This document shows positions 1 to 56,125 of a stretch of 56,125 bases of DNA, piece after piece. The translations under genes and the position numbers were made by a program. The notes beneath the pieces were generated by a model. The model made no database searches. It was not told where the DNA came from and was given only the letters and a program-made list of their open reading frames with translations. How positions within the stretch are numbered: position 1 is the stretch's first letter; each line of letters begins with the position of its first letter. The stretch lies in IMG/VR virus record IMGVR_UViG_3300045988_020923, positions 1-56,125 of that record; one strand, 5' to 3'. This DNA comes from a virus.

Positions 1-55
1 GGCATCTTCTGCCGTGACAACATCAGCGTGAACGCTTAATAGGAGGTAAAACAAC
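1..55. repeat. Terminal 55-bp exact duplicate of 56071-56125 (circular assembly overlap); bases 1-39 repeat the 3' end of the decoration-like gene
   Basis: Read directly: ggcatcttctgccgtgacaacatcagcgtgaacgcttaataggaggtaaaacaac occurs at both window ends. Confidence 0.95.
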
Positions 56-1135
56 ATGGCACTGAATCTTAAGGAAGTCTTTGCCCCGGCTGCGATTGCC
101 GCCTATTGGACGAACGACCCCACTAATGCGATGCCCTTTGCATCTGACGCACTGTTCCCCGCCAAGAAGAAGGCCGGTCTCGACCTGAAGTGGCTGCGTG
201 GTCACAAGGGCGTTGGCGTTTCCCTGATGCCAAGCGCATTTGACGCAAAGGCGACGTTCCGCACTCGCGAGGGCTTCAAGTTCGATGAGACTGAGATGCC
301 GTTCTTCCGTGAGGGCTACCATCTGGGCGAGAAAGACCGTCAGGAAATCCTGCGTGTTCTGGACAGCAACGACCCCTATGCCCGTGATGTGATGAACCGT
401 CTGTACGATGACACCGCTCAGCTTATCACTGGTGCTCGTATCGTGCCTGAGCGCATGATCTGGCAGCTTCTGGCTCCCGCCAATGGCGCTCCCGGCATCA
501 CCATCAAGGCAAACGGCGTGAACTACACCTACAATTACGACCCGGACGGCGGCTGGAAGTCCACCAACTTTAAGGATATCAGCGGTGTCGCTAAGTCTAA
601 GTGGTCTGCTGCCACCGCCACTCCCATTGCTGACCTGAACGCTGCAAAGGATGCTGTTCTGGCAAGCGTGGGTGAAATCGTGACTGAGGTGTACATGAAC
701 ACCGCCACCTTCCGCAACATGATCGCTGCGGACGAGGTGAAGAATCGGTTTATGACTGTCACCGCAAAGGCAAACGCCGTTCTGCTGGATAGCGAAGCAC
801 GGCAGATTATCGAATCTGCAACCGGTCTGACCATCCATCTGTATGACAAGATGTTCAAGGCAGACCAGTACAGCGCGAGTGAGAAGTATCTGCCTGACGG
901 CATGGTTGTGATTGCTCCGTCCGGCGCTCTGGGCAGCACTTGGTACGGCACTACTCCTGAGGAAGCCGACCTGCTGTCTGGTCAGTCTGGTGCATCCGTG
1001 TCCATCGTGAATACTGGCGTTGCCATTACCACTGAGCTGACCATTCACCCGGTCAACGCCAACGTCTATGCTTCTGAAATCGTCCTGCCGTCCTTTGAGC
1101 GCATGGACGCTGTGTACTGCATCAAGGCTTACTAA
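56..1135 (+). CDS. Major capsid protein (lambda gpE-like family)
   Basis: 359-aa ORF with AGGAGG RBS, directly after scaffold and decoration genes across the circular junction; sequence pattern recognised as phage major capsid protein E family. Confidence 0.85.
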   Translation: MALNLKEVFAPAAIAAYWTNDPTNAMPFASDALFPAKKKAGLDLKWLRGHKGVGVSLMPSAFDAKATFRTREGFKFDETEMPFFREGYHLGEKDRQEILRVLDSNDPYARDVMNRLYDDTAQLITGARIVPERMIWQLLAPANGAPGITIKANGVNYTYNYDPDGGWKSTNFKDISGVAKSKWSAATATPIADLNAAKDAVLASVGEIVTEVYMNTATFRNMIAADEVKNRFMTVTAKANAVLLDSEARQIIESATGLTIHLYDKMFKADQYSASEKYLPDGMVVIAPSGALGSTWYGTTPEEADLLSGQSGASVSIVNTGVAITTELTIHPVNANVYASEIVLPSFERMDAVYCIKAY

Positions 1136-1155
1136 GGCGAAAGGAGGAAAGCAGC

Positions 1156-1500
1156 ATGGGAGACCAGTATTCCGAAGCGGCAGTCAAGCTGGGACAGTAC
1201 ATTGCCCCTGCACTTGACCGTGAAATCACGGACGAGGACTACCCACTCTTCGACCTGCTGCTTGATTTTGCCAAAGACAAGATATTTGCACAGGGCTACC
1301 CATTCGGCAACAGGCCGGACGAGTTGCCCTTGCAGTATCAGTCGTTGCAGATACGCATTGCAGCGGAACTGTACAACCATATCGGCGCAAACGGACAGAC
1401 GAGCTATACCAACAACGGCATTACTCGTGTGTGGGAAAGTTCCGATGTGGCACAGTCCCTGCTAAATGAAGTAGTTCCGAGAGTAGGTGTTATCGGCTGA
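1156..1500 (+). CDS. Head-tail connector (gp6-like)
   Basis: 114 aa, GGAGG RBS, immediately after capsid gene; acidic N-terminus and AAELYNH-type motif typical of gp6-like connectors. Confidence 0.55.
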   Translation: MGDQYSEAAVKLGQYIAPALDREITDEDYPLFDLLLDFAKDKIFAQGYPFGNRPDELPLQYQSLQIRIAAELYNHIGANGQTSYTNNGITRVWESSDVAQSLLNEVVPRVGVIG

Positions 1501-1874
1501 TGTTTAATGGAAGCCCGCTGGATAAGCGCCCGCTGTGGTACTCAAACCCGGTTGGCGGAAAAACGCCTGTTGTTGACGAGTGGGGAAACGAAACCGGCGA
1601 AACATCGCAGACGTGGAGTGACCCCGCAAAGCTGATGCTGAACGTCAGCCCGCCTACTGGTTCTGCGGAAGCAAACCCTTTTGGAGCGTTTACGGATTAT
1701 AGCTACGTTGTCAGTTCGTCCAGCAAAAAGCGCAATACACCGCTTTATGAAGGCACACACGTCTGGTTTCAGACAGACGTTTCAAAGCCCTTCAATTTCA
1801 CTGTGGCCAAGGTTGCAGAGCATATCACGGATACGCTGTATGCGCTGAAAGAGGTGGCTGCAAGTGAAAATTAA
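1500..1874 (+). CDS. Head closure / head-tail adaptor candidate
   Basis: 124 aa, start overlaps previous stop (TGATG); assigned by synteny only. Confidence 0.35.
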   Translation: MFNGSPLDKRPLWYSNPVGGKTPVVDEWGNETGETSQTWSDPAKLMLNVSPPTGSAEANPFGAFTDYSYVVSSSSKKRNTPLYEGTHVWFQTDVSKPFNFTVAKVAEHITDTLYALKEVAASEN

Positions 1875-2385
1875 AGTGAGGTTGAGCGATGCTGGACTTC
1901 GTGATGCGGAACGTCAGATACAGGAGTACAAGGCCACCCTGAACAAAAAGGCGCAGGAGTTTGCAAAGGCGTTGGCTGATAAAGGACTTGACGTGGCAAA
2001 AATTCGTTTTGCGAACGCACAGTATGCTGGTAGCAACGATGTTTCTTGCCATGTTGAGCAAAACGGAGCCGCCTGTTCCATTATTGCTGAGGGCAAATCG
2101 GTTGCTTTTATCGAGTTTGGTACTGGCGTTATGCACTCTGCTTATGGCGGCGAACTTCCTAATGGTGTGGGTGAGCACGGCACATACGGCAAGGAAAACG
2201 GCAAGCATAAGCGTTGGTACTACTACGGCGAAACCGGCAATGCTGGCACACCTGTCAAGGAAGTAGACGGCAAAGGTCAGCTGAATTACACCAGCGGTAA
2301 CGATGCAGCTATGGCTATGTGGGGGGCTGTTGAGGAAATGGCTTCTCAAGTTGAAGCAACGTGGAGGGAGGTTTGGAATAGTTGA
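1864..2385 (+). CDS. HK97 gp10-like neck/tail component
   Basis: 173 aa; AFIEFGTGV motif typical of HK97 gp10 family; synteny. Confidence 0.5.
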   Translation: MKIKVRLSDAGLRDAERQIQEYKATLNKKAQEFAKALADKGLDVAKIRFANAQYAGSNDVSCHVEQNGAACSIIAEGKSVAFIEFGTGVMHSAYGGELPNGVGEHGTYGKENGKHKRWYYYGETGNAGTPVKEVDGKGQLNYTSGNDAAMAMWGAVEEMASQVEATWREVWNS

Positions 2386-2783
2386 TCGATTATTTCAATT
2401 CTATCTTCACGGCCGTTGCTAAGGAACTGCGAAAGCAAGCGCCCGGCATCTTCGTTACTGGTGAAATCAATGACAGCAACGTCAAGAAGTTTCCGTGTGT
2501 GCAGATAGAGGAAAACAGTAATCTTCCTGTACACATTGATTCTGCTGGTCACAGCAAGTACGCTGCCGTTTCCCTGCGTGTGCGGGTCTACTCCAACAAG
2601 AACACCGGGCGTATTGCAGAAGCGCGTTCCATCGTTGGAATCGTGGATTCTGTTCTTGAACCGCTTAAATTTTATCGCAAGTCGTTTGCCCCGTTGAATG
2701 GGCTGTACAACAATTCCGTCTATCGGATTGATTGCAGCTACGGGGCAACAATCGGAGAGGACGGAATGATTTACCGAAACTAA
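2382..2783 (+). CDS. Tail completion/terminator candidate
   Basis: 133 aa, TTG start overlapping previous stop; position before major tail gene. Confidence 0.35.
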   Translation: MIDYFNSIFTAVAKELRKQAPGIFVTGEINDSNVKKFPCVQIEENSNLPVHIDSAGHSKYAAVSLRVRVYSNKNTGRIAEARSIVGIVDSVLEPLKFYRKSFAPLNGLYNNSVYRIDCSYGATIGEDGMIYRN

Positions 2784-2798
2784 GGAGGTAAACATTCT

Positions 2799-3236
2799 AT
2801 GAGTACTGCTATCTCCGGTCTGAACACTACCCTTTACTGTGGCGAAAGCGCAACAACTCTGAAGAAGCTGTGCGACATTAAGGATGTGCCCGACCTGATC
2901 TCCGACCCGAACCTTCTGGATGCAACCACCCTGTCTGATGGTATGCAGAAGCAGATTTTTGGCATTGTTCAGGCTGATACCAAAGCCTTTACTGCAAACT
3001 ACAACAAGACCGACTACGCCGCCGTCAAGGCTGCTGGTTATGACGATACCTCTGAGAGCAACGTGGACAAGTACTACGCCCTGAAAATGCAGGACGGTTC
3101 CGGCTTCACTTGGCAGGGTATGCATCAGGTCGGTCTGTCCGGTTTTGGCGTGGACGAGGTCGTGGAAATGACCATCAATTGCATCTTCCACTCTACCCCG
3201 AAGTTCAGCGAGAGCCTGACCATTAACGGCGGCTAA
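2799..3236 (+). CDS. Major tail protein
   Basis: 145 aa, AGGAGG RBS, located immediately upstream of the chaperone pair and tape measure. Confidence 0.6.
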   Translation: MSTAISGLNTTLYCGESATTLKKLCDIKDVPDLISDPNLLDATTLSDGMQKQIFGIVQADTKAFTANYNKTDYAAVKAAGYDDTSESNVDKYYALKMQDGSGFTWQGMHQVGLSGFGVDEVVEMTINCIFHSTPKFSESLTINGG

Positions 3237-3320
3237 ACCGCACAAATCGAATCAATCAAAACGAGCAGAACTGAACAACGGATTTGGTTCTGCTCCTATT
3301 TATAAAGGAGAGCATTTATT

Positions 3321-3668
3321 ATGGCTGCTAAGGTTATCAACTTTCATTCCCCCGATGGCAAGAACACTTACGAGCTGACTTTCACCCGCGAGAGCGCCGA
3401 AGCCACTGAACGCAACGGCTTCCAGATCTACGAGTTCTCTAACGGCATCAACCCCATCAAGAACACCTCTGCTCTGTTCTATGGTGCATTCATTGCCCGC
3501 AACAAGGGCATCAAGCGCAAGCTGGTCGATGATATGCTTGCGCACATCGAGGACAAGGAAGGTCTTATGGCCGCCCTGATGGAGATGTACGCGGATTCTA
3601 TCAAGGCTCTGGTTGCCACCGATGAAGAGGACAAGACCGCAAAAAACGCAACGTGGGAGATTGTGTAA
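3321..3668 (+). CDS. Tail assembly chaperone (gpG-like)
   Basis: 115 aa acidic protein directly upstream of tape measure; contains slippery site near its 3' end. Confidence 0.7.
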   Translation: MAAKVINFHSPDGKNTYELTFTRESAEATERNGFQIYEFSNGINPIKNTSALFYGAFIARNKGIKRKLVDDMLAHIEDKEGLMAALMEMYADSIKALVATDEEDKTAKNATWEIV

Positions 3669-4078
3669 CCTCACAGTCTCAGGGATCGGACAGCCATACA
3701 GAGCCATTCTCTGTGTCTAAGCTGTTCCACGATGTAGAAGCCTATTACATCTCCATTGGCATGACCTATGACCAGTTCTGGCGTGATGACGTCTGGCTGG
3801 CAAAGGTTTACCGAGACGCGGAAGAACTACGCGCCCGCAGAGCCAATGTTGAAGCGTGGAGAAATGGCTTCTACACGGAATCTGCGCTTTCCTCTACGGT
3901 TGGCAATATGTTCCGCAAGAAAGGGTCTAGCCCCATCAAGTACATGGATAGGCCGATTCCTCTCACCCAGAAAGAGCAGGACGAGTACGAATACCAACGC
4001 GCACTGGAAGCGCAGAAACGCATCAAGAGTGCAATGTTCTCTATGATGAATCAGAAGGACGGTGGTAGCAATGGCTGA
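3321..4078 (+). CDS. Tail assembly chaperone -1 frameshift fusion (gpGT-like)
   Basis: ORF 3653-4078 is in the -1 frame relative to 3321-3668, open through the slippery heptamer, and ends overlapping the tape measure start. Confidence 0.6.
3641..3647 (+). promoter_or_regulatory. Programmed -1 frameshift slippery heptamer A_AAA_AAC
   Basis: Zero-frame reading gcA AAA AAC (A-K-N); -1 frame stays open to 4078. Confidence 0.6.
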
Positions 4079-7000
4079 TGTTGATATTACAAGCTTATCC
4101 GTAGAAATCTCTGCGGAATCGCAGGGTGCAGAGCTTAACATTGACAAGCTTGCTACCGCAATTTCTAATTTGCGGACAAAGGGCAGCGTTGGCAAGGTTT
4201 GTACAAGCCTTGATAAACTGTCTAGTTCCATTTCCGCGCTGAAACAAGCGTCTGCCGGCATTTCCGGTCTGGATAAGGTCACAAACTTCCTGAATGGCAT
4301 CTCTTCTGTCAACACAACTGCTGGCGTGAAGGGCGTTAACTCTGTTGTAAATGCCATCAAGAAGATTCCAAACGCGGTATCTGCTCTGAACGGCGTGGAC
4401 TTCTACTCCATGTCTGGTAGCATCACGCAGCTGACGAACGCTCTTGCGCCCCTGTCCATTTTGGATATTTCTGGTTTGAAATCGCTTGGCAGCGCATTCA
4501 AGGCGATTGGTACTGTGCCAGACCTGACTGACAAGCTAAAAGCGGCAGACCTTGATTCTTTTGCGGATTCTTGCCAGAAGATATCCACCGCTCTTACTCC
4601 CCTTGCATCTCAGCTTGAAACGGTAGGCAACGCCTTTGCAAAACTACCTCCGCAGTTGAGCAAGGTTGTGACACAGGCTAACCGTGTGACCGCTGCCAAC
4701 GAACGGCAGAAAAAAAGCTACATGAGCCTTTCCAGCCAAATGAACAGCTTCATGCGGAACATGGCAAAGCTGGTCTCGTTAAAAGCTATTGCGACCTATC
4801 TTGGCAACGCAGCGGAGAAGTTCAATAGCTATTATGAAGCTGCAAACCTGTTCGGCGTGTCCATGAAGGGGCTAACCGGCGAAGCAAGCACGTTCATCAA
4901 CAAGATGGAGACCCTGCTTGGCATCGACCCCACCGAAGCCATGAACAACATGGCAACGATTCAGGGTCTGACCACTTCGTTTGGCTTGGCAAGCGACAAG
5001 GCGTATGTGCTGTCCAAGAACCTGACGCAGCTTGGCTACGACCTTGCTTCTTTGAAGAATATTCCTGTTGCGGAATCCTTTACGAAGATTCAGGCGGCTA
5101 TTTCCGGCGAACTTGAACCGATTCGCCGTCTGGGTGTCGATATTTCTAATGCTCGGTTGCAGCAGGAACTGCTTAATCTTGGCTATTCGCAGAGCGTTTC
5201 TACCCTGTCTCAGGCTGATAAGGCTGTTCTGCGGTACATTGCCATCATGAAGCAGACCACCGATGCACAGGGAGACTTCGCCCGCACTCTGTCCAGCCCT
5301 GCCAATATGATTCGCATTTTGCAGGCACAGCTGAACAGTCTGGCTCGCGCTGTTGGTTCTCTGCTCTACCCTGCTTTAAAATCCATTCTCCCGCCGCTGA
5401 TCGCGGCTGTTGAGCTGGTCAAAGAGCTTGTGACCGGCATTGCATCCATGATGGGCGTCAAGGTGGAGTTCCCGGATTTTAGCAGCGCAAGCGATGCTGT
5501 TGGTGGCGTCACGGATGCAATGGATAACACCACCAAAGCGACCGGCAAGGCTGCAAAGGCGTTCAAGAACTACATCATGGGCTTTGATGAACTGAACGTC
5601 ATCCAGAAGGACAATGGCTCTTCCGGTGGTTCCGGCTCTGGTGTTGGCGCTGCTGGCAACATCTTAGGCGATGTAGACCTGTCCGGCTACGATATGTTCA
5701 AGAACTACGTTGGTTCTTCCGTTGATGAAATCAAGGCAAAACTTGAAAAGCTGCTTCCGCTTATCTCTGGAATTGCAGCCGGTTTTGCAACATGGGCAAT
5801 TAGTAATGCCGTTCTTACTGCTCTTGAAAAAATCAAAGGCGAAGGTTCTTTGATTGAAGCAGTCTTGAAGCTTTGGAAAAACCCGATAATGGCAGCTGCG
5901 GTTGCCGTTGGCATTATCGTTGCAAGGTTTGTAAGCCTTTATCAGAATAGTGAGAAATTCCGAAAAGGTCTTGAGCGTGTAAGGGCGCTTGTCTACCTCG
6001 CAGCGGAAGGATTCAAACAGGGCTGGAACATATCGCTTACCGATGGGAAACTTGGAGAATCCATTGAATACCTGAAAGAATCTCTTTCCAATCTCGGACA
6101 ATCTATCCTGAATTTGCTCCCTGAAAGCTGGCAGGAAGGAATCACTTCCGCGTTTGATTCCATTTCAAAAGTTGTGAAGAAGCTCGACCTTGACGTTTGG
6201 GATTTAGTTACAACGCTTGCTGGCATCGGACTTATCGTATCCGGTCATCCTGTTGCGGGTCTTGCTGTTATAGGATTTGAAGCTATTTCCGTAGCCGTTC
6301 GCGGGCTTGGAAGTGAAAATCAGAAAACTGCCTTTGGAATGGAAACCGACTGGTTCAATTCCTTCAAGTCTATTGGCGAAAGCGTTGCAAACTTTGCGGC
6401 TGCTGCCGTTACCGCGATTGGGAACATCATTAACGATATTGCAATCTTTGTTGGTTGGATTAAAAACGGAGTTTCCGAAACAGACCGCTTGGATTTGCAG
6501 ATGAACGGCAACTTCATTGAAAACTTTGTGATGGGCATTGCCCAAACAATCCACAATATAGGCGTTTTTGTTGGTTGGATTACAAGTGGCGTTGATGAAG
6601 CTGACCGGCTGGCAGTTGCAGCGAACGGAAATTTTGCAGAAAAGTTCATCCTTCTGATTGCTGACGTTATCAACGGAATCAAAGAAGCCGTGAAGTGGTT
6701 CGGAAAACTGATTGAAAAAATCTCGAAGTTCAATCCTGTTAGCGTTGGCAAAAACATCATAGATGGCATTACAAAAGGCATCGTTGGCAAAAAGAACGTT
6801 GCGGATGATGCTGTCAAGGTTGTAACGGACGGAATCCAAGAAGAAGCACAGACTGAACTTGGCATCCACTCCCCTTCCAAAGTTTTCAAGGGCTATGGTG
6901 TCTACCTCATAGAAGGTCTTGTGAACGGCGTCTTAGCCACTAAAGACCTTGCGGTGAAAGCAATCCAGTCCGTGTCTGACGCGGTAAAGACCATCGGTTC

Positions 7001-8282
7001 TCAGCTGGCAGATGAAAACTACGGTCTGGGCAATGGCTCTATCAGCCTTTCCGTTGACGCAAGCGGAAAGTCCATGATGGAAACCGCAAATGCGCTGAAA
7101 CGCACGATGCGCACCACCAATGATAGTTTCGGCGGTTGGTTCAAGAAGATGAAAACCGACTTGGGCGACTTCACAGAGGGCATCAATGCTATTACTAAGG
7201 CGGGTAAAGACATCTCAAACGGCTTTAAATCCTCCATTGACGCCCTTACCGCTGCATCGAAGTCCATCCTGAACACACATGATGGTTTTGTGAGCGCAGT
7301 CTCTGATATCCGGTCTTTTGTGAAAAAGAGCGTTGCGGAGATTGAAAACGAGTACCAGTATAACGGCTTCTTTGGCGCTGCTGGTCTTGCCATCCAAAAG
7401 GCGTTTGAGGGCGTGTACCTTGTTTTTGAAAAGGTTTCCACTGCTATCAAGAACATATCCGACACCATTGACAGCGTGAAGAACGTTATTACCACCTTTA
7501 ATAACCTGAAAACCAAAGTTGGCGAGGTCATCGACCAAGTTCCCGCTTTGAAACAGGCGTATGGTGGCCTGAAATCGTTCTTTAGTGACCTGTTCAACAA
7601 GGATAGCGGCATTGGCAAAATCGTGTCTGACGGCTTTGACTTCATCAAAACGAAAGCTGGAGACGTAGCAAACTGGTTTAAGGAAAAGCTCAACATTGGA
7701 AGTTCCGGCAGCTCTGCTGGTGGCGGTTCGTTAGGAGCTCTCGGAAGTACAGCGGCTTCTGGCGGCGCATTGTCGCATCTTGGTGCATACGGTGGAATAG
7801 GCGCTGGTGTTGGCCTTGGCCTTTCTGGTGGCATCCAGTGGTGGAAGGACATGATAGGCACTTGGGGTGATTCGGACAAGTCCGCAGGTACAAAAGTTCT
7901 TGAATCCATAAAACACACCCTTTGGGATTTGTCGCCTATTGGAGCACTCGTAAATCTTGGTAAAAAGATTTTTGGCTTTGCAAGTGGCGGTTTCCCCGAT
8001 GCCGGGCAGCTGTTCATCGCCAGAGAAGCCGGTGCAGAGATGGTCGGCTCTATGGGCGGGCACACAGCAGTTGCAAACAATGACCAAATCGTTGAGGGCA
8101 TCCGCGAAGGTGTTGAAGCTGCAATGGAGCGTCAGAATCAGCTTCTGCGCCGTCAGAACGAGCTGCTGCAGGCTCTGCTTGAGAAGGAAGGGAGCGCAGA
8201 GATCAACGTGTCCAGCTTCTATCAGGCAGTGAACAGAACGAACCAGCGCAACGGCAAAACAATTATCCCGGTAGGTACTTAA
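4071..8282 (+). CDS. Tail tape measure protein
   Basis: About 1404 aa (alternative GTG start at 4062), long helical and Gly-rich segments, canonical position after the G/GT chaperones. Confidence 0.9.
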   Translation: MADVDITSLSVEISAESQGAELNIDKLATAISNLRTKGSVGKVCTSLDKLSSSISALKQASAGISGLDKVTNFLNGISSVNTTAGVKGVNSVVNAIKKIPNAVSALNGVDFYSMSGSITQLTNALAPLSILDISGLKSLGSAFKAIGTVPDLTDKLKAADLDSFADSCQKISTALTPLASQLETVGNAFAKLPPQLSKVVTQANRVTAANERQKKSYMSLSSQMNSFMRNMAKLVSLKAIATYLGNAAEKFNSYYEAANLFGVSMKGLTGEASTFINKMETLLGIDPTEAMNNMATIQGLTTSFGLASDKAYVLSKNLTQLGYDLASLKNIPVAESFTKIQAAISGELEPIRRLGVDISNARLQQELLNLGYSQSVSTLSQADKAVLRYIAIMKQTTDAQGDFARTLSSPANMIRILQAQLNSLARAVGSLLYPALKSILPPLIAAVELVKELVTGIASMMGVKVEFPDFSSASDAVGGVTDAMDNTTKATGKAAKAFKNYIMGFDELNVIQKDNGSSGGSGSGVGAAGNILGDVDLSGYDMFKNYVGSSVDEIKAKLEKLLPLISGIAAGFATWAISNAVLTALEKIKGEGSLIEAVLKLWKNPIMAAAVAVGIIVARFVSLYQNSEKFRKGLERVRALVYLAAEGFKQGWNISLTDGKLGESIEYLKESLSNLGQSILNLLPESWQEGITSAFDSISKVVKKLDLDVWDLVTTLAGIGLIVSGHPVAGLAVIGFEAISVAVRGLGSENQKTAFGMETDWFNSFKSIGESVANFAAAAVTAIGNIINDIAIFVGWIKNGVSETDRLDLQMNGNFIENFVMGIAQTIHNIGVFVGWITSGVDEADRLAVAANGNFAEKFILLIADVINGIKEAVKWFGKLIEKISKFNPVSVGKNIIDGITKGIVGKKNVADDAVKVVTDGIQEEAQTELGIHSPSKVFKGYGVYLIEGLVNGVLATKDLAVKAIQSVSDAVKTIGSQLADENYGLGNGSISLSVDASGKSMMETANALKRTMRTTNDSFGGWFKKMKTDLGDFTEGINAITKAGKDISNGFKSSIDALTAASKSILNTHDGFVSAVSDIRSFVKKSVAEIENEYQYNGFFGAAGLAIQKAFEGVYLVFEKVSTAIKNISDTIDSVKNVITTFNNLKTKVGEVIDQVPALKQAYGGLKSFFSDLFNKDSGIGKIVSDGFDFIKTKAGDVANWFKEKLNIGSSGSSAGGGSLGALGSTAASGGALSHLGAYGGIGAGVGLGLSGGIQWWKDMIGTWGDSDKSAGTKVLESIKHTLWDLSPIGALVNLGKKIFGFASGGFPDAGQLFIAREAGAEMVGSMGGHTAVANNDQIVEGIREGVEAAMERQNQLLRRQNELLQALLEKEGSAEINVSSFYQAVNRTNQRNGKTIIPVGT

Positions 8283-8295
8283 AGGAGGGGCATTT

Positions 8296-8673
8296 ATGGA
8301 ACTTGACCAGTACAATCCGATTCGGAGCGTGGATGGGCAGTATCTTAAATGCCCCTCTTCTTATCAGTGGCGATTGCAGGACATCTCGGCATCCGATGCC
8401 GGACGTACAGAAGATAACAAGATGGACAAGAAACGTCTTGGCCAGTGCGTCAAGTTGGAACTGGAATGGAAGTACACCACGATAAAAGAAGCCGCTGCTA
8501 TCCTGAAAGCGTTCAACCCGGAATACATCAACGTTACCTATCTTGACGCAATGGCTGGCGATTGGAAAACCAGCGAGTTCTACGTTGGTGACCGTGCTGT
8601 TCCGATGTATAATTCGCGGATGAATCGCTGGGAAGGGATATCTTTTAACATCATTGAAAGGGCTGCACACTGA
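8296..8673 (+). CDS. Small tail component in the distal-tail (Dit) position
   Basis: 125 aa, GGAGG RBS, immediately after tape measure; much shorter than typical Dit, so function assigned by position only. Confidence 0.4.
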   Translation: MELDQYNPIRSVDGQYLKCPSSYQWRLQDISASDAGRTEDNKMDKKRLGQCVKLELEWKYTTIKEAAAILKAFNPEYINVTYLDAMAGDWKTSEFYVGDRAVPMYNSRMNRWEGISFNIIERAAH

Positions 8674-10688
8674 TGGTCAATGTATCGCAAGATATCATAA
8701 AATCCTTCAACGAGGGCAACAAACAGACTGCCCTTATTGAGGTTACTGCTGGCAGCAAGACGTTCACCATCACCGATGCAGATATCATTCAGGGCGGGTT
8801 GAAGATTGACCGGTACTGCGTGACCAACAGCAAAATCGAGGTCGGTTCTGCGGTTGCGTCTGAACTGTCCTTGAAGCTGCAAAACTACGATGGCAAGTTC
8901 AATGATGTTTCCTTTGAGGGCGCTGTCCTGAACGTCAAAATCGGCATCAAACTGTCCAGCGTTCTTGAGAGTGCAACGCTAGGCAAGGGCATTCTAAGAC
9001 GCATGATTCTTGGCTCTGCGTCCTCTGACCAAGACGTTGCGTATGTTCCCTGCGGTCTTTTTATCGTGGACACCCCGCCCCGCAAACTGAGCACAATAAG
9101 CATCTCTGCGCTGGACTACATGGTCTTGTTTGACCGCGAGGTGAACGCTTCTGCACTCTCCTTCCCTATCCACGTTGATGCGCTTATCCAGAAAATTTGC
9201 TCCATTTGCAACGTCACGCTTGCAACGGATGTTTCGGTGCTGCCGAACCACTATTTTAGCATCGGCGGTCTGCCTGATACAAACCAGACTTTGACCTACC
9301 GCCAGCTTTTGCAATGGTGTGCGCAGCTTACAGGCACTTGCGCATTCATGGATGGCAGCGGACGGCTTGTGCTGAAATGGTACGAGCAGACTGGTGTGAC
9401 CATCACCGCAAGTGAGCGTTATTCCAGCGATATGTTGGAGAACGACATCACCATTACAGGTTTTACCTGTGACGATGGCAACGGCAACACCTACCTGTCC
9501 GGCACAGCAGATTATACGCTTGACCTGAGTGACTGCGGCTTCCTGACCAACGCCTACGAGGGTGTTTTGAAGGAATTGCAAACCGCACGCGGCGGGTTTG
9601 CTTACCGTCCATACAGCGCCACCATCAAGTCTGCACCGTATCTGTTTCCGCTGGACATGATACGCTACAAGGACAAAGACGGCGTTGTACATGATACCAT
9701 TGTCACCAACGTTACGCTGGCTCTGAACTGCAACACAGCGATTTCCGGTGCGGGCGAGACGGTCACAAGTTTTTCTTACGCGCAGTCCACAAGCGGCGTT
9801 ACGAGCCAACAGGCTGCGACCGACAGAGCGAACCTTGAAAAGATAAACCAGACTGCTACGCAGACTAACCAGAACAAGCAGGACTTGACGCAGTTCAAGA
9901 CACAGTATTCTTCTGATTTCAAAAAGACGCAAGCTGAAATTGAATCCCGCGTCACGAAGGAAACGTACCAGACTGACATGGCTGGCGTTTCTACGCGCAT
10001 CGGTGCAGCGGAAACAAAGATTTCTCAGAACGCTGATGCTATTATTCTTCGTGCAACAAAAGAAGAGCTTTATAGCATGATAACGTTTACTCCTGAAAAT
10101 GGGTTGGTCGTCACTCGTAGCGACTGGGAAGGCAAAGTTCAAATCACCGGTCAAAACGTACAAGTCGTTCGCGGAAACAATAAAGTTATTATAAACAACA
10201 ATGGCATAGACATAACGAATGCCTATGGAAGTGTTTCTATATACAGCGGTGGCATATCTTTTCACGGCATTCGCAACAGTAAGATTTTTGAATGGCCTTA
10301 TGAAAAAGATTCTTATGGCAACCCGATAGGCGAATTCGCTGCGCAAACTACAAAAATCGATCTTTCGTCCTACTCGTCTGTAATGCTGGTCTATGACACG
10401 CATAAAGATGGAACATGGTTTTCAGGTGGCGGCGGTGCTGGTAGACTTACGGTCGTTCTTCCTGTTAATGGGCAAACGTACTCTTATGCTTATCCGTGGA
10501 ATACGGTACACTGGCGAAAGGTAACAGTATCATATAATGGTATCACTTTTGGAAATGGAAACGAGAGAACGTCCGACTATAAAAATAACGTTATAACTGG
10601 CGTGATACATTTGGAAGTTCCTATTTCTGATGGTGTTAATAAAAACGATAAGGTTTGCCGCCCGTTGGAACTATACGGTTTTATGTGA
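8673..10688 (+). CDS. Tail tip / Tal-like baseplate protein
   Basis: 671 aa; N-terminal region resembles prophage-tail (Tal) family, central coiled coil, C-terminal beta-rich domain; synteny. Confidence 0.55.
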   Translation: MVNVSQDIIKSFNEGNKQTALIEVTAGSKTFTITDADIIQGGLKIDRYCVTNSKIEVGSAVASELSLKLQNYDGKFNDVSFEGAVLNVKIGIKLSSVLESATLGKGILRRMILGSASSDQDVAYVPCGLFIVDTPPRKLSTISISALDYMVLFDREVNASALSFPIHVDALIQKICSICNVTLATDVSVLPNHYFSIGGLPDTNQTLTYRQLLQWCAQLTGTCAFMDGSGRLVLKWYEQTGVTITASERYSSDMLENDITITGFTCDDGNGNTYLSGTADYTLDLSDCGFLTNAYEGVLKELQTARGGFAYRPYSATIKSAPYLFPLDMIRYKDKDGVVHDTIVTNVTLALNCNTAISGAGETVTSFSYAQSTSGVTSQQAATDRANLEKINQTATQTNQNKQDLTQFKTQYSSDFKKTQAEIESRVTKETYQTDMAGVSTRIGAAETKISQNADAIILRATKEELYSMITFTPENGLVVTRSDWEGKVQITGQNVQVVRGNNKVIINNNGIDITNAYGSVSIYSGGISFHGIRNSKIFEWPYEKDSYGNPIGEFAAQTTKIDLSSYSSVMLVYDTHKDGTWFSGGGGAGRLTVVLPVNGQTYSYAYPWNTVHWRKVTVSYNGITFGNGNERTSDYKNNVITGVIHLEVPISDGVNKNDKVCRPLELYGFM

Positions 10689-10698
10689 GGTGGATATC

Positions 10699-10977
10699 AT
10701 GGAACATTTCAAGTTCAAGTGCAAAGTCGGATTGGATGGTCGATTGTATGGCGGCGGGTGGTGTCATGAAAGCGTTATTCCAAACCCGCTGCCGCCTGAT
10801 GAGATTCTGTTCGATGACCTGTCAGGAATGACAGAAGGGTTTTATACAGATTATTTGTGGGATGGAGCCAACTTGATATACAGCCCCGTACCAACAGCCG
10901 ATGAGCCTGTTAATACCGAAACGGAAACGGCTTTTACGCAAACCAACGAAAATGAAGAGGAGGTGACATATCAATGA
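10699..10977 (+). CDS. Hypothetical tail-module protein
   Basis: 92 aa from ATG 10699 with GAGGTGG RBS; overlaps next gene start. Confidence 0.4.
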   Translation: MEHFKFKCKVGLDGRLYGGGWCHESVIPNPLPPDEILFDDLSGMTEGFYTDYLWDGANLIYSPVPTADEPVNTETETAFTQTNENEEEVTYQ

Positions 10978-12065
10978 GCTATCAGAAGCAGAACTTTGCA
11001 AACGGCGAAGTGCTTACCGCTTCGCAGCTGAATCACATGGAGGACGGTATTGCAAAAGCTAATGAAAATACGAATTCTGGCTCCGGCCTGAGCGAGACCA
11101 GCAAGACCCTGCTGCTGTCCCTTTTGGAAAACGCCGCCTACACCAGCCCCTCCATGCAGGCGCAGCTGAACGCCTTGCGCACCGAGTGGAGCAGCGGCGG
11201 TGGCAGCGGTGGCAGTGACAAGATTCCGGTGCAGAGCATCAGCCTGAGCAGCAGCGCCCTGACCCTGAACGAGGGCGAGAGCAAGACCCTGACCGTTACC
11301 GTGCTGCCTGCGGATGCCACCTATGGCGATCTTGTTCTTAACTTTAGTCCGGGAAGTTTCGTTTCTAATTCAGGCGTACCTGTTAAGCTATCTAAAAATG
11401 TGTACAGATACACTTTGAAAGCTTTAAAGGCGGGCACTTGCACGGTGACCGCCACCGCAGGCGGCAAGAGCGCCAGCTGCACCGTGACGGTGGAAGCAGC
11501 CGAGACGGCACAGCTGATCTACACCCTGCCCGCCGAAACGGAGCTGACCAACGGCTTTGACACCGGTCTGAAGCTGCTGGAGCACGCATCCACCGAGTCG
11601 CCGCAGTACACCATTCTGGTGGACGCAAAGGCGGGGGACAACTTTGACGCAAGCACATGGCCTGCTTTCCTGCACTGCCTGACCGAGACCGGCAGCACCG
11701 CCAACCTGCCCGGCTTCAACTCCACCAGCAGTCCGCTGAATAATAAGACGGAGTTCGCCTACTACAACTACGGCGGCGTTACCCTGTCGGACAGCATCGA
11801 GCACCTCAAGACCCGCACGCGGTATGTGGTGCAGCTTGATGGTAAAAAGTACCGCGGCGGCAGCACCTACTGCCCGATGACCGGGTGGCTGACCAGCAAC
11901 AGTGCGATCATCGATGTGCCCCAGACCTTCCTGATCGGTGCGGCACAGAGCGCGGACGGCAGCAAAAAGCAGCAGTTCTGGTTGGGCACGCTGTATCAGT
12001 GTAAGGTGTACAAGGGGCTGCTGAGCGATGAGAAAGTGAACGAGTACATCGAAAAGGGGTGGTAA
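10974..12065 (+). CDS. Tail fibre / receptor-binding protein (Big_2 plus LamG-like C-terminus)
   Basis: N-terminal NFANGEVLTASQLNHMEDGI fibre motif; IPVQSISLSSSALTLNEGESKTLTVTVLPADAT Big_2 motif; C-terminal FLIGAAQ...LYQCKVYKGLLSDEKV LamG-like pattern. Confidence 0.65.
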   Translation: MSYQKQNFANGEVLTASQLNHMEDGIAKANENTNSGSGLSETSKTLLLSLLENAAYTSPSMQAQLNALRTEWSSGGGSGGSDKIPVQSISLSSSALTLNEGESKTLTVTVLPADATYGDLVLNFSPGSFVSNSGVPVKLSKNVYRYTLKALKAGTCTVTATAGGKSASCTVTVEAAETAQLIYTLPAETELTNGFDTGLKLLEHASTESPQYTILVDAKAGDNFDASTWPAFLHCLTETGSTANLPGFNSTSSPLNNKTEFAYYNYGGVTLSDSIEHLKTRTRYVVQLDGKKYRGGSTYCPMTGWLTSNSAIIDVPQTFLIGAAQSADGSKKQQFWLGTLYQCKVYKGLLSDEKVNEYIEKGW

Positions 12066-12066
12066 A

Positions 12067-12744
12067 ATGGAAGGATACAGTATCAGCGGCCAGATCATCA
12101 GCCCGCTGGCGGGAAAAGCACTGTACATTGCAGGCGACAGCATCGCCTATGGCAAGGGCAGCGCGGGCGGCTACGGCAAGTGCATTGCAGACCGGTACGG
12201 AATGCAGCTGATCAACGAAGCGGTGGACGGTGCAACGCTGGCGACACTGGTCCCTGACAATGTGAACGGCGGTTACCGCACCAGCATCGGCATGACCGTG
12301 AAAAGCTCTACGGAGCTGGAAAAGGCAGACTATATCCTGCTGGAGGGCGGCGTAAATGATGCGTGGAACAAGGCCCCTGTGGGCACCTTGACGGATGGTT
12401 TTGCCGCCACCTACGATGAAACGACCATGACCGGCGCACTGGAAAAAATGCTGGAGTATCTGGCGAAAAACTACAGCGACAAGCGCGTGGCCTATGTGTT
12501 CCCCCACGGCGGGCTGTTCGGCAGCAGCGAAAACTGGTACAAGACCTACAAGCCCGCCATCCTTGCAGCGCTGCAGAAATGGGGCGTGCCCTACGTGGAC
12601 ATTGCAGAAAGCACCCCGCCCATGGGCGGCCACGGCATCAGCGGGCTGAGCGGCAAGTACACCGGCGATGGCACACACCCCAACAAAGCAGGCTACGAGC
12701 GGTTTTACATGGAGCCCATCGCTGCGCTGCTGAAGCGTATGTAA
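12067..12744 (+). CDS. SGNH/GDSL-family hydrolase (esterase)
   Basis: Blocks GDSIAYG (I), GGVNDAW (III) and DGTHPN (V) all present. Confidence 0.8.
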   Translation: MEGYSISGQIISPLAGKALYIAGDSIAYGKGSAGGYGKCIADRYGMQLINEAVDGATLATLVPDNVNGGYRTSIGMTVKSSTELEKADYILLEGGVNDAWNKAPVGTLTDGFAATYDETTMTGALEKMLEYLAKNYSDKRVAYVFPHGGLFGSSENWYKTYKPAILAALQKWGVPYVDIAESTPPMGGHGISGLSGKYTGDGTHPNKAGYERFYMEPIAALLKRM

Positions 12745-12765
12745 AGAAAAGAAAGGACTGATATC

Positions 12766-13443
12766 ATGCTTCCTATCATGGACGTATCCCGCTGGCAGGG
12801 GCGCATCAACTGGGACAAGGTCAAGGCAAGCGGCCTTGTCTCCGGTGTGATGCTGCGGGCGCTGGGCAACAGCCCGAAAGACGCACCCAGCAAGCCGTAC
12901 ATCGACCCCACATTTGAGCGCAACTACGCCGAGTGCCAGCGACTGGGCATCCCCTGCGGCGTGTACTACTACTGCAAGGCGGTCAACACGGCAGAGGCTG
13001 ACGCAGAGCTTGCCCTGCTGCGCAAGGTGCTGACCGGCAAGACAGTGCAGCTGCCGGTGGCGGTTGACATCGAGGACGGCTATGTGCAAGCACCGCTTGA
13101 CAAGCAGACCCTGACGGACATTGCCGCTCATGCGCTGGGCACGGTGGAGCGCTGGGGCTTTTACGCCATGCTGTACACCGGGCTATATTTTGGCGAAACC
13201 AACCTGTACATGACCGGTGCGGCGATCAAGCCTTATGACGTGTGGCTGGCAGCCTACCGCAGCAAAAAGCCTGAACCGGGCTGGCCGTTCGGCTTGTGGC
13301 AGTACACCAGCAAGGGCAAGATTCCCGGCGTTGTGGACGCAATACCGGGCAAGATTTCCGGCGTGGACTTGTCTGTGCCCTACAAGGACTACGCTAAAAT
13401 CATTGCTAAGAAGGGTCTGACCCGTCTTCGGGAGGGCACATGA
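12766..13443 (+). CDS. GH25 muramidase endolysin (catalytic domain only)
   Basis: DVSRWQGRINWDKVKASG, YYYCKA, VAVDIED and WQYTS motifs typical of GH25 lysozymes; no obvious cell-wall-binding domain in 225 aa. Confidence 0.85.
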   Translation: MLPIMDVSRWQGRINWDKVKASGLVSGVMLRALGNSPKDAPSKPYIDPTFERNYAECQRLGIPCGVYYYCKAVNTAEADAELALLRKVLTGKTVQLPVAVDIEDGYVQAPLDKQTLTDIAAHALGTVERWGFYAMLYTGLYFGETNLYMTGAAIKPYDVWLAAYRSKKPEPGWPFGLWQYTSKGKIPGVVDAIPGKISGVDLSVPYKDYAKIIAKKGLTRLREGT

Positions 13444-13709
13444 GCGAAGCAATCATCGTGGCAATCATCACCGGCGGTCTGAGCCTGATCGGCGTGATCG
13501 TCTCCAACAACCGCACCGCTCAGAGCATGGACAAGAGCATGGACGCCAAGTTGGACAAGCAGCAGGCCGTCACCGAAACCAAGCTGGAAGAGCTGACCCG
13601 CGAAGTCCGGGCGCACAACAACTTTGCCCAGCGCATCCCGGTGCTGGAAGAACAGATCAAGGTGGCAAACCACCGCATCGAAGACCTCGAAAAAGAGAGA
13701 GGAGAGTAA
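13440..13709 (+). CDS. Lysis-module membrane protein (N-terminal TM plus coiled coil; holin-like)
   Basis: 89 aa; hydrophobic IIVAIITGGLSLIGVIV then a helical charged tail; start overlaps endolysin stop. Confidence 0.45.
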   Translation: MSEAIIVAIITGGLSLIGVIVSNNRTAQSMDKSMDAKLDKQQAVTETKLEELTREVRAHNNFAQRIPVLEEQIKVANHRIEDLEKERGE

Positions 13710-13712
13710 CAC

Positions 13713-14054
13713 ATGGAAACCATTTTTAACGCCATTCTTACCCCGCTGCCCGCGTGGCTGGCGCTGGTGCTCATCGTTGTGGGCGCTGTGTCGCTTGTGC
13801 TGGGGCTTATCCGACTGGGCTACGGCGCAGCGGTCAGGACGCTGGTTCTTGACCTCATCGACCAAGCTGAGAAGGAGATTCAGGGCACCAAGCGCGGCGC
13901 AGAGCGCAAGGCGTGGTGCGTCAAGATGCTGCGCCACTACCTGAACAACAGCCGGTGGGGCAGGCTGGTCAGCTGGGCAATCACCGAAGAGACCATGAGC
14001 AAAGTGATTCAGTTTTTCTTTGACCGGGCAAGAGCAGCCCTGCAAAAGCAGTAA
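13713..14054 (+). CDS. Holin, LL-H-like family
   Basis: 113 aa with a single N-terminal TM (LPAWLALVLIVVGAVSLVLGLI) and a charged C-terminal domain, adjacent to the endolysin. Confidence 0.6.
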   Translation: METIFNAILTPLPAWLALVLIVVGAVSLVLGLIRLGYGAAVRTLVLDLIDQAEKEIQGTKRGAERKAWCVKMLRHYLNNSRWGRLVSWAITEETMSKVIQFFFDRARAALQKQ

Positions 14055-14064
14055 GGAGGATATC

Positions 14065-14473
14065 ATGGCAAGCACTACATACGAGCATTTTGTTGACGCC
14101 AACAAAATGTACGCCACACAAGAGCAATTTCGTGACATCACGAAACTGGTGACAAAACGTCACCAGTTTGCCAGCATTGGCAATATGGTGCGCAACGCCG
14201 GACAGCTGCCGCAGCCCTTCTGGCTCGGTGCTGCCCGTGGCGGCGGCTCGCGTAGTGCTGCCCGCTGCGCTGCGAGGACTTGACAGACAGAGGATGATCG
14301 CCGCCATCAAAAGCGCACCGCTTGGGAGGGTAGACCGTAAGATAGCCTTACTGCGGTATGTTGAGCGGCTTCCGCTGCCGGACATTGCAGCACAGACACA
14401 TTACAGTCGGACGGCGATAGGCTACCGGCTGAAAGTTATTGATGAAAAGCTAGACGAAAGGAGCTCACCGTGA
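14065..14473 (+). pseudogene. ArpU / sigma-70 region-4-like regulator split over two frames (14065-14283 and 14294-14473)
   Basis: Strong AGGAGG RBS at 14065. The C-terminal ORF has an r4-like LLRYVERLPLPDIAAQTHYSRTAIGYRL. The +1 frame is open from 14168 and reads PSGSVLP right after frame-A LPQP. Confidence 0.5.
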
Positions 14474-14613
14474 ACCTCGAAAATGTTCCGACCGCCAATC
14501 TTATTACAGAGCTTCGCAAACGCGAGGGCGTGGAAACGACTGTTGTCGAGCCCTATCAGGACGCAGCGGTCAGCGTCAACGGCCCCGCACTGGTTCTTGT
14601 CGTAACAGATTGA
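14470..14613 (+). CDS. Small conserved phage protein (BC1881-like, 47 aa)
   Basis: GTG start with AAAGGAG RBS; VNLENVPTANLITELRKREGVETTVVEPYQDAAVSVNGPALVLVVTD resembles a recurrent small phage/Bacillus family (from memory). Confidence 0.45.
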   Translation: MNLENVPTANLITELRKREGVETTVVEPYQDAAVSVNGPALVLVVTD

Positions 14614-14776
14614 TTGTGGTAAAATAACATCAACAAATCCACCCGGCCTCTCGAAGAAGCACAAGAGGGCGGATATCTGAAATCCCCTGCTTTGCCGAAG
14701 CCCTGCGTGCCACGCGGGGTACTTTGTAGGCAAAGTGTGGGATTTTGTTTTATTTGCACTAGTTTTGTCGAAACCC

Positions 14777-14805
14777 TTGCCTTGCAAGCAGAAACGTGAT
14801 ATTTT
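14777..14805 (+). promoter_or_regulatory. Candidate sigma-70-type promoter (TTGCCT-17-TATTTT)
   Basis: Read directly; lies about 40 nt upstream of the terminator at 14841. Confidence 0.3.
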
Positions 14806-14840
14806 AGTTTTGCTTCCAATGCGAAGTCCTTTAATAGTTA

Positions 14841-14881
14841 AGCGCTCATGCGGTTTTTCCGTGTGGGCGCTTTTCTTTTTT
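14841..14881 (+). terminator. Rho-independent terminator
   Basis: 13-bp stem AGCGCTCATGCGG/CCGTGTGGGCGCT (with G-U pairs) followed by TTTTCTTTTTT. Confidence 0.65.
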
Positions 14882-14955
14882 GTCCTTCGTTGTACCTTCG
14901 TTGTCCTTTGTTTTTTGCCGATGCGGTACACTGAGAGCACAAGGAGGGATGTTTT

Positions 14956-15474
14956 ATGAGCTATTATCCGACACCCGGAACACCCTACGTTCCGCAGCAG
15001 CCTGTCAATCCTTACGGCGGCATGGGCGCAGTCGGGCTTGCCACTCCCCTGCCGAACACACAGATGCAACAGGCACAGCCGCAGCGTCCGCAGCCGATGA
15101 ATGGGCAGCAGCCTGTTCAGCAGTCGGCACAGGACGGAGGTTGGTTACTCGGCAGACCTGTTTCCAGCAGGGAAGAATTTCTGGCGATACCGTCAGACCT
15201 GTACGGCAGACCGACCTACTGCCCGGACTTACGCAGCGGTGTGATCTACTGCAAGCGGCTCAACCCGGACACCTGCGAATCCTATGTGCAGGAGTTTTAC
15301 AGCCCGGAAGCATGGCGGCAAATGCAAGCACAACAGGCGCAGCAGACCGCTGCACCGACACAGCAGTATGTGCCTGTTGAAGAGTATAACGCTCTAGTCC
15401 ACAGGTTGGATGAACTGGAAAAATGGCAGAAGAGCTTTTCTAAGCCCGCTACCGCAGCGAAGAAAGGAGAATAA
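14956..15474 (+). CDS. Hypothetical protein with Gln/Pro-rich N-terminus
   Basis: 172 aa, AAGGAGGG RBS; first gene of the cargo cassette. Confidence 0.5.
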   Translation: MSYYPTPGTPYVPQQPVNPYGGMGAVGLATPLPNTQMQQAQPQRPQPMNGQQPVQQSAQDGGWLLGRPVSSREEFLAIPSDLYGRPTYCPDLRSGVIYCKRLNPDTCESYVQEFYSPEAWRQMQAQQAQQTAAPTQQYVPVEEYNALVHRLDELEKWQKSFSKPATAAKKGE

Positions 15475-15477
15475 GCG

Positions 15478-15729
15478 ATGCCCTCTCCATTTGATATGAT
15501 TACTCACAGCCCTATCATGCAGCTTGCAAATCTGGCTCGTGCCGGGCAAAACCCGATGGGGCTTATCCAGCAGTTGGGTGGGCAGAGCGCACCCATCATG
15601 CAGGGGCTGAACCTGATTCAGGGAAAGAACGAATCACAGCTCCGGACGATGGCGCAGAACCTCGCCAAAGAGCGCGGCATCGACCTGAACCAGCTGGCAA
15701 GCGTCCTGAATTTGACGCTTCCGAAGTGA
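15478..15729 (+). CDS. Hypothetical protein
   Basis: 83 aa, AAAGGAG RBS; Gln/Leu-rich. Confidence 0.5.
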   Translation: MPSPFDMITHSPIMQLANLARAGQNPMGLIQQLGGQSAPIMQGLNLIQGKNESQLRTMAQNLAKERGIDLNQLASVLNLTLPK

Positions 15730-15741
15730 GGAGGCTTTACA

Positions 15742-15903
15742 ATGGATGATTTTGAAAACAGCCATCCAGAAAAAGATTTTGACATCAACAATCTGTGTGG
15801 CAATGACAAAATATGGATTCCTTTAATGCTCGGATTGATTTTCGGCGCTGTCAGCAAAACGTGGGACGACCCGAAAGATAAAAAAGACAATCCTCCAAGC
15901 TGA
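15742..15903 (+). CDS. Small membrane protein (53 aa)
   Basis: GGAGG RBS; the MDDF start and the TM segment IWIPLMLGLIFGAV resemble the N-terminus of the 16045 product. Confidence 0.4.
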   Translation: MDDFENSHPEKDFDINNLCGNDKIWIPLMLGLIFGAVSKTWDDPKDKKDNPPS

Positions 15904-16044
15904 CTTAACAATCCCCAAATAATCATCCCTCTAAGCGAAACGCTTCTCAGTTTTTGCGGACTTGACAAAAACCGCATTTGTTTGGCTTCGCCCATCGCAT
16001 ACGGCGGTGGGATAGCATAACGCAAAACTGAAAGGAGTTTTGTT

Positions 16045-16917
16045 ATGGACGATTTTGCAACTGGCTATCTGGCTGGGCAGGACGGCGGCAATAACAACGG
16101 CGGATTCTTCGGCAACGAAGGTCTGTGGGCTGTCATCATCCTCGCTATCATCTTCGGCTGGGGCACAAACGGCTATGGCCGGAACGGCGGGGACAACGGC
16201 ATGAACAGCTACATCCCATATCTGGTTGGCACTGGCGCAACCGGTCAGGGCGGTGCAGACACTCGCGCGGCTCTGTCTGAGGGCTTCTACCAGCAGGATA
16301 CCTCCCGCTCTCTGGCGGGCATCCAGAGCGGTATCTGCTCTCTGGGCTATGACCAGCTGGCGCAGATTAATGGCATCAACGCCAACATTGCGAACGGCTT
16401 TGCTGGTGTGAACAGCGCCATCTGTCAGCTTGGCTACCAGAACGCACAGCTGGTAAACGGCCTGGAACGCAGCGTGTCTAACGGCGACAACGCCATCAGC
16501 CTTGCTATCATGCAGGAGGGCAACGCTCGGCAGGCTGGCCAGACCGCTCTTGCCACGCAGCTGGCATCTTGCTGCTGCGAGAACAAGCAGCTGATCGGCG
16601 ACCTGAAGTACACCATCGCAACAGAGGACTGCGCTACCCGTCAGGCTATCGCAGACAATGCCCGCGCAGTTATCGACAACTGCAACGCGAACTACCGCGC
16701 TATGATGGACTACTTCACGCAGGATAAGATCGCCACTCTGACCGCTGAGAACCAGAACCTCAAGTTCGCCGCTTCTCAGGATCGTCAGAATGCGCTTCTG
16801 ACCACCGTGATGTCCCAGCAGACTGATACCATCCTGAACCGGGTCAACCCTCGTCCGATTCCCGCTTATCAGGTGGCAAACCCTAACGTGGGCGTGAACT
16901 GCTGCGGCTGCTGCTAA
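16045..16917 (+). CDS. Membrane-anchored Gly/Asn/Gln/Cys-rich protein ending in CCGCC
   Basis: 290 aa, AAAGGAG RBS; N-terminal G/N-rich segment plus TM (LWAVIILAIIFGWG), helical Q/N/A-rich body with paired Cys, C-terminal VNCCGCC. Confidence 0.55.
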   Translation: MDDFATGYLAGQDGGNNNGGFFGNEGLWAVIILAIIFGWGTNGYGRNGGDNGMNSYIPYLVGTGATGQGGADTRAALSEGFYQQDTSRSLAGIQSGICSLGYDQLAQINGINANIANGFAGVNSAICQLGYQNAQLVNGLERSVSNGDNAISLAIMQEGNARQAGQTALATQLASCCCENKQLIGDLKYTIATEDCATRQAIADNARAVIDNCNANYRAMMDYFTQDKIATLTAENQNLKFAASQDRQNALLTTVMSQQTDTILNRVNPRPIPAYQVANPNVGVNCCGCC

Positions 16918-17002
16918 CCAACACACTCCCCGATAACACCGGGTGAACCATCGGGGCAGCGGTAAGACACCTCTGCCCCTGATTTTTTAGGAGGAAAACA
17001 TT

Positions 17003-17374
17003 ATGGCTTGCAAAACAAGCTGCAAACTCTGCTCTCACTTGGTCATCAGTCAGGCGGTCACGTTCGCCAACGATACGCTGACCATCAATATCCCTGATGG
17101 CGCATACCAGAACGGAGAGAAGTATTGCATCGTGGTTGCCCAGAGCATCCCGGACACGACCACCATCAACGCCCCTGTTGTCATTACCATCGGCACAGGT
17201 ACGACCGCATACCCTCTGACCGACTGCAACTGCGCTCAGGCAACCGCCGAGAGCATCCACACTCGCACCCGCTACGCTACCCGCGTTGCAACGTCTGCGA
17301 CCGGCACCGGCACGTTCAAGTATCTTGGCTGCTTCTGCCGTTCCCACGCTGGCGCGCCCGCGTCCATTTCTTGA
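17003..17374 (+). CDS. Cys-rich beta-type hypothetical protein
   Basis: 123 aa, AGGAGG RBS; the MACKTSCKLCSHLVISQAVTF...EKYCIVVAQSIP pattern is recalled from Clostridia hypothetical proteins. Confidence 0.5.
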   Translation: MACKTSCKLCSHLVISQAVTFANDTLTINIPDGAYQNGEKYCIVVAQSIPDTTTINAPVVITIGTGTTAYPLTDCNCAQATAESIHTRTRYATRVATSATGTGTFKYLGCFCRSHAGAPASIS

Positions 17375-17387
17375 GGAGGTATAGATT

Positions 17388-18026
17388 ATGGGCAAGACTA
17401 ATTTTCGCCGCATGATGATGCTCCGTGACCACGACAAAAACCGTGAGCCGGAACGTGACCGCCTTGAGGAAGAGCGTGACCGCAGGGAACGTGAGATGGA
17501 ACGCCGTCTGCGTAAGCTGGAAGGTGGTAACGACCGCTATCCCTACTATCCGCAGGAAGAAAACCGATACATCGACCCCTACCCCATCCCCCGCTACCCT
17601 GACGTGGAGAATGGACGCAGAATGCCGCAAATCGGATTCTCGCAAAACGGTGACTGGGACAAGCAGTCTGGGCAGTACGAACGTGGCGGCGCAGACAGCC
17701 GTTCCATCAAGATGCCGCGCCAGCACCTCACCCACGATGAAGCGGAGGAATGGTGCGACAGCATGGTGAACGCTGACGGTACGAAAGGCTGTCACTGGAC
17801 GCTGGAGCAGACGCAGGACGTTGCCAAACAGCGCAATATCACCTGTGACCCGAACGATTTCTGGGCTGTTATGAACATGATGTATTCGGATTATTGTCAG
17901 GTCGCAAAGCGCCAGTCCGTTGACACTCCGGGCTTCTACGCTGACATGGCAAAGGCGTTCCTTGAGGACGCAGATGCCGCAGACGGCAAGGCATATCTCT
18001 ACTGGGATTGCATTGCTGATAAGTAA
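17388..18026 (+). CDS. Hypothetical protein (Arg/Glu-rich N-terminus, conserved C-terminal domain)
   Basis: 212 aa, GAGGAGG RBS; last gene of the cargo cassette. Confidence 0.55.
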   Translation: MGKTNFRRMMMLRDHDKNREPERDRLEEERDRREREMERRLRKLEGGNDRYPYYPQEENRYIDPYPIPRYPDVENGRRMPQIGFSQNGDWDKQSGQYERGGADSRSIKMPRQHLTHDEAEEWCDSMVNADGTKGCHWTLEQTQDVAKQRNITCDPNDFWAVMNMMYSDYCQVAKRQSVDTPGFYADMAKAFLEDADAADGKAYLYWDCIADK

Positions 18027-18027
18027 A

Positions 18028-18077
18028 GAAAAACCCCTGTGCAGCCTTTATGGGTTGCGCAGGGGTTTCTTTTGTTA
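18028..18077. terminator. Bidirectional rho-independent terminator between convergent genes
   Basis: 16-bp stem AAACCCCTGTGCAGCC/GGTTGCGCAGGGGTTT flanked by an A-run and a T-run. Confidence 0.7.
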
Positions 18078-18542
18078 TTCATTCTCATCAGAAAGACGGT
18101 TAACCCAAGCATTTAGCACCTCTCTGTACACCGTCATATTCGGACAGAAGTAGCTGTTTGTAAATACCGGCGTATCATCATTACACAGAATTCTCATAAC
18201 AGCAGCGCACACGGCTGCGGATCTTGATACGCCAGCACCACAATTCACGCAGAACCAATCCGTCTTATCTTCTTCATAGTTATCCAGAACAAAATTCACA
18301 ATATTCTTAGCTTGAATATCAGTGATACAGGTGCCTTCTAAATCAGTAGTGCAATCATCAAACTTCAGCGGTAGAAAAGTAATATTGCCCTCACACTTAT
18401 TAAAATCAATATGATGACCATTAGCTTCAGTGATTGAGATAAACCGAATCCGTTCAAAATGTGGCTGTCGGATAAAGTCTTCTGCATCTTCTGCACTCAT
18501 CACCGAAAATTTCCATTTTCTTCGATACATAGTAACAATCAT
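18075..18542 (-). CDS. Cys-based protein phosphatase (dual-specificity/PTP-like, CX5R)
   Basis: VNCGAGVSRSAAV matches the C-X5-R-S P-loop signature; GGAGG RBS; AT-rich local composition. Confidence 0.75.
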   Translation of the reverse strand: MIVTMYRRKWKFSVMSAEDAEDFIRQPHFERIRFISITEANGHHIDFNKCEGNITFLPLKFDDCTTDLEGTCITDIQAKNIVNFVLDNYEEDKTDWFCVNCGAGVSRSAAVCAAVMRILCNDDTPVFTNSYFCPNMTVYREVLNAWVNRLSDENE

Positions 18543-18562
18543 TTAGTTTTCCTCCAAAGAAT

Positions 18563-18733
18563 TTAGGTTTTATCAATAAATGATAAATCCATATCCTTAA
18601 ACTCAACTACTTCACTATCTTTTATAGGACAATTTTCGTATATTTTTATTGCATCGTCTACCAACGGATGCTTTAGCAAATATAGCAGTCTTTTCATTCC
18701 TTCTTTTGAGATGTTATACTCTTCTCGACTCAT
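18563..18733 (-). CDS. Small hypothetical protein (56 aa)
   Basis: ORF below the track cutoff, read by hand (MSREEYNISKEGMKRLLYLLKHP...); weak AAGGTG RBS. Confidence 0.35.
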   Translation of the reverse strand: MSREEYNISKEGMKRLLYLLKHPLVDDAIKIYENCPIKDSEVVEFKDMDLSFIDKT

Positions 18734-18938
18734 CTTAATCACCTTTTTTCAAAATGCAAACGGATTACTATTCGCTGCTATTGTCAGTGCCACATTAAAA
18801 GCAAACATTATAAACGCGGCCACTGCGACTACACAGGGGTTTACTATTGAAAAAGCTAGGTGGGGTGACAATTCCCACATCTCCTAACGATGGGCGATAG
18901 CTGCCTGTTCTATTCTCTAGCGTTTCATTGCTTAAATT

Positions 18939-19181
18939 TTAATACCTCGTGTTCCACCGCTTTACAAGCGTTGCTCGTCCATCATCTAAAACTTCAAGAA
19001 CGCCATCGTAATTAAAACTGTAATATGCTTCTTCTTTCATCATATTGCATTTACATTTCTGACAAAAAATAGTCCAAACAGTTTTATAAGACATTCCGCT
19101 ATTGCTTTTACGCAATCCATCATGGCTTATTCTAACATTTTCTCCGCAAAACGGACATGGTTTCAATTCGCGTTCTTCCAT
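18939..19181 (-). CDS. Lar-family restriction alleviation-like protein
   Basis: The LKPCPFCG start and C-terminal RWNTR are the hallmark ends of the Lar family. Confidence 0.7.
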   Translation of the reverse strand: MEERELKPCPFCGENVRISHDGLRKSNSGMSYKTVWTIFCQKCKCNMMKEEAYYSFNYDGVLEVLDDGRATLVKRWNTRY

Positions 19182-19184
19182 ACG

Positions 19185-19757
19185 TCAATCCTCCAAGAAA
19201 TCCTCCAACTCAATCTTCCCATCTGCCGCTGCAACTGCCAGAGCGTACACGAACTGTCCAATCGTCATGCCGTGTCGCCTTGCTTCACGGTTGATATACT
19301 TGCGCTCTTCCTCGCTCATAAGGATGGTAATGCGCTTTGAACGCTTACCGTCACCGCTTGCAACACCCTGATGCGATACTGGCATCGGAATTTTTTTCTT
19401 TGTCAAGCCAGCTTCGGCAAGTGCGCTGGGAACATCGCCTTGTTCGATAAGACGTTGAACTTCTTTCGCCTGTTTCAGCTTCTTTGGCTTACTTTCGCTT
19501 ACTACGGCATTGTTTGGCTGTGTTTCGCTGTCTTTGGCTTGCTTCGGCTTAATACTGCTTAACTGTGTTTCACTGGGCTGTGTATGGCTGTCTGTGGCTT
19601 CACTGGGCTTAATCTGTGCTTGCTCGGCTTCGTTTGGCTTTGCTTGGCTTACTTCTTCTTCCTTCGGCTCACTTCGGCTTAATGGCTGCTCCGAAAAAAT
19701 AGGCTGAAAATCAAACCCGCCAAGCAAGCCTGTGGATTTTTTGCTGGTTGATTTCAT
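19185..19757 (-). CDS. Ribbon-helix-helix ParG-like centromere-binding protein candidate
   Basis: C-terminal KRITILMSEEERKYINREARRHGMTIGQFVYALAV is RHH-like. It lies downstream of parA. ATG 19757 is coupled (ATGA) to the upstream gene. The N-terminal half is a 10-aa periodic repeat. Confidence 0.6.
   Translation of the reverse strand: MKSTSKKSTGLLGGFDFQPIFSEQPLSRSEPKEEEVSQAKPNEAEQAQIKPSEATDSHTQPSETQLSSIKPKQAKDSETQPNNAVVSESKPKKLKQAKEVQRLIEQGDVPSALAEAGLTKKKIPMPVSHQGVASGDGKRSKRITILMSEEERKYINREARRHGMTIGQFVYALAVAAADGKIELEDFLED
19461..19690. repeat. About 23 tandem copies of a 10-bp unit (plus-strand consensus TNTTTGGCTT) inside the ParG-like ORF
   Basis: 13 of 23 consecutive 10-nt blocks carry GGCT at the identical phase; the others carry CGCT, AGCT or TGCT variants. 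Confidence 0.8.
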
Positions 19758-20149
19758 TCTTCTTCCTCCCAATCTTCATCAAGGTCAGGAACGGTCGGCA
19801 ACGGCATCCAGTGAGTTATATTATGCGGCTTTCCGCTTTTGTCCCGCCATTCCTTAAAATCTTCTTCATAGCCTACAATTTCTACATCGTATTCGTCTTT
19901 GCTAAACCCGATAACGTATGGGTTTAGTTCATCTGGCATTTCATCTTCTGATTTCGCCCATTGATTATTTGCAAGCTCTTTCTGCCACTTTTTGCAATAC
20001 TTTTCAGCTAGATACCACTGAGAATGAAACGCCATTTCTTTCTCTTTATCGGAAAGGTCATTAAATGAAAAACCAAAATTGATAACGTAGACTTGCTCCG
20101 TGTCATCAACACAAGTTGCATTCAAAAGATGTGGGTACAAATCGCTCAT
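19754..20149 (-). CDS. Hypothetical protein with DUF551-like C-terminus
   Basis: 131 aa; NITHWMPLPTVPD motif; coupled to parA (overlapping stop and start). Confidence 0.5.
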   Translation of the reverse strand: MSDLYPHLLNATCVDDTEQVYVINFGFSFNDLSDKEKEMAFHSQWYLAEKYCKKWQKELANNQWAKSEDEMPDELNPYVIGFSKDEYDVEIVGYEEDFKEWRDKSGKPHNITHWMPLPTVPDLDEDWEEEE

Positions 20150-20916
20150 TTTTCTTCCCCCTTTACAATTTTCTGTGCCAACGCCTTGAAATCCTCTGCA
20201 CTGGTACTCTTTGCCGTGTCACCGCTAAACAAGCTGTGCCGTTCTGCCTGTGCCTTACGAACGCCCATAGACGGTCTAATCTTCACATCCAGCAGGGTTG
20301 TTCCCATGCTCTGCGCAATCACAGGAAGCTGCTCTACAACCTCTTTGGACAGGTTCTCGCGGCTCTTGTACTGGTTCAGAAGCAGACCTTCAATCTTCAA
20401 AGTCGGATTGAAGTATCTGCGGACATCGCCGATAGTCTGCGAAAGCTGGCTCAAACCAGCCAGTGCGTATCGGTCTGCTGTGATGGGAACGATGATGCTG
20501 TTGGCGGCGATCAGTGCGTTCACAAGCGCAAGACCAAGCTGCGGTGGAGTGTCCAGCACAATGTAATCGTACTGCCCGGACACGCTTTCAAGGGCTTCTC
20601 GCAGCCGGAAGTTCTTGCCCATGTCCCGGACAAGCTGCTCGTCAATGTCCTTCAATGCGTTGTCGGACGGAAGAATGTCACCAGCTTCACAGTGCTGGAT
20701 TCCTTCTTCGACTGTTCCTTGCCGGGTCATCACATCAAACAGGGTGCATACGTCCTCTGTCTGTGCGCCGTATGTGTCCGTCGCGTTGCACTGGGCATCG
20801 CAGTCCACCAGTAGGACTTTCTTGCCAAGCAGCTGCAATGCACCAGCCAGACAGGTGCTTGTGGTGGTCTTTCCTGTGCCGCCTTTCTGGTTGGCGACAG
20901 CTATGATTTTTGCCAT
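20146..20916 (-). CDS. parA: ParA-family partition ATPase
   Basis: Deviant Walker A motif (KGGTGKTTTS in IAVANQKGGTGKTTTS); 256 aa typical length. Confidence 0.9.
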   Translation of the reverse strand: MAKIIAVANQKGGTGKTTTSTCLAGALQLLGKKVLLVDCDAQCNATDTYGAQTEDVCTLFDVMTRQGTVEEGIQHCEAGDILPSDNALKDIDEQLVRDMGKNFRLREALESVSGQYDYIVLDTPPQLGLALVNALIAANSIIVPITADRYALAGLSQLSQTIGDVRRYFNPTLKIEGLLLNQYKSRENLSKEVVEQLPVIAQSMGTTLLDVKIRPSMGVRKAQAERHSLFSGDTAKSTSAEDFKALAQKIVKGEEK

Positions 20917-20931
20917 TTTATCACTCTTTCT

Positions 20932-21123
20932 TTATTCTTTCACTGGTTCAGGCATCGGCATCCAATGGGTGAATTTCTGATATTTTGTCCTCCACCAACA
21001 TTTCCCATTCCATTGAGCCGTAATCGTATGCGTTCCACAGAAATAAGTCCCATTAGAAACGCAAGACACAAGATACGTTCCCGGTTCTTCTGGTAGCCTG
21101 TCTTTCACACTAATCCATTCCAT
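20932..21123 (-). CDS. DUF551-like protein
   Basis: 63 aa from MEWISVKDRLPEE with AAAGGAG RBS; C-terminal FTHWMPMPEP. Confidence 0.6.
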   Translation of the reverse strand: MEWISVKDRLPEEPGTYLVSCVSNGTYFCGTHTITAQWNGKCWWRTKYQKFTHWMPMPEPVKE

Positions 21124-21148
21124 TCTTTCTCCTTTTTGCATCATCTGC

Positions 21149-22261
21149 TCAATGTGCTGTATCTGACCACTTTTGCAATGCGTCAATCTCATAGAAAGCC
21201 GGAAGATACTCTTCAATCGCGCCGTCTTTCTTCAAGCTACCAATCAGATACCGCTTCGGGTGGTCAGGCCAAGGGTCACGGTTGATTGAAAGAATATCCG
21301 CACACGCAGCCTTTACGATGTCATAGACCGCATCTCTCCGCTTTGGCAGCTTGATAGATGGGTGCTCTTCCATCATCTTTACTTCGACAACCTTTGCAAC
21401 TTCGATGCACTCTTGAACGGATAGAGCATCGCACACAGACCAGTCGTACCCTTCGTATCCGCTTGTGCGGGACTTTCTGGCGGCTTTTTTGATTTCCGGC
21501 TTAGAATTATCCGCCTCACAATTAACCTCGCTAGAATCGGCATCTATGACGGGCTGCTTGGATTTGTACCCGAATCGAAACTCAACTGCTACTACCTTTC
21601 GCCCTGTGCAAATCTTCTCAAAGTCAACAACAATGTCTGAAACATTGCTGATCTCTTCCACTGCTGGTTCAAGAACTCTGCGGCGTAAAGCCCGGAAGTC
21701 GTCATAACTTGCATCGTTTGCCCCCAAGTGGTCACGCAGCTGTTTCAAACCAATCTTGTTCGATGTTAGAGAGCGATTCATCCAATCTCGAATCATGCTG
21801 TACATCAGAATAGATGCTTGCTGCTTCATCCCGATTGTATAGCGCAGACGGTATTTGACATAGCCGCTTCTTGCAATGTCGAAAAACACAGGCCGCAAGT
21901 CAGGATTACAGTTGATTGAAACGTCATAGGACAAGGATTCTCGATTGAACTTGACCTCTGCCTTTGTGAACAGCGGATACATCACATATTCTGTTCCATC
22001 TGCATTCAGTGGTACTGAAACCACGTTGCCCAAAAAGTGCTTAACCTGCGACTTCAAGTTCTTTGAATTGAGCTTCAAATCCAGCAGCTTGCAATATTCA
22101 GCCAGCGTAAACGACACGTTAGAGCTTTCGGGGTCTCTCGGATTGATACGGCTCAGATAGACCTCAAGCAGCCGAAGCTCGCCTGCTGTGTAGTCCGTAA
22201 ACTTCGCCCAAACCAATGCCTTGCTCTTTTCGACAAGGTTGTTTCCTGTTAATTCTGGCAT
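21149..22261 (-). CDS. Plasmid-type replication initiator (Rep_3/RepB-like)
   Basis: The N-terminal NNLVEKSKALVWAKFTDYTAGELRLLEVYLSRI pattern is typical of iteron-binding initiators; iterons lie immediately upstream. Confidence 0.75.
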   Translation of the reverse strand: MPELTGNNLVEKSKALVWAKFTDYTAGELRLLEVYLSRINPRDPESSNVSFTLAEYCKLLDLKLNSKNLKSQVKHFLGNVVSVPLNADGTEYVMYPLFTKAEVKFNRESLSYDVSINCNPDLRPVFFDIARSGYVKYRLRYTIGMKQQASILMYSMIRDWMNRSLTSNKIGLKQLRDHLGANDASYDDFRALRRRVLEPAVEEISNVSDIVVDFEKICTGRKVVAVEFRFGYKSKQPVIDADSSEVNCEADNSKPEIKKAARKSRTSGYEGYDWSVCDALSVQECIEVAKVVEVKMMEEHPSIKLPKRRDAVYDIVKAACADILSINRDPWPDHPKRYLIGSLKKDGAIEEYLPAFYEIDALQKWSDTAH

Positions 22262-22286
22262 TGCATCACCTCATTTCTTCTACCCT

Positions 22287-22315
22287 ATTATACCACTGTA
22301 TCGTGTACACGTCAA
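22287..22315 (-). promoter_or_regulatory. rep promoter (TTGACG-17-TATAAT, extended TG) with an iteron half-site in the spacer
   Basis: The minus strand reads TTGACGtgtacacgatacagtggTATAAT; the spacer contains TGTACACGAT. Confidence 0.55.
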
Positions 22316-22350
22316 TGATTCTGTACACAATTATTTTTCAACAATCGACT

Positions 22351-22455
22351 TCCACATTCTGTACACGATACTCCACTTTTTGTACACGATACCCTCCACT
22401 TCTTGTACACGTTCCTCCACTTTATGTACACAATGCTCCACTTTTTGTACACGTT
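22351..22455. repeat. Five direct iterons (TCCACTTTTTGTACACGNT), spaced 21/23/21/21 bp
   Basis: Copies start at 22351, 22372, 22395, 22416 and 22437. Confidence 0.85.
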
Positions 22456-22505
22456 CTTACTATATATATAAACAAGAGATAAACAAGAGATAAATAATCA
22501 TCATC
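22456..22505. other. AT-rich segment with AAACAAGAGATAAACAAGAGATAAA direct repeat (possible unwinding element)
   Basis: ctatatatataaacaagagataaacaagagataaataatc lies immediately after the iterons. Confidence 0.4.
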
Positions 22506-22630
22506 AAATAGTGACGACGATACATTTTCAACAATTTCTTCTCTTCAATGGGAAGATTGTGGAAAACGACAACTTCTTTTGCTGAATAAGAAACGTCCAT
22601 CAAGCCCTATAATCTATCTGACGGTTCTAT

Positions 22631-22819
22631 CGTGTACAGAAAATGGAGTGCAATCACACCAATAGGGGACGAATTGACAAGTCATGCTTTGATGAACGAA
22701 AATTTCACGCTAGTTCGTTAATTACATCCGAAAAAATCCACTATTTACGATTCTATGGGGGACAAAATGACAACCCAAAATCATATTTATAACAGGCCTA
22801 TTGTGTACAAAAAGTGGAG
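22631..22819. repeat. Two outlying inverted iteron copies plus two GGGGACNAAWTGACAA direct repeats
   Basis: Inverted iterons at 22631-22648 and 22802-22819; GGGGAC repeats at 22665-22680 and 22758-22773. Confidence 0.65.
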
Positions 22820-22861
22820 CGCGTCCCCCTGTATACCGCAAAAACTGCGATAATTCGACAA

Positions 22862-23455
22862 TCACCCGCTTATATTATTGGGATTCACAGTATAGGAATC
22901 GTTGGACTTCATAGCCGCTTCTGTTCCAGCGTCCTGCGCCTGATAGAGAATTTCCATCTTTGGGGCGGTTCCGTTCGGGTCTGGGTCTGTTCCGGTAGCC
23001 TGTGCCATCTCATAGCTACCAGACACCATCCGGCAGACAGAAACCCTGTCCTTCAGCGGTGTGTGGAGGTTTGCCAGAATCTCCGTCAGTACGCCGATGT
23101 GGTCTGAGCCGTGATCTCCGTACCTGATATACAGCAAGGCATCTATCTCATAGGAGGAGCACTCCATCATAGCATCTATGAGAATCCGCCGTTTCTCCAG
23201 ATCGGAAAGGCCGTCTTCCAAGTGTTCCAGCAGCCCTGGGTGAATGCAAGCGTCCATGTATCGAGCCACCGATACGCCGCAGCAGGTGAACCAGCGCATA
23301 GCCATCGGAAGGGAAATAGCTGCCAGACCTTGCTCCCAATTTGCTATCGTGCCACGATTCACGCCCATCCGTGCCGCCAATTTCTGCTGGCTCAATCCGG
23401 AACGCATTCGAGCTATTTCTAATGCTTTAGCTGTTCTTACTAAATATTCATCCAT
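22862..23455 (-). CDS. XRE-family HTH regulator with C-terminal domain (repressor-like)
   Basis: The MRSGLSQQKLAARMGVNRGTIANWEQG HTH motif; divergent from a plus-strand gene set. Confidence 0.75.
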   Translation of the reverse strand: MDEYLVRTAKALEIARMRSGLSQQKLAARMGVNRGTIANWEQGLAAISLPMAMRWFTCCGVSVARYMDACIHPGLLEHLEDGLSDLEKRRILIDAMMECSSYEIDALLYIRYGDHGSDHIGVLTEILANLHTPLKDRVSVCRMVSGSYEMAQATGTDPDPNGTAPKMEILYQAQDAGTEAAMKSNDSYTVNPNNISG

Positions 23456-23598
23456 AAATTCTCACCCTTTCAACAAAATCCGACAAAACTGCTGGATTCG
23501 ACAATCCAAAAAATGGAAAAAGCTGCTATGGAGAACCAACAGCAGCCCGTGTTATAACTGTACCATCGAAAAAAACAATCAAAACAGGAGGTAACAAC

Positions 23599-23670
23599 AT
23601 GATTATCATTGACGGTATGCCCGCATCTGAACCGAACGAAAACAAAACGCCGAAACCGTGGGAGGGTTAG
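23599..23670 (+). CDS. Mini-ORF (23 aa) with strong RBS
   Basis: ACAGGAGGTAACAAC-ATG; MIIIDGMPASEPNENKTPKPWEG. Confidence 0.25.
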   Translation: MIIIDGMPASEPNENKTPKPWEG

Positions 23671-23673
23671 TGT

Positions 23674-23877
23674 ATGAACCAGATTGACACCATGCTCATT
23701 CCCTATGCCCGACAGACCGCCTTAAAGCTGGTCTACAACCTTGCGAACAACGATGCTGATAAGTTTGCTTATGAAGAAGCAAAAAACGTTCTGGAACGCG
23801 CCGTAGCCGCCTTAGACGATGGGCGCGACCCGGCAGATAACATCGAACGCATTGACGGACAGCTTGTAGAACTGTGA
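23674..23877 (+). CDS. Hypothetical protein
   Basis: 67-aa ORF, GGGAGGG RBS. Confidence 0.45.
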   Translation: MNQIDTMLIPYARQTALKLVYNLANNDADKFAYEEAKNVLERAVAALDDGRDPADNIERIDGQLVEL

Positions 23878-23889
23878 AAGGAGAAGAAG

Positions 23890-24135
23890 ATGGACTTTAC
23901 GAATGGATTCTATAAAGTCGAAAACCCTGTCGTTCTTGAAGAAGTGAAAACTTTCCTCCAGTCAATGGAACGGCGTGGAGCAACCGTAAAAGACTTGGAC
24001 GATGCCATTGTGCAGCTAAACAATGTTTCGCACAGCATCAGCACGAACGCTCTCGTCAAAGCAAATGTGCTGGACGATTTACCGGATAATCCTTTTCGTT
24101 CCATGCTCAACGGAATGTTACAAAGCAAAGGGTAA
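23890..24135 (+). CDS. Hypothetical protein
   Basis: 81-aa ORF, AAGGAG RBS. Confidence 0.45.
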   Translation: MDFTNGFYKVENPVVLEEVKTFLQSMERRGATVKDLDDAIVQLNNVSHSISTNALVKANVLDDLPDNPFRSMLNGMLQSKG

Positions 24136-24246
24136 CTTAAATTTAATGTGGCTCTTAATCATTGTCATCGCAATTTTTGGCTTCCCTGATGTGAAGTAAT
24201 GGATGCGAAAAAAACGTTTGATTTTTACGAAGTTGTTAAAAATACA

Positions 24247-24274
24247 TTGACTTTACAACTAGAAGATGTATAAT
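24247..24274 (+). promoter_or_regulatory. Sigma-70-type promoter TTGACT-16-TATAAT
   Basis: Read directly: acaTTGACTttacaactagaagatgTATAATcg. Confidence 0.5.
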
Positions 24275-24321
24275 CGTATCAAATGAACATTCATTTTTAC
24301 CGATCGGGAGGATATGCCACA

Positions 24322-24423
24322 ATGAGTGAACAAGAAAGAGCCAAGATTGACCGATTTATCGAATGGCTGCTGGAACATCCAGAGAAGATTCCGGCGGCAA
24401 AAGAAGCAATAACCAATGTATGA
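24322..24423 (+). CDS. Small ORF (33 aa)
   Basis: GGGAGG RBS; MSEQERAKIDRFIEWLLEHPEKIPAAKEAITNV; followed by a terminator. Confidence 0.35.
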   Translation: MSEQERAKIDRFIEWLLEHPEKIPAAKEAITNV

Positions 24424-24424
24424 C

Positions 24425-24477
24425 AAAACCCCTTGCGCATAAGGCTACCGAAAGCCCGGCGCAAGGGGTTTTATTTG
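24425..24477. terminator. Bidirectional rho-independent terminator
   Basis: The stem AAAACCCCTTGCGC/GCGCAAGGGGTTTT. Confidence 0.7.
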
Positions 24478-24484
24478 TACCGGG

Positions 24485-24964
24485 TCAATCCTTACAGACT
24501 TTCATCAGTTTTAAGAACCGGCTAGAATCGGAATTTACAGTTTCGCTTCCGTGATGCCCATCTTCATACGTCACATAAAACGTGACGGTGGTTTTAGATT
24601 TTGCGGATGCTACACCGTAAACAGCACCGGGCAATCCGGCAATTGAACCGCCAACAGCGGAACGGAGTGCGGCGCTTCCGGCCTTCTTGCTTTCACCAGA
24701 GCCTACAATCTTTGCGGACACAGGTGTTTCGTACATTTTTGTTTTGAGCTTTTCTCTTTCAAGAAACATATTGTATCCGCGTTTACCTTTTATCAACATC
24801 ATAGCCCCAATGGCTGCAACGATTAAAAAGGCGGTCGAAGAATACACAAGGAAAATAAATGAAGCAACCAAGAAAAGCGCACCGAAGGCAAATGAAAACC
24901 TATCACCCATGTGAGAACTTTTGTCGTTCAGCAGTTCTTCTTTGCTAAATTTCTTTTTGCCCAC
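24485..24964 (-). CDS. Two-TM membrane protein co-transcribed with the repressor (superinfection exclusion candidate)
   Basis: 159 aa; hydrophobic FAFGALFLVASFIFLVY and AFLIVAAIGAMMLI segments; 9 bp downstream of the HTH gene. Confidence 0.55.
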   Translation of the reverse strand: MGKKKFSKEELLNDKSSHMGDRFSFAFGALFLVASFIFLVYSSTAFLIVAAIGAMMLIKGKRGYNMFLEREKLKTKMYETPVSAKIVGSGESKKAGSAALRSAVGGSIAGLPGAVYGVASAKSKTTVTFYVTYEDGHHGSETVNSDSSRFLKLMKVCKD

Positions 24965-24973
24965 GCCATCACC

Positions 24974-25303
24974 TCACATAGTTCTGATAAGCTTCATCAA
25001 AGCTTCACGCTTTTCTTTCGGCATCTCCACTAGCTTCTGCTCAATCCATTTAATATCCGCGTCAACTTCGCTTTGCGGCTGCTGTGGCGGGTTTTCTTTT
25101 TGCTCGCCAGAAACCAAAGCATCCACGCTTGTTTCAAAATAAGAAGCTATCTTATCAAGCGTTTCATATTTCAATGTTTGCTTTCTCCCGTTCTTCAAAT
25201 CGGTCAAAGACCCACGGCTTGCGCCCGATTCCTTGCACATAGTGGTCACGTTTACTCCACGCTGCTTGCAGAGCTTTTCAATATTTTCGTACAAGTTTGC
25301 CAT
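24974..25303 (-). CDS. XRE-family CI-like repressor
   Basis: 109 aa from MANLYENIEKLCKQRGVNVTTMCKESGASRGSLTDLKNG (HTH); divergent from a Cro-like gene across an operator-rich region. Confidence 0.75.
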   Translation of the reverse strand: MANLYENIEKLCKQRGVNVTTMCKESGASRGSLTDLKNGRKQTLKYETLDKIASYFETSVDALVSGEQKENPPQQPQSEVDADIKWIEQKLVEMPKEKREALMKLIRTM

Positions 25304-25337
25304 AATTCCAGTCCTCGCATTGTAAGGTTTGCTGAAA

Positions 25338-25412
25338 TTACGCGAACGCTTAAAAAGGCCTTGCATTTTACGCGAAAGCGTATTATACTAAGACCGTACC
25401 GCGAAGGCGTAA
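25338..25412. promoter_or_regulatory. Three 16-bp palindromic operators (TTACGC-N4-GCGTAA type) spaced 30 and 29 bp
   Basis: TTACGCGAACGCTTAA at 25338, TTACGCGAAAGCGTAT at 25368, TACCGCGAAGGCGTAA at 25397. Confidence 0.6.
25361..25389 (+). promoter_or_regulatory. Candidate rightward early promoter TTGCAT-17-TATACT overlapping the middle operator
   Basis: Read directly. Confidence 0.45.
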
Positions 25413-25479
25413 TGAATGATTTCTAGCAACTTCATTATATTACACTTATGCGTAAAAATCAATAGCCGGAGGTGAAATA

Positions 25480-25701
25480 ATGGCTGAAAAAAAACCTCTG
25501 TGTGACTTTGGCAAACAAATCGAGATTGCTCTTATCCAAAAAGACAAGACCAACGACTGGTTGATTGAAAAAGTCAAGGAGGATACTGGACGATATTTTG
25601 ACCGCTCTTACCTCTTCAAGGTTAAGACCGGAAAGCTGGAAACGCCCGGAATCAAGAAAAGCATCTGCCGGATTTTGAATATTCAGGATTCGGGAGCATA
25701 A
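25480..25701 (+). CDS. Cro-like early regulator candidate
   Basis: 73 aa, GGAGGTG RBS, first gene of the rightward operon opposite the repressor. Confidence 0.5.
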   Translation: MAEKKPLCDFGKQIEIALIQKDKTNDWLIEKVKEDTGRYFDRSYLFKVKTGKLETPGIKKSICRILNIQDSGA

Positions 25702-25714
25702 GAAAGGAGAGAAA

Positions 25715-26473
25715 ATGGCAAACATTCAAATTTTTGAATATCAGAACAACAAGGTTCGCACGGTCGATGTGGACGGCGAAGCGTGGTTCGTTCTGAAAGA
25801 TGTGTGCGCTGTGCTTGGTATTAGCAATAACCGTATGGCTGCTGACCGATTGGATGATGACGAAAAGGGTGTCAGCCTGATTGACACCCTTGGCGGAAAA
25901 CAGGAAATGGTAATTGTCAACGAGAGCGGTTTGTATCATGTCATTCTTCGCAGCGACAAACCAGAAGCGGCTCCTTTCCGCAGATGGGTTACGAACGATG
26001 TACTTCCTGCAATTCGCAAGACTGGAAGCTACAACGCACCGCAGCTTACCCGGTCGCAGCTCCTTGCAACTGCACTGATCGCAGCGCATGAGGAACTGGA
26101 AGAGAAAGACAAGCAGATTGAGACCATGAAGCCGAAAGCGCTGTTTGCTGACGCTGTGAGTGCTAGCAAAAAGAGCATTTTGGTTGGCGAAATGGCGAAG
26201 CTGCTGTCTCAGAACGGCATTGACATCGGTCAGAACCGTTTGTTCGACTGGCTGCGCCGGAACGGCTATCTCATTAAAGACCCGAAACGTAGCGATTACA
26301 ACTTGCCAACGCAGCGGAGTATGGAGATGGGGCTGTTTGAAATCAAAGAAACCACGATTCAGCACAGCGACCACATTTCCATTAACCGCACTCCTAAGAT
26401 TTCCGGTCGCGGCCAAGTCTACTTTGTAAATCTCTTCTTGAAAGAAAAGAAGAACCAGAAAGCGGAGGGGTAA
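25715..26473 (+). CDS. Antirepressor (Bro-N domain plus KilAC/ANT C-terminal domain)
   Basis: N-terminal FEYQNNKVRTVDVDGEAWFVLKDVCAVLGI...FRRWVTNDVLPAIRKTG is a classic Bro-N pattern. Confidence 0.8.
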   Translation: MANIQIFEYQNNKVRTVDVDGEAWFVLKDVCAVLGISNNRMAADRLDDDEKGVSLIDTLGGKQEMVIVNESGLYHVILRSDKPEAAPFRRWVTNDVLPAIRKTGSYNAPQLTRSQLLATALIAAHEELEEKDKQIETMKPKALFADAVSASKKSILVGEMAKLLSQNGIDIGQNRLFDWLRRNGYLIKDPKRSDYNLPTQRSMEMGLFEIKETTIQHSDHISINRTPKISGRGQVYFVNLFLKEKKNQKAEG

Positions 26474-26475
26474 AC

Positions 26476-26850
26476 ATGGAACAAATCATCACCTTAAAGG
26501 TAGACCTTGAGTACCCGGACGAAGCGCACCACGCCATTGACGAAGCGACAAAGGCCTACGAGGGAAGCAAAAAGTGCTGGAATGCCTTTGAAATCAACGA
26601 AGCCAAAAGCAGAGCACGAGACATTTTGTACAACCTGTGCAATGAAGGTTACAGCATGATATGGACGGTCACGGATGGCGCTGTCGGCCTGACGATCTGG
26701 ACAGATTTTAAGGAGCCTTGTTTTGGACAGTGCTATATGCCAAAAGAAAGCCTGTTTGACATCTGGGTCGAAAAGCTAGTTGCGCTGTGCGTTGCCACAG
26801 GCAAGGAAGTCCCGAAGTTCATCACAGATAAGGCTGGTGAGTGCTGGTGA
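26476..26850 (+). CDS. Hypothetical protein
   Basis: 124-aa ORF, GGAGGGG RBS. Confidence 0.5.
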   Translation: MEQIITLKVDLEYPDEAHHAIDEATKAYEGSKKCWNAFEINEAKSRARDILYNLCNEGYSMIWTVTDGAVGLTIWTDFKEPCFGQCYMPKESLFDIWVEKLVALCVATGKEVPKFITDKAGECW

Positions 26851-27032
26851 TGAAATTTCGTAAAGCGCAAAGCCACAAGCGCAGGCTGAAGCTTGCAATG
26901 GCTGCTGGCGTATCCAGAAACGATGCTAACAAGGTGCTGTGGATGGAGAAGTCCATCAACCAGTGCTTTGAACGTCACAATCGGGAAGCCAGACTGAAAG
27001 AGGAGATGCAGCGTGGAAGAAAAGTACTGTGA
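26850..27032 (+). CDS. Hypothetical protein
   Basis: 60 aa from an ATG overlapping the previous stop (TGATG). Confidence 0.4.
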   Translation: MKFRKAQSHKRRLKLAMAAGVSRNDANKVLWMEKSINQCFERHNREARLKEEMQRGRKVL

Positions 27033-27423
27033 ACGCTGCGGCCTGTATCTTGGCGTAGTCAGACCGACAAGACGGTACTGCTCCGAGTGTAAGCGCAAGG
27101 TTGACAAAGAGCGTGACAGGAAGCACAGGAAGGCTGGAATTACATTCAAGCCCCGTAAGGCATTCTGCGCATACTGCGGCAAGCCGATGCTGAAAAAAGT
27201 AGCATCGCAGAAATACCACAATGGATGCGCTAAGAAAGCCTACAACGCAAAGGCGAACCTGAACGCGAAGGCAGCGTACAAAATCAAACAGCAAGAAAAC
27301 AAGAAGCTGGAAAAGACGTTTCCATCCATCGGAGAAGTACAAGCCCTTGCGGACAAGCTTGGCAAGCACTACGGCGAAGTTTCGCAGATGCTTGCAACAG
27401 GGGAGTTGACCTATGAACGGTAA
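27013..27423 (+). CDS. Zinc-ribbon protein
   Basis: 136 aa, GTG start; CERCG...CSEC and CAYCG CxxC pairs. Confidence 0.45.
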   Translation: MEEKYCERCGLYLGVVRPTRRYCSECKRKVDKERDRKHRKAGITFKPRKAFCAYCGKPMLKKVASQKYHNGCAKKAYNAKANLNAKAAYKIKQQENKKLEKTFPSIGEVQALADKLGKHYGEVSQMLATGELTYER

Positions 27424-27506
27424 GTATTACGGAAAGCGGGAAATCCGCTGGCACAACCGGGAGAAAGACCGGCTGGAACGCATCAATAAAGAAAGAGTGA
27501 GCAAAA

Positions 27507-28130
27507 ATGAAAAAAATAAAAGTAAGAATCACATTCACCGAAGCCGTTCTCGGCACTTGGCCTAGCAACCAGAACATCGCGCGAGAGTTTATCGCCAGCA
27601 AGTCCCCTGATGCAAACACCATCGAGGACGAAGTGGCCGCTCTGGGCGCAGATGCTGTGGCAGACAAAAGCATGACCGTGTTTCCTCGCAACGAAAACGG
27701 AGACCCAATCCTGTATGACTACCAGATTAAGGGTTTTTTCAAGGATTCCTGCGGTATGCTTTCCCGTATTGGCGGAAAGACCGAAACTGGCAAGAAGAAG
27801 GCCGTGAACGAAAGCGGCAAGCTGACGGCCTACAAGAAGGTCATTGACGGTCTGATTTTCGTTCAGCCCCGCATGATTCCCATTCATGTGAACGGTGATA
27901 TTACCGAGTGTCAGCGCCCTCTCCGCGCCCAGACTGCGCAGGGCGAGCGCGTCAGCCTTGCCAACAGTGAGCAGATTCCCGCTGGTTCGACTTGCGAGTT
28001 TGAAATCGTTCTTCTGGACGATTCTCACGAGAAGGTCGTGCTCGAGTGGCTGGACTACGGCGCTCTGCGTGGCATCGGCCAGTGGCGCAACAGTTCTAAA
28101 GGGCGCTTTGCTTACGAAATCCTCAATTAA
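27507..28130 (+). CDS. Conserved phage protein of unknown function
   Basis: 207-aa ORF; the sequence is recalled as a recurrent early-region phage family, but I cannot name it. Confidence 0.55.
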   Translation: MKKIKVRITFTEAVLGTWPSNQNIAREFIASKSPDANTIEDEVAALGADAVADKSMTVFPRNENGDPILYDYQIKGFFKDSCGMLSRIGGKTETGKKKAVNESGKLTAYKKVIDGLIFVQPRMIPIHVNGDITECQRPLRAQTAQGERVSLANSEQIPAGSTCEFEIVLLDDSHEKVVLEWLDYGALRGIGQWRNSSKGRFAYEILN

Positions 28131-28432
28131 CCGCTATGGCAGAGCAATGCCGCGATGGGATCAGCAAGGGCAATGCGCTGATTTGACGAGACCTGCAAAG
28201 GCTATGGATGCAAGGCGTAGTTTTGATAGGCAATGGCAAAGAATAGAAACGATAGGCTAAGACATTGAGTAGCTAGGGGCAGAAAAGCTAAGGCATTGAG
28301 TTGCGAGGTAGCGCATTGCGAAGGCAAAGCGAAGCTCAGACCCGAAGAGCAAAGGCAAGGCGATTCACCGAAAAGCAACGGCAAAGCATGGTATAGCCGT
28401 GATTTGCAATGGCAAAAACGAAAGGAGACAAA
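28131..28432. repeat. Non-coding region with degenerate GCAATGSC / CAAAGGC / GCTAAGRCATTGAGT repeats
   Basis: GGCTAAGACATTGAGTAGC around 28255 and AGCTAAGGCATTGAGTTGC around 28286; GCAATGGCAAA around 28231 and 28405; no credible ORF. Confidence 0.4.
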
Positions 28433-28642
28433 GTGAAAGCATTTATTGAAGTTGCCCTGATGTGGGGCATAGCGCTGGCGGTGGTTTTGTCGGTATTTCT
28501 GCTGAACTTCTGGATGGTGCATCACATCGAAATTCTGGTGGGCTCATCAGCTGCCCGTGGAATCATCACGGTATCTGTGGCAATGGCTACGGCATGGATA
28601 CTGAGTTTTGGAGGTAATAAGAGTGAAAAGCCTGAAAGCTAA
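28433..28642 (+). CDS. Small membrane protein
   Basis: GTG start with GAAAGGAG RBS (alternative ATG at 28409); two hydrophobic segments. Confidence 0.45.
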   Translation: MKAFIEVALMWGIALAVVLSVFLLNFWMVHHIEILVGSSAARGIITVSVAMATAWILSFGGNKSEKPES

Positions 28643-28883
28643 TGTCCTTTGTACGCTTGGAATCGCGTTAGCAATCTTTTCGGTAGGATGCGGCGACGCA
28701 ATCCAGAAAAGCCAAAGCGTGGTAGCAATGTTTTGGTACGTTTTCCTTTCGTGTAGCTTCCTCGCCGTAGCACTCGTCTTGTGCGCCATTGGGGTCAGCT
28801 CTGAAAATGAACGTATTGAACAGGAAAATCGCAAAGTAAAACGCATTCCTCACCACACCAGCGAGTGGAGGGATGCACAGTGA
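28623..28883 (+). CDS. Small membrane protein
   Basis: GTG start with GGAGG RBS; hydrophobic LCTLGIALAIFSVGC and FLAVALVLCAIGV segments. Confidence 0.45.
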   Translation: MKSLKANVLCTLGIALAIFSVGCGDAIQKSQSVVAMFWYVFLSCSFLAVALVLCAIGVSSENERIEQENRKVKRIPHHTSEWRDAQ

Positions 28884-29074
28884 AATGCCCGATGTGCGGC
28901 AGTGACAACATTGCAACGGTTGACAGTCGGCCTGAACACGACAGCATCACTCGACGCAAAAAGTGTCTTGTATGTAACTACCGGTGGTCTACCATCGAAA
29001 TCGACAAAGACCAGTGGCACAGCGCGTTGCAAATCAAAGAGGAACGCAAGAGGGGGAGACCAAAAGATGATTAA
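28880..29074 (+). CDS. NrdR-like zinc-ribbon protein lacking the ATP-cone
   Basis: VKCPMCGSDNIATVDSRPEHDSITRRKKCLVCNYRWSTIE aligns by eye with the NrdR N-terminus (CPFC..D..V.DSR...RRRR.CLVCN.RF.T.E); only 64 aa. Confidence 0.6.
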   Translation: MKCPMCGSDNIATVDSRPEHDSITRRKKCLVCNYRWSTIEIDKDQWHSALQIKEERKRGRPKDD

Positions 29075-29261
29075 CCTTGACAGATTTGGTGGCGTGACAG
29101 AGCCGGAGGACGGCGTGTACTTTATGACCAACAAGCAGATGGCAGAAGCCAAAGAAGCTGACCGACTGGCTGAAATCAAGGACTTGCAGTCTGAAATTGA
29201 CGACAGGGAAGCGGAGTTGAAAGATCTCCGTGCACAGTTGGCAGAACTGATGGCTGGTTGA
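29067..29261 (+). CDS. Coiled-coil hypothetical protein
   Basis: 64-aa ORF overlapping the previous stop. Confidence 0.4.
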   Translation: MINLDRFGGVTEPEDGVYFMTNKQMAEAKEADRLAEIKDLQSEIDDREAELKDLRAQLAELMAG

Positions 29262-29329
29262 TTTTGCACAGCCAAGTTAAGCCAAAGTAAGAACAATGAA
29301 GCCTAATGAAGCCGAAGAAAGGAAAGAAA

Positions 29330-29701
29330 ATGGGCAAATACAAGAAAGAAATCAGACATTGTACGAGATGCAACAAGCCATTTTCGGCATACCCGGAAAA
29401 CGATGAAAAGCTTTGCGCAAATTGCAAAGAAGCTGACTACGAGAAAATGCTTAAGCTGAATGGATATGCGCTGAAGCATCGTCTGGTAAGAAGCGTGGGA
29501 GACTCTTTTATTCCTAATGCGTTAAGCGCCACTCGGAGGGACGATACCGTCTCCATTCAAAAAACGTGCCGTGACTGCGGCAAAGTGTTCGAGATTACTT
29601 GTGCAGAGCGCTTTTTCTTCGAATCACATAACATGGCACTGCCCAAGCGTTGCCCGGCTTGCCGTAAAGCGAGAAAAGAAGCGAGGAAGGAGAACAACTG
29701 A
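29330..29701 (+). CDS. Zinc-ribbon domain protein
   Basis: CTRCN...CANC; C-terminal CRDCGKVFEITCAERFFFESHNMALPKRCPACRK resembles the 'probable zinc-ribbon' family. Confidence 0.5.
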   Translation: MGKYKKEIRHCTRCNKPFSAYPENDEKLCANCKEADYEKMLKLNGYALKHRLVRSVGDSFIPNALSATRRDDTVSIQKTCRDCGKVFEITCAERFFFESHNMALPKRCPACRKARKEARKENN

Positions 29702-30309
29702 TGGATAACAGCAAAATCCATGAAGCTCTAATGGCTGTTCAGTCAGAGTTAAAAGCCCCGAAGGGGCAGATGAACAAGTTCGGTGGATACAAGTACCGCT
29801 CGTGCGAGGACATTCTCGAAGCGGTCAAGCCCATCTTGAAAGCGCATAACCTTGTGCTACGGCTTTCCGACAAGCCTGTTATTGTTGACAGTTGGCACTA
29901 CATCGAAGTCACTGCAACAGTTGAATCGCAGGATGGTGCCACCTACACGGTGACTGCATACGCTCGTGAGCCTGAGTTTAAGAAAGGCATGGACGATTCG
30001 CAAATTACTGGCACTGCAAGCAGCTACGCTAGAAAGTATGCACTGAACGGTCTGTTCTGCATTGACGATACAAAAGACGCTGACACGGACGAGTATCAAA
30101 AACAGACCGCAAGCAGGGCAAACAAGCCTGCGCAGAAGCAAACGGAAACGGACGCCATTCCTCCGTGCGCTTGCTGCGGAAAGCAGTTGCAGCCTATTCA
30201 GTACAACAACCGCACCGTCACTCCGCTGGAAACTGCAAGAAGCACAAAGAAACGATTTGGGCGCGTCCTGTGTTGGGACTGTGCTCAGAAACAGCCGAAG
30301 GAGGGCTAA
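29701..30309 (+). CDS. ERF-family single-strand annealing recombinase with C-terminal zinc ribbon
   Basis: The AVQSELKAPKGQMNKFGGYKYRSCEDILEAVKPILKAHNL pattern is typical of ERF; adjacent to ssb. Confidence 0.7.
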   Translation: MDNSKIHEALMAVQSELKAPKGQMNKFGGYKYRSCEDILEAVKPILKAHNLVLRLSDKPVIVDSWHYIEVTATVESQDGATYTVTAYAREPEFKKGMDDSQITGTASSYARKYALNGLFCIDDTKDADTDEYQKQTASRANKPAQKQTETDAIPPCACCGKQLQPIQYNNRTVTPLETARSTKKRFGRVLCWDCAQKQPKEG

Positions 30310-30312
30310 ATA

Positions 30313-30732
30313 ATGCTCAACTCTATTGCAATTCAGGGTCGCCTGGTTCACACGCCAGAAGCTAAGGTCACGAAGTCCGGCAAGGATGTTTGCACGTTCA
30401 GCATTGCTTGCGACCGTCAGAGCTGCGGTCAGAAGGAAACCGACTTCTTCAACTGCACTGCATTTGGTAATACGGCACTGTTCGTTTCCAAGTGGTTCCA
30501 GAAGGGCAGCCTGATTCTGGTGACTGGTAGCATCCAGACCCGGAAGTATACCGACAAGCAGGGAAACAACCGCACCGCAACGGAAATCATGGCGAACAAG
30601 GTTGACTTCTGCGGTGGCAAATCGGACAGCAAGCCCGCTGATCGGGCGCAGGATGCACCACAGAACTGCTCTCAGGGCAACACGGACGACTTCTCTGTGA
30701 TTGACGACAGTTCTGATCTCCCTTTTAACTAA
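30313..30732 (+). CDS. ssb: Single-stranded DNA-binding protein
   Basis: OB-fold N-terminus (NSIAIQGRLVHTPE...) and acidic DDSSDLPF tail. Confidence 0.9.
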   Translation: MLNSIAIQGRLVHTPEAKVTKSGKDVCTFSIACDRQSCGQKETDFFNCTAFGNTALFVSKWFQKGSLILVTGSIQTRKYTDKQGNNRTATEIMANKVDFCGGKSDSKPADRAQDAPQNCSQGNTDDFSVIDDSSDLPFN

Positions 30733-30813
30733 CGGTTACGCTACCGGGACAAAAGGCGAACCGCCTACCTTATATAAGAGCTGTGCTATCTGGCTGGACG
30801 GGCGTTTGGAAAG

Positions 30814-31443
30814 ATGAAAGTTTTAGTCGCCTGCGAGGAATCACAGGAAGTCTGTAAGGCGTTCCGGGCAAAAGGTCACGAAGCTTACTCATGCGACATC
30901 CAGAAACCGTCCGGCGGTCATCCTGAGTGGCATATTCTTGAAGATGCGATCAAGGCTTTGGAAGGGGGGCAAGTCGTGACAATGGACGGTGTAACGCATG
31001 ACGTTGGCAAATGGGACTTACTCATTGCGCACCCACCCTGCACACACCTGGCTGTTTCTGGTGCACGGTGGTTTACGGAGGGAAAAAAGCCGCTCAGCTT
31101 GCGATTTGAAGCAGCTGCGTTTTTTATGAAGTTTGTGGAAGCAGATATTCCGCGAATTGCCATTGAAAACCCTGTATGCGTAATGTCTACGTTATACAGA
31201 AAACCGGACCAGATTATCAATCCTTGGCAATTTGGGCATCCGGAGCAAAAGAAGACCTGCTTGTGGTTAAAAAATCTTCCCAGGCTAACCGAAACCGACA
31301 ATGTATATGAAGACATGATGTCTCTTTCAGTTAAAGAAAGAACCAGGATATGGCAGCTTGGAAGTGGCCATGCAAAAGAAAGAAGTAAAACTTATCCTGG
31401 CATTGCAAAAGCAATGGCCGAACAATGGGGGGTAAAACAATGA
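30814..31443 (+). CDS. C5-cytosine methyltransferase-like protein lacking the canonical FxGxG motif I
   Basis: HPPCTHLA (motif IV PPC) and IENPV (motif VI ENV-like) are present; the N-terminus reads LVACEESQE where FSGIGG is expected; only 209 aa. Confidence 0.55.
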   Translation: MKVLVACEESQEVCKAFRAKGHEAYSCDIQKPSGGHPEWHILEDAIKALEGGQVVTMDGVTHDVGKWDLLIAHPPCTHLAVSGARWFTEGKKPLSLRFEAAAFFMKFVEADIPRIAIENPVCVMSTLYRKPDQIINPWQFGHPEQKKTCLWLKNLPRLTETDNVYEDMMSLSVKERTRIWQLGSGHAKERSKTYPGIAKAMAEQWGVKQ

Positions 31444-31658
31444 TTACCTGTTGCAAAAACTGCCCATCACGCCACCAAGCCTGCCACGACACTTGCGAGA
31501 AGTACAAGGCAGAGAAGAAAGACTTCGAGGAACGCAATGCATTCGTGTATGAGCTGAACCACAGCCAGAGCGTGTACCACCGTGATTATGAGGACAAGCA
31601 CCGAGAACGTGGCAAAAAGCGGTTTCTCGGAAGTGAATTTAGAGGTGAACGAGGATGA
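31440..31658 (+). CDS. Cys-rich hypothetical protein
   Basis: 72 aa from an ATG overlapping the previous stop; CCKNCPSRHQACHDTC. Confidence 0.4.
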   Translation: MITCCKNCPSRHQACHDTCEKYKAEKKDFEERNAFVYELNHSQSVYHRDYEDKHRERGKKRFLGSEFRGERG

Positions 31659-32197
31659 GCAAAGCCGTACTTATTAGCATTCGTCCCGAGTGGTGTAAGA
31701 AAATTGCAGGTGGGCAGAAGACCATAGAAATCCGCAAAACAGAGCCAAATCTGAAAACGCCGTTTAAGTGCTATATCTACTGCGCCAAGAGTACACACTT
31801 TGTCGATATTCCCGGTGTGAAAGAAAGTGGCTTCATGTCGGCTGACGGAAAAGTCATCGGCGAGTTTACTTGCTATAGTACTACGGTTATCTGCCATGCA
31901 GGGGCGACTGGGAGCGGGGCTTTGCTTAAGCTACACATTATTTGGCCTGGGCTGGAATTGCAGTATAAACCTACGACTGACCTGCTCAAAGCGGCTTGCA
32001 TAAGCGAAGAAACCGCCGAAAAATATCTCAAAGGCCGTGGCGGCTACGGCTGGCACATTTCCAACCTGAAAATTTACGATCGCCCACGACCGTTGAGCGA
32101 TTTTACAAGGCTGCGGGCAACGAAATTTGGCTATGAGCTTGTAAATATTGAGCGACCACCGCAATCCTGGTTTTATGTGGAGGAACTTCACGCATGA
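31655..32197 (+). CDS. ASCH (PUA-like) domain protein
   Basis: The N-terminal VLISIRPEWCKKIAGGQKTIEIRK pattern. Confidence 0.6.
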   Translation: MSKAVLISIRPEWCKKIAGGQKTIEIRKTEPNLKTPFKCYIYCAKSTHFVDIPGVKESGFMSADGKVIGEFTCYSTTVICHAGATGSGALLKLHIIWPGLELQYKPTTDLLKAACISEETAEKYLKGRGGYGWHISNLKIYDRPRPLSDFTRLRATKFGYELVNIERPPQSWFYVEELHA

Positions 32198-32721
32198 ACA
32201 CCGGCAAACAGTTTGAAGCAGACTTCAAGGCGTCCGTCCCATCCGATGCGTGGTGCTACCGCTTGAAAGACAGTGCTGCCACCTACTACGGCGGCAACGA
32301 GAACCTGTCCTTTTCCATCGACAACATCTGTGACTTCATTGTGTACCGATACCCGATGAACCACCTGTTTGAACTGAAAACTATCGAAACACCCTCTATC
32401 CCTTTGGAAAAGGTGTTCGGCAAGTACGACAAGGCAAAGTGCAAATACCGCAAAGAAAAGCACATCACTGACATGGTAGATGCAATGGGGTACGGCGGTC
32501 AGACCGCCCATGTGATAGTCAATTACAGGGCGGTCAACAGCACCTTTGCAATCCCTGCCAGCAAGGTTCTGGCGTTCCGTTACAACGAGAGCCGGAAAAG
32601 CATCCCTTGGCAGTGGGCAGAGCAAGAGGGGATAGAGGTCAAAGCAAAAAGGCTGCGTGTCCATTGGCGGTATGACGTGGACGGGCTGCTAAAGAGATTG
32701 GAGAAAGAAAATGAGGTTTGA
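32194..32721 (+). CDS. RecU-like Holliday junction resolvase candidate
   Basis: N-terminal GKQFE, then D...D/E.K-type core (DFIVY...LFELKT); located in the recombination module. Confidence 0.55.
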   Translation: MNTGKQFEADFKASVPSDAWCYRLKDSAATYYGGNENLSFSIDNICDFIVYRYPMNHLFELKTIETPSIPLEKVFGKYDKAKCKYRKEKHITDMVDAMGYGGQTAHVIVNYRAVNSTFAIPASKVLAFRYNESRKSIPWQWAEQEGIEVKAKRLRVHWRYDVDGLLKRLEKENEV

Positions 32722-32905
32722 TTATGTTGAGGTTGAGATTTGCGACCGATGCGGCGAGTGCTTTTCGCGGAACGACGAAGTGAACGGAATCAGAAAAGTG
32801 AAAATCAAAAAACGCGGCTATGAATGCTCGCCAGACAGGTTGTTCGTTCTTTGCCCCTCTTGTATGGCTGCACTCAACGACTGGCTGAAAGGAGAACAGA
32901 AGTGA
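32711..32905 (+). CDS. Zinc-ribbon hypothetical protein
   Basis: 64 aa; the CDRCGEC...CPSC motif. Confidence 0.4.
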   Translation: MRFDYVEVEICDRCGECFSRNDEVNGIRKVKIKKRGYECSPDRLFVLCPSCMAALNDWLKGEQK

Positions 32906-33231
32906 GCAAGAAAGTTTCAGACATTCTGCCTAAGACGGAAATTTTGGCACAGCTGGAAGAAAAAGCATCCGAACTAGCACAGGCTGCATTGAAGCTGCGC
33001 CGGGCACTGGATGGTACGAACCCGACACCGAAGAGCGTTGCAGAGTGCGAAGCAAATCTGATGGAAGAATTTGCAGACATAAGTAACGCAGTCACTGATT
33101 TATGCGATGCTTGGTTTGGAGATAACCTCGATTCCGAACGCGAATTTTGGGACGCAGAGCTTGAAATTGAGGACGCTAAATACAAACGCTGGCTCTCTCG
33201 CCTTGAAGCAAAGGAGAATAAAAATGGCTGA
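32902..33231 (+). CDS. All-alpha MazG-like NTP pyrophosphohydrolase candidate
   Basis: GTG start with AAAGGAGA RBS; acidic EE..E / EEFAD helical motifs. Confidence 0.35.
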   Translation: MSKKVSDILPKTEILAQLEEKASELAQAALKLRRALDGTNPTPKSVAECEANLMEEFADISNAVTDLCDAWFGDNLDSEREFWDAELEIEDAKYKRWLSRLEAKENKNG

Positions 33232-33469
33232 ATATCATGTTGGCTGCGGGATGTTTGGCATTTATGCAGGAACTGTAAAAGCAAACGGAAAAGAGTGGAA
33301 AGATAAAACTCGTGTTACGGATGAAGCAGTAGAAGCTGTTCGAGACTGGCTTGTTTCTAAGGCAGAAGAAGAAAAACAAGGCTTTTATGGTTACGCTTGG
33401 GATACCAAAGACGGAAAGACTGTGATCTTGAAAGTCACCATTAAAAACAAGGAGCAGCCGGATGAATAA
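33224..33469 (+). CDS. Hypothetical protein
   Basis: 81-aa ORF from ATG 33224. Confidence 0.45.
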   Translation: MAEYHVGCGMFGIYAGTVKANGKEWKDKTRVTDEAVEAVRDWLVSKAEEEKQGFYGYAWDTKDGKTVILKVTIKNKEQPDE

Positions 33470-33527
33470 ATTTGGAAACTGCCCCCTGTGCGGAAAGCAG
33501 GAAGAGCTGAGAGAAAGGTGGAACTAA
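33462..33527 (+). CDS. Mini-ORF (21 aa) resembling fused Lar-family termini
   Basis: AAGGAG RBS; MNKFGNCPLCGKQEELRERWN has the CPxCG start and RWN end with nothing between. Confidence 0.25.
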   Translation: MNKFGNCPLCGKQEELRERWN

Positions 33528-33529
33528 CA

Positions 33530-33712
33530 ATGTTTGAATTTGCAACTCGCTGGCTGGTCTGCCTAGTCCTGCTGGCGGTAGTGGTTCAGTCCGAACGGAC
33601 AATCAAAGACATGACAGACGACCAGTTTGAAGAACGACAGGCAATGTTTGTCTGGCTGTTCATCAACGTGTGTCTGGCTGTTTGCACGGCTGTTGTGATG
33701 GGGTGGAAGTAA
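33530..33712 (+). CDS. Small two-TM membrane protein
   Basis: 60 aa; the hydrophobic segments WLVCLVLLAVVV and VWLFINVCLAVCTAVVMGW. Confidence 0.4.
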   Translation: MFEFATRWLVCLVLLAVVVQSERTIKDMTDDQFEERQAMFVWLFINVCLAVCTAVVMGWK

Positions 33713-33714
33713 AT

Positions 33715-33950
33715 ATGGAAATTCGTGGAGAGCGTGATAATCAGGTGGTTCGTTTTGATTCGCTCAAGATTGGACAACCGTTTTATTAAAAAAAGATCTC
33801 TTAATGAGAATAAATAGTATTACGGACGTTTCCTTATTTAGAGAAGCAATAACGTATAATTGCGTGTTTCTCAGTAACGGCAGACCTGCGTGTTTCAAAG
33901 ATAATACGATGGTCAGAATCGCAAAGGTTCATATCGAAAAGGAGTACTAA
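33715..33950 (+). pseudogene. Small gene split by a frameshift in a T4/A7 homopolymer region
   Basis: Frame 1 gives MEIRGERDNQVVRFDSLKIGQPFY, with its stop at 33787. The -1 frame, open from 33759, reads ...LLKKDLLMRINSITDVSLFREAITYNCVFLSNGRPACFKDNTMV and ends coupled (TAATG) to the next gene. Confidence 0.35.
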
Positions 33951-34114
33951 TGGACAACGAACTTTACTGCCCGATGAAGATGACCAGCAATCCGCTTGGT
34001 CGGTGCGTATGCGAGAAAGAAAAGTGCGCTTGGTGGCGACAGTTGGACAACTGCTGTTCCGTCTGGTGGATTGCGGGGACGCTGGACAACATCAAAATGA
34101 AGATGAAGAGGTGA
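33950..34114 (+). CDS. Cys/Trp-rich small protein (54 aa)
   Basis: AAAAGGAG RBS; MDNELYCPMKMTSNPLGRCVCEKEKCAWWRQLDNCCSVWW. Confidence 0.4.
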   Translation: MDNELYCPMKMTSNPLGRCVCEKEKCAWWRQLDNCCSVWWIAGTLDNIKMKMKR

Positions 34115-34118
34115 GAGC

Positions 34119-34445
34119 ATGAAAAAGCGAATTTACCTTGTTCTCGAAACCGAAGCGGACGAGGATGACAAGAGCATCCTTAACGATATTGAGCAAGAAC
34201 TTGGGATGGCTACACATTATTTTGAAACCGTTTCTTATAGCGAAATCGGGTTTGAGGGCTTGTGGAGAAGCACATTCGAGCAACCACCTAAGAAAGAAAA
34301 TGCAGATGAAAACGGCTATGTGATGGCGATTGCCGGGCCGATCACAAAGTCCGATTGCGTAGGTTATCCATATAAGTGGTTGTGGAATGAAGTTGCAAAG
34401 CATCCATACGCATACCCTGTTTGGAAGCCAATCAAGGAGGTCTGA
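34119..34445 (+). CDS. Hypothetical protein
   Basis: 108-aa ORF, GAGGTG RBS. Confidence 0.5.
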   Translation: MKKRIYLVLETEADEDDKSILNDIEQELGMATHYFETVSYSEIGFEGLWRSTFEQPPKKENADENGYVMAIAGPITKSDCVGYPYKWLWNEVAKHPYAYPVWKPIKEV

Positions 34446-34448
34446 TGC

Positions 34449-35207
34449 ATGGCAACACTCCCGAAGCGTGGTCGTGGCAGACCGCCGCTGACCGAAGCGG
34501 AAAAGAAAAAGCGTGAGAAGCGGGCGCAAAAGGCGAAAGAAGAGGCTGCTGCGAAGCGCGAGAAAGAGCGTGAGAAGAAGAAACAACAGATGCTTAATAA
34601 GCGGAAATCTATCCGCTCACAGGTGAGTAAAAAGGTGAAAGAACAACAGGAGTTAGCAATCACGAGGTCTAAAATGCTGAACACAGGCGATTTGCAGTCG
34701 AGAATCGGTGATGAAGAGGACAAGAAGGTCATCGGCATGATTGCAGCCAAGTATTTTGGCGACCTTCCGAGCGTGGACATGAACAACCCGATTGAAGTTC
34801 AGCAACGTCTTGACTTCTTCTTTGACGCTTGCATCGAAGCTAGAATCTCCCCTGTGGTGGAATGGATCGCACTGGTGCTGGGCATCGAATGGGTGAGCCT
34901 GAAGCAGATTATGGCGGGAAAACGCCGTGACGACAGCTTGCAGCAGAAGTACATCCTGAAACTGATTCTTCAAATGCAATCCATGTGGGCATACAACGGT
35001 ATGTACGGTCAGGAGAACCCGGCAGAGTGGATTTTCCGAGCCAAGAACTACTTTGGTATGCGTGATAACGTGGAAGTCACCGTTGCACCGCCCGAACAGC
35101 CGTTGGGCGATGCCCAGAGCGCAGAACAGCTCGCCCAGAAGTACCAGACGGCTTTGCCGAAAGGGATTGACGTGGAGTACAGAGAAGTGACAAGCGATGG
35201 GAAGTAA
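34449..35207 (+). CDS. terS: Terminase small subunit-like protein
   Basis: RGRGRPP N-terminus, FFFDACIEARISPVVEWIALVLGIEWVSL (HTH region) and NPAEWIFRAKNYFGMRDNVEV match the common Firmicutes TerS pattern. Confidence 0.65.
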   Translation: MATLPKRGRGRPPLTEAEKKKREKRAQKAKEEAAAKREKEREKKKQQMLNKRKSIRSQVSKKVKEQQELAITRSKMLNTGDLQSRIGDEEDKKVIGMIAAKYFGDLPSVDMNNPIEVQQRLDFFFDACIEARISPVVEWIALVLGIEWVSLKQIMAGKRRDDSLQQKYILKLILQMQSMWAYNGMYGQENPAEWIFRAKNYFGMRDNVEVTVAPPEQPLGDAQSAEQLAQKYQTALPKGIDVEYREVTSDGK

Positions 35208-35209
35208 TC

Positions 35210-35854
35210 ATGGACAAAGAATCATGCAGCGATGTGAAGGTCTCAAGATATCGAATAAGAAAAGAAAAAGGGCTGTGTCCAAGATGCGGAAAACCTAACA
35301 ACAGCGGTTTTGTTGCTTGTGAAAAGTGCCGTGAAGAAGAAGTTCTCACGAAACGCTGGTATGAATCGCATGGTTTCTGCCCTATCTGTCATAACGAATC
35401 AGCCCCAAAGCATAAACTCTGTGAAGTTTGCCTTGTGAAAACAAGCGAAAGGAACGCAAAAAGGCGTTCAAAAATGACAGTTGAACAGAAAAAAAGGCAG
35501 GCAGAAGCCGCAGAGAGAACAAGAAGAAAGCACATTGAACAGGGCTTATGCGGGAAATGTGGCAAACGCCCCTCGTGGGGTGGCAGGCAATTATGTTACG
35601 AATGCACGTTAAAACAAAGACGACAAAACAGCAAAAAGAAATACGATTATAAAGACCCGAATGGGTGCTTTAGATGCGGTAAACCATGCGTTAAAGGGAA
35701 ACGTCTTTGCCCTGAGCATTATAAAATCTCTTGCGATAGCATTAAAAAAGCAAGAGAATCTACCGCATTTGCAGAAGCTCAGAAGAAAAACAAAGCGAAA
35801 ATTGATGCTATGTGGAGTGAAATGATATGGAGAGAGCAGAAGAACGCAAGTTGA
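35210..35854 (+). CDS. Multi zinc-ribbon protein
   Basis: 214 aa with at least five CxxC pairs (CPRCG, CEKC, CPIC, CEVC, CGKCG, CYEC, CFRCG). Confidence 0.5.
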   Translation: MDKESCSDVKVSRYRIRKEKGLCPRCGKPNNSGFVACEKCREEEVLTKRWYESHGFCPICHNESAPKHKLCEVCLVKTSERNAKRRSKMTVEQKKRQAEAAERTRRKHIEQGLCGKCGKRPSWGGRQLCYECTLKQRRQNSKKKYDYKDPNGCFRCGKPCVKGKRLCPEHYKISCDSIKKARESTAFAEAQKKNKAKIDAMWSEMIWREQKNAS

Positions 35855-36627
35855 TTGACTTCTCAGACCCGTGTCTACGCACGTTTCTGCCTGTCCTCTT
35901 GCAAGACCACACAACAGGCAAGAACATCATCTGGGCGACAGACCCGCCGCCTGAACTAGGCGTGGGCTTTGCAGATGAAATCACACTGGAACAGTTAGAC
36001 AAGGTTCAGCTTGTTCCTCGTGTGCAGAAACGGCTGACAGACCAGAAGAAGCGCACCAGCAAGAAAGCAGAGGTGTTTACGCCGACTTGGGTTTGTAAGA
36101 AGATGGCAGACGTTGCCGAAAACGACCTGAAAGGCGAGGACTGGAAGAAGTACATCAACCATAATGTGCTTGAAGTCACCTGTGGAGAAGCGCCGTTCCT
36201 CACAAGCCGATACGATACCACAACAGGGCAGATGATTGCCGTGCCGGACAGAATCGGTCTGCTGGATAGAAAGCTAAATGTTCTGGCAGAGCAGTTCCAT
36301 GACTACAATATGTGGATGTTCTGGGCAATTAGCGCCTACAAATCGACATACGGCTATGAGTGGCAAGGAGACAACCTCTTTCTGGCAAGGTGCAACCTGT
36401 TCCTGACACTGATTGAAAATTTTAGGTATCGGTTTGATGCTGAAAAGCTAGAAATTGGCTTCATGCATATTTTTCTTGACTGTATCGCAGACATCATCTC
36501 ATGGAACGTCTGGCAGATGGATGGGCTGAAAAAGACAGTGCCCGGCACGGACATTCCGTGCAAAATCAAAGACTGGAAAGCCAACAAAGAAATCTTGTTC
36601 AAGGATGTTGGGGGAAGAGAAAAATGA
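35827..36627 (+). CDS. N6-adenine methyltransferase-like ('restriction endonuclease subunit M'-like) protein with degenerate SAM motif
   Basis: AEVFTPTWVCKKM and LEVTCGEAPFLTSRYD resemble the xEVFTP and ExxCGxGxFL motifs, but the Gly residues are replaced; no NPPY-type motif seen. Confidence 0.5.
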   Translation: MERAEERKLIDFSDPCLRTFLPVLLQDHTTGKNIIWATDPPPELGVGFADEITLEQLDKVQLVPRVQKRLTDQKKRTSKKAEVFTPTWVCKKMADVAENDLKGEDWKKYINHNVLEVTCGEAPFLTSRYDTTTGQMIAVPDRIGLLDRKLNVLAEQFHDYNMWMFWAISAYKSTYGYEWQGDNLFLARCNLFLTLIENFRYRFDAEKLEIGFMHIFLDCIADIISWNVWQMDGLKKTVPGTDIPCKIKDWKANKEILFKDVGGREK

Positions 36628-36968
36628 GATTAGTTGATGCAGATAAGTTGATTTGTTTTCTTGAAGGCTACAAGTCTGCTCCTATCGTTACAAGAAAAGA
36701 AAATCCGATTTCAGTAGAACGAGTAATTGAGATTTTTTGTAACCATGTAAAAGCTGCTTGCACAATCAATCAAGAGACGATGCGCCCGATTGCGCACTTA
36801 AACATTTATCCGAATGATGATGATATGGATAAGACTTGCTATTGTTCTAATTGCAACGAGCATTTCCCGGAAGATTGGCTCTATCCGGGTTGGGAGCACG
36901 GCAATACAAAGCTAAAGCCTATCAAATACTGCCCTTATTGCGGAGCAGAATTTGAAAATGAATGCTGA
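36624..36968 (+). CDS. Hypothetical protein with C-terminal zinc ribbon
   Basis: 114 aa; MRLVDADKL start; the CYCSNCN...CPYCG motif. Confidence 0.45.
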   Translation: MRLVDADKLICFLEGYKSAPIVTRKENPISVERVIEIFCNHVKAACTINQETMRPIAHLNIYPNDDDMDKTCYCSNCNEHFPEDWLYPGWEHGNTKLKPIKYCPYCGAEFENEC

Positions 36969-36985
36969 CAAAAGGAGAGAAGCTA

Positions 36986-37186
36986 ATGCAGGCTGACAGA
37001 GGAATCTACCACAAGCGAGTGTGTGACCGCTGCGGAGCGGTTCTAGGCGGCAGGATGATGAACCCTGACGAATACTTCAAGGACTGGGGATGGCGCAGGG
37101 ACACAGGCGACCTGTGCCCGGAGTGCTATGCAGAGTATAAGCGAGTGATCGGACGGTTCAATAGGGGAAAGAGAGGGCAGAGATAA
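36986..37186 (+). CDS. Zinc-ribbon hypothetical protein
   Basis: 66 aa, AAAGGAGAG RBS; the CDRCG...CPEC motif. Confidence 0.4.
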   Translation: MQADRGIYHKRVCDRCGAVLGGRMMNPDEYFKDWGWRRDTGDLCPECYAEYKRVIGRFNRGKRGQR

Positions 37187-37419
37187 TGAAAAAGTGCGCT
37201 CTTTACAGGTGCAAACAGTGCTTTGCAACCATGGCAGACGAAGGCGATGTCAGAATCGATAAAGACATCGTTGATTGGATGTTTGAAAACGAAATGGAAG
37301 AAAGCAAAATTGGGTTTATCGCAAAATTCAAAATAAGCGATAAAGTCCTCATTCATCGTTGTGACAATAACACTGTTGGCTTATGCGAGTTTATCGGATG
37401 GAAGGAGATAGAGAAATGA
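37186..37419 (+). CDS. Hypothetical protein
   Basis: 77-aa ORF overlapping the previous stop. Confidence 0.4.
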   Translation: MKKCALYRCKQCFATMADEGDVRIDKDIVDWMFENEMEESKIGFIAKFKISDKVLIHRCDNNTVGLCEFIGWKEIEK

Positions 37420-37667
37420 ATTTCTACTGCACTACTGAACATTGCTCTTGCATGGGCATTAAACAGTTCTCTGCTGGCAAGGCTATCCGATGCACAGCAG
37501 AATCCTGCAAGAACAAATCTGAGCCGTCCTGCGGCTCTTGCAAATGGTACGCAGAGCCGGAGGGCGTATGCGTGAACGACCAGTCAGAACACGTTGCAGA
37601 CTTCGTGTGGGACAAACGTGGATGCAAGGAATGGGAGAAGAAAGATGAAACGTCAGCAGACCTATAA
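37416..37667 (+). CDS. Cys-rich hypothetical protein
   Basis: 83 aa from ATG 37416. Confidence 0.4.
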   Translation: MNFYCTTEHCSCMGIKQFSAGKAIRCTAESCKNKSEPSCGSCKWYAEPEGVCVNDQSEHVADFVWDKRGCKEWEKKDETSADL

Positions 37668-37875
37668 AGGGCTTATTGGAAAGGGCTGGTACGACCAAAG
37701 CGAATACAGTCACTATTTTGCAGCGTGGGCAAACCACCGAAACAACTGGGCTATCCGCAAGGCTGACAATCGCAAGCTGGCAAAGGCAAGATTAAAGCAG
37801 ATTGAACGCCAGCAAATCAGAAAGGAGCTGGACGAGTATGACATCAGGGGAGAAAATCAGGAAGCGAAGATATGA
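37645..37875 (+). CDS. Hypothetical basic protein
   Basis: 76 aa from ATG 37645. Confidence 0.4.
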   Translation: MKRQQTYKGLIGKGWYDQSEYSHYFAAWANHRNNWAIRKADNRKLAKARLKQIERQQIRKELDEYDIRGENQEAKI

Positions 37876-38311
37876 GCTTTCCGTAACTCGACAAGAACTT
37901 GCAAAACAACTCGGCCATAGTTCAAACTACATTGCAAATGTAGAGCTAGGCTATAGGATTCTTGGCGAGCGAGAGCTTGAAATTGTAGCAGACTATCTAA
38001 AATGTAACGCATCTGATTTAAAGTCTACGTTAATTGACCCCGCTAATGATGACTTCGGAGGGGTCTGTAACTGCGCTGTCCGCTATTGCTTAGGCAGACG
38101 GTCATATATGCCTAGCCTTGTCTGCGGATACATTACACCGCTTCTGCCGGAGCTTACCGACACGACGCTTGGTTGCTTTGAACGTGACATTGCAGAGCGC
38201 AAGCGGACAGGATTTGACTTTGGCGATTCCTGCGACTATGAGACGTGGGATGCGTTTTACAAGGCGGTTTGTAATGAGATTAAAAGGAGAAAGAAAAATG
38301 TCTTTGTTTGA
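37838..38311 (+). CDS. XRE-type HTH protein with Cys-rich C-terminal domain
   Basis: The IRKRRYELSVTRQELAKQLGHSSNYIANVELG HTH motif. Confidence 0.6.
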   Translation: MTSGEKIRKRRYELSVTRQELAKQLGHSSNYIANVELGYRILGERELEIVADYLKCNASDLKSTLIDPANDDFGGVCNCAVRYCLGRRSYMPSLVCGYITPLLPELTDTTLGCFERDIAERKRTGFDFGDSCDYETWDAFYKAVCNEIKRRKKNVFV

Positions 38312-38519
38312 AATTGTACTCGGTTTTATTTTGACGACAATGATTGGTTTTGTGTTCGTTTTTCCGATTTATTTGGTCGAAAAATATATAGTTCTTAGCA
38401 TTTTGGACGAATACATAGACAACGTAATCTTAAAAGCCATTGCGGTTGTAGCAGTCAATGTTCTTTTCTTTCTCGTTGGGTTTGCAATCATCTTTAGCGT
38501 TTACGGTTATAAGTGTTGA
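38298..38519 (+). CDS. Small membrane protein
   Basis: 73 aa, AAAGGAGA RBS; two long hydrophobic segments. Confidence 0.45.
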   Translation: MSLFEIVLGFILTTMIGFVFVFPIYLVEKYIVLSILDEYIDNVILKAIAVVAVNVLFFLVGFAIIFSVYGYKC

Positions 38520-38546
38520 TAACACGATTTGAAGGGGGAACGTGCA

Positions 38547-38702
38547 ATGAGAGCCAGACCGATTGATGCTAATGAACTACGTCAAAACATCGAGGCGTGG
38601 ATTCAGGAGTATAACGATGGAACAATAGGTGGCTTGTCGTTAGACGATGTGCTTGATTACATCGACACTGCGCCAACAATCGAGGTGAAAGACAATGGCT
38701 AA
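38547..38702 (+). CDS. Small hypothetical protein (51 aa)
   Basis: Read by hand; MRARPIDANELRQNIEAWIQEY...; GGGGGAA RBS. Confidence 0.35.
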   Translation: MRARPIDANELRQNIEAWIQEYNDGTIGGLSLDDVLDYIDTAPTIEVKDNG

Positions 38703-38985
38703 TTATCCAGAATACCTTGAACGAAGCGCACTTATTGAAAGAATCAAGAAAGCTTATTGCGATGGTTGCGAGAACTACAACGGCGTTAGATGCCGTGCTT
38801 GCGGTATTGGCGATGCCATTGACGTTGTGGAAGATGCCCCGACAGCCTTAGAGCGTACCGCTGAATGGATTGTGCAAGACGAAGATAAGACGAGGTTCAT
38901 GTGCAGTAATTGCCATGCGAGAAACAACCGAGACCGCTACAACTACTGCCCGAACTGTGGTTCTTTGATGGAGAACAGGTTATGA
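38695..38985 (+). CDS. Zinc-ribbon hypothetical protein
   Basis: 96 aa; the CDGC...CRAC and CSNC...CPNCG motifs. Confidence 0.45.
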   Translation: MANYPEYLERSALIERIKKAYCDGCENYNGVRCRACGIGDAIDVVEDAPTALERTAEWIVQDEDKTRFMCSNCHARNNRDRYNYCPNCGSLMENRL

Positions 38986-39215
38986 GTAACACCCTTTGGC
39001 ATCCAGCAAGCGAACCGCCACGAGAGCGAACACAGCCTTTGTTGCTTGCGACCAAGACAACGTGGCGTGATAAAGATGGAAAAATGTTGCAAGGAATCTC
39101 GCCGACAACGTATTTTCTAGGTTGTTACGCAGACGGTCAGTTCTGGGATGAGATAGGCGAGAGACTGCCGAAAGATGTGACGGTAACGCATTGGATGGCG
39201 TTTCCGATGGTATGA
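38982..39215 (+). CDS. DUF551-like protein
   Basis: 77 aa; C-terminal VTHWMAFPMV. Confidence 0.55.
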   Translation: MSNTLWHPASEPPRERTQPLLLATKTTWRDKDGKMLQGISPTTYFLGCYADGQFWDEIGERLPKDVTVTHWMAFPMV

Positions 39216-39225
39216 GGTGATAAGA

Positions 39226-39435
39226 ATGAGCAATTGGATTAGTGTCAAGGATAGATTGCCCGATGTTCCGAAAAACGATTTTGCCAGCGATTATGTTCTG
39301 GTTCACGACAAAAAAGCTGGTGACTGGGTAGCCTATTATGATGCAAACGGTGGTTGGTGTGAAGCAAGAGAGTGCATCCCATTCAAAAATGTCACCCATT
39401 GGATGCCTATGCCCGAACCGCCAAAAGAGGACTGA
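39226..39435 (+). CDS. DUF551-like protein
   Basis: 69 aa; WISVKDRLPD start and NVTHWMPMPEPPKED end. Confidence 0.65.
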   Translation: MSNWISVKDRLPDVPKNDFASDYVLVHDKKAGDWVAYYDANGGWCEARECIPFKNVTHWMPMPEPPKED

Positions 39436-39437
39436 AT

Positions 39438-39638
39438 ATGGATGGATTTGAAGCGTTAACAGAAGCGATGAACCGGTGTGCTGCATCACTTGAACAGCTT
39501 GCAAATGCTATCAGACAGTCCGAAACGCAGTGCGGCTACATCAAGCAGAAGCACAATCGACCTGTATACCGTAAAGGCGCAAAATTACACGAAGGCTTCA
39601 AACGAATTATGAGAACGAGAGAGGGATTTAGAAAATGA
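39438..39638 (+). CDS. Hypothetical protein
   Basis: 66-aa ORF from ATG 39438. Confidence 0.4.
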   Translation: MDGFEALTEAMNRCAASLEQLANAIRQSETQCGYIKQKHNRPVYRKGAKLHEGFKRIMRTREGFRK

Positions 39639-39898
39639 CAGAACTCAAGAGATGTCCGTTTTGCGGCAAGAACGCAGTTTACATTGGCGTGTGCGATGAT
39701 GAAGGCAACTTTCATGGGCGTTTGGGATGCGAGTACGAACAAGACCCGTGGAGCGGGCTTTCTTATGACTTGCATCACGAAGGATGGGGCAAATGTATCC
39801 TTTGCACGGATGGAGACAATCAAAGCATGGGTGGCGCACTGTTTGACACGGCAGAGGATGCTATCGAAGCATGGAACAAACGCTACAAAGAGGACTGA
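39635..39898 (+). CDS. Lar-family restriction alleviation-like protein
   Basis: LKRCPFCGKNA start and AIEAWNKRY end. Confidence 0.7.
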   Translation: MTELKRCPFCGKNAVYIGVCDDEGNFHGRLGCEYEQDPWSGLSYDLHHEGWGKCILCTDGDNQSMGGALFDTAEDAIEAWNKRYKED

Positions 39899-39900
39899 GT

Positions 39901-40581
39901 ATGGAGCAGGAACACAAGCCGAGAACATCAATGATTCTTCTGTTAGAACACGTTCATGCGATGGACGAGCTGACAAACGAGGAATTTGGAGCATTCATCC
40001 GTAACTACGCGCAGTATGTTGAAACTGGGCTTGAGCCAGCATACGACAACGACCGTGCTATGCGGATGCTCTGGAAAGTAGTTAAAGCGTTCGATGATAT
40101 GAACGTGCAGAAGATGGAAGAACGTGATAAGCGTAGACGAGAAGCAAACAAGAAAAATATAAACAAGCGTTGGAACGATAAAAAATACGAAAGCATACCA
40201 ATGGTATCACATGATACGAATGGTATAAATGGTATACCAAACATACCAACTGATACGAATGGTAGCTTATCTGTATCTGATTCTGTATCTGAATCTGATA
40301 AAAAAGAAAAATGTGAAAAGAAAAATACCAACGAAGTAAAACGCTTCAAAGCACCGACTGTCGAGCAAGCAAGAGAATACTTTTCAGAGAAGGGCTACAT
40401 GGAATCAGAAGCAGATCGGTTTGTTGACCACTTCACGGCAAATGGCTGGAAGGTCGGAAAATCGCCTATGAAGGACTGGAAAGCTGCTGCACGGAACTGG
40501 ATGCGTAACGTGAAAGACTGGAACGGTGGCTATCAGCAGACAATGGCTGAATTGCCTGACGAGGGAGACTTTCTACGGTGA
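39901..40581 (+). CDS. Replisome organizer / origin-binding protein candidate
   Basis: Immediately upstream of, and overlapping, the DnaB-like helicase; the C-terminal FKAPTVEQAREYF...FVDHFTANGWK motif is common in phage replication organizers; contains an internal DNA repeat module. Confidence 0.55.
   Translation: MEQEHKPRTSMILLLEHVHAMDELTNEEFGAFIRNYAQYVETGLEPAYDNDRAMRMLWKVVKAFDDMNVQKMEERDKRRREANKKNINKRWNDKKYESIPMVSHDTNGINGIPNIPTDTNGSLSVSDSVSESDKKEKCEKKNTNEVKRFKAPTVEQAREYFSEKGYMESEADRFVDHFTANGWKVGKSPMKDWKAAARNWMRNVKDWNGGYQQTMAELPDEGDFLR
40195..40266. repeat. Origin-box-like repeat module inside the organizer gene (TGATACGAATGGTA x2, ATGGTATACCAA, GCATACCAA)
   Basis: GATACGAATGGTA at 40213 and 40252; the module recurs at 43686-43750. 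Confidence 0.6.
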
Positions 40582-41801
40582 ATATTGAAAATCAGACCCA
40601 ATACATCCTGTTGGGGGCGGTCCTCACGTTTTCTGAGTATGCCGATGTGCTGCAAGACCTTAAAATCGACGATTTCTGCCCAGAACTGCATGATACATTC
40701 GCTGCCATTCGTGGCTATTGGGAACACAACGACAAGTGGAACCCGGTAGAAGTCATGGGACGGTACGATAACTGCAAGAAAGCAATGGGCGAATGTCTTG
40801 ATGCCTTCGGTGCAGAGTTCATCCGCAACGTCACACACGACATGATGCTTGGATGGGCGAGAATCGTCAAGGAACAGGCGGCGTTGTCCAGAGCCAGAGA
40901 GATTGCGTTCAAAATCGTTGATGGCTCGACCAGATACGCAGACCTGACAGGAATTTATGAGCAGCTAGGTGAAGCAATCAACCTGCACAGCGAGAGAAGC
41001 GATTTTATCCCAATGTGCGATGGCATAGACAACTACATCCGCAAGCTGGATGATAAGCCGGAGTATATCAGCACAGGGCTTAAAGTGCTGGATAACAACT
41101 TGCATCTTGTGCTGGGCAACTTCGTTGTGATCGGCGGCAGACCCAGCGCAGGTAAAACCGCTCTGTCCCTGCAACTTGCCTGTGAAATAGCCAAAAGCGG
41201 ACGTAAGGTGGCGTACTTCAGCTTAGAGACCGACCCTGATACCCTCTACGCTCGTGTCATCGCAAATCAACTAGGCGTACCGCTTCACACGGTCAAAAAC
41301 AAGACCGTCAGCATTAACGAACTTGACCGACTGGCAGCCATCAAGAAATATCCGCTGTTCGTCCGCTCTGCCGCTGGCAAGAGCGTTGGGTGGATTAGAA
41401 CGCAGTCCATCAGGATGCAAGCCAAAGTAGTGTTCATCGACTATTTGCAGCTTATTCATCAAGCCGGAGCGAAAGACCGATACAGTGCCGTCACAGAGAT
41501 CAGCATGGCACTGCATGAGTTCGCACAGTCCACAGGAACGCTGGTGGTAGCACTTGCACAGCTCAATCGAGAGACCGCAAGAGCAGGTATCCCACCGACT
41601 GCCGCAGACTTGCGAGAATCCGGGCAAATCGAGCAGGACGCAGATGCAATCATCCTGCTGGCACAGAACGTGACCACGAAAAAGCGGCCAGAGCAGCATT
41701 ATCATTTTGCGCTTGAGAAGAACAAAGAGGGCAACGTAGGGTCGCTAGACATCGCGTTCCAGATGGAAACACAGCAGTTCAAAGAATGCGTGTGGATGTA
41801 A
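40578..41801 (+). CDS. DnaB-family replicative helicase
   Basis: The [16 protein letters not shown] Walker A, the IDYLQLI motif, 407 aa. Confidence 0.85.
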
Positions 41802-41817
41802 TGAGAGGAGAATAAGC

Positions 41818-42093
41818 ATGAAATACCGCAAGAAACCAGTTGTTATCGAAGCATTCAAGCTCAATGCGCGAGGACTTGTTGGAGAAGATTGGTTCTGGGA
41901 TGCAGTAAGTAGCAATGATATTATCACGCATAACTTCGGAAAGTTTTACAATGACCCTGCGTGGTGCGAGATTAAAACGCTTGAAGGGACTATGATTGCG
42001 AGGACTGGCGATTATATCATTCGTGGCGTAAATGGCGAAATCTACCCGTGTAAACCTGACATTTTCGAAAAAACATACGAAGAATGCGTGTGA
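41818..42093 (+). CDS. PGDYG-domain-like phage protein
   Basis: The [11 protein letters not shown]...[26 protein letters not shown] pattern. Confidence 0.6.
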
Positions 42094-42108
42094 ATGTGAA
42101 GTGAAAAA

Positions 42109-43026
42109 ATGAAAATCGGATTGATTGACGTAGATGGACACAACTTCCCAAACCTTGCATTGATGCGGATTTCAAGCTACCACAAGGCAAAGGGCGATGA
42201 TGTTGAATGGTGGTGGAGTGATTTTATCCACTATGACATCGTGTACATGAGCAAGATTTTTTCAGACGTGTACAGCCCTGACGTGCCGGAACCCTTGAAT
42301 GCTGACAAGGTGATTAAAGGCGGCACAGGATACGCAATCCGCACAGTGGACGGCAAAGAAATATTCGATAAATCGAAAGACGTTGATTTACCGCATGAAA
42401 TAGAAAAGTCTTTCCCCGATTATAGCATTTACCCACAGTTTCCATTTGCAGTCAGCATGACAAGTCGTGGATGCCCTAGAGGATGTTCCTTCTGCCATGT
42501 TGCAGCAAAAGAGGGAAGATGTGCCGTAAAAGTGGCAGATGTGAGCGACTTTTGGTGTGGTCAGGACGAAATAAAAGTGCTTGACCCAAACATCACAGCT
42601 TGCAGAGAGAAGCGTGACCTTATGCAGCAGTACATTGATACCCACGCCAAAATCGACTTTACGCAAGGTCTGGATATTCGCTTGTTGAATCAGGCAGACA
42701 TCGAGGACATCAACAAAATGCGTATTGGCACGTTGCATTTTGCATGGGATAACCCTAACGATGACTTGAAATGCAAGTTTGAGGATTTCGCAAAGGGATT
42801 TCGGCGCAAGTCAAACATTGGCATGGTTTACTGTCTGACGAACTTCAACAGCACGTTGGAACAAGACCTGTATCGCATCTACACACTTCGTGATCTGGGC
42901 TACGACCCCTATGTGATGATTTACAACAAGCCATCTGCGCCGAAAGAGATTCGGCACTTGCAAAGATGGTGCAACAACAAGATAATTTTCAAGTCGGTGA
43001 AACGATTTGAGGACTACATGGCGTAA
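42109..43026 (+). CDS. Radical SAM enzyme
   Basis: The SRGCPRGCSFCHV CX3CX2C cluster motif; N-terminal Rossmann-like segment; 305 aa. Confidence 0.8.
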   Translation: MKIGLIDVDGHNFPNLALMRISSYHKAKGDDVEWWWSDFIHYDIVYMSKIFSDVYSPDVPEPLNADKVIKGGTGYAIRTVDGKEIFDKSKDVDLPHEIEKSFPDYSIYPQFPFAVSMTSRGCPRGCSFCHVAAKEGRCAVKVADVSDFWCGQDEIKVLDPNITACREKRDLMQQYIDTHAKIDFTQGLDIRLLNQADIEDINKMRIGTLHFAWDNPNDDLKCKFEDFAKGFRRKSNIGMVYCLTNFNSTLEQDLYRIYTLRDLGYDPYVMIYNKPSAPKEIRHLQRWCNNKIIFKSVKRFEDYMA

Positions 43027-43038
43027 AGGAGAACGACT

Positions 43039-43281
43039 ATGAAAAAGATTTTGACCGCATTCGTATCCGCTCTGACTGGCATTATGCTGATGACTGGATG
43101 CAACAAACAGGTGGTAGACCTGACGTATAGCTACTCGTGGGCACAGCTGAAAATGCCTGATGGAACGATTGTCGAGGGCAAGCTGAATAGTTGGGACGAT
43201 TACGAGGGCGACCAGCTGCAAGTAAAGATTGACGGCGTGACCTATCTGGTTCATTCGTCCAACGTGGTCTTGAGACATTGA
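43039..43281 (+). CDS. Small lipoprotein candidate
   Basis: Signal peptide MKKILTAFVSALTGIMLMTGC with a lipobox-like MTGC. Confidence 0.6.
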   Translation: MKKILTAFVSALTGIMLMTGCNKQVVDLTYSYSWAQLKMPDGTIVEGKLNSWDDYEGDQLQVKIDGVTYLVHSSNVVLRH

Positions 43282-43307
43282 AAGCGAATACAGAATCTGA
43301 GCGCATG

Positions 43308-43335
43308 GGCTGTCAGCAATGGCAGCCTTTTTCTT
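43308..43335 (+). terminator. Rho-independent terminator ending the early operon
   Basis: 8-bp stem GGCTGTCA/TGGCAGCC, GCAA loop, TTTTTCTT tail. Confidence 0.7.
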
Positions 43336-43685
43336 AACTCCAAGAGAAAGCCCGTTTTAAGGCGTTTTAGATGCTAGGTGATAACTTTATAGACTTCGCC
43401 ACGAAAATTCGCCACAGACGCTTGTAGGCGGCTCTCCGTTGATGTTGATGGTATATCTCAAACTAGACCATGCAATTAGACCGATGCAGGAGCGTGGAGA
43501 ACGGCTTTTCGAGGTCAGACGTGAAAGTTATCGGGTCAATCAGAAAAACGCGGCAGACAGGCTCTTACACGCCTTTCCGGCGATGATAGCAGCCAGATGA
43601 GCGGATGTCAACGACTATTTGTCCAATCACAGGGCTAATTGAGACGAAAGCAAGATGTGTGAGACGAAATGGACGCGATTATTGC

Positions 43686-43750
43686 ATACCAAGCGATACG
43701 AATCGTACCAGTTGATACGAATGGTATGCGTTGGTATCATGGTATACCAA
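43686..43750. repeat. Second copy of the origin-box module (non-coding)
   Basis: GCATACCAA, GATACGAATCGTA, TGATACGAATGGTA (43713) and ATGGTATACCAA are shared with 40195-40266. Confidence 0.6.
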
Positions 43751-43823
43751 TCTTCCCCCCTTTCTTCCCCCTCTTTCCCCTACAACCCCTATTACCCCCT
43801 ATAATCCCCCTAACTCCCCCCTC
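43751..43823. repeat. Seven phased C4-6 tracts with about 10-bp period (G-tracts on the minus strand)
   Basis: The blocks tcttcccccc tttcttcccc ctctttcccc tacaacccct attaccccct ataatccccc taactccccc. Confidence 0.8.
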
Positions 43824-43844
43824 AAACAAATAAATTGTTTGAGG
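43820..43844. other. Perfect 10-bp-stem hairpin CCTCAAACAA-ATAAA-TTGTTTGAGG flanked by C5 runs
   Basis: Read directly. Confidence 0.6.
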
Positions 43845-44723
43845 CCCCCACGCAAAAATAGTGCGACAACTGAAAATGACAACAAGATGTTTTCCAAAGG
43901 TTCTTTCCCCCTACAACCCTCTATCTCCAAAGCTACACCGTTAGCCAACAGAGCAGGCCGTAAGCGAGAACTGGCGTGAGGTTCGGACTGGTGAATGGTC
44001 TACGACTATTTCACATGGAAAATTGATCTCATTTTGTAATCGGTTGAATATGTAGAAATGTTGCACATCGGCATGAGCAGTTGATTGAAAGCTGAAAGCA
44101 ACTGACCGATTGGATAGTCTTATTAGATGATTAAAAGTATTGAGGTATTTGCCGAATGGACAATCCTAGTTGATTGGTATAGTATGATTGTAGTTGTTGG
44201 TAATTAAATCGGAGAAGAACAAACCGAATCGGATGGTACGACTATTCCAGTAAAATAATAGTTAAAAAGATTGAGTAATTGTCTGCGACTATTATAATAA
44301 GTACGATAGATAAAGATTTTGAGGTAATGCGATTGGGATTAAAATTGACAGGCGTCTTGACAGTTATTGATTTTGGGAATGTCGGACGACTTAGCGACTA
44401 TCGCACCTTTCTTTCTCTAAAAGGCAAACGACTATTTCACACAAAAAATACACGACTATTTGACGATGGTTCGCAAGAAAACGCTACGACTATTACTCTA
44501 CGACTATCAGTGAGCTGCTTGCTACTATACTATATATAGGACTTTCAAAATCTAGTTGTCTGATGACTTACGACTATTCTGCGACTATTTTATTGGAGAA
44601 ACTACGACTATTGGCTACGACTATTCCGGCTGGAACGCTGCGACTATTGCTGACATCTATTGGCTATCGGGCGAAAGCCCGAAAAGAGTTGCGGCGGTAG
44701 CCGCCAATGGTTCCGCGCCGCCC

Positions 44724-44790
44724 GTGCCAGGAAGAAAGCATAATGCTAGGCTAATGCCAGGCTAACCAGGTGCCAGGCTAATGCCAGGCG
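44724..44790. repeat. Tandem 11-bp ATGCCAGGCTA-type repeats (about 5 copies)
   Basis: The run gtgccagg...atgctaggctaatgccaggctaaccaggtgccaggctaatgccaggcg. Confidence 0.7.
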
Positions 44791-45207
44791 TGGGAAACAT
44801 CAAAACCCCGCCGGGCTGGCATGGTTTGCGATGTGTTGCACCGTCTGGCATGGATCTATAACAGGGGCACACCGCTACGCCCTTATATACATTATTATAA
44901 TAGGGCGGCTGTGCTGTCCTGTATAGCGTCCGGCGTGGCGCTGGTATCTGGTATGCGCTGGAGGTGCTGCGTCGCTGTGATGTGCTCCAACGTGTCGCAC
45001 ACGGTATTATAGCCGCTTTTGTCGGTCTGGTATCGCGGGCGGTGGAATAGGGAAAATCGCAGGAAAAGCGCCTGTAAAGCCACGTGTGCCGTTTTGCGGT
45101 GTGAGCTGTATAACTGCATGAACGGAACAAAACGCGCTGTAAACGCTTGTATTGGCTGCATTGCAGCAGGGCAAAACAAAAGCCCTGCACCATTAGCAGA
45201 TGCAAGG

Positions 45208-45238
45208 CAAAAGAAAAGCCCGGTCAGTAATGACCGGG
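45208..45238 (-). terminator. Rho-independent terminator of the minus-strand small-gene operon
   Basis: The stem GCCCGGTCA/TGACCGGG with a GTAA loop; the minus strand continues with TTTTCTTTT. Confidence 0.6.
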
Positions 45239-45410
45239 TGAAATGCTTCTTATTTGGACGCTTTAAACAGCGCTGAGAAAAACCAGAAGCAAAACAAGAC
45301 ACAAGATAATATCACTTGTCGTACCCCCTCAGACCACGCTAAAACGCTTGTAAACGGTCTTTTTGCTGCATTCTGCATAAATATCCGGGTGCGCTGCCTG
45401 CAAAAGCTTG

Positions 45411-45593
45411 CTAATCGAGTCGGACACTTTGCACGTCCTTATACATCACCTTGCAGGCGCCTGCGATAACCTCCGGTGCTCCCTGCATCATAGCAATTAT
45501 TTCATCCCGCAGGCTGTTCCGCATCTGCTCCGCTTGTTCTGCAAGCCGCTTATATTCCCGATACTCGTTACACTTGCATTCTAGGTCAGTCAT
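45411..45593 (-). CDS. Hypothetical coiled-coil protein (60 aa)
   Basis: GGAGGG RBS; start 2 nt after the upstream stop. Confidence 0.45.
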   Translation of the reverse strand: MTDLECKCNEYREYKRLAEQAEQMRNSLRDEIIAMMQGAPEVIAGACKVMYKDVQSVRLD

Positions 45594-45595
45594 TT

Positions 45596-45874
45596 TTAAC
45601 CCTCCATATAAAACGCGGCGTATTTTCCCGTTTTTGCGTTTGTGCAATTATAATACTCAAATGACGCTACCACGTTGTTAAAATCGTTCCGTGCTCCTAT
45701 GTCATCGATAATAAATCGTTCCCGGCTTTTTCGGTTTGTTGTATAGGGGTATTTCGGAACAAAATTTACCTGGCAAATTGCCACCGTCAACCCGTTCACG
45801 TATGCCGCGCACGCCTGATTTTTCGGGACACGTTTCCACGTTTTTCCGTTGCTTGTAAAGCTGCGTTTTTTCAT
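45596..45874 (-). CDS. Hypothetical protein (92 aa)
   Basis: GGGAGG RBS; MKKRSFTSNGKTWKRVPK... Confidence 0.5.
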   Translation of the reverse strand: MKKRSFTSNGKTWKRVPKNQACAAYVNGLTVAICQVNFVPKYPYTTNRKSRERFIIDDIGARNDFNNVVASFEYYNCTNAKTGKYAAFYMEG

Positions 45875-45888
45875 GTTTAAGTCCTCCC

Positions 45889-45984
45889 TCAGCTGTTTAA
45901 AATAGCAATCATAACAAGTGCGCCCGAGATCATACCGCCCACATACCAGAGGGCTGCCCATTGGAAAAAATCAAGAGTGATCAT
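45889..45984 (-). CDS. Mini membrane protein (31 aa)
   Basis: GGAGG RBS; MITLDFFQWAALWYVGGMISGALVMIAILNS. Confidence 0.35.
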   Translation of the reverse strand: MITLDFFQWAALWYVGGMISGALVMIAILNS

Positions 45985-46000
45985 TTTGCTGTTCCTCCTA

Positions 46001-46234
46001 TCACATAACTTGGAACAGTGCAGAGGTGCGGGCGGTGACGGCGTACAGCTTGCCGGTGGTGTTGCCCTTGACCAGTACGCCGGTAACACCGTAAACGCCG
46101 GTACTGTATGCGATGGTATCAAACCCGCATTCCGCAACGCGGATTGCGTCAATCTCGGCGAAACGCTTTTTGGTCAAGTCCTCTGCTGCGTTGGTGGTAA
46201 CATAGCGGCGGATTTCTTTTAATGTGGTTTTCAT
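46001..46234 (-). CDS. Hypothetical protein (77 aa)
   Basis: AGGAGG RBS; MKTTLKEIRRYVTTNAAEDL... Confidence 0.5.
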   Translation of the reverse strand: MKTTLKEIRRYVTTNAAEDLTKKRFAEIDAIRVAECGFDTIAYSTGVYGVTGVLVKGNTTGKLYAVTARTSALFQVM

Positions 46235-46292
46235 GGTTTTTGTCCTCCTGTTTTGTGGTAGTGTGGTGGTGTACATCCTCTGTACATTTACT

Positions 46293-46320
46293 ATTATACA
46301 TGATTAAACGTACAAGTCAA
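46293..46320 (-). promoter_or_regulatory. Strong sigma-70-type promoter TTGACT-16-TATAAT
   Basis: The minus strand reads ctaTTGACTtgtacgtttaatcatgTATAATag. Confidence 0.6.
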
Positions 46321-46347
46321 TAGTATATTCAAGATTAAACGTACAAG
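46302..46347. repeat. Two exact 15-bp direct repeats GATTAAACGTACAAG (operator candidates)
   Basis: 46302-46316 and 46333-46347; a 13-bp match at 49433-49445. Confidence 0.7.
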
Positions 46348-46379
46348 CACATAAAAACGTTGCACACGCAACATACAAG

Positions 46380-46665
46380 CACACGCCCTCCAGCGCCGCC
46401 GTCCCGATCGCCCCGGCGCGGCCTGTCTGGTATCGAGTGCAGACCGGTGCAGCGTGTCCAGCGTCCGGGCGTGTGTGTCATGCCTTGCGTGGGTCTGCGC
46501 TGCTGCCTGTGATGTGTAGGCCGTCCGGGCGCGCTGGGGCTGGTGTCTCCACCTCTGGGGTATATAGGGAGAACCGGGGGTGGGGTGGTCGACACCTCGC
46601 GTAGAAAAAATTCAAAAAAGGCGTTTTTCGGTGTTCGTGCTGCCAATACCCACCCCACCTTCACA
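46380..46665. other. Markedly GC-rich non-coding island with long-range complementary G/C-rich arms
   Basis: GGGGGTGGGGTGG (about 46576-46588) is complementary to CCCACCCCACC (about 46649-46659), with a nested CGACACC/GGTGTTCG pairing; only low-quality ORFs present. Confidence 0.4.
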
Positions 46666-46742
46666 AACCAAAACCCATCCGATTGTGCAAGTCTCCAAAA
46701 ATTCCGAAAAATACAAAAAGACCCCTTTCGGAGCCTAGATTG

Positions 46743-46751
46743 TGGTATAAT
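46743..46751 (+). promoter_or_regulatory. Extended -10 element TGGTATAAT
   Basis: Read directly; about 40 nt upstream of the lipoprotein start. Confidence 0.45.
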
Positions 46752-46790
46752 CAGCTAAAGGCTATGTGCCAAAGAAAGGAAGAACCGAAA

Positions 46791-47249
46791 ATGAGAAAAA
46801 GAATCGTTGCGGCAGTCCTGATGGCTATCTTGGCTTGCATTATGTTGGTTGGCTGCGATAGCGGAGACTTTGCGCCTGAAATCAGCGAGGATGCTTATAA
46901 GCCGCAGTGCCGGCAGATGGATTACAAGGAACTGTTCCGCTATCCCGATAAGTACAAAGGAACTAAGGTTATGGTCAAGGTCAGGGTTGCACAGATTGTA
47001 AGCGCAAACTTTTCCGGCAGCAGGAAAGCATGGAGAGCCTACACCGATAACAGCGGATACGGATTCTATGCAGATGATGAGTATTATATGCTGGACAAGC
47101 GTGGTGGCGACGCTGTGAAGATTCTGGAAGATGATATTATCACCGTCTATGGTGAGTTTACCGGGCTTGAGAAAATCACTAGAGCGTTGACTGGCACGAC
47201 CGATGAACTCCCGCGCATAGAAGTGAAGTACGCAGACCTCGCAAAATAA
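46791..47249 (+). CDS. Lipoprotein (moron; superinfection-exclusion candidate)
   Basis: The signal peptide MRKRIVAAVLMAILACIMLVGC with a canonical LVGC lipobox; own promoter and terminator. Confidence 0.7.
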   Translation: MRKRIVAAVLMAILACIMLVGCDSGDFAPEISEDAYKPQCRQMDYKELFRYPDKYKGTKVMVKVRVAQIVSANFSGSRKAWRAYTDNSGYGFYADDEYYMLDKRGGDAVKILEDDIITVYGEFTGLEKITRALTGTTDELPRIEVKYADLAK

Positions 47250-47260
47250 TCCACAACACA

Positions 47261-47303
47261 AAAAGCCAGCGGCTAGATGTTCTCTAACCACTGGCTTTTC
47301 TTA
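47261..47303. terminator. Bidirectional terminator
   Basis: The stem AAAAGCCAGCGG/CCACTGGCTTTT between convergent genes. Confidence 0.65.
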
Positions 47304-47311
47304 TGGGCTGT

Positions 47312-47602
47312 TTACTTCACGATTTTATCGTGATAGGGATGGTACTCAACATTGGGCAAGGGCATCCAATACTTCACATCGTGCATGATGCACTTGTTGT
47401 CCCGGAGCAGAACCGGCTCGATCTCGCCGTTTTCGTCCGGTTCAAAGGAAAGCTGACCGCTATCGACAACCTTTCCGTCACAAGCGATAACAGGCTCGTG
47501 GACGCACTCGCCGTAGTCAACGGTGCGCCAGAGTTTCAGCATGGTCTCGAAAGCGTAGTTGAGGTATTCCCCCATATCCTGAATCTTATCTGCGGTAAGC
47601 AT
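47312..47602 (-). CDS. DUF551-like protein
   Basis: 96 aa; the motif DVKYWMPLPNVEY. Confidence 0.5.
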   Translation of the reverse strand: MLTADKIQDMGEYLNYAFETMLKLWRTVDYGECVHEPVIACDGKVVDSGQLSFEPDENGEIEPVLLRDNKCIMHDVKYWMPLPNVEYHPYHDKIVK

Positions 47603-47615
47603 AGTTGTTCTCCTT

Positions 47616-48350
47616 TCAAAATGCCATCTGGGTCTGGCTATTGACGTTCTGAATCATCATCACGGTGTTTGCACAAGGCCGCCACCGTTCGATGTAAGCA
47701 ACAGCATTGTCAAAATCCTTGCGAGGAACGTTGCTGATGCTGTTCACATGAAACCAGTCCTGTGCATCCTTGTTGCATTCACTGTAAACCTTGCACCGGG
47801 TGGACTTGTCAATGTATGCAGGAGAGGTCTTGCCGCCAAGTGCTTCAACCACGACACGGTTTACCGCACGGCGAAGCGCCCGCTGCTGCTCGTAATCCAC
47901 TGTCATGTTGGTTTCAAGAGCAGATATGCGCTTTTCGTGCTGCATGGAACGGTTGTCCAGAACGAAGATTGCTTGCAGTTCCTTGGATGCCCCTGCGAAT
48001 TGGTTGACTGACACATTCTTCTCAAGGTCAATCAGCTTCTGGCGAATCTCCATGCCCTCAGGTGTCCGCTGAATCATCGCAATGTGCTTCGCCATGTCCA
48101 GAGTGATAATATGGTCGGTTCTGGGCTTTCCAGCAAGCCCATCAGACCTATTGCTCAAAAATGAGCCATAGTCTTTTCCGTCAACAAAACCATACTCGCA
48201 CATACGAGGAAACCAGTCTTTGTATGCGGTCTTGATTTTGAGCCGCTCGTGCAGTTCCCGACCCAGCACAACCTTTTCGCCGGTGTCGGTGTCGTACACG
48301 GGAATAACGTCTTCGGAGAAGATTCGAATGGTTTCAAGATTATTATTCAT
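47616..48350 (-). CDS. Antirepressor (AntA/AntB N-terminal domain plus ORF6C-like C-terminal domain)
   Basis: The VVLGRELHERLKIKTAYKDWFPRMCEYGFVDGKDY pattern. Confidence 0.75.
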   Translation of the reverse strand: MNNNLETIRIFSEDVIPVYDTDTGEKVVLGRELHERLKIKTAYKDWFPRMCEYGFVDGKDYGSFLSNRSDGLAGKPRTDHIITLDMAKHIAMIQRTPEGMEIRQKLIDLEKNVSVNQFAGASKELQAIFVLDNRSMQHEKRISALETNMTVDYEQQRALRRAVNRVVVEALGGKTSPAYIDKSTRCKVYSECNKDAQDWFHVNSISNVPRKDFDNAVAYIERWRPCANTVMMIQNVNSQTQMAF

Positions 48351-48473
48351 AGAAATTTAGCCTTTCTATCTTGCGAGAGCAGGCCATCTCTGGTATAATA
48401 ACCCAAAGAGAGCCTATACTCTCTGAGTGTTTCATAAGACGTTCGCTGTGGTCGGCAAACTTTAGCGAGCGTC

Positions 48474-48647
48474 TTATTCTTTTTCATCATCAGGCATGGG
48501 GTACTTTTCAAGGTAGGCATCGCGGACGGCCTGTGACAGCGATACGCGGCACTTCTTGCAGTGCTCCACCAGCAACTCATACTGACGATCAGTAAAGCCA
48601 ACGGCTACCTGATGGCGGTATGCTTCGATGTAGGGACTTCTTGCCAT
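48474..48647 (-). CDS. Ribbon-helix-helix (CopG/Arc-like) regulator (57 aa)
   Basis: Read by hand; AAAGGAG RBS; VAVGFTDRQYELLVEHCKKCRVSLSQAVRDAYLEKY. Confidence 0.6.
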   Translation of the reverse strand: MARSPYIEAYRHQVAVGFTDRQYELLVEHCKKCRVSLSQAVRDAYLEKYPMPDDEKE

Positions 48648-48677
48648 GTTCTTATCTCCTTTCTTTAAGGTGCATTA

Positions 48678-48706
48678 AGTTTAATCGCAAAATGTGGTAA
48701 AGTCAA
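48678..48706 (-). promoter_or_regulatory. Candidate promoter TTGACT-17-TAAACT for the RHH-antirepressor operon
   Basis: Read directly on the minus strand; an ACACTA-N4-TAGTGT palindrome lies just upstream (about 48728-48743). Confidence 0.45.
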
Positions 48707-48783
48707 GCGGAAATAGACCCACGAAACACTACATTTAGTGTCCGTTCATCTTGACAAACCACTTTCTACGTTTTGCACAAAAC

Positions 48784-48942
48784 TCAGCCCTTATTTTTGG
48801 CTGCTCCCGCTTCGTACCCTGCCCGGTAGTTCAGTTCGGACAGTTTACCCAGCGCTTCTGCGTACTCCCTGTCCTCGCTGGTCGGTTCTTTGCCGTGGGC
48901 GAGGGTTTTCAGAAATTCTTCGGTTGTCGTGGGAAAGTTCAT
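48784..48942 (-). CDS. Small hypothetical protein (52 aa)
   Basis: GAAAGGAG RBS; MNFPTTTEEFLKTLAHGKEPTSEDREYAEALGKL... Confidence 0.35.
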   Translation of the reverse strand: MNFPTTTEEFLKTLAHGKEPTSEDREYAEALGKLSELNYRAGYEAGAAKNKG

Positions 48943-49205
48943 GTTTTTTGCTCCTTTCTATTGCAGAAGTCGTTTGCTTCTGCTATAATAATTGACAGAA
49001 ACCGAGACTGCGCCCTTGGTTGCGCAGCTTCTGTTTTGTGGTGGAATAGGTCATCAGTGCAACTTTGGTCGGTGGTGCTGATGGCCTATTTTTTATGCCA
49101 CAAAGGATAAATCTACCGTTGTTGGCTGATTCATCGTGTGTTCTGCTGTCTTAGATTATAGACGCTTGGTATATAGTTGTCAACAGCCCAATTTGTATAA
49201 TTTGC

Positions 49206-49251
49206 ATCAGATATTTCTGATTTTTACTCATTCTAACGTAAATTTACGTTA
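49206..49251. repeat. Two perfect palindromes upstream of the recombinase (ATCAGA-TATT-TCTGAT; TAACGTAAATTTACGTTA)
   Basis: 49206-49221 and 49234-49251, within an AT-rich 370-bp intergenic region. Confidence 0.6.
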
Positions 49252-49427
49252 TTTGATAGCACTTTCGTAAACGGATTAGTTTACCCTAGTGATAGTAACT
49301 TGAAAATTATTTTTCGATAATTCGTAAGGCTAGTATTCGAGTATACAGTTTGTAAAGCAACGAAAAAGTTTACAGCCGTTTGACCACCCTATTGATAGTA
49401 AAAAGCTAAAAATACGCAAACTTTCTC

Positions 49428-49456
49428 TTGACGATTAAACGTACATAGTGTATAAT
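49428..49456 (+). promoter_or_regulatory. Promoter TTGACG-17-TATAAT with GATTAAACGTACA in the spacer
   Basis: Read directly. Confidence 0.6.
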
Positions 49457-49482
49457 AGGGTCAAGAAAGAGAGCTGGTAAAA

Positions 49483-50229
49483 ATGAAGAATGTAGCTGCG
49501 TATGTCAGAGTTTCCACGGATGGGCAATGTGGCGAAGATAAATTCGGAATGGAAGCCCAGAAAGAGCAAATCGAAGAATACTGCCGCAAGAATGATATGA
49601 ATATCATCAAGTGGTTTACTGATGCTGGCGAATCTGGCGCAAAGGAAAGGCCGGGATTTGACAGTATCGTGTATGGCGATGTTTCCAATCCTCCGTATGA
49701 AGCGGTTGTTGTTGCAAAAAGCGATCGAGTTGCAAGAGACATCAACGTTTATTATTATTACAAGATGCTTCTGCTCAAAAAAGAGATTTCTCTTATTAGC
49801 GTTGCGGAAGATTTTGGGAAAATGGGAGTTTTTTCTACAATGCTTGAAGCGTTTACCCTTTGCTGTGCTCAAATGGAGCGTGAGAACATCACGAAAAGGA
49901 CTTCTAGTGGCAGAGCCATTAAGGCTGCAAGCGGCGGCTATAGCGGTGGTAAGGCTCCGATGGGATACGAAGTTAAGGATGGTGAACTCTCAATTAAAGA
50001 AGATGAAGCAATAATTGTTCGGCGTGCTTTTGAATTGCGTGATGCTGGCAATACAATTCGTGGCGTAGCAGACAGATTAAATGAAGAAGGTTACTGCGGC
50101 AGAAATGGAAAGCCGTTCACCTCTAGCACAATTCAATCTATCCTTGGGAACAGAAAGACTTATGAGGGCTATTACCGCTACGGAAAAAATGATGAATGGG
50201 TAAAAGGAAAGCAGGAACCTATTTTATAA
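49483..50229 (+). CDS. Serine recombinase (resolvase catalytic domain plus recombinase domain, no zinc-ribbon/coiled-coil)
   Basis: The AAYVRVSTDGQ catalytic Ser motif, VVAKSDRVARD, and a recombinase-domain pattern ending GKQEPIL; 248 aa. Confidence 0.85.
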   Translation: MKNVAAYVRVSTDGQCGEDKFGMEAQKEQIEEYCRKNDMNIIKWFTDAGESGAKERPGFDSIVYGDVSNPPYEAVVVAKSDRVARDINVYYYYKMLLLKKEISLISVAEDFGKMGVFSTMLEAFTLCCAQMERENITKRTSSGRAIKAASGGYSGGKAPMGYEVKDGELSIKEDEAIIVRRAFELRDAGNTIRGVADRLNEEGYCGRNGKPFTSSTIQSILGNRKTYEGYYRYGKNDEWVKGKQEPIL

Positions 50230-50249
50230 AAAATACGGAGGATATTTTT

Positions 50250-50438
50250 ATGATTGAAAAGAAGGTTGAAGATTCAACTGCTTGCAATGCGTTTATGAAG
50301 AACGCAACTGCTGTAATTCTTGAGTATGTGCTTGAAGTTGGAATTGATAAAGCCGTTGAAGATTGCGTTAAAGATAGTGAAATTGTTCATTGTTTTCCTC
50401 ATCTTGAATCCTACGCAAAGGAACACGGATTTATCTAA
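50250..50438 (+). CDS. Hypothetical protein
   Basis: 62 aa, ACGGAGG RBS. Confidence 0.4.
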   Translation: MIEKKVEDSTACNAFMKNATAVILEYVLEVGIDKAVEDCVKDSEIVHCFPHLESYAKEHGFI

Positions 50439-50491
50439 CCCGCCAGACATGGTATCGGATTGCTGAACAGAACAGGTGAAAGGAGCAGCTT

Positions 50492-50809
50492 ATGGACAAC
50501 TTTAATGCCATCTACAAGATTCTCAAACTGCTGGATAAGCACAAGGGCGATGAAGAATTTGACTATGAGCTTATCTCTGCAAAAGCAATGAAAATGAAGG
50601 TCTCTGACTGGGAGCAGATTATGATCGAACTGCAAATGAACGGTTTCATTCGCGGTCTGGTCTACACGCAAGATATGACGAACAAGTTCCCGCATATTGT
50701 AGAGCCGATTCACCCGCAGATTACCTTAAAAGGCATGGAGTATCTCTCCGAAAACAGCATAATGAAGAAGGTAGAAAAAGGGTTAGAAACGGTCGGGCAG
50801 TTCTTTTGA
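50492..50809 (+). CDS. YjcQ-like winged-helix protein
   Basis: The FNAIYKILKLLDKHKGDEEFDYELISAK...MIELQMNGFIRG pattern. Confidence 0.6.
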   Translation: MDNFNAIYKILKLLDKHKGDEEFDYELISAKAMKMKVSDWEQIMIELQMNGFIRGLVYTQDMTNKFPHIVEPIHPQITLKGMEYLSENSIMKKVEKGLETVGQFF

Positions 50810-50877
50810 TTGATTTTGAGAAAGAAATTTTCTAAATTCGCATTATAAAAACCGAATATTTGATTTTTGTGCAGTTG

Positions 50878-50920
50878 TAGGCACTCTTTACATTTTCAGG
50901 TAGGGGGTGCCTATTTTTTT
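50878..50920 (+). other. Hairpin plus T7 run abutting the terL start codon
   Basis: The stem TAGGCAC (50878-84) / GTGCCTA (50907-13), a 22-nt loop containing the G-rich SD, then TTTTTTT and the ATG. Confidence 0.4.
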
Positions 50921-52588
50921 ATGCAGCCAAAGCAGTGTATCGCCATCATCGACAGCATCAAAGCGTATGCAAAGCAGAATCCGACCGAAGCACAGGTCTA
51001 TGAGGACTGGTTTCAGGCGGTGGTAAACCTGAGAGATGCCCTGCCGCAAGACAAGCGGTTCGATGCCTACAAATACTCTGGTGAGTTGCGCTCTGTCTGC
51101 GCAGCCATGATGGGCAAGATGAAAACAGGCGAGGACGTGGCGAAGGTCTATGACATTATCGGCCGGACGTACCTGTTTGAAGCAAAGGACGTGTTTGACA
51201 GCTATTGCATCTACCTTGAATGGAATCGTGCGCCGGAAAAGAAGTTCTACCAGCCGAGAAGAAAGGTGCTTCTGACGCTGGTTCGTGACCTAGAGGACTT
51301 GTTTTTCCATCGTGTAGAATTTCTTGGAGTAAGTCAACCTCCGAGAACTGGAAAAAGTACGCTTTGTATATTTTTTATCACATGGCTAATGGGCAACCGC
51401 CCTGACGTTGCATCGGTTATGAGCGGACACTCTGACAAGTTGACAAATGGCTTCTACGGCGAAGTGCTATCTATCATCACCGACCCCGTAACCTACAACT
51501 GGGGTAAAATCTTCCCTGATGTTCAGCTTGTGGACAAGAGCGCAAAGGATGAAAGCGTTGACCTGAACCGAAAGAAGCGTTTCCCAACCCTGACCTGTCG
51601 CTCCATCGGCGGCACGCTGACTGGTGCTGTTGAAATCGGAGAGGGCGGCGTTCTGTACAGCGATGACTTGATTGAGGACTTGGAGGAAAGCCTGAACGTA
51701 GAGCGTCTGAACAACAAGTACGATGCCTATCTAAACCAGCTGAAAGACCGTAAAAAGCAGGGCGCATTGGAGCTGATGGTCGGCACACGTTGGAACGTGC
51801 TTGACCCTCTGGGACGCATCCAAAACCAGTATGCAGACAACCCGAAGTACCGATTCCGTGTGATTCCTGCGGTGGACGAAAACGGACACAGCAACTTCAA
51901 TTATGACTATGGCGTTGGTTTTGACGATGCCTACTATGCTGATATGAAAGCCAGCATTGACGATGCAACATGGTGGGCAAAGTACATGGGCAAGCCCTAT
52001 GTGCGTGAAGGATTGCTGTTCCCTGCCGATGAACTGCGGTATTTCAATGGCGTTCTGCCTGACGGAGAGCCCGATCGCAAGCTCATGGTCATGGATATTG
52101 CATGGGGCGGCGGCGACTTCACGGCCTGCCCTATTGCCTATGTGTACGGAGATGCTGTGTTCATCCCTGATCTCGTGTTTAATAACGGCGATAAGACCGT
52201 GACCAGACCGGAAGTCGTGGGCAAAATCGTCCAGCATAAAATCAATGTGGTGCGCGGCGAAGCCAACAACGGCGGTGACGAATACTGTGATGTGGTAGAC
52301 AGCCAGCTCCGGCAGCAGGGGTATCACTGTTCTGTCCGCAGCCAGCGTGCGCCAAGCGGACAGAGCAAACTATCCAGAATCATCCAGTATGCGCCTGATA
52401 TCAAACGGTTCTATTTCCTTGACGAAAAGCACCAGTCGAAAGAGTATAAGGCGTTCATGGAACAGGTGACGATGTTCACGCAGCTTGGCAAAGTTCCTCA
52501 CGATGATGCGCCGGACAGTCTGGCACAGCTTGCCGATGAATTGTATAACGGAATCAGTAAAATTGAGCCTGTCAAGAGGCCTTTTTGA
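50921..52588 (+). CDS. terL: Terminase large subunit
   Basis: The Walker A-like SQPPRTGKST, nuclease-domain acidic motifs, 555 aa (alternative upstream start 50867). Confidence 0.85.
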   Translation: MQPKQCIAIIDSIKAYAKQNPTEAQVYEDWFQAVVNLRDALPQDKRFDAYKYSGELRSVCAAMMGKMKTGEDVAKVYDIIGRTYLFEAKDVFDSYCIYLEWNRAPEKKFYQPRRKVLLTLVRDLEDLFFHRVEFLGVSQPPRTGKSTLCIFFITWLMGNRPDVASVMSGHSDKLTNGFYGEVLSIITDPVTYNWGKIFPDVQLVDKSAKDESVDLNRKKRFPTLTCRSIGGTLTGAVEIGEGGVLYSDDLIEDLEESLNVERLNNKYDAYLNQLKDRKKQGALELMVGTRWNVLDPLGRIQNQYADNPKYRFRVIPAVDENGHSNFNYDYGVGFDDAYYADMKASIDDATWWAKYMGKPYVREGLLFPADELRYFNGVLPDGEPDRKLMVMDIAWGGGDFTACPIAYVYGDAVFIPDLVFNNGDKTVTRPEVVGKIVQHKINVVRGEANNGGDEYCDVVDSQLRQQGYHCSVRSQRAPSGQSKLSRIIQYAPDIKRFYFLDEKHQSKEYKAFMEQVTMFTQLGKVPHDDAPDSLAQLADELYNGISKIEPVKRPF

Positions 52589-52627
52589 TTAAAAACACAA
52601 TATATTGTGTTCGCTGGGTCTATTTAT

Positions 52628-52657
52628 TTGATTTCACCACTTGACAAGGCTTATAAT
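52628..52657 (+). promoter_or_regulatory. Candidate promoter TTGATT-18-TATAAT
   Basis: Read directly, downstream of terL. Confidence 0.3.
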
Positions 52658-52804
52658 GTACGCAGGAAGATTTGCAGCTTCCTCTAAGGAATAGCCCAGC
52701 GCAGCAAGGTTTTGTCATTTTTACTTGCTTTGGCGTCAATAGGCATATTCCTCCTTTCACCGGTGGAGGTTTTCTCACTCTTTCACCTTCACCGGACTTT
52801 ATAT

Positions 52805-52885
52805 GTTGCGTTTCCAATTGTTTGGGGAATGCCAGTCTGTCTCCCCCATGGCTGGCAAGCAACGGTTCGATTCCGTTACGCAGCA
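52805..52885 (+). ncRNA. tRNA-like element with canonical acceptor and T arms but a non-canonical anticodon region
   Basis: The acceptor GTTGCGT/ACGCAGC, a perfect T arm AACGG-TTCGATT-CCGTT, and a central 49 nt that folds only as TGCCAG/CTGGCA with a 16-nt loop or GGGGA/TCCCC with a 13-nt loop. Confidence 0.4.
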
Positions 52886-53009
52886 CAACTATCTTCTTTG
52901 CTTGGCTTTCTATTCTCTGAATCCTCCACCGCTACTCCCGGCTCTCGATGCAATGGTTAGACATGACATTGCAAAGAGCAGCGGTTAACCAATTAAGCCG
53001 GGTTTCTAT

Positions 53010-53087
53010 GTTGCATTAGCTCAGTTAGGCTAGAGCATCCGGCTCATAACCGGACATACATTGGTTCAAATCCATTATGCAGCACCA
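53010..53087 (+). tRNA. tRNA with CAU anticodon (Met, or Ile2 if lysidine-modified), encoded CCA
   Basis: Manual cloverleaf: acceptor GTTGCAT/ATGCAGC, D arm GCTC-AGTTAGGCTA-GAGC, anticodon arm TCCGG-CTCATAA-CCGGA, T arm ATTGG-TTCAAAT-CCATT (one T-T mismatch), then ACCA. Confidence 0.75.
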
Positions 53088-53255
53088 AAATTGCAGCTGA
53101 CCCGTTTACGTCTGTCCAACAACTGAATGTAAAGGCTGCAATGGTTTTCTTCGGGCGAAGAATAGCACGGCTGGAAGTGCGAACAGTTTCCCAGTAGCTT
53201 CTGACAGGTCTGTGCTCAACAGCCTGTTTCCAGAAATCCAACGAAAGGAGCACAG

Positions 53256-53444
53256 ATGGTAGCAAAAGTCAGATGCAAGCGTCCTCGAAAAGACGCAAAC
53301 GGCAATCCGTGTGATTGCGGACGTTATCTTGGTGAAGTAGAAGGCAAGTTCTCCCTTCTGTGCCCTCTTTGCCATTGGATTACAATTGGAGATTCCAACC
53401 TTCCAAAAGATACATGGGTCTCCGTACCAAAGTTTAAAAACTGA
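53256..53444 (+). CDS. Small zinc-ribbon protein
   Basis: 62 aa, GAAAGGAG RBS; RCKRP...CDCG...CPLCHW. Confidence 0.45.
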   Translation: MVAKVRCKRPRKDANGNPCDCGRYLGEVEGKFSLLCPLCHWITIGDSNLPKDTWVSVPKFKN

Positions 53445-53536
53445 ATAGCTTTTGAAGCGCAGTTGTAAGCGCAGTGAGATAGACCTTAACAGGTTTGTCT
53501 TGCTGCGCTTTTTATTTTGCCGGAAAGGAGGAACAC

Positions 53537-55051
53537 ATGGCCGAGTATCAGATAGTTGTTGATGGCTTTTTGAATGAGCCGCTGACCGGACGCAGACCGA
53601 TTGAAACGCCGGAGACGGAAATCAACCGGGCAAACGTGCTGAAAGTGGTCGCGGGCAAAGCAGAGCCTATTCATCTGCTGAACAAGAACGAGATTCGCTT
53701 TCTGCACAACTACTACTTGGGTAGCCAACCTGTCCTCCACCGCACAAAAGAGTACCATGCTGAAATCACCAATCGCATTGTAGAGAACCACGCCAACGAG
53801 TGCGTGGGCTTCTACACAGGTTACATGAGCGGCACTCCTTGCTCTTATGTGCGGTCTGAAACGGCAACTGGTGACGGTGAGGAAATTGCCCGCCTGTCCA
53901 ATGCCTTGCAGTATGAGGGCAAGGATGCGCTTGATCGGCGGCTTTGGCAGTGGATGTTGGAATGTGGACAGGGATACCGCATTGTTCTCCCTGACAAGGG
54001 GTACAACGGCAACTACCCTGACGAAACGCCCCTTCTGGTGGACGTTCCAGACCCGGATATGGCGTATGTGATTTACAACTCCGGTATTGGACACAAGCCC
54101 ATCGCCAACGTGCTGCACATCCCACGCAATTATCAGAACGACCTGAACGACCTGATTTGCGTATATACGCCAAACCAGTACTTTGAAATCGACAACGGCA
54201 AGGTTACGAAATCGGAGAACCATTCTCTCGGAATGCTGCCGATGGTCGAATACAAGCTGAACCCGGAGCGTATGGGTTTGTTTGAACCGGCTATCCCTGT
54301 GCTGGATTCCATCAACGACCTTGAAAGCAACCGCCTTGATGGTGTGGCACAGTTCATCCAGTCCATCATGGTGTTTACAAACTGTCTTGTGGACAAGGAT
54401 GCTCTCGACCAAGTGAAGGAACTTGGTGCAATGTGCCTGAAATCCACTTCGGGTCTGCCCGCTTCTGTATCGCAGATTGCAAACGAGCTTGACCAGCAGC
54501 AGAGCCAGACCCTGCTTGATTCCATGTTGAACGTGTACCGCAGTTTGACTGCCATGCCCAGTGCCACTGGAAGCGAGAACGCAACGTCTGACAACGTTGG
54601 CGCAGTTATCGTCCGCAACGGCTGGAATCACACCGAAGCAAGGGCGCAGCAGTACGAGAATATGTTCAAGTTCTCGGAACGCCAAAGCCTGTCTGTGATG
54701 CTGAAAATCTTGCGTGACACGGCTGGTTCTAAGCTGATGGCAAGTGACATCAACATCAAACTGCCCCGCCGTCAGTACGATAACCAGCAGAGCAAGGTTC
54801 AGATTTTCGCACAGATGATTCAGCAGCCGATTGACCCGCAGTTGGCGTTCACTACGCCCGGTCTGTTCCCTGACCCGCAGGCTGCTTACGAAATGAGCAA
54901 GCCCTTCCTGATTGCCGCTGGCAAGCTGGGCAAGGATGGGAAAGCACCGAAGCCGCAGGAACAGCCTAAACAGGATGCTACCGGCACAAATGTCGGGAAC
55001 ATGGCAGATGAACAGTCTACCGATACCAATAAAGAAACAGAGGGCGAATAG
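53537..55051 (+). CDS. Portal protein (SPP1 gp6-like)
   Basis: 504 aa from an ATG with AAAGGAGG RBS; the EIRFLHNYYLGSQPVL...ENHANECVGF pattern; position between terL and scaffold. Confidence 0.85.
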   Translation: MAEYQIVVDGFLNEPLTGRRPIETPETEINRANVLKVVAGKAEPIHLLNKNEIRFLHNYYLGSQPVLHRTKEYHAEITNRIVENHANECVGFYTGYMSGTPCSYVRSETATGDGEEIARLSNALQYEGKDALDRRLWQWMLECGQGYRIVLPDKGYNGNYPDETPLLVDVPDPDMAYVIYNSGIGHKPIANVLHIPRNYQNDLNDLICVYTPNQYFEIDNGKVTKSENHSLGMLPMVEYKLNPERMGLFEPAIPVLDSINDLESNRLDGVAQFIQSIMVFTNCLVDKDALDQVKELGAMCLKSTSGLPASVSQIANELDQQQSQTLLDSMLNVYRSLTAMPSATGSENATSDNVGAVIVRNGWNHTEARAQQYENMFKFSERQSLSVMLKILRDTAGSKLMASDINIKLPRRQYDNQQSKVQIFAQMIQQPIDPQLAFTTPGLFPDPQAAYEMSKPFLIAAGKLGKDGKAPKPQEQPKQDATGTNVGNMADEQSTDTNKETEGE

Positions 55052-55145
55052 CCCTTTGCCATAAACACGGCAGGGAAGCCGGGATACAAATTTCGCAGCG
55101 TTGCAGGGAAGCAACGGTAAAAAAACGCAGGAGGAAATTAACAAT

Positions 55146-55727
55146 ATGAAACTCAATGTGTTGCTTGGTGATGCCTACAAAGAGGGCATGACAGCCGATG
55201 AAATCATTTCTGCGCTTGAAAAGGTTGCAGACCCTAACGCAGAAATCGAGAAGCTGCGTAACGCCGTGACGAAAGCAAACGGCGAAGCTTCTGAGTACAA
55301 GAAGCAGCTTAAGGCAAAGCGTACCGATGACGAGAATGCCGCACAGGAACAGGCTGACAAGCTGGCTGAGATGCAGAAGCAGATTGAAGCCCTGACTGCC
55401 GACAAGGAAAACCTCGTCAAGGAAAAGACCCTTGCATCTTACCGCGAAAAGTTCGTTGCACAGGGTTATGACGCTGAACTTGCCAGCAAAGCTGCATCTG
55501 CACTGGCCGACGGTGACATGGACAAGGTGTTTAAGTTCCAGTCGGAGTTTATGACCGCACACGACACCGCTTACAAGGCTTCTCTGCTGAAGGATATGCC
55601 CACACCTCCGGGTGCGGATGGCAAGGGCGGTTCTGACAGCGAAGGCGTTGCGTTTGCTAAGAGCCTTGCACAGCAGAACGCAAATACTTCTAAGGCATCG
55701 AGTGACGCAATGAGTGCTTTCCATTAA
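55146..55727 (+). CDS. Scaffolding protein
   Basis: 193 aa, helical and Lys/Glu/Ala-rich, between portal and capsid genes. Confidence 0.65.
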   Translation: MKLNVLLGDAYKEGMTADEIISALEKVADPNAEIEKLRNAVTKANGEASEYKKQLKAKRTDDENAAQEQADKLAEMQKQIEALTADKENLVKEKTLASYREKFVAQGYDAELASKAASALADGDMDKVFKFQSEFMTAHDTAYKASLLKDMPTPPGADGKGGSDSEGVAFAKSLAQQNANTSKASSDAMSAFH

Positions 55728-55740
55728 CAAGGAGGAAAAC

Positions 55741-56109
55741 ATGAAGTTTACCCGAAACACGGTCAACGGAATCAACGATACCATCCTTGCTTCCAATGAC
55801 TACACCGCCATTCCCTTTACCGTGACAGAAACTGCTGCGGTTAAGGCTGGCTACCCCATGACGCTGGCTGGCAAGAAAGCTGTTGCTGCTGGCGAGACTG
55901 GTTCTAAGACCATCAATGCTGACGGCATCCTGCTGTATGACGTTGACCCGGCAGAGAACCCCAACGCTGCCCTGCTGATTCGTGGTGTTATCGACACCAA
56001 GAAGGCAGCAGCAAGTTCCAGCTTCACCTTTGACGCTGACGCAATCAAGGCACTCAAGACCGCCGTTCCCGGCATCTTCTGCCGTGACAACATCAGCGTG
56101 AACGCTTAA
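55741..56109 (+). CDS. Head decoration-like protein
   Basis: 122 aa, AGGAGG RBS, immediately upstream of the gpE-like capsid gene across the circular junction (lambda D-E arrangement). Confidence 0.5.
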   Translation: MKFTRNTVNGINDTILASNDYTAIPFTVTETAAVKAGYPMTLAGKKAVAAGETGSKTINADGILLYDVDPAENPNAALLIRGVIDTKKAAASSSFTFDADAIKALKTAVPGIFCRDNISVNA

Positions 56110-56125
56110 TAGGAGGTAAAACAAC
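56071..56125. repeat. Terminal 55-bp duplicate of 1-55
   Basis: Exact identity read directly. Confidence 0.95.

Follow-up and report, generated by a model that had tools for sequence, protein, structure and literature searches.

The window, by which is meant the whole 56,125-nucleotide stretch of DNA that was analysed, is best explained as the whole genome of a siphovirus-like temperate phage whose host is a gut Firmicute and which would be kept as a low-copy plasmid in lysogeny, a reading to which we assign a probability of roughly 75%. The source of the DNA is the human gut, and the virus is a tailed temperate phage. Because the genome carries a plasmid-type origin and a partition system and encodes no integrase, persistence as a plasmid is the most likely form of lysogeny; judged from the sequence, this episomal lysogeny is well supported but unproven. 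The predicted gene content, which combines a phage gene set with plasmid genes and no integration module, supports a fit to the phage-plasmids in the sense of Pfeifer et al. 2021.

The window begins and ends with the same 55 nt, and the sequence is therefore a circular assembly of 56,070 bp. This circularity is no proof of an episome, because assembly of a headful-packaging phage is likewise expected to give a circle. Profile and PHROG searches recover a complete siphovirus-type set of virion, packaging, lysis and lysogeny-control genes. On the plus strand, domain or PHROG matches identify the major capsid protein (56-1135), the major tail protein (2799-3236), a tape measure of 1406 aa (4062-8282), further tail proteins and a GDSL esterase (within 56-13443) and a GH25 endolysin (12766-13443), and the same strand carries the large terminase (50867-52588), a tRNA-Met (53010-53087) and an SPP1-type portal (53495-55051). 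The initial annotation, which placed a complete virion and a lysis cassette on the same circle, is upheld by these capsid, portal, terminase, tail and lysin matches. Its proposal of a replication module made up of an organizer and DnaB holds for the helicase but not for its partner: the early genes ERF, SSB, DUF6291 and DnaB lie on the plus strand, with the last two at 39871-41801, and the DnaB-type helicase is matched securely (DnaB_C 3.9e-50; PHROG 19), but for the supposed organizer (39871-40581) the only matches are to DUF6291 and to a PHROG without an assigned function. A CI-like HTH_3 repressor (22862-23455, minus strand) lies directly upstream of the plasmid-type origin and is transcribed in the same direction as the initiator and partition genes, a position which is unchanged in relatives. 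Two antirepressors are encoded in the window, and neither a toxin-antitoxin pair nor an addiction module of another kind was seen in it.

The Rep initiator and its iteron origin

The replicon is built around rep (21149-22261, minus strand), which encodes a protein of 370 aa. The Rep_3-like character attributed to this protein is confirmed by Pfam profiles for both halves of the family fold, Rep3_N (2.9e-17; 63.8 bits against a cut-off of 22.4) and Rep3_C (1.2e-15; 57.9 bits against a cut-off of 21.1), and the protein also matches PHROG 4402 ("replication initiation protein"), with weak matches to the NCBIfam models RepM and RepE. The WH1 and WH2 domains occupy residues 10-230 and are accompanied by an additional C-terminal domain of about 110 aa which, as comparison of relatives shows, recombines independently of the DNA-binding part. 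There is no close Rep among the cultured phages of the collection, the closest being that of the phage-plasmid Burkholderia KS14, at 26% identity.

Upstream of rep lie the regular iterons and the AT-rich segment that had been described there. Five direct copies of the 17-nt type-A iteron GTGTACAAAAAGTGGAG occupy 22350-22452 (minus strand) at spacings of 21, 23, 21 and 21 nt; the iteron has seven matches in the whole window, against 0.13 expected by chance, and the origin copies are kept in 79 of 81 A-type relatives. The adjoining stretch at 22453-22520, which contains two TTATCTCTTGT repeats and is 73.5% A+T compared with 51% for the window, is conserved across lineages and is presumed to be the unwinding element. 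Beyond it, on the minus strand, is a DnaA-box-like TTTTCCACA (22558-22566), assigned by its match to the consensus TTWTNCACA; lineages L106 and L110 carry TTATCCACA at the aligned position. The near-consensus promoter reported for rep is also present (TTGACG-17 nt-TATAAT with an upstream TG; 22315-22287, minus strand) and scores 11/12, the best in the region. The promoter is strong and of the sigma-70 type, and its spacer holds GTGTACAC, a half-site of the lineage's own iteron and a likely auto-repression operator.

This arrangement is conserved in five lineages whose Rep proteins are 50-69% identical. Rep specificity falls into two types, A and B, which are swapped as a cassette, such that the iteron sequence, the promoter half-site and the DNA-binding domain of Rep switch jointly; in the B-type relatives the promoter spacer carries GTCCCCC instead of GTGTACAC. 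A block further upstream (22632-22819, plus strand) combines both kinds of site, with inverted type-A iterons at 22632-22648 and 22803-22819 flanking type-B sites at 22660-22678 and 22753-22771, and both kinds are kept by all five lineages, regardless of the type of their own Rep.

In the mechanism that we propose, Rep monomers would bind the five iterons and, together with host DnaA, open the AT-rich stretch, while Rep bound at the promoter spacer would repress its own gene. Further upstream, at 180-350 nt, the two inverted iterons would pair with the origin iterons by handcuffing or looping, and copy number would thereby be limited.

The partition genes and a candidate centromere

The parA gene (20146-20916, minus strand) encodes a protein of 256 aa whose identification as a deviant-Walker-A ParA is borne out by its profile matches (AAA_31 8.5e-54; CbiA), by PHROG 164 ("ParA-like partition protein") and by a KGGTGKT motif (residues 11-17); the match to AAA_31 begins at residue 2, and there is no N-terminal HTH. 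A candidate centromere-binding partner of 190 aa is encoded downstream (19185-19757, minus strand), and its layout appears to be a conserved Lys-rich N-terminal peptide, a disordered linker and, more tentatively, a C-terminal ribbon-helix-helix (RHH). A NikA-like match (1.6e-5; 25.4 bits) falls under the cut-off of 27, matches to TacA1 and DUF6290 are also sub-threshold, alignment to CopG by hhalign gives an E-value of 2.5e-4 at 43% probability, and a search for a PDB sequence match found none. A low-confidence AF2 model leaves residues 1-90 disordered and predicts two helices, 149-161 and 166-178. Purifying selection on the C-terminus is strong (pN/pS 0.06). The earlier description of this protein as ParG-like is thus right about its place downstream of parA, but the protein is far longer than ParG and its RHH matches are sub-threshold.

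The module formed by the HTH gene, rep, parA and the RHH gene is syntenic in the lineages with Rep proteins 50-69% identical. Adjacency of parA and the RHH gene is kept across lineages: the RHH gene follows immediately after parA in L110, and elsewhere one small variable ORF lies between them. The DUF551 genes, one between rep and parA (20932-21216, minus strand) and a second between parA and the RHH gene (19754-20149), come and go as variable inserts and are missing or located elsewhere in L086, L106 and L110. A single minus-strand unit does run from the rep promoter, as initially annotated, but its extent probably differs from the interval 18939-22505 given for it. A strong bidirectional terminator with a 17-bp stem (18031-18068) closes both this unit and the plus-strand late genes, and between it and the rep promoter no minus-strand terminator with a G+C-rich stem was found, the three weak matches having three G-C pairs each; the unit therefore probably reaches 18075, past the start first assigned to it. 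Its distal part, at 18075-19181 on the minus strand, would then comprise a Lar-like gene (18939-19181), small ORFs, a gene for a 155-aa protein and a skipping-rope RNA motif (18852-18924).

The type Ib partition layout that had been proposed agrees with the small ParA lacking an HTH, but not with the DNA upstream of parA, where a centromere of repeated sites, in the usual type Ib position, was not found in the five lineages examined. The gap between parA and the preceding gene is 15 nt in four of these lineages and 55 nt in L086. A different candidate lies within the part of the RHH gene that codes for the linker, where 21 consecutive 10-nt units (nnAAGCCnAA) occupy 19473-19682 on the minus strand. 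The units are helically phased and are constrained at the DNA level, with AAGCC occurring in all three reading frames; a second type of RHH gene carries a different, 9-nt array at the corresponding place. Because the module is otherwise without non-coding DNA, this array and the block upstream of rep are the only centromere candidates. Partition would then proceed by binding of the partner's C-terminal RHH dimer to a centromere located in one or the other, and by stimulation of ParA by the Lys-rich N-terminal peptide, so that the copies would be moved apart over the nucleoid.

Two linked readings of these patterns are offered as a tentative pair, which we consider less likely than not: that the centromere is written within the gene of its own binding protein, as the array of 21 10-nt units, and that the origin is built for the swapping of specificity, with the DNA-binding half of Rep, the iterons and the promoter operator forming one cassette and the shared block keeping both types of site. 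If the second of these is true, the dual-site block would make control possible once specificity had been swapped, or would titrate away Rep from a competing relative.

Maintenance of the prophage

The Rep protein and its iterons could alternatively constitute an ordinary phage origin, lytic or sole, like lambda O and ori-lambda, with ParA as an accessory and the phage virulent, pseudolysogenic or in a carrier state. Rep_3-like initiators do occur in phage PHROG families, the genome has no recognisable second initiator (the function of DUF6291 not being known), and the exchangeable C-terminal domain of Rep could conceivably recruit the phage DnaB. This explanation is nevertheless unlikely, for rep shares its strand and side with the CI-like repressor and lies opposite the early lytic genes; ParA and a conserved partner are tightly linked to rep in all lineages; the inverted iterons and the promoter half-site point to control of copy number, something for which a lytic origin has no need; and the repressor with its two antirepressors indicates a temperate phage. 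Under maintenance as a plasmid, the CI-like repressor would hold the lytic genes off until induction, upon which the plus-strand early genes (ERF, SSB, DUF6291 and DnaB) would take replication over, followed by headful packaging.

It is still less probable that a short serine recombinase, a recombinase of the host or an enzyme not recognised as such inserts the phage into the chromosome and that the plasmid genes serve only transiently. The reported absence of a tyrosine integrase stands, with no Phage_integrase domain in the 108 called genes and seven ambiguous long ORFs. The one recombinase that might serve (49483-50229, plus strand; 248 aa) has a Resolvase domain and part of a Recombinase domain, and its best matches are PHROG 95 ("integrase") and CcrB. 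It aligns to positions 7-246 of the 542 in the CcrB model and to 1-77 of the 102 in Pfam Recombinase, and its identification as a large serine integrase (about 450-600 aa) was rejected on its length and its lack of the zinc-ribbon and coiled-coil part. The enzyme had been called truncated, which is correct as regards that missing part, but relatives down to 63% identity have 247-260 aa, with one exception at 281 aa, and distant relatives also end near residue 248; because its length is conserved, it is not a decayed gene but a member of a short family. It is an accessory present in part of the phage family: about 57 contigs have it, whereas the family as a whole counts more than 400. Phage-plasmids typically lack integrases, and they may encode recombinases that resolve dimers (PMC7969092).

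The genomic surroundings of the relatives also bear on integration. At least 424 related IMG/VR contigs come from gut viromes, mostly of 50-62 kb and with permuted ends, and the longest contig is at most 62 kb for every listed cluster representative, both among Rep clusters with an identity of 50% or above and among the 120 RHH clusters. A few longer related contigs, at 70-115 kb, could be taken to favour integration, and they and a 77-kb contig of one Rep-cluster member could count against the plasmid reading; all were viewed over 3-10 kb around the query gene, the 115-kb contig as one stored chunk. Private, host-like flanks were found in none of 207 loci, a check which included 40 recombinase loci with 6-kb flanks and 80 rep loci with 10-kb flanks, and no species-representative genome was found to carry the element. 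That assembly falsely joined a plasmid to a phage, which the metagenomic origin of the contig and a 55-nt end overlap typical of a k-mer assembler might suggest, is effectively refuted, for the same junctions and synteny recur in hundreds of contigs that were assembled independently of one another, out of several data sources and many samples.

Relation to known systems

The plasmid prophage of P1, an enterobacterial myovirus, combines RepA and oriR, the incC and incA iterons, a ParA-ParB-parS system, Cre-lox and a separate lytic replicon; its partition system is of type Ia, with a large ParA containing an HTH, an HTH ParB and parS downstream. The present phage resembles P1 as a temperate tailed phage that would be carried as a low-copy plasmid, with an iteron initiator, origin and extra control iterons, ParA-type partition, a rep gene predicted to be autoregulated, a recombinase that possibly resolves dimers, and separate early replication genes. 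It differs in its small ParA, its RHH-like partner, its upstream and inverted control iterons and the lack of any addiction module seen, and the sequence relationship does not extend beyond superfamily level.

The origin has more in common with the Rep_3/RepE-class iteron plasmids (F RepE-oriS, pPS10, pSC101, RK2 oriV), which likewise have a WH1-WH2 initiator, iterons at a phase of about 22 nt with a DnaA box and an AT-rich stretch alongside, a rep promoter containing a half-iteron, and iterons outside the origin cluster; unlike them, the present replicon has a recombining Rep C-terminal domain and a block with two Rep specificities, and lies inside a phage. The type Ib RHH systems (TP228 ParF-ParG-parH and pSM19035 delta-omega) share the small deviant-Walker-A ParA and, after it, a protein whose N-terminal tail is flexible and whose C-terminus forms an RHH, a fold that is tentative here; their centromeres are described as arrays of short repeats (PMC3130281, PMC9499535). 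In contrast to ParG and omega, of about 70-76 aa, the partner here is much longer, with a linker of repeats that spans 70 residues. Upstream of parA, where those systems have their centromere and promoter, intergenic DNA is lacking, and the pair lies inside the rep operon.

The phiCD38-2-like episomal phages of Clostridioides difficile and the IEBH community (Pfeifer et al. 2021) are, like the present phage, Firmicute siphoviruses with parA and no integrase, but differ from it in Rep. The nearest cultured phage by terminase is Clostridium phage Maintenon (52%), and 20 Clostridium phage records contain ParA homologues. Phage-plasmids are often found in Clostridia and Bacillus (PMC7969092). The lifestyle is already well known and is common in Clostridia and in the gut, so that the central claim adds a member and not a principle. 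With more than 400 virome contigs and no cultured relative with a close Rep, the family would serve well as a model of plasmid-type lysogeny in Firmicutes of the gut. Lifestyle tools which look for an integrase will probably misread phages of this kind as virulent. Its two Rep and iteron specificities, its mosaic Rep and its two types of RHH gene and array would be ready-made for studies of incompatibility switching and centromere evolution.

Replicon and transcription unit

The minus-strand operon described in the initial annotation, with a Rep_3-like initiator and a ParA expressed from a TTGACG/TATAAT promoter and with five regular iterons and an AT-rich segment upstream of rep, is borne out by profile searches and motif counts. 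The product of the rep ORF at 21149-22261(-) matches both Rep_3 domains in Pfam (Rep3_N, 2.9e-17; Rep3_C, 1.2e-15), while the 256-aa product of the parA ORF at 20146-20916(-), which has no N-terminal extension, matches AAA_31 (8.5e-54) and carries KGGTGKT at residues 11-17. Five minus-strand copies of the 17-mer GTGTACAAAAAGTGGAG are found at 22350-22452, spaced by 21, 23, 21 and 21 nt, and two further copies lie on the plus strand at 22632-22648 and 22803-22819, so that the window holds seven matches compared to an expected count of 0.13. The five copies adjoin a segment of 73.5% A+T (22453-22520), and a DnaA-box-like TTTTCCACA lies near them at 22558-22566. GC skew tracks gene orientation in the window and carries no information on the origin.

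The promoter (22315-22287(-), TTGACG-17-TATAAT with an upstream TG) is the top sigma-70-type match within 6 kb, and its spacer contains GTGTACAC, which is half an iteron. Because only three weak terminator-like hits on the minus strand (at 22521, 22238 and 21650, with 3 G-C pairs each) precede a bidirectional terminator with a 17-bp stem at 18031-18068, the rep-par transcription unit probably spans 22287 to about 18075, slightly past the left edge originally assigned to it. A skipping-rope RNA motif (Rfam; 53.4 bits, gathering score 36.7) lies inside this unit at 18852-18924(-), directly downstream of a Lar-like gene.

Exchange of Rep specificity

The origin was compared across five lineages, namely the window and those represented by the related loci L086, L106, L109 and L110. 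The order of elements is constant: the stop codon of a CI-like gene comes first, then about 250 nt of control block and a DnaA box (TTATCCACA in L106 and L110), next a conserved AT-rich stretch and a set of four or five iterons, and last a promoter containing a half-iteron. The iterons are of two types, type A (GTGTACAAAAAGTGGAG) in the window and L109 and type B (ATGGGGGACAAAAAGACAA) in L086, L106 and L110, and both the promoter half-site (GTGTACAC versus GTCCCCC) and the DNA-binding half of Rep change with the type. Over Rep residues 1-255, identity is 99-100% inside the A group to which the window belongs and 89-99% inside B, compared to only 46-66% between groups; this last range includes L109, a divergent third Rep lineage in which A-like iterons are retained. 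This co-variation of iteron, half-site and Rep is the strongest evidence in the present analysis that the repeats are Rep sites. The C-terminal 110 residues of Rep follow another tree (the window and L110 are 89% identical, and L071, a further relative, and L106 are 83% identical), and because their closest relatives differ from those of residues 1-255, Rep is a mosaic whose two parts recombine independently. Its specificity part, the iterons and the operator travel together in one cassette, which has its limits at the AT-rich stretch and where the C-terminal domain starts.

The control block (22632-22819 in the window, 7470-7700 in L086, and upstream of rep in L106, L109 and L110) has sites of both types in each of the five lineages, two of A and two of B, in the order A1-B1-centre-B2-A2. 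All four are inverted relative to the origin iterons, and the set does not depend on which type a lineage has in its Rep and at its origin. The B sites, which are non-cognate in the window, lie there at 22753-22771 and 22660-22678, and in the cross-lineage alignment the sites stand out as islands of invariant columns amid diverged DNA. The block possibly serves all lineages as a control region that would continue to work once a cassette has been exchanged; it is also possible that the non-cognate sites are decoys which titrate a competitor's Rep, or that the sites are bound by another protein.

The candidate partition partner and its intragenic array

The gene at 19185-19757(-) had been read as encoding a ParG-like ribbon-helix-helix (RHH) partner of ParA. 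The N-terminal peptide of its 190-aa product is Lys-rich and invariant (MKSTSKKSTGLLGGFDFQP), the middle is a repeat linker that varies, and the conserved C-terminus (KRITILMSEEERKYINREARRHGMTIGQFVYALAV) has the strand-helix-turn-helix pattern of RHH proteins. The best profile match, to NikA-like proteins, falls short of its cut-off (25.4 bits; cut-off 27), and TacA1 and DUF6290 score lower still; an hhalign comparison with CopG gives an E-value of 2.5e-4 at 43% probability; and the profile of the putative RHH domain has no significant sequence match in the PDB. A single-sequence AF2 model, at a pLDDT of 58 too poor for a fold search, predicts a disordered stretch of 90 N-terminal residues and helices at 149-161 and 166-178. 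Together these results give modest support to an RHH fold. The stronger argument for a partition role comes from gene context: the order HTH - rep - parA - partner is kept in lineages whose Reps are only 50-69% identical, the two DUF551 genes that interrupt the window's module are absent or located elsewhere in those lineages, and in L110 the partner gene begins at the parA stop codon. "ParG-like" is a fair functional guess, although the protein has 2.5 times the length of ParG.

The module contains almost no non-coding DNA: of the five lineages examined, four have a gap of 15 nt between parA and the gene before it and L086 has one of 55 nt, and the partner and next genes overlap. These five lineages thus lack the stretch upstream of parA where type Ib systems usually have their centromere. 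Inside the partner gene, at 19473-19682(-), lie 21 consecutive 10-nt units with the consensus nnAAGCCnAA and no indels. AAGCC is used in each of its three reading frames (Ser-Gln, Lys-Pro, Glu-Ala), so that a 10-aa pseudo-repeat results, and autocorrelation peaks at lag 10 (0.53-0.60) rather than lag 30. Across 133 distinct relatives, how variable a column is depends on its place in the 10-nt unit when codon position is held fixed (F = 5.4, permutation p = 2e-4; F < 2.7 for other periods). Synonymous diversity is lower in the array than in the flanks (0.18 versus 0.29-0.32) and non-synonymous diversity is higher, with pN/pS at 0.37 compared to 0.06-0.15; where lengths vary, the difference is 30 or 60 nt. 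A second partner type (L086 and L168-L172), in which the RHH strand reads RVSVPMS instead of RITILMS and the ParA is still 89% identical, carries about 17 units of 9 nt (nrnCAGAnT) at the equivalent place, and the third codon of the unit is A-N-T/G in nearly all units, irrespective of the encoded amino acid. Taken together, these patterns suggest that it is the DNA, and not the protein, that is under constraint.

RHH centromere-binding proteins of known systems recognise phased short repeats (PMC3130281, PMC9499535), and the array can be put forward as a candidate centromere, tentatively and with the balance of probability against it. Only two independent array types are available. In addition, a conserved intergenic mini-array at 29269-29326(+), made of five or six AAGCC units in a 10-nt phase, stays the same where the lineage has the second RHH type, which gives no support to its being a second binding site that co-varies with RHH type. 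The mini-array lies directly upstream of the early recombination genes, and the genes downstream of it differ between relatives. A related ParA and RHH partner of equal layout occur on plasmid-like elements of Clostridium sp. CAG:964 and an Oscillospiraceae isolate (L090, 9900-11141; L091, 13756-14997); these pairs lack a phased DNA array, which counts against the centromere reading and excludes the array as a general feature of the partner family. Beside each of the two pairs lies a 413-aa ORF whose sequence resembles a tyrosine recombinase.

Probable episomal state and the phage family

The first 55 nt of the window are identical to its last 55 nt, and it is therefore a circular assembly of 56,070 bp. 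Its 108 called genes were all scanned with Pfam, and key ones also with PHROGs and NCBIfam. They include a Phage_cap_E capsid (56-1135), a major tail protein (2799-3236), a 1406-aa tape measure with no sheath gene, further tail proteins, a GH25 endolysin (12766-13443) with small membrane proteins after it, a large terminase (50867-52588), an SPP1-type portal (53495-55051), and early genes for ERF, SSB, DUF6291 and DnaB (29701-30732 and 39871-41801). Lysogeny control is represented by the CI-like HTH_3 protein (22862-23455, on the rep strand), a second HTH, and two antirepressors (Bro-N/KilAC and AntA/ORF6C). A replication organizer had been proposed at 39871-40581; this assignment is not borne out, the sole matches being DUF6291 and PHROGs of unknown function. 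A DUF3800-VIII RNA motif (Rfam; 75.5 bits, gathering score 40.2) lies past the lysis genes at 14681-14744(+), and a tRNA-Met (CAT) lies between the terminase and portal genes at 53010-53087(+).

The reported lack of a tyrosine integrase holds, as Pfam finds no Phage_integrase domain among the 108 genes or seven long ORFs of uncertain status. The serine recombinase at 49483-50229, earlier called truncated, has 248 aa covering the Resolvase domain and three quarters of the Recombinase domain. Its alignment ends early in the 542-position CcrB model (positions 7-246), so the zinc-ribbon and coiled-coil part is missing, as "truncated" implied; decay does not follow, because nearly all of the 56 related loci, down to 63% identity, encode ORFs of 247-260 aa (one has 281 aa) that end at the common motif ...EWVKGQHEPIL, which makes it a conserved short family rather than a decayed integrase. 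The gene is accessory, since only about 57 contigs carry it in a family of more than 400. Because phage-plasmids may carry recombinases for dimer resolution (PMC7969092), such a role is plausible here. A search for res-like repeats nearby gave one weak pair, the 16-nt direct repeats ACCCTAGTGATAGTAA (49283-49298) and ACCCTATTGATAGTAA (49386-49401), 103 nt apart in a low-GC non-coding stretch directly upstream of the gene, which could be its sites.

Exact-peptide scans of IMG/VR returned 207 Rep relatives and at least 424 partner relatives, mostly on contigs of 50-62 kb with the gene at varying distances from the contig ends. In a collection of 15 billion proteins, the longest contig is at most 62 kb for every listed Rep cluster representative at 50% identity or above and for each of 120 listed partner representatives; one member of the 88% Rep cluster lies on a 77-kb contig. 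All-against-all comparison of the 207 loci (about 3 Mb) left only four private stretches (1.5-2.2 kb), all in the variable tail/lysis region, and no host junction is apparent in them. The few related contigs of 70-115 kb were viewed within 3-10 kb of the match or as a single stored chunk, and for the 115-kb contig the chunk read is collinear with the window. No close Rep relative was found in 185,579 species genomes, and no species-representative genome carries the phage; what the Rep profile detects there is limited to Rep, in some cases accompanied by ParA, on contigs of plasmid-like character from Oscillospiraceae, Faecalibacterium and Lachnospiraceae, and these have no phage genes in common with the window. 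Contig sizes, absent host flanks and the species-genome negatives argue against integration and do not prove a plasmid state; a headful-packaging phage is expected to assemble as a circle anyway.

Judged by terminase (52%), the nearest phage in culture is Clostridium phage Maintenon of [Clostridium] innocuum, and the only cultured phage with a detectable Rep relative is the Burkholderia phage-plasmid KS14 (26%). A plasmid origin of the replicon is suggested by its distant Rep homologues (about 40-43%), because these sit on Rep_3 + Mob_Pre plasmids of 3-6 kb which are very abundant in gut metagenomes (780 index blocks; L082-L085 and L081 10001-13200). One such homologue, P0039 (43% identical, longest contig 358 kb), was considered as an integrated copy and rejected, as it belongs to these small plasmids; the 358-kb NCBI MAG contig holds two Rep_3 + Mob_Pre units in tandem and is probably misassembled there.

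The window resembles P1 functionally in its iteron replicon with extra control iterons, ParA-type partition, separate lytic replication genes and, in the form of a possible resolution enzyme, a recombinase. Its parts come from other families than those of P1, with a Rep_3/RepE-class initiator and, as in TP228 and pSM19035, a type Ib-like small ParA with an RHH-like partner. The phage-plasmid lifestyle is thus of an already known kind and less surprising than was first proposed; the interest of the family lies in its abundance, the exchange of Rep/iteron cassettes, the dual-specificity block and the intragenic array.

Follow-up and report, generated by a model that had tools for sequence, protein, structure and literature searches.

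In a 56,125-nucleotide stretch of viral DNA (which was analysed as a whole and which we refer to as the window), a gene close to parA contains a long run of short tandem repeats whose unit length is not a multiple of three. Why would a protein-coding sequence be built in this way? The run, or main array, lies at 19461-19690 on the minus strand and consists of 23 head-to-tail units of 10 bp (230 bp), with the consensus AAGCCAAANN on the coding strand, or TNTTTGGCTT on the plus strand. It encodes amino acids 23-99 (about 77 codons) of an RHH protein. Judging from sequence comparisons, the main array is probably a set of binding sites for this RHH protein, that is, a type Ib centromere and/or operator that is embedded in the gene for its own binder.

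Periodicity of the main array

A preliminary description of this locus reported GGCT at the same phase in 13 of the 23 blocks, and we obtained the same count when the sequence was cut in tens from 19461. The periodicity was also confirmed by autocorrelation: the match at a lag of 10 is 0.582, as compared to 0.308 ± 0.031 for 2000 dinucleotide shuffles (z = 8.9), and the highest value that any of these shuffles reached at any lag from 4 to 45 was 0.467. Because the match at lag 10 exceeds the match at lag 30 (0.51), the unit is 10 bp and not 30 bp. Across all lags from 4 to 45 and all 150-bp windows, the main array is the strongest periodic signal in the 56 kb. As its units are degenerate, Tandem Repeats Finder detected it only in pieces.

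Successive units begin at codon phases 1, 2, and 3. Because ten is not a multiple of three, the pentamer AAGCC is read in all three frames, as K-P, as x-A, and as x-S-x, and a count of codon phases bears out the earlier claim that this gives a peptide of the form xKPxxAxxSx. The three-frame translation of one pentamer is why K-P, A, and S recur every ten residues. When we recoded the same peptide with synonymous codons, the lag-10 match fell from 0.579 to 0.346 ± 0.031 (z = 7.5), which agrees with the earlier argument for a constraint at the level of the DNA. Similarly, AAGCC occurs 9 times in the main array, versus 2.8 times expected under synonymous recoding. The 10-bp period resides in the DNA, not in the peptide. 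(An amphipathic helix, or another periodicity at the level of the peptide, was rejected for this reason and because the region is predicted to be disordered.)

The candidate RHH protein and its putative partition module

The gene that contains the main array (19185-19757, minus strand) starts with an ATG at 19757, and the same start is found in all homologues. Its 190-amino-acid product is a candidate centromere-binding protein, based on a Pfam match, an AF2 model, Foldseek comparisons, and conservation. The sole match in Pfam is to the NikA-like RHH family (E = 1.5e-5), at 25.5 bits, which is below the curated cut-off of 27. In the AF2 model, amino acids 20-87 form a disordered linker of about 70 residues (pLDDT below 50), followed by a short helical segment (helices at 90-115) and by a helix-helix at 149-178 (pLDDT of 82-93), which is preceded by a conserved strand segment, RITILM. 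This strand-helix-helix (amino acids 142-178, encoded at 19224-19334 on the minus strand) has an RHH-like fold in the model: almost all of the top 20 Foldseek hits in PDB are RHH proteins (CopG, Arc, ParG, and NikA), with target TM scores of up to 0.76 and with E values above 0.5. A sequence-profile search of PDB gave no match. We predict that the C-terminal domain is RHH-like. The label "ParG-like" in the preliminary description finds no support at the sequence level, as searches of Pfam found no match to ParG (at E ≤ 0.01) or to omega, and ParG (1p94) is a weak structural neighbor (Foldseek E = 1.8).

At the other end of the protein is a basic peptide, MKSTSKKSTGLLGGFDFQ (19698-19757, minus strand). 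All homologues retain this N-terminal peptide, in the form MKxTSKKxSGLLG, as well as the RHH domain. We considered whether the array might be non-coding and lie upstream of a shorter RHH gene, but this is ruled out because MKxTSKKxSGLLG is always in frame with the RHH domain, across array lengths.

The neighboring genes and sites are all on the minus strand. The first gene of the rep-par operon encodes a Rep3-type replication initiator (21149-22261; Pfam Rep3_N and Rep3_C). Upstream of rep are a promoter-like site, TTGACG-17-TATAAT (22315-22287), and five iterons of 21-22 bp with TCCACTTTTTGTACACGATAC repeats (22351-22453). The 10-bp units share no sequence with these, so they are not Rep3 iterons. 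parA (20146-20916) encodes a deviant Walker ATPase of 256 amino acids (Pfam AAA_31, E = 8.5e-54, as well as CbiA, MipZ, and ParA; PHROG 164, "ParA-like partition protein", E = 1e-58). A search of a plasmid collection gave weak ParA matches only. Between parA and the RHH gene lies a DUF551 gene (19754-20149; Pfam DUF551, E = 4e-8). In several relatives this gene is missing and the RHH gene comes directly after parA; in five loci (L092, L179, L180, L181, and L182), it abuts or overlaps the end of parA.

How well does this arrangement fit a type Ib system? The window's ParA is small and lacks an N-terminal HTH domain, as in type Ib. The partner gene directly downstream of parA is seen in the relatives, while in the window the DUF551 gene intervenes. 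The array has the format of a type Ib array (23 x 10 bp) but not the location, as it is inside the RHH gene. It had also been stated that no other parS-like array adjoins parA. This is correct in that, within the window, the iterons are the only array upstream of parA or rep, but a short phased AAGCC array at 29270-29329 was overlooked.

Variation within and between lineages

We compared 75 distinct genes from related phages (91-95% nucleotide identity, with no indels). Synonymous diversity (pS) is lower in the array than in the rest of the gene (0.160 vs. 0.286, permutation P = 0.0004), while amino acid diversity (pN) is 2.5 times higher (0.041 vs. 0.016, bootstrap fraction 0.0002). At third codon positions, pi is 0.062 at motif sites, versus 0.155 at the positions of the unit with a weak consensus (6, 9, and 10); elsewhere in the RHH gene it is 0.14-0.23. 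The protein is exactly 190 amino acids long in nearly all of the ~120 closest protein clusters. Lengths of 189, 188, 187, 180, 176, and 170 also occur, and the window-clade variants of 180 and 170 amino acids correspond to the loss of three and six units. Among the 82 related loci that we fetched, there was no out-of-frame change in length. Given this, and given that the units are degenerate, we rejected the idea that the array is a contingency (phase-variable) locus.

The preliminary description proposed that homologues be compared to see if the DNA period is kept when the peptide is not. This is what we found: at 25-49% identity, with unrelated linkers and with different motifs, homologous genes have a period of 10, 20, or 9 at the same position. 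All six divergent lineages retain the N-terminal peptide and the RHH domain, and in all six, the DNA that encodes the unrelated linkers is tandem-periodic (z = 3.7-8 relative to codon shuffles). The period is 10 in the window's lineage and in the P0132 and P0138/P0157/P0164 lineages; it is 20 in the P0136 and P0142/P0150/P0160 lineages; and it is 9 in the P0126 lineage, where the unit, CAGAATGAA, is an in-frame repeat. The units of L090-type arrays are CAGTGGTAGT and those of L180-type arrays are ACAGCGGAA. Two scans of genome contigs gave no match, and neither did metagenome contigs and viral contigs for the P0132 and P0136 lineages. P0139, a short-linker member on a 567-bp contig, contributed nothing to the comparison.

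We also considered whether the class of beta-strand in the RHH domain predicts the class of DNA motif. By eye, RITI goes with AGC, RVSV with CAGAAT, and RM[AC][IV]A with GGAAGT, cutting across the overall similarity of the domains. However, position weight matrix (PWM) cross-scores are weak and CAG is common to many arrays, so we set this idea aside.

These comparisons bear on whether the array is a neutral by-product with no role at the level of the DNA, left by replication slippage or unequal recombination in a disordered linker under little constraint. In five of the six lineages the period is not a multiple of three, and slippage by a single unit of 10 or 20 bp would break the frame, so such periods are not readily produced by slippage within a reading frame. 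It is true that the linker, which is predicted to be disordered, changes quickly at the protein level (as measured by pN), that the number of copies shifts in 30-bp steps, and that the repeat of the P0126 lineage is an ordinary in-frame 9-bp repeat. But the period at lag 10 is stronger than at lag 30, the length of 190 amino acids is nearly constant, and the synonymous sites of the array are more conserved than those of the rest of the gene, where neutrality predicts the opposite or no difference. Overall, we consider a neutral origin to be unlikely.

It is far less plausible still that xKPxxAxxSx is itself under selection, for instance because it sets a fixed spacing or because it interacts with other proteins. 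The peptide is not conserved across lineages, while the DNA period persists; within the array, pN is raised and pS is lowered; all three residue pairs come from reading a single DNA pentamer in its three frames; and synonymous recoding abolishes the period. Some linker is plausibly required to connect the ParA-contacting peptide to the RHH domain, and its length hardly varies across the population, but we give this explanation almost no credence.

Second arrays and a possible centromere

The second array in the window lies at 29270-29329 (plus strand), in the intergenic spacer before the gene at 29306/29330-29701. It has six 10-bp units (AGCCAAGTTA AGCCAAAGTA AGAACAATGA AGCCTAATGA AGCCGAAGAA AGGAAAGAAA), four of which have AGCC in phase. 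The main array aside, nowhere else in the window do at least three of six units have phased AGCC (Markov simulations averaged 0.09 such places). It is 9.5 kb from the RHH gene and does not adjoin parA. The second array is kept in 77 of 80 related loci, and its boxes are nearly invariant, although the base after AGCC is variable at the first two boxes (pi of 0.44-0.46), as it also is in the main array.

Second arrays with the same units as the intragenic array were found in four lineage groups (five loci: L090, L092, L179, L180, and the window). To find them, we built a PWM from each intragenic array, scored the rest of the same locus in phase, and compared the scores to the maximum under a null. 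In each of the five loci, the PWM finds one outstanding phased match: position 1196 in L090 (49.3 vs. a null maximum of 9.4), 393 in L092 (26.6 vs. 16.2), 5600 in L179 (32.0 vs. 14.3), 5323 in L180 (40.9 vs. 16.6), and 29269 in the window (43.0 vs. 15.3). When the matrices were crossed, scores on a lineage's own site were 23.5-43 and scores on the sites of unrelated lineages were mostly below 13, while the window's PWM scored about 25 on the L179 and L180 sites. The search found no second site in L181 or L182. P0126-type loci have a weak match only, which is also present in the window.

The site in L090 consists of seven units in the rep-parA spacer and ends 9 bp before the start of parA, and the site in L092 is also upstream of parA. 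Both are non-coding and directly upstream of parA, which is the classical position of a type Ib centromere. If second sites were recombination copies, as a neutral origin of the main array would have it, then non-coding arrays of the same units just upstream of parA in two lineages would be hard to account for. In L179 and L180, copying is easier to imagine: the second site is inside another gene, and the peptide QPNTAQYSAGQ is common to the site and to the linker, which suggests that it could have arisen by segmental copying between low-complexity coding regions.

The mini-array at 29270-29329 does not co-vary with RHH type inside the window's phage group. Phages with a P0126-type rep-par module, which has the 9-bp array and a different beta-strand, retain the AAGCC mini-array (L160, which shares a contig with L098). 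A window-type RHH gene is absent within 10 kb in two of the four contigs that have both the P0126-type module and the mini-array. As P0126-type phages keep the mini-array, it has either been left behind by a recent module swap or is not read by the window-type RHH protein. For P0126-type phages, identity is 74% in the rep-par region and 91% in the structural genes, and the 3' part of a window-type RHH gene survives in L095 and L096. Module replacement is the likely explanation for the mismatch between mini-array and RHH type.

Might the arrays act in RNA instead, for example by recruiting an RNA-binding protein or by forming an unstructured tract that enhances translation? Both arrays are in the sense orientation relative to local transcription in all five loci, and the window's second array is part of a 5' leader, together with the ribosome-binding site. 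However, the agreement in orientation amounts to about four independent cases (a chance of about 6%). Periods of 9, 10, and 20 nucleotides fit the helical repeat of DNA and known RHH centromeres and have no known meaning for RNA; no Rfam family matches at the array; and the motif changes along with the linked gene for a DNA-binding protein, not with a known RNA-binding factor. A role in mRNA is very unlikely.

Another explanation is that binding of the RHH protein to the array is purely regulatory (autoregulation, a transcriptional roadblock, or omega-like global control) and that the centromere is elsewhere. In the window, two other arrays could be alternative centromeres: 16 same-strand copies of ACGACTATT at 43612-44647, within a 1.9-kb non-coding region (CGACTAT occurs 18 times in the window vs. 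3.5 times expected), and 8 copies of GCAATGGCAAAG at 28133-28591. The spacing of the ACGACTATT copies is irregular (8-390 bp), unlike the contiguous arrays that are coated by RHH partition proteins. Type Ib centromere-binding proteins double as repressors (PMC5016525), and the window's second site precedes early-type genes (29330-30309) and is not next to parA. Yet no promoter-like site overlaps the main array or the second array, and 23 units far exceed what an operator would need. Also, type Ib arrays are usually both centromere and operator, so that this explanation overlaps with the one that we prefer. A purely regulatory role seems improbable to us.

Returning to the binding-site array, the preliminary interpretation was borne out in each part that is open to sequence analysis. 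We infer that the units are bound by the RHH protein and that the resulting complex functions in partition; the main array could be an operator, a centromere, or both. The 190-amino-acid product would bind the centromere in a type Ib system (small ParA plus RHH) of a Rep3/iteron phage-plasmid. Its N-terminal basic peptide would contact and stimulate ParA, and its C-terminal RHH domain would dimerize and bind DNA. Dimers may load cooperatively on the 23 direct repeats, one per 10-bp unit, and as 10 bp is about one helical turn, all of the boxes would be on one face of the DNA. ParA would then move the partition complex of ~230 bp. The second short array (at 29270-29329, or upstream of parA in other lineages) may be a second loading site or an operator. 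Since nearly any sequence without stop codons can serve as a disordered linker, this part of the gene has room for a DNA signal, and the peptide repeat would be a by-product of the DNA repeat.

We are also inclined, with somewhat less confidence, towards a broader proposal: that this is a self-contained partition cassette, with the centromere in the reading frame of its own binder, and that it is family-wide among the ParA-linked RHH proteins of gut phage-plasmids and integrative elements. An array with a period of about a helical turn would double as the codons of the linker, the peptide would be the three-frame translation of the DNA motif, and each genome would have a second short array. 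Specificity and site would be inseparable by recombination and could diversify together; the inheritance of binding domain and site as one unit suggests a mechanism for the origin of new partition or incompatibility types. If the array is a centromere, then it is a clear natural case of dual coding, in which the same 230 bp serve as a long cis-acting protein-binding array and as the code for part of a protein, with the peptide visibly set by the DNA signal. It would account for the missing centromeres of a very abundant group of phage-plasmids from the human gut (over 500 contigs in IMG/VR, and assembled copies in the thousands), and it would mean that searches for centromeres that are restricted to non-coding DNA can miss sites. 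More generally, low-complexity periodic segments of proteins can be shadows of a function at the DNA level. Synonymous recoding, which strips the DNA signal and leaves the protein unchanged, offers an experimental handle.

Among known systems, ParB of pCXC100 (type Ib, from Leifsonia xyli) has a C-terminal RHH domain and a flexible N-terminus and binds nine uninterrupted 9-bp direct repeats cooperatively, with one dimer per repeat (PMC3074162). The window's system likewise has a small ParA, a protein whose N-terminal half is predicted to be flexible and whose C-terminal domain is RHH-like, and uninterrupted short direct repeats, and the 9-bp unit of pCXC100 is as long as that of the P0126 lineage. 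But the two proteins have no detectable sequence similarity (a profile search of PDB found no match), and the centromere of pCXC100 is non-coding and upstream of parA, in contrast to 23 x 10 bp that are inside the binder's reading frame and encode its linker. In the type II ParR/parC systems (pSK41, R1, and pB171), tandem repeats that follow one another without gaps, each about a helical turn long, become coated with RHH protein, as we propose here. ParR of pSK41 binds 10-bp repeats in tandem parC arrays (PMC5016525), and R1 parC has ten direct repeats, according to the title of Dam and Gerdes 1994 (reference B13 in PMC5016525). These systems differ in that the motor is the actin-like ParM instead of a Walker ParA, the RHH domain is at the N-terminus, and parC is non-coding and upstream of the operon.

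ParG/parH of TP228 and omega with its heptads in pSM19035 are type Ib systems in which a small RHH protein has a flexible N-terminal tail that activates a ParA-type ATPase; the protein binds arrays of short degenerate boxes and is a repressor as well. The boxes of parH are tetramers with AT-rich spacers (PMC3130281). Those of omega are 7-bp heptads, compared to the 10-bp units of the window; both arrays are non-coding and promoter-proximal, while the window's is coding; and the N-terminal region is 20-32 amino acids in ParG and omega but ~140 in the window's protein. Omega acts at several sites in its plasmid, and the window too has a second array.

We searched the literature for an intragenic tandem-array centromere and found none. 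Lin and Grossman reportedly described, in 1998, a parS site inside spo0J/parB of Bacillus subtilis. That chromosomal site is likewise within the coding sequence of its binder, but it is a single 16-bp palindrome that is bound by an HTH-type ParB and places a negligible constraint on the protein, whereas the window's 230-bp array dictates ~77 codons. Phase-variable contingency genes also have non-triplet tandem repeats inside a reading frame. Their repeats are near-perfect and vary by single units, which turns the frame on or off, while the window's units are degenerate (~58% match at lag 10) and its variants differ by whole codons.

A 10-bp array within the coding sequence

Positions 19461-19690 had been proposed to be a 10-bp tandem array within a coding sequence, and this is borne out. 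Written in tens, the plus strand consists of 23 head-to-tail TNTTTGGCTT-like units, with GGCT at the same phase in 13 of the 23 blocks. The self-match at lag 10 is 0.582, versus 0.308 ± 0.031 in 2,000 dinucleotide-preserving shuffles (z = 8.9), and the maximum at any lag in those shuffles was below 0.47. Lags of 20, 30, and 40 give 0.49-0.51, so the unit is 10 bp, without a 30-bp superstructure; a 3-bp signal is absent. Across all 150-bp windows at lags of 4-45, the array was the top periodic signal in the 56 kb, above the Rep3 iterons. Tandem Repeats Finder picked it up as fragments only.

The enclosing gene (19185-19757, minus strand) encodes a 190-aa protein whose N-terminus is a conserved basic peptide, MKSTSKKSTGLLGGFDFQ. 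In an AlphaFold model, residues 20-87 are disordered (pLDDT below 50), there are helices at 90-115, and a C-terminal helix-helix (149-178, pLDDT 82-93) follows just after a conserved strand segment (KRITILM). The sole Pfam match is to a NikA-like ribbon-helix-helix (RHH) family, slightly under the cut-off. The top matches from Foldseek are nearly all RHH proteins (CopG, AtaR, Arc, ParG, NikA, CdbA, and AmrZ), with E above 0.5 for this very small domain, and a sequence-profile search of the PDB gave no match. Sequence does not support the "ParG-like" label of the preliminary description and does not place the protein in the ParG family.

The array codes for residues 23-99, the disordered linker. 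Consecutive units begin at codon phases 1, 2, and 3; accordingly, AAGCC yields K-P (AAG-CCx), x-A (xAA-GCC), and x-S-x (xxA-AGC-Cxx). The periodic peptide xKPxxAxxSx is one DNA word translated in three frames, as had been noticed.

The suggestion of a constraint or origin at the DNA level also holds up. We recoded the 77 codons while keeping the peptide, choosing synonymous codons by local codon usage or uniformly. The lag-10 match fell to 0.346 ± 0.031, versus 0.579 observed (z = 7.5; reached in 0 of 5,000 samples), and the array has 9 copies of AAGCC versus 2.8 expected. A further comparison took 75 distinct gene sequences, drawn from 82 related loci with 87-95% nucleotide identity and no frame-breaking indels. 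Synonymous diversity (pS, Nei-Gojobori) is 0.160 in the array versus 0.286 elsewhere in the gene (P = 0.0004, codon permutation), while nonsynonymous diversity (pN) is 0.041 versus 0.016 (bootstrap fraction 0.0002). By these figures, constraint in the array is about twofold stronger on silent sites and 2.5-fold weaker on the peptide, a combination that marks an overlapping function at the nucleic-acid level in a protein segment of little importance. Furthermore, variation tracks the 10-bp register: the base following AAGCC is hypervariable whatever its codon position (π = 0.13-0.28). At third codon positions, motif sites have π = 0.062 versus 0.155 at the weak-consensus unit positions 6, 9, and 10, a difference that a register-shift control shows to be dominated by the single hypervariable position. 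A role at the RNA level, suggested by the sense orientation of all main and second arrays relative to transcription, is a less likely alternative.

Periodic linkers in divergent homologues

The family is narrow: HMMER, run exhaustively against 1.84 billion representatives, found just 28 proteins. The N-terminal peptide and the RHH domain are common to its divergent members (25-49% identity), whose linkers have unrelated sequences and lengths. Where the contig shows the neighbours, their genes lie directly 3' of a small ParA gene (in locus L090, with one ORF between), and the host elements are Rep3 phage-plasmids or integrase-bearing elements. Tandem-periodic linker DNA was found in every divergent lineage. 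Naming lineages by their proteins, the period is 10 for P0132 (CAGnGGAAGT, 12 units, z = 6.9) and for P0138/P0157/P0164 (nACAGCGnAA); 20 for P0136 (ACTTyAnGGCAGAATrnnnC) and for P0142/P0150/P0160 (CAGGAAG..., with the register kept across proteins 62-70% identical to P0142); and 9 for the P0126 clade (CAGAATGAA). The DNA period is thus kept while the peptide changes, which answers the question posed in the preliminary description. What is conserved is an array whose unit spans roughly one or two helical turns; motif, peptide, and relation to the frame vary.

Of the six periods, five are not divisible by three; slippage would not readily yield such arrays within a reading frame, as each single-unit event shifts the frame. 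Rare length variants in the window's clade include 180 and 170 aa, or exactly 3 and 6 units fewer.

A separate repeat occurs in L181, an integrase-bearing element with a P0142-type par pair: a near-perfect 15-bp tandem repeat (2841-2940, lag-15 match 0.99) lies inside an HTH_36 replication-like gene.

Second arrays with the same motif

We built a position weight matrix from each intragenic array and scored it across five phased units in the same locus. Loci L090, L092, L179, L180, and the window each had one outstanding match elsewhere. In L090 (1196-1265; score 49.3 versus a null maximum of 9.4), seven units fill the Rep3-parA spacer and stop 9 bp short of the parA start; two are identical to intragenic ones. 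In L092 the site is also 5' of parA (393-452; 26.6 versus 16.2). In these two lineages, one array lies at the textbook centromere position of type Ib partition systems. The sites in L179 (5600-5655, minus strand; 32.0 versus 14.3) and L180 (match at 5323, boxes at 5330-5379, minus strand; 40.9 versus 16.6) each have five ACAGC boxes in 10-bp phase, within the low-complexity N-terminal part of homologous Q/P-rich genes (174 and 171 aa) on the other strand. Copying between low-complexity coding segments is a possible origin for these two sites, as each shares the peptide QPNTAQYSAGQ with the RHH linker in its genome. In the window, the homologue of the Q/P-rich gene (14956-15474) lacks an AAGCC array. 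We found no second site in L181 or L182, and P0126-type loci gave only a weak match that is also present in the window.

The window's second site (29270-29329; 43.0 versus 15.3) is intergenic and comprises AGCCAAGTTA AGCCAAAGTA AGAACAATGA AGCCTAATGA AGCCGAAGAA AGGAAAGAAA. At least three of six phased AGCC boxes occur in only two places in the 56 kb, these two arrays (mean of 0.09 in Markov simulations). The second site is kept in 77 of 80 related loci, despite mosaicism in both flanking genes; AGCC is near-invariant and the following base is free at the first two boxes, as in the main array. Across lineages, the matrices are clearly self-specific (23.5-43 on their own sites and mostly below 13 between unrelated lineages; the window's matrix scores about 25 on the L179 and L180 sites). 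Both arrays of one genome thus change motif together. An apparent correspondence between the β-strand and the motif was lost once scored.

P0126-type rep-par phages of the same backbone retain the AAGCC mini-array (L160, from the same contig as L098). It is plausibly a relic of a recent module swap, since their module is 74% identical to the window's, versus 91% for structural genes, and L095 and L096 (10859-11215 and 10829-11185) hold a 3' remnant of a window-type RHH gene (aa 72-190, 84-87% identical). This remnant lies about 270 bp 3' of the P0126-type RHH gene, beyond a Lar-like gene, and includes neither the N-terminal peptide nor the bulk of the array; it is a vestige of module replacement, or it may be an RHH regulator in its own right. 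L097 and L098 have no such remnant.

A putative partition system of a phage-plasmid

From sequence comparisons, we consider it probable that the array functions as a set of binding sites for the RHH protein. RHH dimers would coat the 23 units in their own gene and also the short second array, and the N-terminal peptide would engage ParA. Placing the array in the linker would cost little, since any stop-free sequence suits a disordered linker, and binding domain and binding site would thereby form one inheritance unit. The array may serve partition, regulation, or both; no promoter-like site overlaps either array.

Functionally, the locus is a probable type Ib partition system: it has the ParA, the operon order, and the array format, the RHH domain is suggestive, and in the window the array does not lie upstream of the operon. 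A single 16-bp parS within spo0J of B. subtilis is a precedent for a centromere inside its binding protein's own gene. In our literature search, no report described a centromere of the long tandem-array kind that lies within an RHH partition protein's coding sequence and dictates it. Among characterised analogues, the closest is the type Ib ParB of pCXC100, which has its RHH domain at the C-terminus and an N-terminal half that is flexible; one dimer binds each of the nine uninterrupted 9-bp direct repeats that make up its centromere, and binding is strongly cooperative (PMC3074162). The type II protein ParR likewise coats tandem 10-bp repeats (PMC5016525).

The element is a human-gut phage-plasmid. 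Two GenBank "Bacteriophage sp." faecal scaffolds match at about 90%, and the 190-aa protein is encoded in 515 IMG/VR contigs, mostly 55-60 kb, and falls in 834 protein database clusters, each unnamed or "NikA-like". On the minus strand, the locus runs from a near-consensus promoter-like site (TTGACG-17-TATAAT, 22315-22287) and five iterons of 21-22 bp (22351-22453) through the Rep3 initiator gene (21149-22261), a DUF551 gene (20932-21123), parA (256 aa, 20146-20916), a second DUF551 gene (19754-20149), and the RHH gene to a Lar-like gene (18939-19181). The DUF551 genes flank parA, and the second separates it from the RHH gene, unlike in several relatives, where the RHH gene is directly 3' of parA. 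The Rep3 origin-like region (22287-22820) includes the iterons, the promoter-like site, inverted iteron copies (22628-22649 and 22799-22820), and an AT-rich palindrome (22454-22475).

Other repeats lie elsewhere. A non-coding, repeat-packed region of about 1.9 kb (43300-45200) has 16 irregularly spaced same-strand copies of ACGACTATT (43612-44647), GATACGAAT/GGTATC repeats (43680-43750), C-rich repeats (43751-43820), and five copies of TAATGCCAGGC (44741-44789); it may be a site for packaging, an origin, or a further stretch that proteins bind. For CGACTAT, the window has 18 copies versus 3.5 expected. Eight copies of a GCAATGGCAAAG-like 12-mer (28133-28591), several of them 31 bp apart, lie in a gene-poor stretch (28131-28607) between genes at 27507-28130 and 28608-28883. 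The ACGACTATT and GCAATGGCAAAG arrays may be cis-acting sites, whether of the putative partition system or of others. Rfam gave three matches that pass the gathering score: a skipping-rope RNA just 3' of the Lar-like gene (18852-18924, minus strand, 53 bits), a DUF3800-VIII RNA (14681-14744, plus strand, 75 bits), and a tRNA-Met (53010-53087, plus strand).

Follow-up and report, generated by a model that had tools for sequence, protein, structure and literature searches.

The stretch of DNA analysed here, hereafter the window, is a viral record of 56,125 nucleotides whose assembly is a complete circle of 56 kb. To judge from its sequence, it is a gut phage-plasmid carrying predicted Rep_3 and ParA proteins, which a first-pass annotation of the same DNA had not noticed; the iterons of its plasmid origin are at 22351-22457, away from the repeats discussed below. 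It had no match among the plasmids of PLSDB, and among GenBank phages only unannotated fecal contigs matched it. Between a rightward operon of early and replication genes and a leftward block of accessory genes lies a gene-free interval that contains an array of short repeats (Table 1). Since terminator-like hairpins end both flanking blocks, the array lies between convergent terminators, and its position after the terminator of the early operon agrees with the first-pass annotation.

Gene callers placed no genes in the region of the array on related contigs. The ORFs 44279-44539 and 44556-44765 were intact in 2 and 8, respectively, of 72 aligned gap sequences (the window and 71 relatives), the others having frameshifts or stops, which bears out the earlier view that the gap is gene-free and that these two ORFs are artefacts of the repeat. 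The description of the region as AT-rich holds for the array proper (43991-44660; 37% G+C against 48.9% for the genome) but not for the gap as a whole, which has 46% G+C, rising to 53% in its right third.

Table 1. Features of the window discussed in the text.
Feature	Position	Strand	Remarks
RHH-like protein	19185-19772		
ParA	20146-20916		
Rep_3 iterons	22351-22457		five iterons of 21-23 bp belonging to the Rep_3 gene
P22 gp3-like small terminase (TerS) gene, putative	34449-35207	+	252 aa; proposed box binder
DUF6291 protein	39871-40581		
DnaB-like helicase	40578-41801		
Gene-free interval	43282-45328 (right end approximate)	.	2047 bp; from the ORF list; local ORFs unconserved; gene callers empty
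Terminator-like hairpin	43307-43328	+	ends the rightward operon; upstream of the array
Outlying box 1, AACGACTATT	43610-43619	+	391 bp upstream of the main array
Main array, 13 CGACTAT boxes	44001-44648	+	proposed multi-site TerS recognition (pac-type) DNA
Two small conserved hairpins, CGGGC-GAAA-GCCCG and GCGGC-GGTA-GCCGC	44667-44705	+	directly after the last box
Two terminator-like hairpins	45238-45219 and 45208-45182	-	end the leftward gene block
Large terminase (TerL) gene	50867-52588	+	phrog_38, E 7e-55; 6.2 kb downstream of the array

The heptad CGACTAT occurs 18 times in the window, always on the + strand, against 3.5 ± 1.7 copies (maximum 9) in shuffled sequences. Fourteen of the 18 copies fall in 43612-44647 (heptad coordinates; the 10-mers span 43610-44648), and the remaining ones are at 10574, where a chance copy had already been noticed, and at 38233, 41438 and 43034. 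The circular genome thus has a single dominant site, with 14 of the 18 copies in one 1-kb stretch and no second cluster. The boxes had been described as 14 copies of YRCGACTATY; there are indeed 14, but only 11 sites fit that pattern strictly (0.54 expected), the exceptions being AACGACTATT at 43610 and 44427 and AGCGACTATC at 44393. Since 3 of the 14 boxes miss it, the consensus is NRCGACTATY, or simply the heptad.

The start-to-start spacings of the 14 boxes are 391, 236, 47, 109, 34, 24, 34, 14, 70, 11, 23, 13 and 23 bp, and the 10-mers of the main array start at 44001, 44237, 44284, 44393, 44427, 44451, 44485, 44499, 44569, 44580, 44603, 44616 and 44639. The group of five boxes within 80 bp (44569-44648; spacings 11, 23, 13 and 23) and the pairs 14 bp (44485/44499) and 11 bp (44569/44580) apart are exactly as first described. 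We considered helical phasing because boxes of the window are spaced by 11, 23 and 34 bp, but we claim none, since the commonest spacing across lineages is 7 bp, that of contiguous heptads.

We recovered the array in every relative examined, with a higher identity to the window in the boxes (0.89) than in the spacers (0.68). The spacing pattern ending in 34, 24, 34, 14, 71, 11, 23, 13 and 23 bp is common to about 60 related contigs, and the outlying box falls in a portion of the gap that is variable among relatives. Among family members selected by terS and having enough downstream DNA, 68 of 68 carried 8-15 boxes, a count that drew on terS-homology hits in viral contigs and is uninformative on diversity, as these hits are only 96-100% identical copies. 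A relative with only 36% TerS identity retains the array. Across the family, terS and the array are 4.5-8.8 kb apart, the intervening DNA being filled by early and replication genes. Contig ends, tried as a proxy for genome ends, had arbitrary positions, as expected for circular assemblies.

The first-pass annotation considered that none of the proteins could be assigned to the boxes by sequence. We now propose the product of the putative terS gene, probably a P22 gp3-like protein, because homologous genes directly precede the same boxes in other phages. The protein itself had no Pfam, PHROG or PDB sequence match, and the PDB sequence search with its profile likewise gave nothing significant. 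In BLASTP, it matched array-adjacent proteins of other phages with E values of 1e-7 to 7e-18, and the homologues recovered by BLASTP and HMMER, the array-adjacent ones among them, match both Pfam PF16677 GP3_package (E 5e-15) and the TerS family phrog_606; its database homologues P0033-P0039 also carry PF16677. The top Foldseek match of its AlphaFold model (pLDDT 78) among 350,542 PDB chains was the P22 TerS nonamer 3P9A, at a non-significant E value of 1.2, with a TM of 0.52-0.57 on the target and an rmsd of 3.3-3.6 over about 130 columns. The putative helix-turn-helix (HTH) residues are poorly conserved between TerS lineages that have an identical heptad. The terS and terL genes of the window share a strand, with terS lying 15.7 kb upstream. 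TerL homologues (33-73% identity) and a portal gene follow terS on the same strand, at 0.9-9.6 kb, in nearly all long loci, and no other TerS candidate was found beside TerL in the window or its relatives.

Scanning viral contigs with the motif only, we found about 60 homologous arrays and, in other phages, about 18 non-homologous ones, all of which overlap or directly follow a gene homologous to the terS of the window (PF16677, phrog_606). A motif-blind set was then obtained by picking 72 bacterial genome loci by TerS homology alone (22-39% identity). Between -150 and +700 of the terS stop, these loci contain 295 copies of CGACT[ACT]T on the gene strand versus 6 on the opposite strand, and the density of this motif after terS (4.9 per kb) is 31-fold that found elsewhere (0.157 per kb per strand). 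At least four boxes were present in 43 of the 72 loci, and CGACTNT arrays were absent from 29. De novo counts of 7-mers gave a similar picture: at least five copies of a 7-mer follow terS in 39% of the loci versus 2.6% of control windows, and nearly all of these repeated 7-mers are CGACT-based. Other TerS lineages have TAACTTT (17 copies), AGTATAG, TGAAAAT or ACAAAGG in the same place. The form of the heptad (position 6 being A, T or C; TAACTTT and so on) tracks TerS similarity (38% versus 32% identity, permutation p < 0.0005), a covariation to which shared descent contributes since gene and site are linked. Chromosomal contigs of 170-530 kb, which apparently contain integrated prophages, also have the same arrays next to terS. 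C-rich tracts after terS are only about 2-fold enriched, similar to G runs.

Among cultured phages, the relative Maintenon has a TerL with 52% identity, and its homologue of the TerS candidate is annotated as terminase small subunit. PhageTermVirome gave Maintenon a 478-bp terminal repeat (DTR) at 27,277 (PMC10197239). Assuming the GenBank coordinate frame, its ends seem to fall in the 3' portion of terS (26723-27472) and in repeat-bearing intergenic DNA, with repeats that differ from those described here (not CGACTNT). Eggerthella phage EL753P1 (TerL 38%) showed no TerS homologue or boxes in its first 20 kb. No prior description of heptad arrays at terS was found in the literature.

The boxes are real, conserved, non-coding and confined to one place, and they are physically tied to terS genes of this family across many phage lineages. 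Since the same arrays directly follow homologous terS genes in many unrelated gut prophages, we favour a pac-type recognition site of the phage packaging machinery, with its putative P22 gp3-like TerS, as the probable function of the array. A pac/TerS region had been listed in the first-pass annotation, unranked, beside a centromere or incompatibility locus and a regulatory sink; the comparative evidence favours the former and disfavours the other two. The arrangement in the window is unusual in that the array is unlinked from terS, whereas most relatives have it directly at the stop codon of terS. The link between array and TerS rests on these relatives, because in this genome 8.4 kb separate the array from terS, which lies upstream, and 6.2 kb from terL.

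From these comparisons we infer a course of packaging in which TerS would bind the boxes and TerL would cut at this site. TerS would presumably form a ring oligomer resembling P22 gp3 and would engage many same-orientation CGACTAT heptads simultaneously, so that many weak contacts could sum to a specific nucleoprotein complex at one place in the 56-kb genome. This complex would recruit TerL, which would cut in or near the array and package the concatemer rightward, either by a headful mechanism or, as has been reported for Maintenon, from one fixed end to the other with a short terminal repeat. The gene linkage is also compatible with the binding of the boxes by another protein of the same module. 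A serine-recombinase-like protein encoded upstream of TerL was considered as the binder of the boxes and judged less likely, because no homologue was found in the examined DNA of the loci L013 and L112, both array-bearing, while terS directly abuts arrays. The proteins near TerL earlier put forward for EMSA (YjcQ-like, RHH and XRE) are likewise not the best candidates.

A role in RNA or transcription, in which the terS message would bind a protein through the array in its 3' UTR, or the array would be a regulator sink or enhancer, would suit the strict strand bias of the boxes after terS. In the class-2 loci L020, L064, L112 and L013, moreover, the array has the stop codon of terS on one side and a terminator-like hairpin on the other and would therefore be transcribed. 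In the window, however, a terminator-like hairpin precedes it and terS is distant, and the strand bias can be explained by the inheritance of gene and array as one module. RNAalifold, run on both strands of the 72 aligned sequences, gave a consensus for the two small post-array hairpins on the + strand only; their columns are nearly invariant among relatives, and in L203 two G:C to G:T changes, compatible with G:U pairs, keep the pairing only on the + strand. The same analysis detected no conserved structure within the array itself and no long RNA. A permissive Rfam scan of 42900-45700 returned three sub-threshold chance hits only, with no credible match, and no RNA-binding candidate is conserved with the array. 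We thus consider an RNA or transcription role unlikely.

The array could also be a lytic replication origin, its boxes being iterons for the DUF6291 protein as initiator, together with the DnaB-like helicase, and its AT-rich DNA the site of unwinding. It lies 1.8-2.2 kb downstream of the genes for these proteins, at the end of the replication operon, and consists of direct repeats in a block of 37% G+C within a non-coding region between terminators; furthermore, a DnaB gene precedes the array in all family members. Iterons normally change together with their initiator, yet the sequence and spacing of the array are the same in relatives with a DnaB allele at 49% identity and no DUF6291 homologue. 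In other lineages, the boxes follow terS, and DnaB and DUF6291 are not nearby in most loci. The 7-bp unit is also shorter than the usual iteron unit of 17-22 bp. An origin is therefore improbable. Even less credible is a partition centromere or incompatibility locus bound by a partner of ParA, such as the RHH-like protein. This reading would fit a phage-plasmid that encodes Rep_3 and ParA but shows no obvious centromere beside parA, and type Ib/II centromeres do consist of short direct repeats in arrays. However, some 23 kb separate the array from parA, and arrays of the same kind are present on chromosomal contigs, homologues of ParA and Rep_3 being absent within 10 kb in all of the 72 genome loci and the viral loci. 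The Rep_3 incompatibility determinants, moreover, are already accounted for by the iterons of the Rep_3 gene.

The proposed pac-type site resembles known packaging sites in part. How TerS selects viral DNA is still regarded as unclear and controversial, and in isolation TerS proteins for the most part bind DNA weakly and show no sequence preference (PMC9611059, PMC4737164). The pac site of SPP1 has three sets of direct repeats at terS (PMC4737164). SPP1/SF6 pac (pacL-pacC-pacR; boxes a, b and c; TerS G1P) is thus similar in having several short direct-repeat sets at terS, for which engagement by a ring of TerS DNA-binding domains has been proposed (PMC4737164, PMC9611059). In SPP1, however, a few repeats cover the promoter and 5' end of terS, whereas in the present clade one heptad is repeated 8-17 times, either at the 3' end of terS or kilobases from it. 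The TerS proteins also belong to different families, that of the clade being gp3-like (PF16677), and in SF6 the repeats had little effect on in vitro binding. P22 would share the TerS family, by Pfam for the homologues and by the top, non-significant fold match (E 1.2), as well as a pac physically tied to the terS gene; its pac is nevertheless a single asymmetric 22-bp sequence inside gene 3 rather than a multi-copy array (PMC9611059), and its terS adjoins terL, in contrast to a distance of 15.7 kb here and of 1-10 kb in relatives. The R-sites of lambda cosB, with gpNu1, are also multiple TerS-binding elements beside a terminase cut (PMC9611059), but there are three of them, of 16 bp and in mixed orientation, plus IHF, in a cos system with cohesive ends. 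Rep_3 iteron origins share same-orientation direct repeats beside AT-rich DNA; unlike the iterons of this genome, the boxes are 7-10 bp long, irregularly spaced, 21 kb away from them and located after terS in relatives. The pac site of P1, which PacA binds, contains seven hexamers TGATC(A/G) in 162 bp, flanking the cut on either side and regulated by Dam methylation. Clustered copies of a very short motif around the cut, with specificity by multiplicity, make it similar to the array, although the terminase proteins are unrelated and Dam regulation belongs to P1.

More tentatively, a large clade of gut Firmicutes phages with gp3-like TerS could possess a "heptad code," in which the subunits of the TerS ring would, one after another, read 4-17 same-orientation 7-bp boxes. 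The heptad may be CGACTAT, CGACTTT, CGACTCT, TAACTTT or others depending on the TerS lineage. The array of the window would then be a free-standing cis element, kilobases from terS, that may coincide with a short terminal repeat. Such a code would give the disputed nucleosome-like wrapping model a sequence-specific form. If the assignment is correct, a TerS with a countable, one-heptad cognate array and natural variants would allow direct tests of multivalent recognition, and sequence alone could suffice to predict the pac sites of hundreds of gut prophages not in culture. These predictions could help to forecast the start points of generalized or lateral transduction and to build packageable vectors for gut Clostridia. 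The annotation would change as well, a 252-aa "hypothetical" early gene becoming terS and an abundant human-gut element being recognized as a phage-plasmid.

The window contains 18 copies of the heptad CGACTAT, all of them on the + strand, compared with 3.5 ± 1.7 (maximum 9) in dinucleotide shuffles, and 14 of these copies sit within 43612-44647. The first and last 55 bases of the window are identical (1-55 and 56071-56125), probably as a k-mer 55 overlap. The window thus represents a circular assembly, complete at about 56,070 bp, and the box counts span the entire 56.07-kb genome. The first-pass annotation had described an array of fourteen YRCGACTATY copies: this number holds for the heptad but not for the strict 10-mer, which is present at 11 sites (expected 0.54), the three other boxes reading AACGACTATT (two sites) and AGCGACTATC (one site). 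The cluster of five boxes in 80 bp and the pairs spaced by 14 and 11 bp were recovered as described. The array proper is AT-rich (37% G+C, versus 48.9% in the genome), and the region proved to be gene-free, as proposed: no conserved ORF was found in 43282-45328, gene callers left this interval empty in related contigs, and of the two local ORFs dismissed previously, one remains intact in just 2 of 72 aligned sequences and the other in just 8. The early-operon terminator placed upstream of the array corresponds to a rightward terminator-like hairpin, and two leftward ones flank the array on the other side. Further right come, in order, an accessory block read leftward that includes an AntA/ORF6C antirepressor, a serine-recombinase-like gene, a YjcQ-like gene, the large terminase gene (terL), tRNA-Met and the portal gene.

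Features of the window discussed in the text
Feature	Position	Strand	Remark
NikA/RHH-like protein	19185-19772	-	
ParA ATPase	20146-20916	-	leftward "lysogeny" block
Rep_3 plasmid initiator	21149-22261	-	leftward "lysogeny" block
Five iterons	22351-22457		immediately upstream of rep
Inverted iteron copies	22628-22649, 22799-22819		
Small-terminase-like protein (TerS)	34449-35207	+	
DUF6291 protein	39871-40581		rightward operon ending before array
DnaB-like helicase	40578-41801		rightward operon ending before array
Radical-SAM protein	42109-43026		rightward operon ending before array
Small lipoprotein	43039-43281		rightward operon ending before array
Terminator-like hairpin	43307-43328		rightward
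Two terminator-like hairpins	45182-45238		leftward
Leftward gene nearest array	45329-45647	-	
Serine-recombinase-like gene	49483-50229		slightly upstream of TerL
Large terminase (TerL)	50867-52588	+	
tRNA-Met (CAT)	53010-53087		between TerL and portal genes

In GenBank, the region was matched at 79-86% identity by two fecal phage contigs lacking annotation, each with 10-11 boxes. A motif-only scan of IMG/VR for three CGACTAT within short gaps returned at least 120 loci; about 60 homologous arrays among the matches listed have in common the spacing signature of the window (...34, 24, 34, 14, 71, 11, 23, 13, 23) and the consensus a.a.tcTaCGACTATT.cac. Across 72 aligned sequences (the window and 71 relatives), identity was 0.89 in the boxes versus 0.68 in the spacers, and the block 44380-44725 was almost invariant. 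When loci of the window family were selected by terS, the small-terminase-like gene, and not by the motif, all 68 with sufficient downstream DNA had 8-15 boxes, located 4.5-8.8 kb 3' of terS. The array was retained even in L203, a relative whose TerS is just 36% identical to that of the window. All homologous arrays lie 3' of a DnaB gene, present as two alleles (~97% and ~49% identical to that of the window), the second with no detectable DUF6291 homologue alongside. The position of the array and its AT-richness would fit a lytic replication origin; however, the array is unchanged with either allele, hence unaffected by swaps of the replication module, and elsewhere it adjoins terS, not replication genes, which makes an origin unlikely.

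About 18 motif-selected loci among the matches listed have no DNA homology to the window, yet their CGACTAT boxes form dense arrays spaced by 7, 11, 13 and 21 bp. At every one of them the array begins at the stop codon, or overlaps the 3' end, of a gene encoding a 160-300-aa protein. These proteins match Pfam PF16677 (P22 gp3 DNA-packaging protein, E 5e-15) and phrog_606 (terminase small subunit), and all are homologous to the TerS of the window (BLASTP E 1e-7 to 7e-18). The latter has itself no direct Pfam, PHROG or PDB match, but its more distant database homologues have PF16677, and the best PDB match of its AlphaFold model (pLDDT 78) was the P22 small-terminase nonamer 3P9A (TM-score 0.52-0.57 on target, E-value not significant). 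No other TerS candidate was found beside TerL in the window or these relatives, the genes immediately upstream of TerL being recombinase-like or assorted accessory ones. In the TerS alignment, an RGRGRP-type (AT-hook-like) motif is conserved at the N-terminus and a helix-turn-helix-like segment is also present; both are, speculatively, candidate DNA-contact elements.

We also searched bacterial genomes, one per species, with the TerS alignment and without regard to the motif, and obtained 72 loci whose TerS are 22-39% identical to that of the window, mostly in Oscillospiraceae, Ruminococcus, Acutalibacteraceae, Faecalibacterium, Dorea, Flavonifractor and Collinsella. Between -150 and +700 of the terS stop, CGACT[ACT]T boxes numbered 295 on the gene strand versus 6 on the opposite strand; their density in this zone was 4.9 per kb, 31-fold above the 0.157 per kb per strand in the rest of the same loci, and 43 of the 72 loci had at least four. 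In a de novo count, 39% of loci, versus 2.6% of control windows, had some 7-mer at least five times 3' of terS, and nearly all such 7-mers were CGACT-based. The sixth base varies by lineage (CGACTAT, CGACTTT, CGACTCT), and other lineages have quite unlike heptads at the same place: TAACTTT 17 times in locus L272, and AGTATAG, TGAAAAT or ACAAAGG elsewhere. The heptad variant follows TerS similarity, to which shared descent through linkage contributes. Among extreme arrays, L272 (180-640) has two clusters of TGTAACTTT, 17 copies in all, either side of a hairpin, and L250 (10450-10560) ten perfectly contiguous CGACTTT heptads. The strict strand bias of the boxes would also suit an RNA or regulatory element, as would the four inspected loci without DNA homology to the window, in which the array is bounded by the terS stop on one side and a terminator-like hairpin on the other. 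We nevertheless regard this as improbable, given that Rfam gave no match, that no structure spanning the array is conserved, and that the array of the window lies 3' of a terminator-like hairpin.

Almost every long locus has a TerL homologue (33-73% identity) and a portal gene 0.9-9.6 kb 3' of terS, on the same strand. Throughout the clade (the 72 bacterial loci L208-L279 and Clostridium phage Maintenon, L280), terS and terL are never adjacent: between them lie 1-10 kb of accessory genes that vary and are partly on the opposite strand, and, in Maintenon, tRNA genes as well. No ParA or Rep_3 homologue was found within 10 kb in any of the 72 loci, several of which are on chromosomal contigs of 170-530 kb. 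The window itself encodes Rep_3 and ParA, has five 21-23-bp iterons (CTCCACTTTTTGTACACGATA) and an AT-rich stretch immediately upstream of rep, and has no integrase among the scanned genes, the leftward "lysogeny" block included; the element is thus a phage-plasmid and not an integrating prophage. A partition centromere or incompatibility locus was therefore a fair candidate for the array, but it is very improbable since parA is 23 kb away, the iterons explain the plasmid origin elsewhere, and the same arrays occur on chromosomal contigs without nearby par genes. No par centromere was located; the NikA/RHH-like gene contains 10-bp-periodic imperfect repeats (TTGGCTT / TTCGCTT type, 19455-19692) that could encode the repetitive linker of a ParA partner protein.

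The array is unique in the genome, conserved and associated with terS, and its boxes are, judging from these comparisons, most likely a cis-acting recognition site of the packaging machinery, predicted to work like a pac or cosB-type site. A cyclic TerS oligomer would make repeated equivalent contacts with many heptads in the same orientation; TerL would then be recruited, cut nearby and package toward the late genes, either by headful or with fixed ends and a short terminal repeat as in Maintenon. Strict helical phasing of the boxes was not supported by the spacing data, the commonest spacing across lineages being 7 bp, that is, contiguous heptads.

The TerL of Maintenon is 52% identical to that of the window, and its terS homologue (26723-27472), annotated by its authors as terminase small subunit, lies 2.65 kb upstream of TerL. 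With PhageTermVirome, the same authors placed a 478-bp short DTR at position 27,277 (PMC10197239, Table 2). If this position refers to the numbering of the deposited 57,045-bp record, as we infer, the terminal repeat would comprise the final 195 bp of terS plus ~280 bp beyond it; the chance of a random position being as close to terS is about 2%. This intergenic part has short direct repeats of Maintenon's own, of the TTGTTAGCTTAT type.

The logic of many very short repeats is common to the array and P1 pac. The direct-repeat architecture at terS recalls SPP1 pac (PMC4737164). P22 has the same TerS protein family, but its pac is a single 22-bp sequence within gene 3 (PMC9611059). Our literature searches returned no account of an array of 8-17 heptads with a motif conserved across deeply diverged TerS lineages and detached from terS as here. 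The array would offer a tractable system for how TerS gains sequence specificity, an unresolved question (PMC9611059), and a practical pac-site predictor for gut prophages.

Several other elements were observed around the array. Two short hairpins immediately 3' of the last box (44667-44705, one with a GAAA loop) are almost invariant across the family; in L203 they have two G:C to G:T changes, which keep pairing only with the + strand as RNA or single-stranded DNA. The + strand also contains a conserved C-rich block (43750-43830 and 43905-43925), in which C4-C6 runs recur at 8-13 nt intervals, with a possible G-quadruplex in the - strand G-runs and a 10-bp inverted repeat on its 3' side (43820-43844). 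It is kept in L203 (15600-15690; 36% TerS identity), the presumed terminal repeat of Maintenon (9315-9360 in L280) holds a comparable CCCCCT...CCCTATA tract, and the block could be a cleavage region or lytic origin. Two tandem 19-bp repeats TACCA(A/G)(G/T)(C/T)GATACGAAT(C/G)G, followed by the palindromic GGTATCATGGTATACC, lie at 43687-43752 in the left portion of the gap, which is variable, and may be what had been named oriR. The direct repeat TGC(T/C)AGGCTAATGCCAGGC, present twice in 44744-44789, belongs to a poorly conserved segment (identity 0-0.5) between two conserved blocks, probably a variable insert. The leftward gene nearest the array, with homologues in about 45 related loci, looks frameshifted: ORF 45411-45647 stops at ...VRLD and the conserved C-terminal part runs on in another frame (ORF 45329-45427). 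The serine-recombinase-like gene (~200-250 aa) consists of a Resolvase domain and part of a Recombinase domain; it is kept upstream of TerL in many phages of the clade (27-65% identity), with copies in L018 (4505-5269), L020 (7154-7915), L064 (2620-3219), L113 (2534-3289) and many genome loci.
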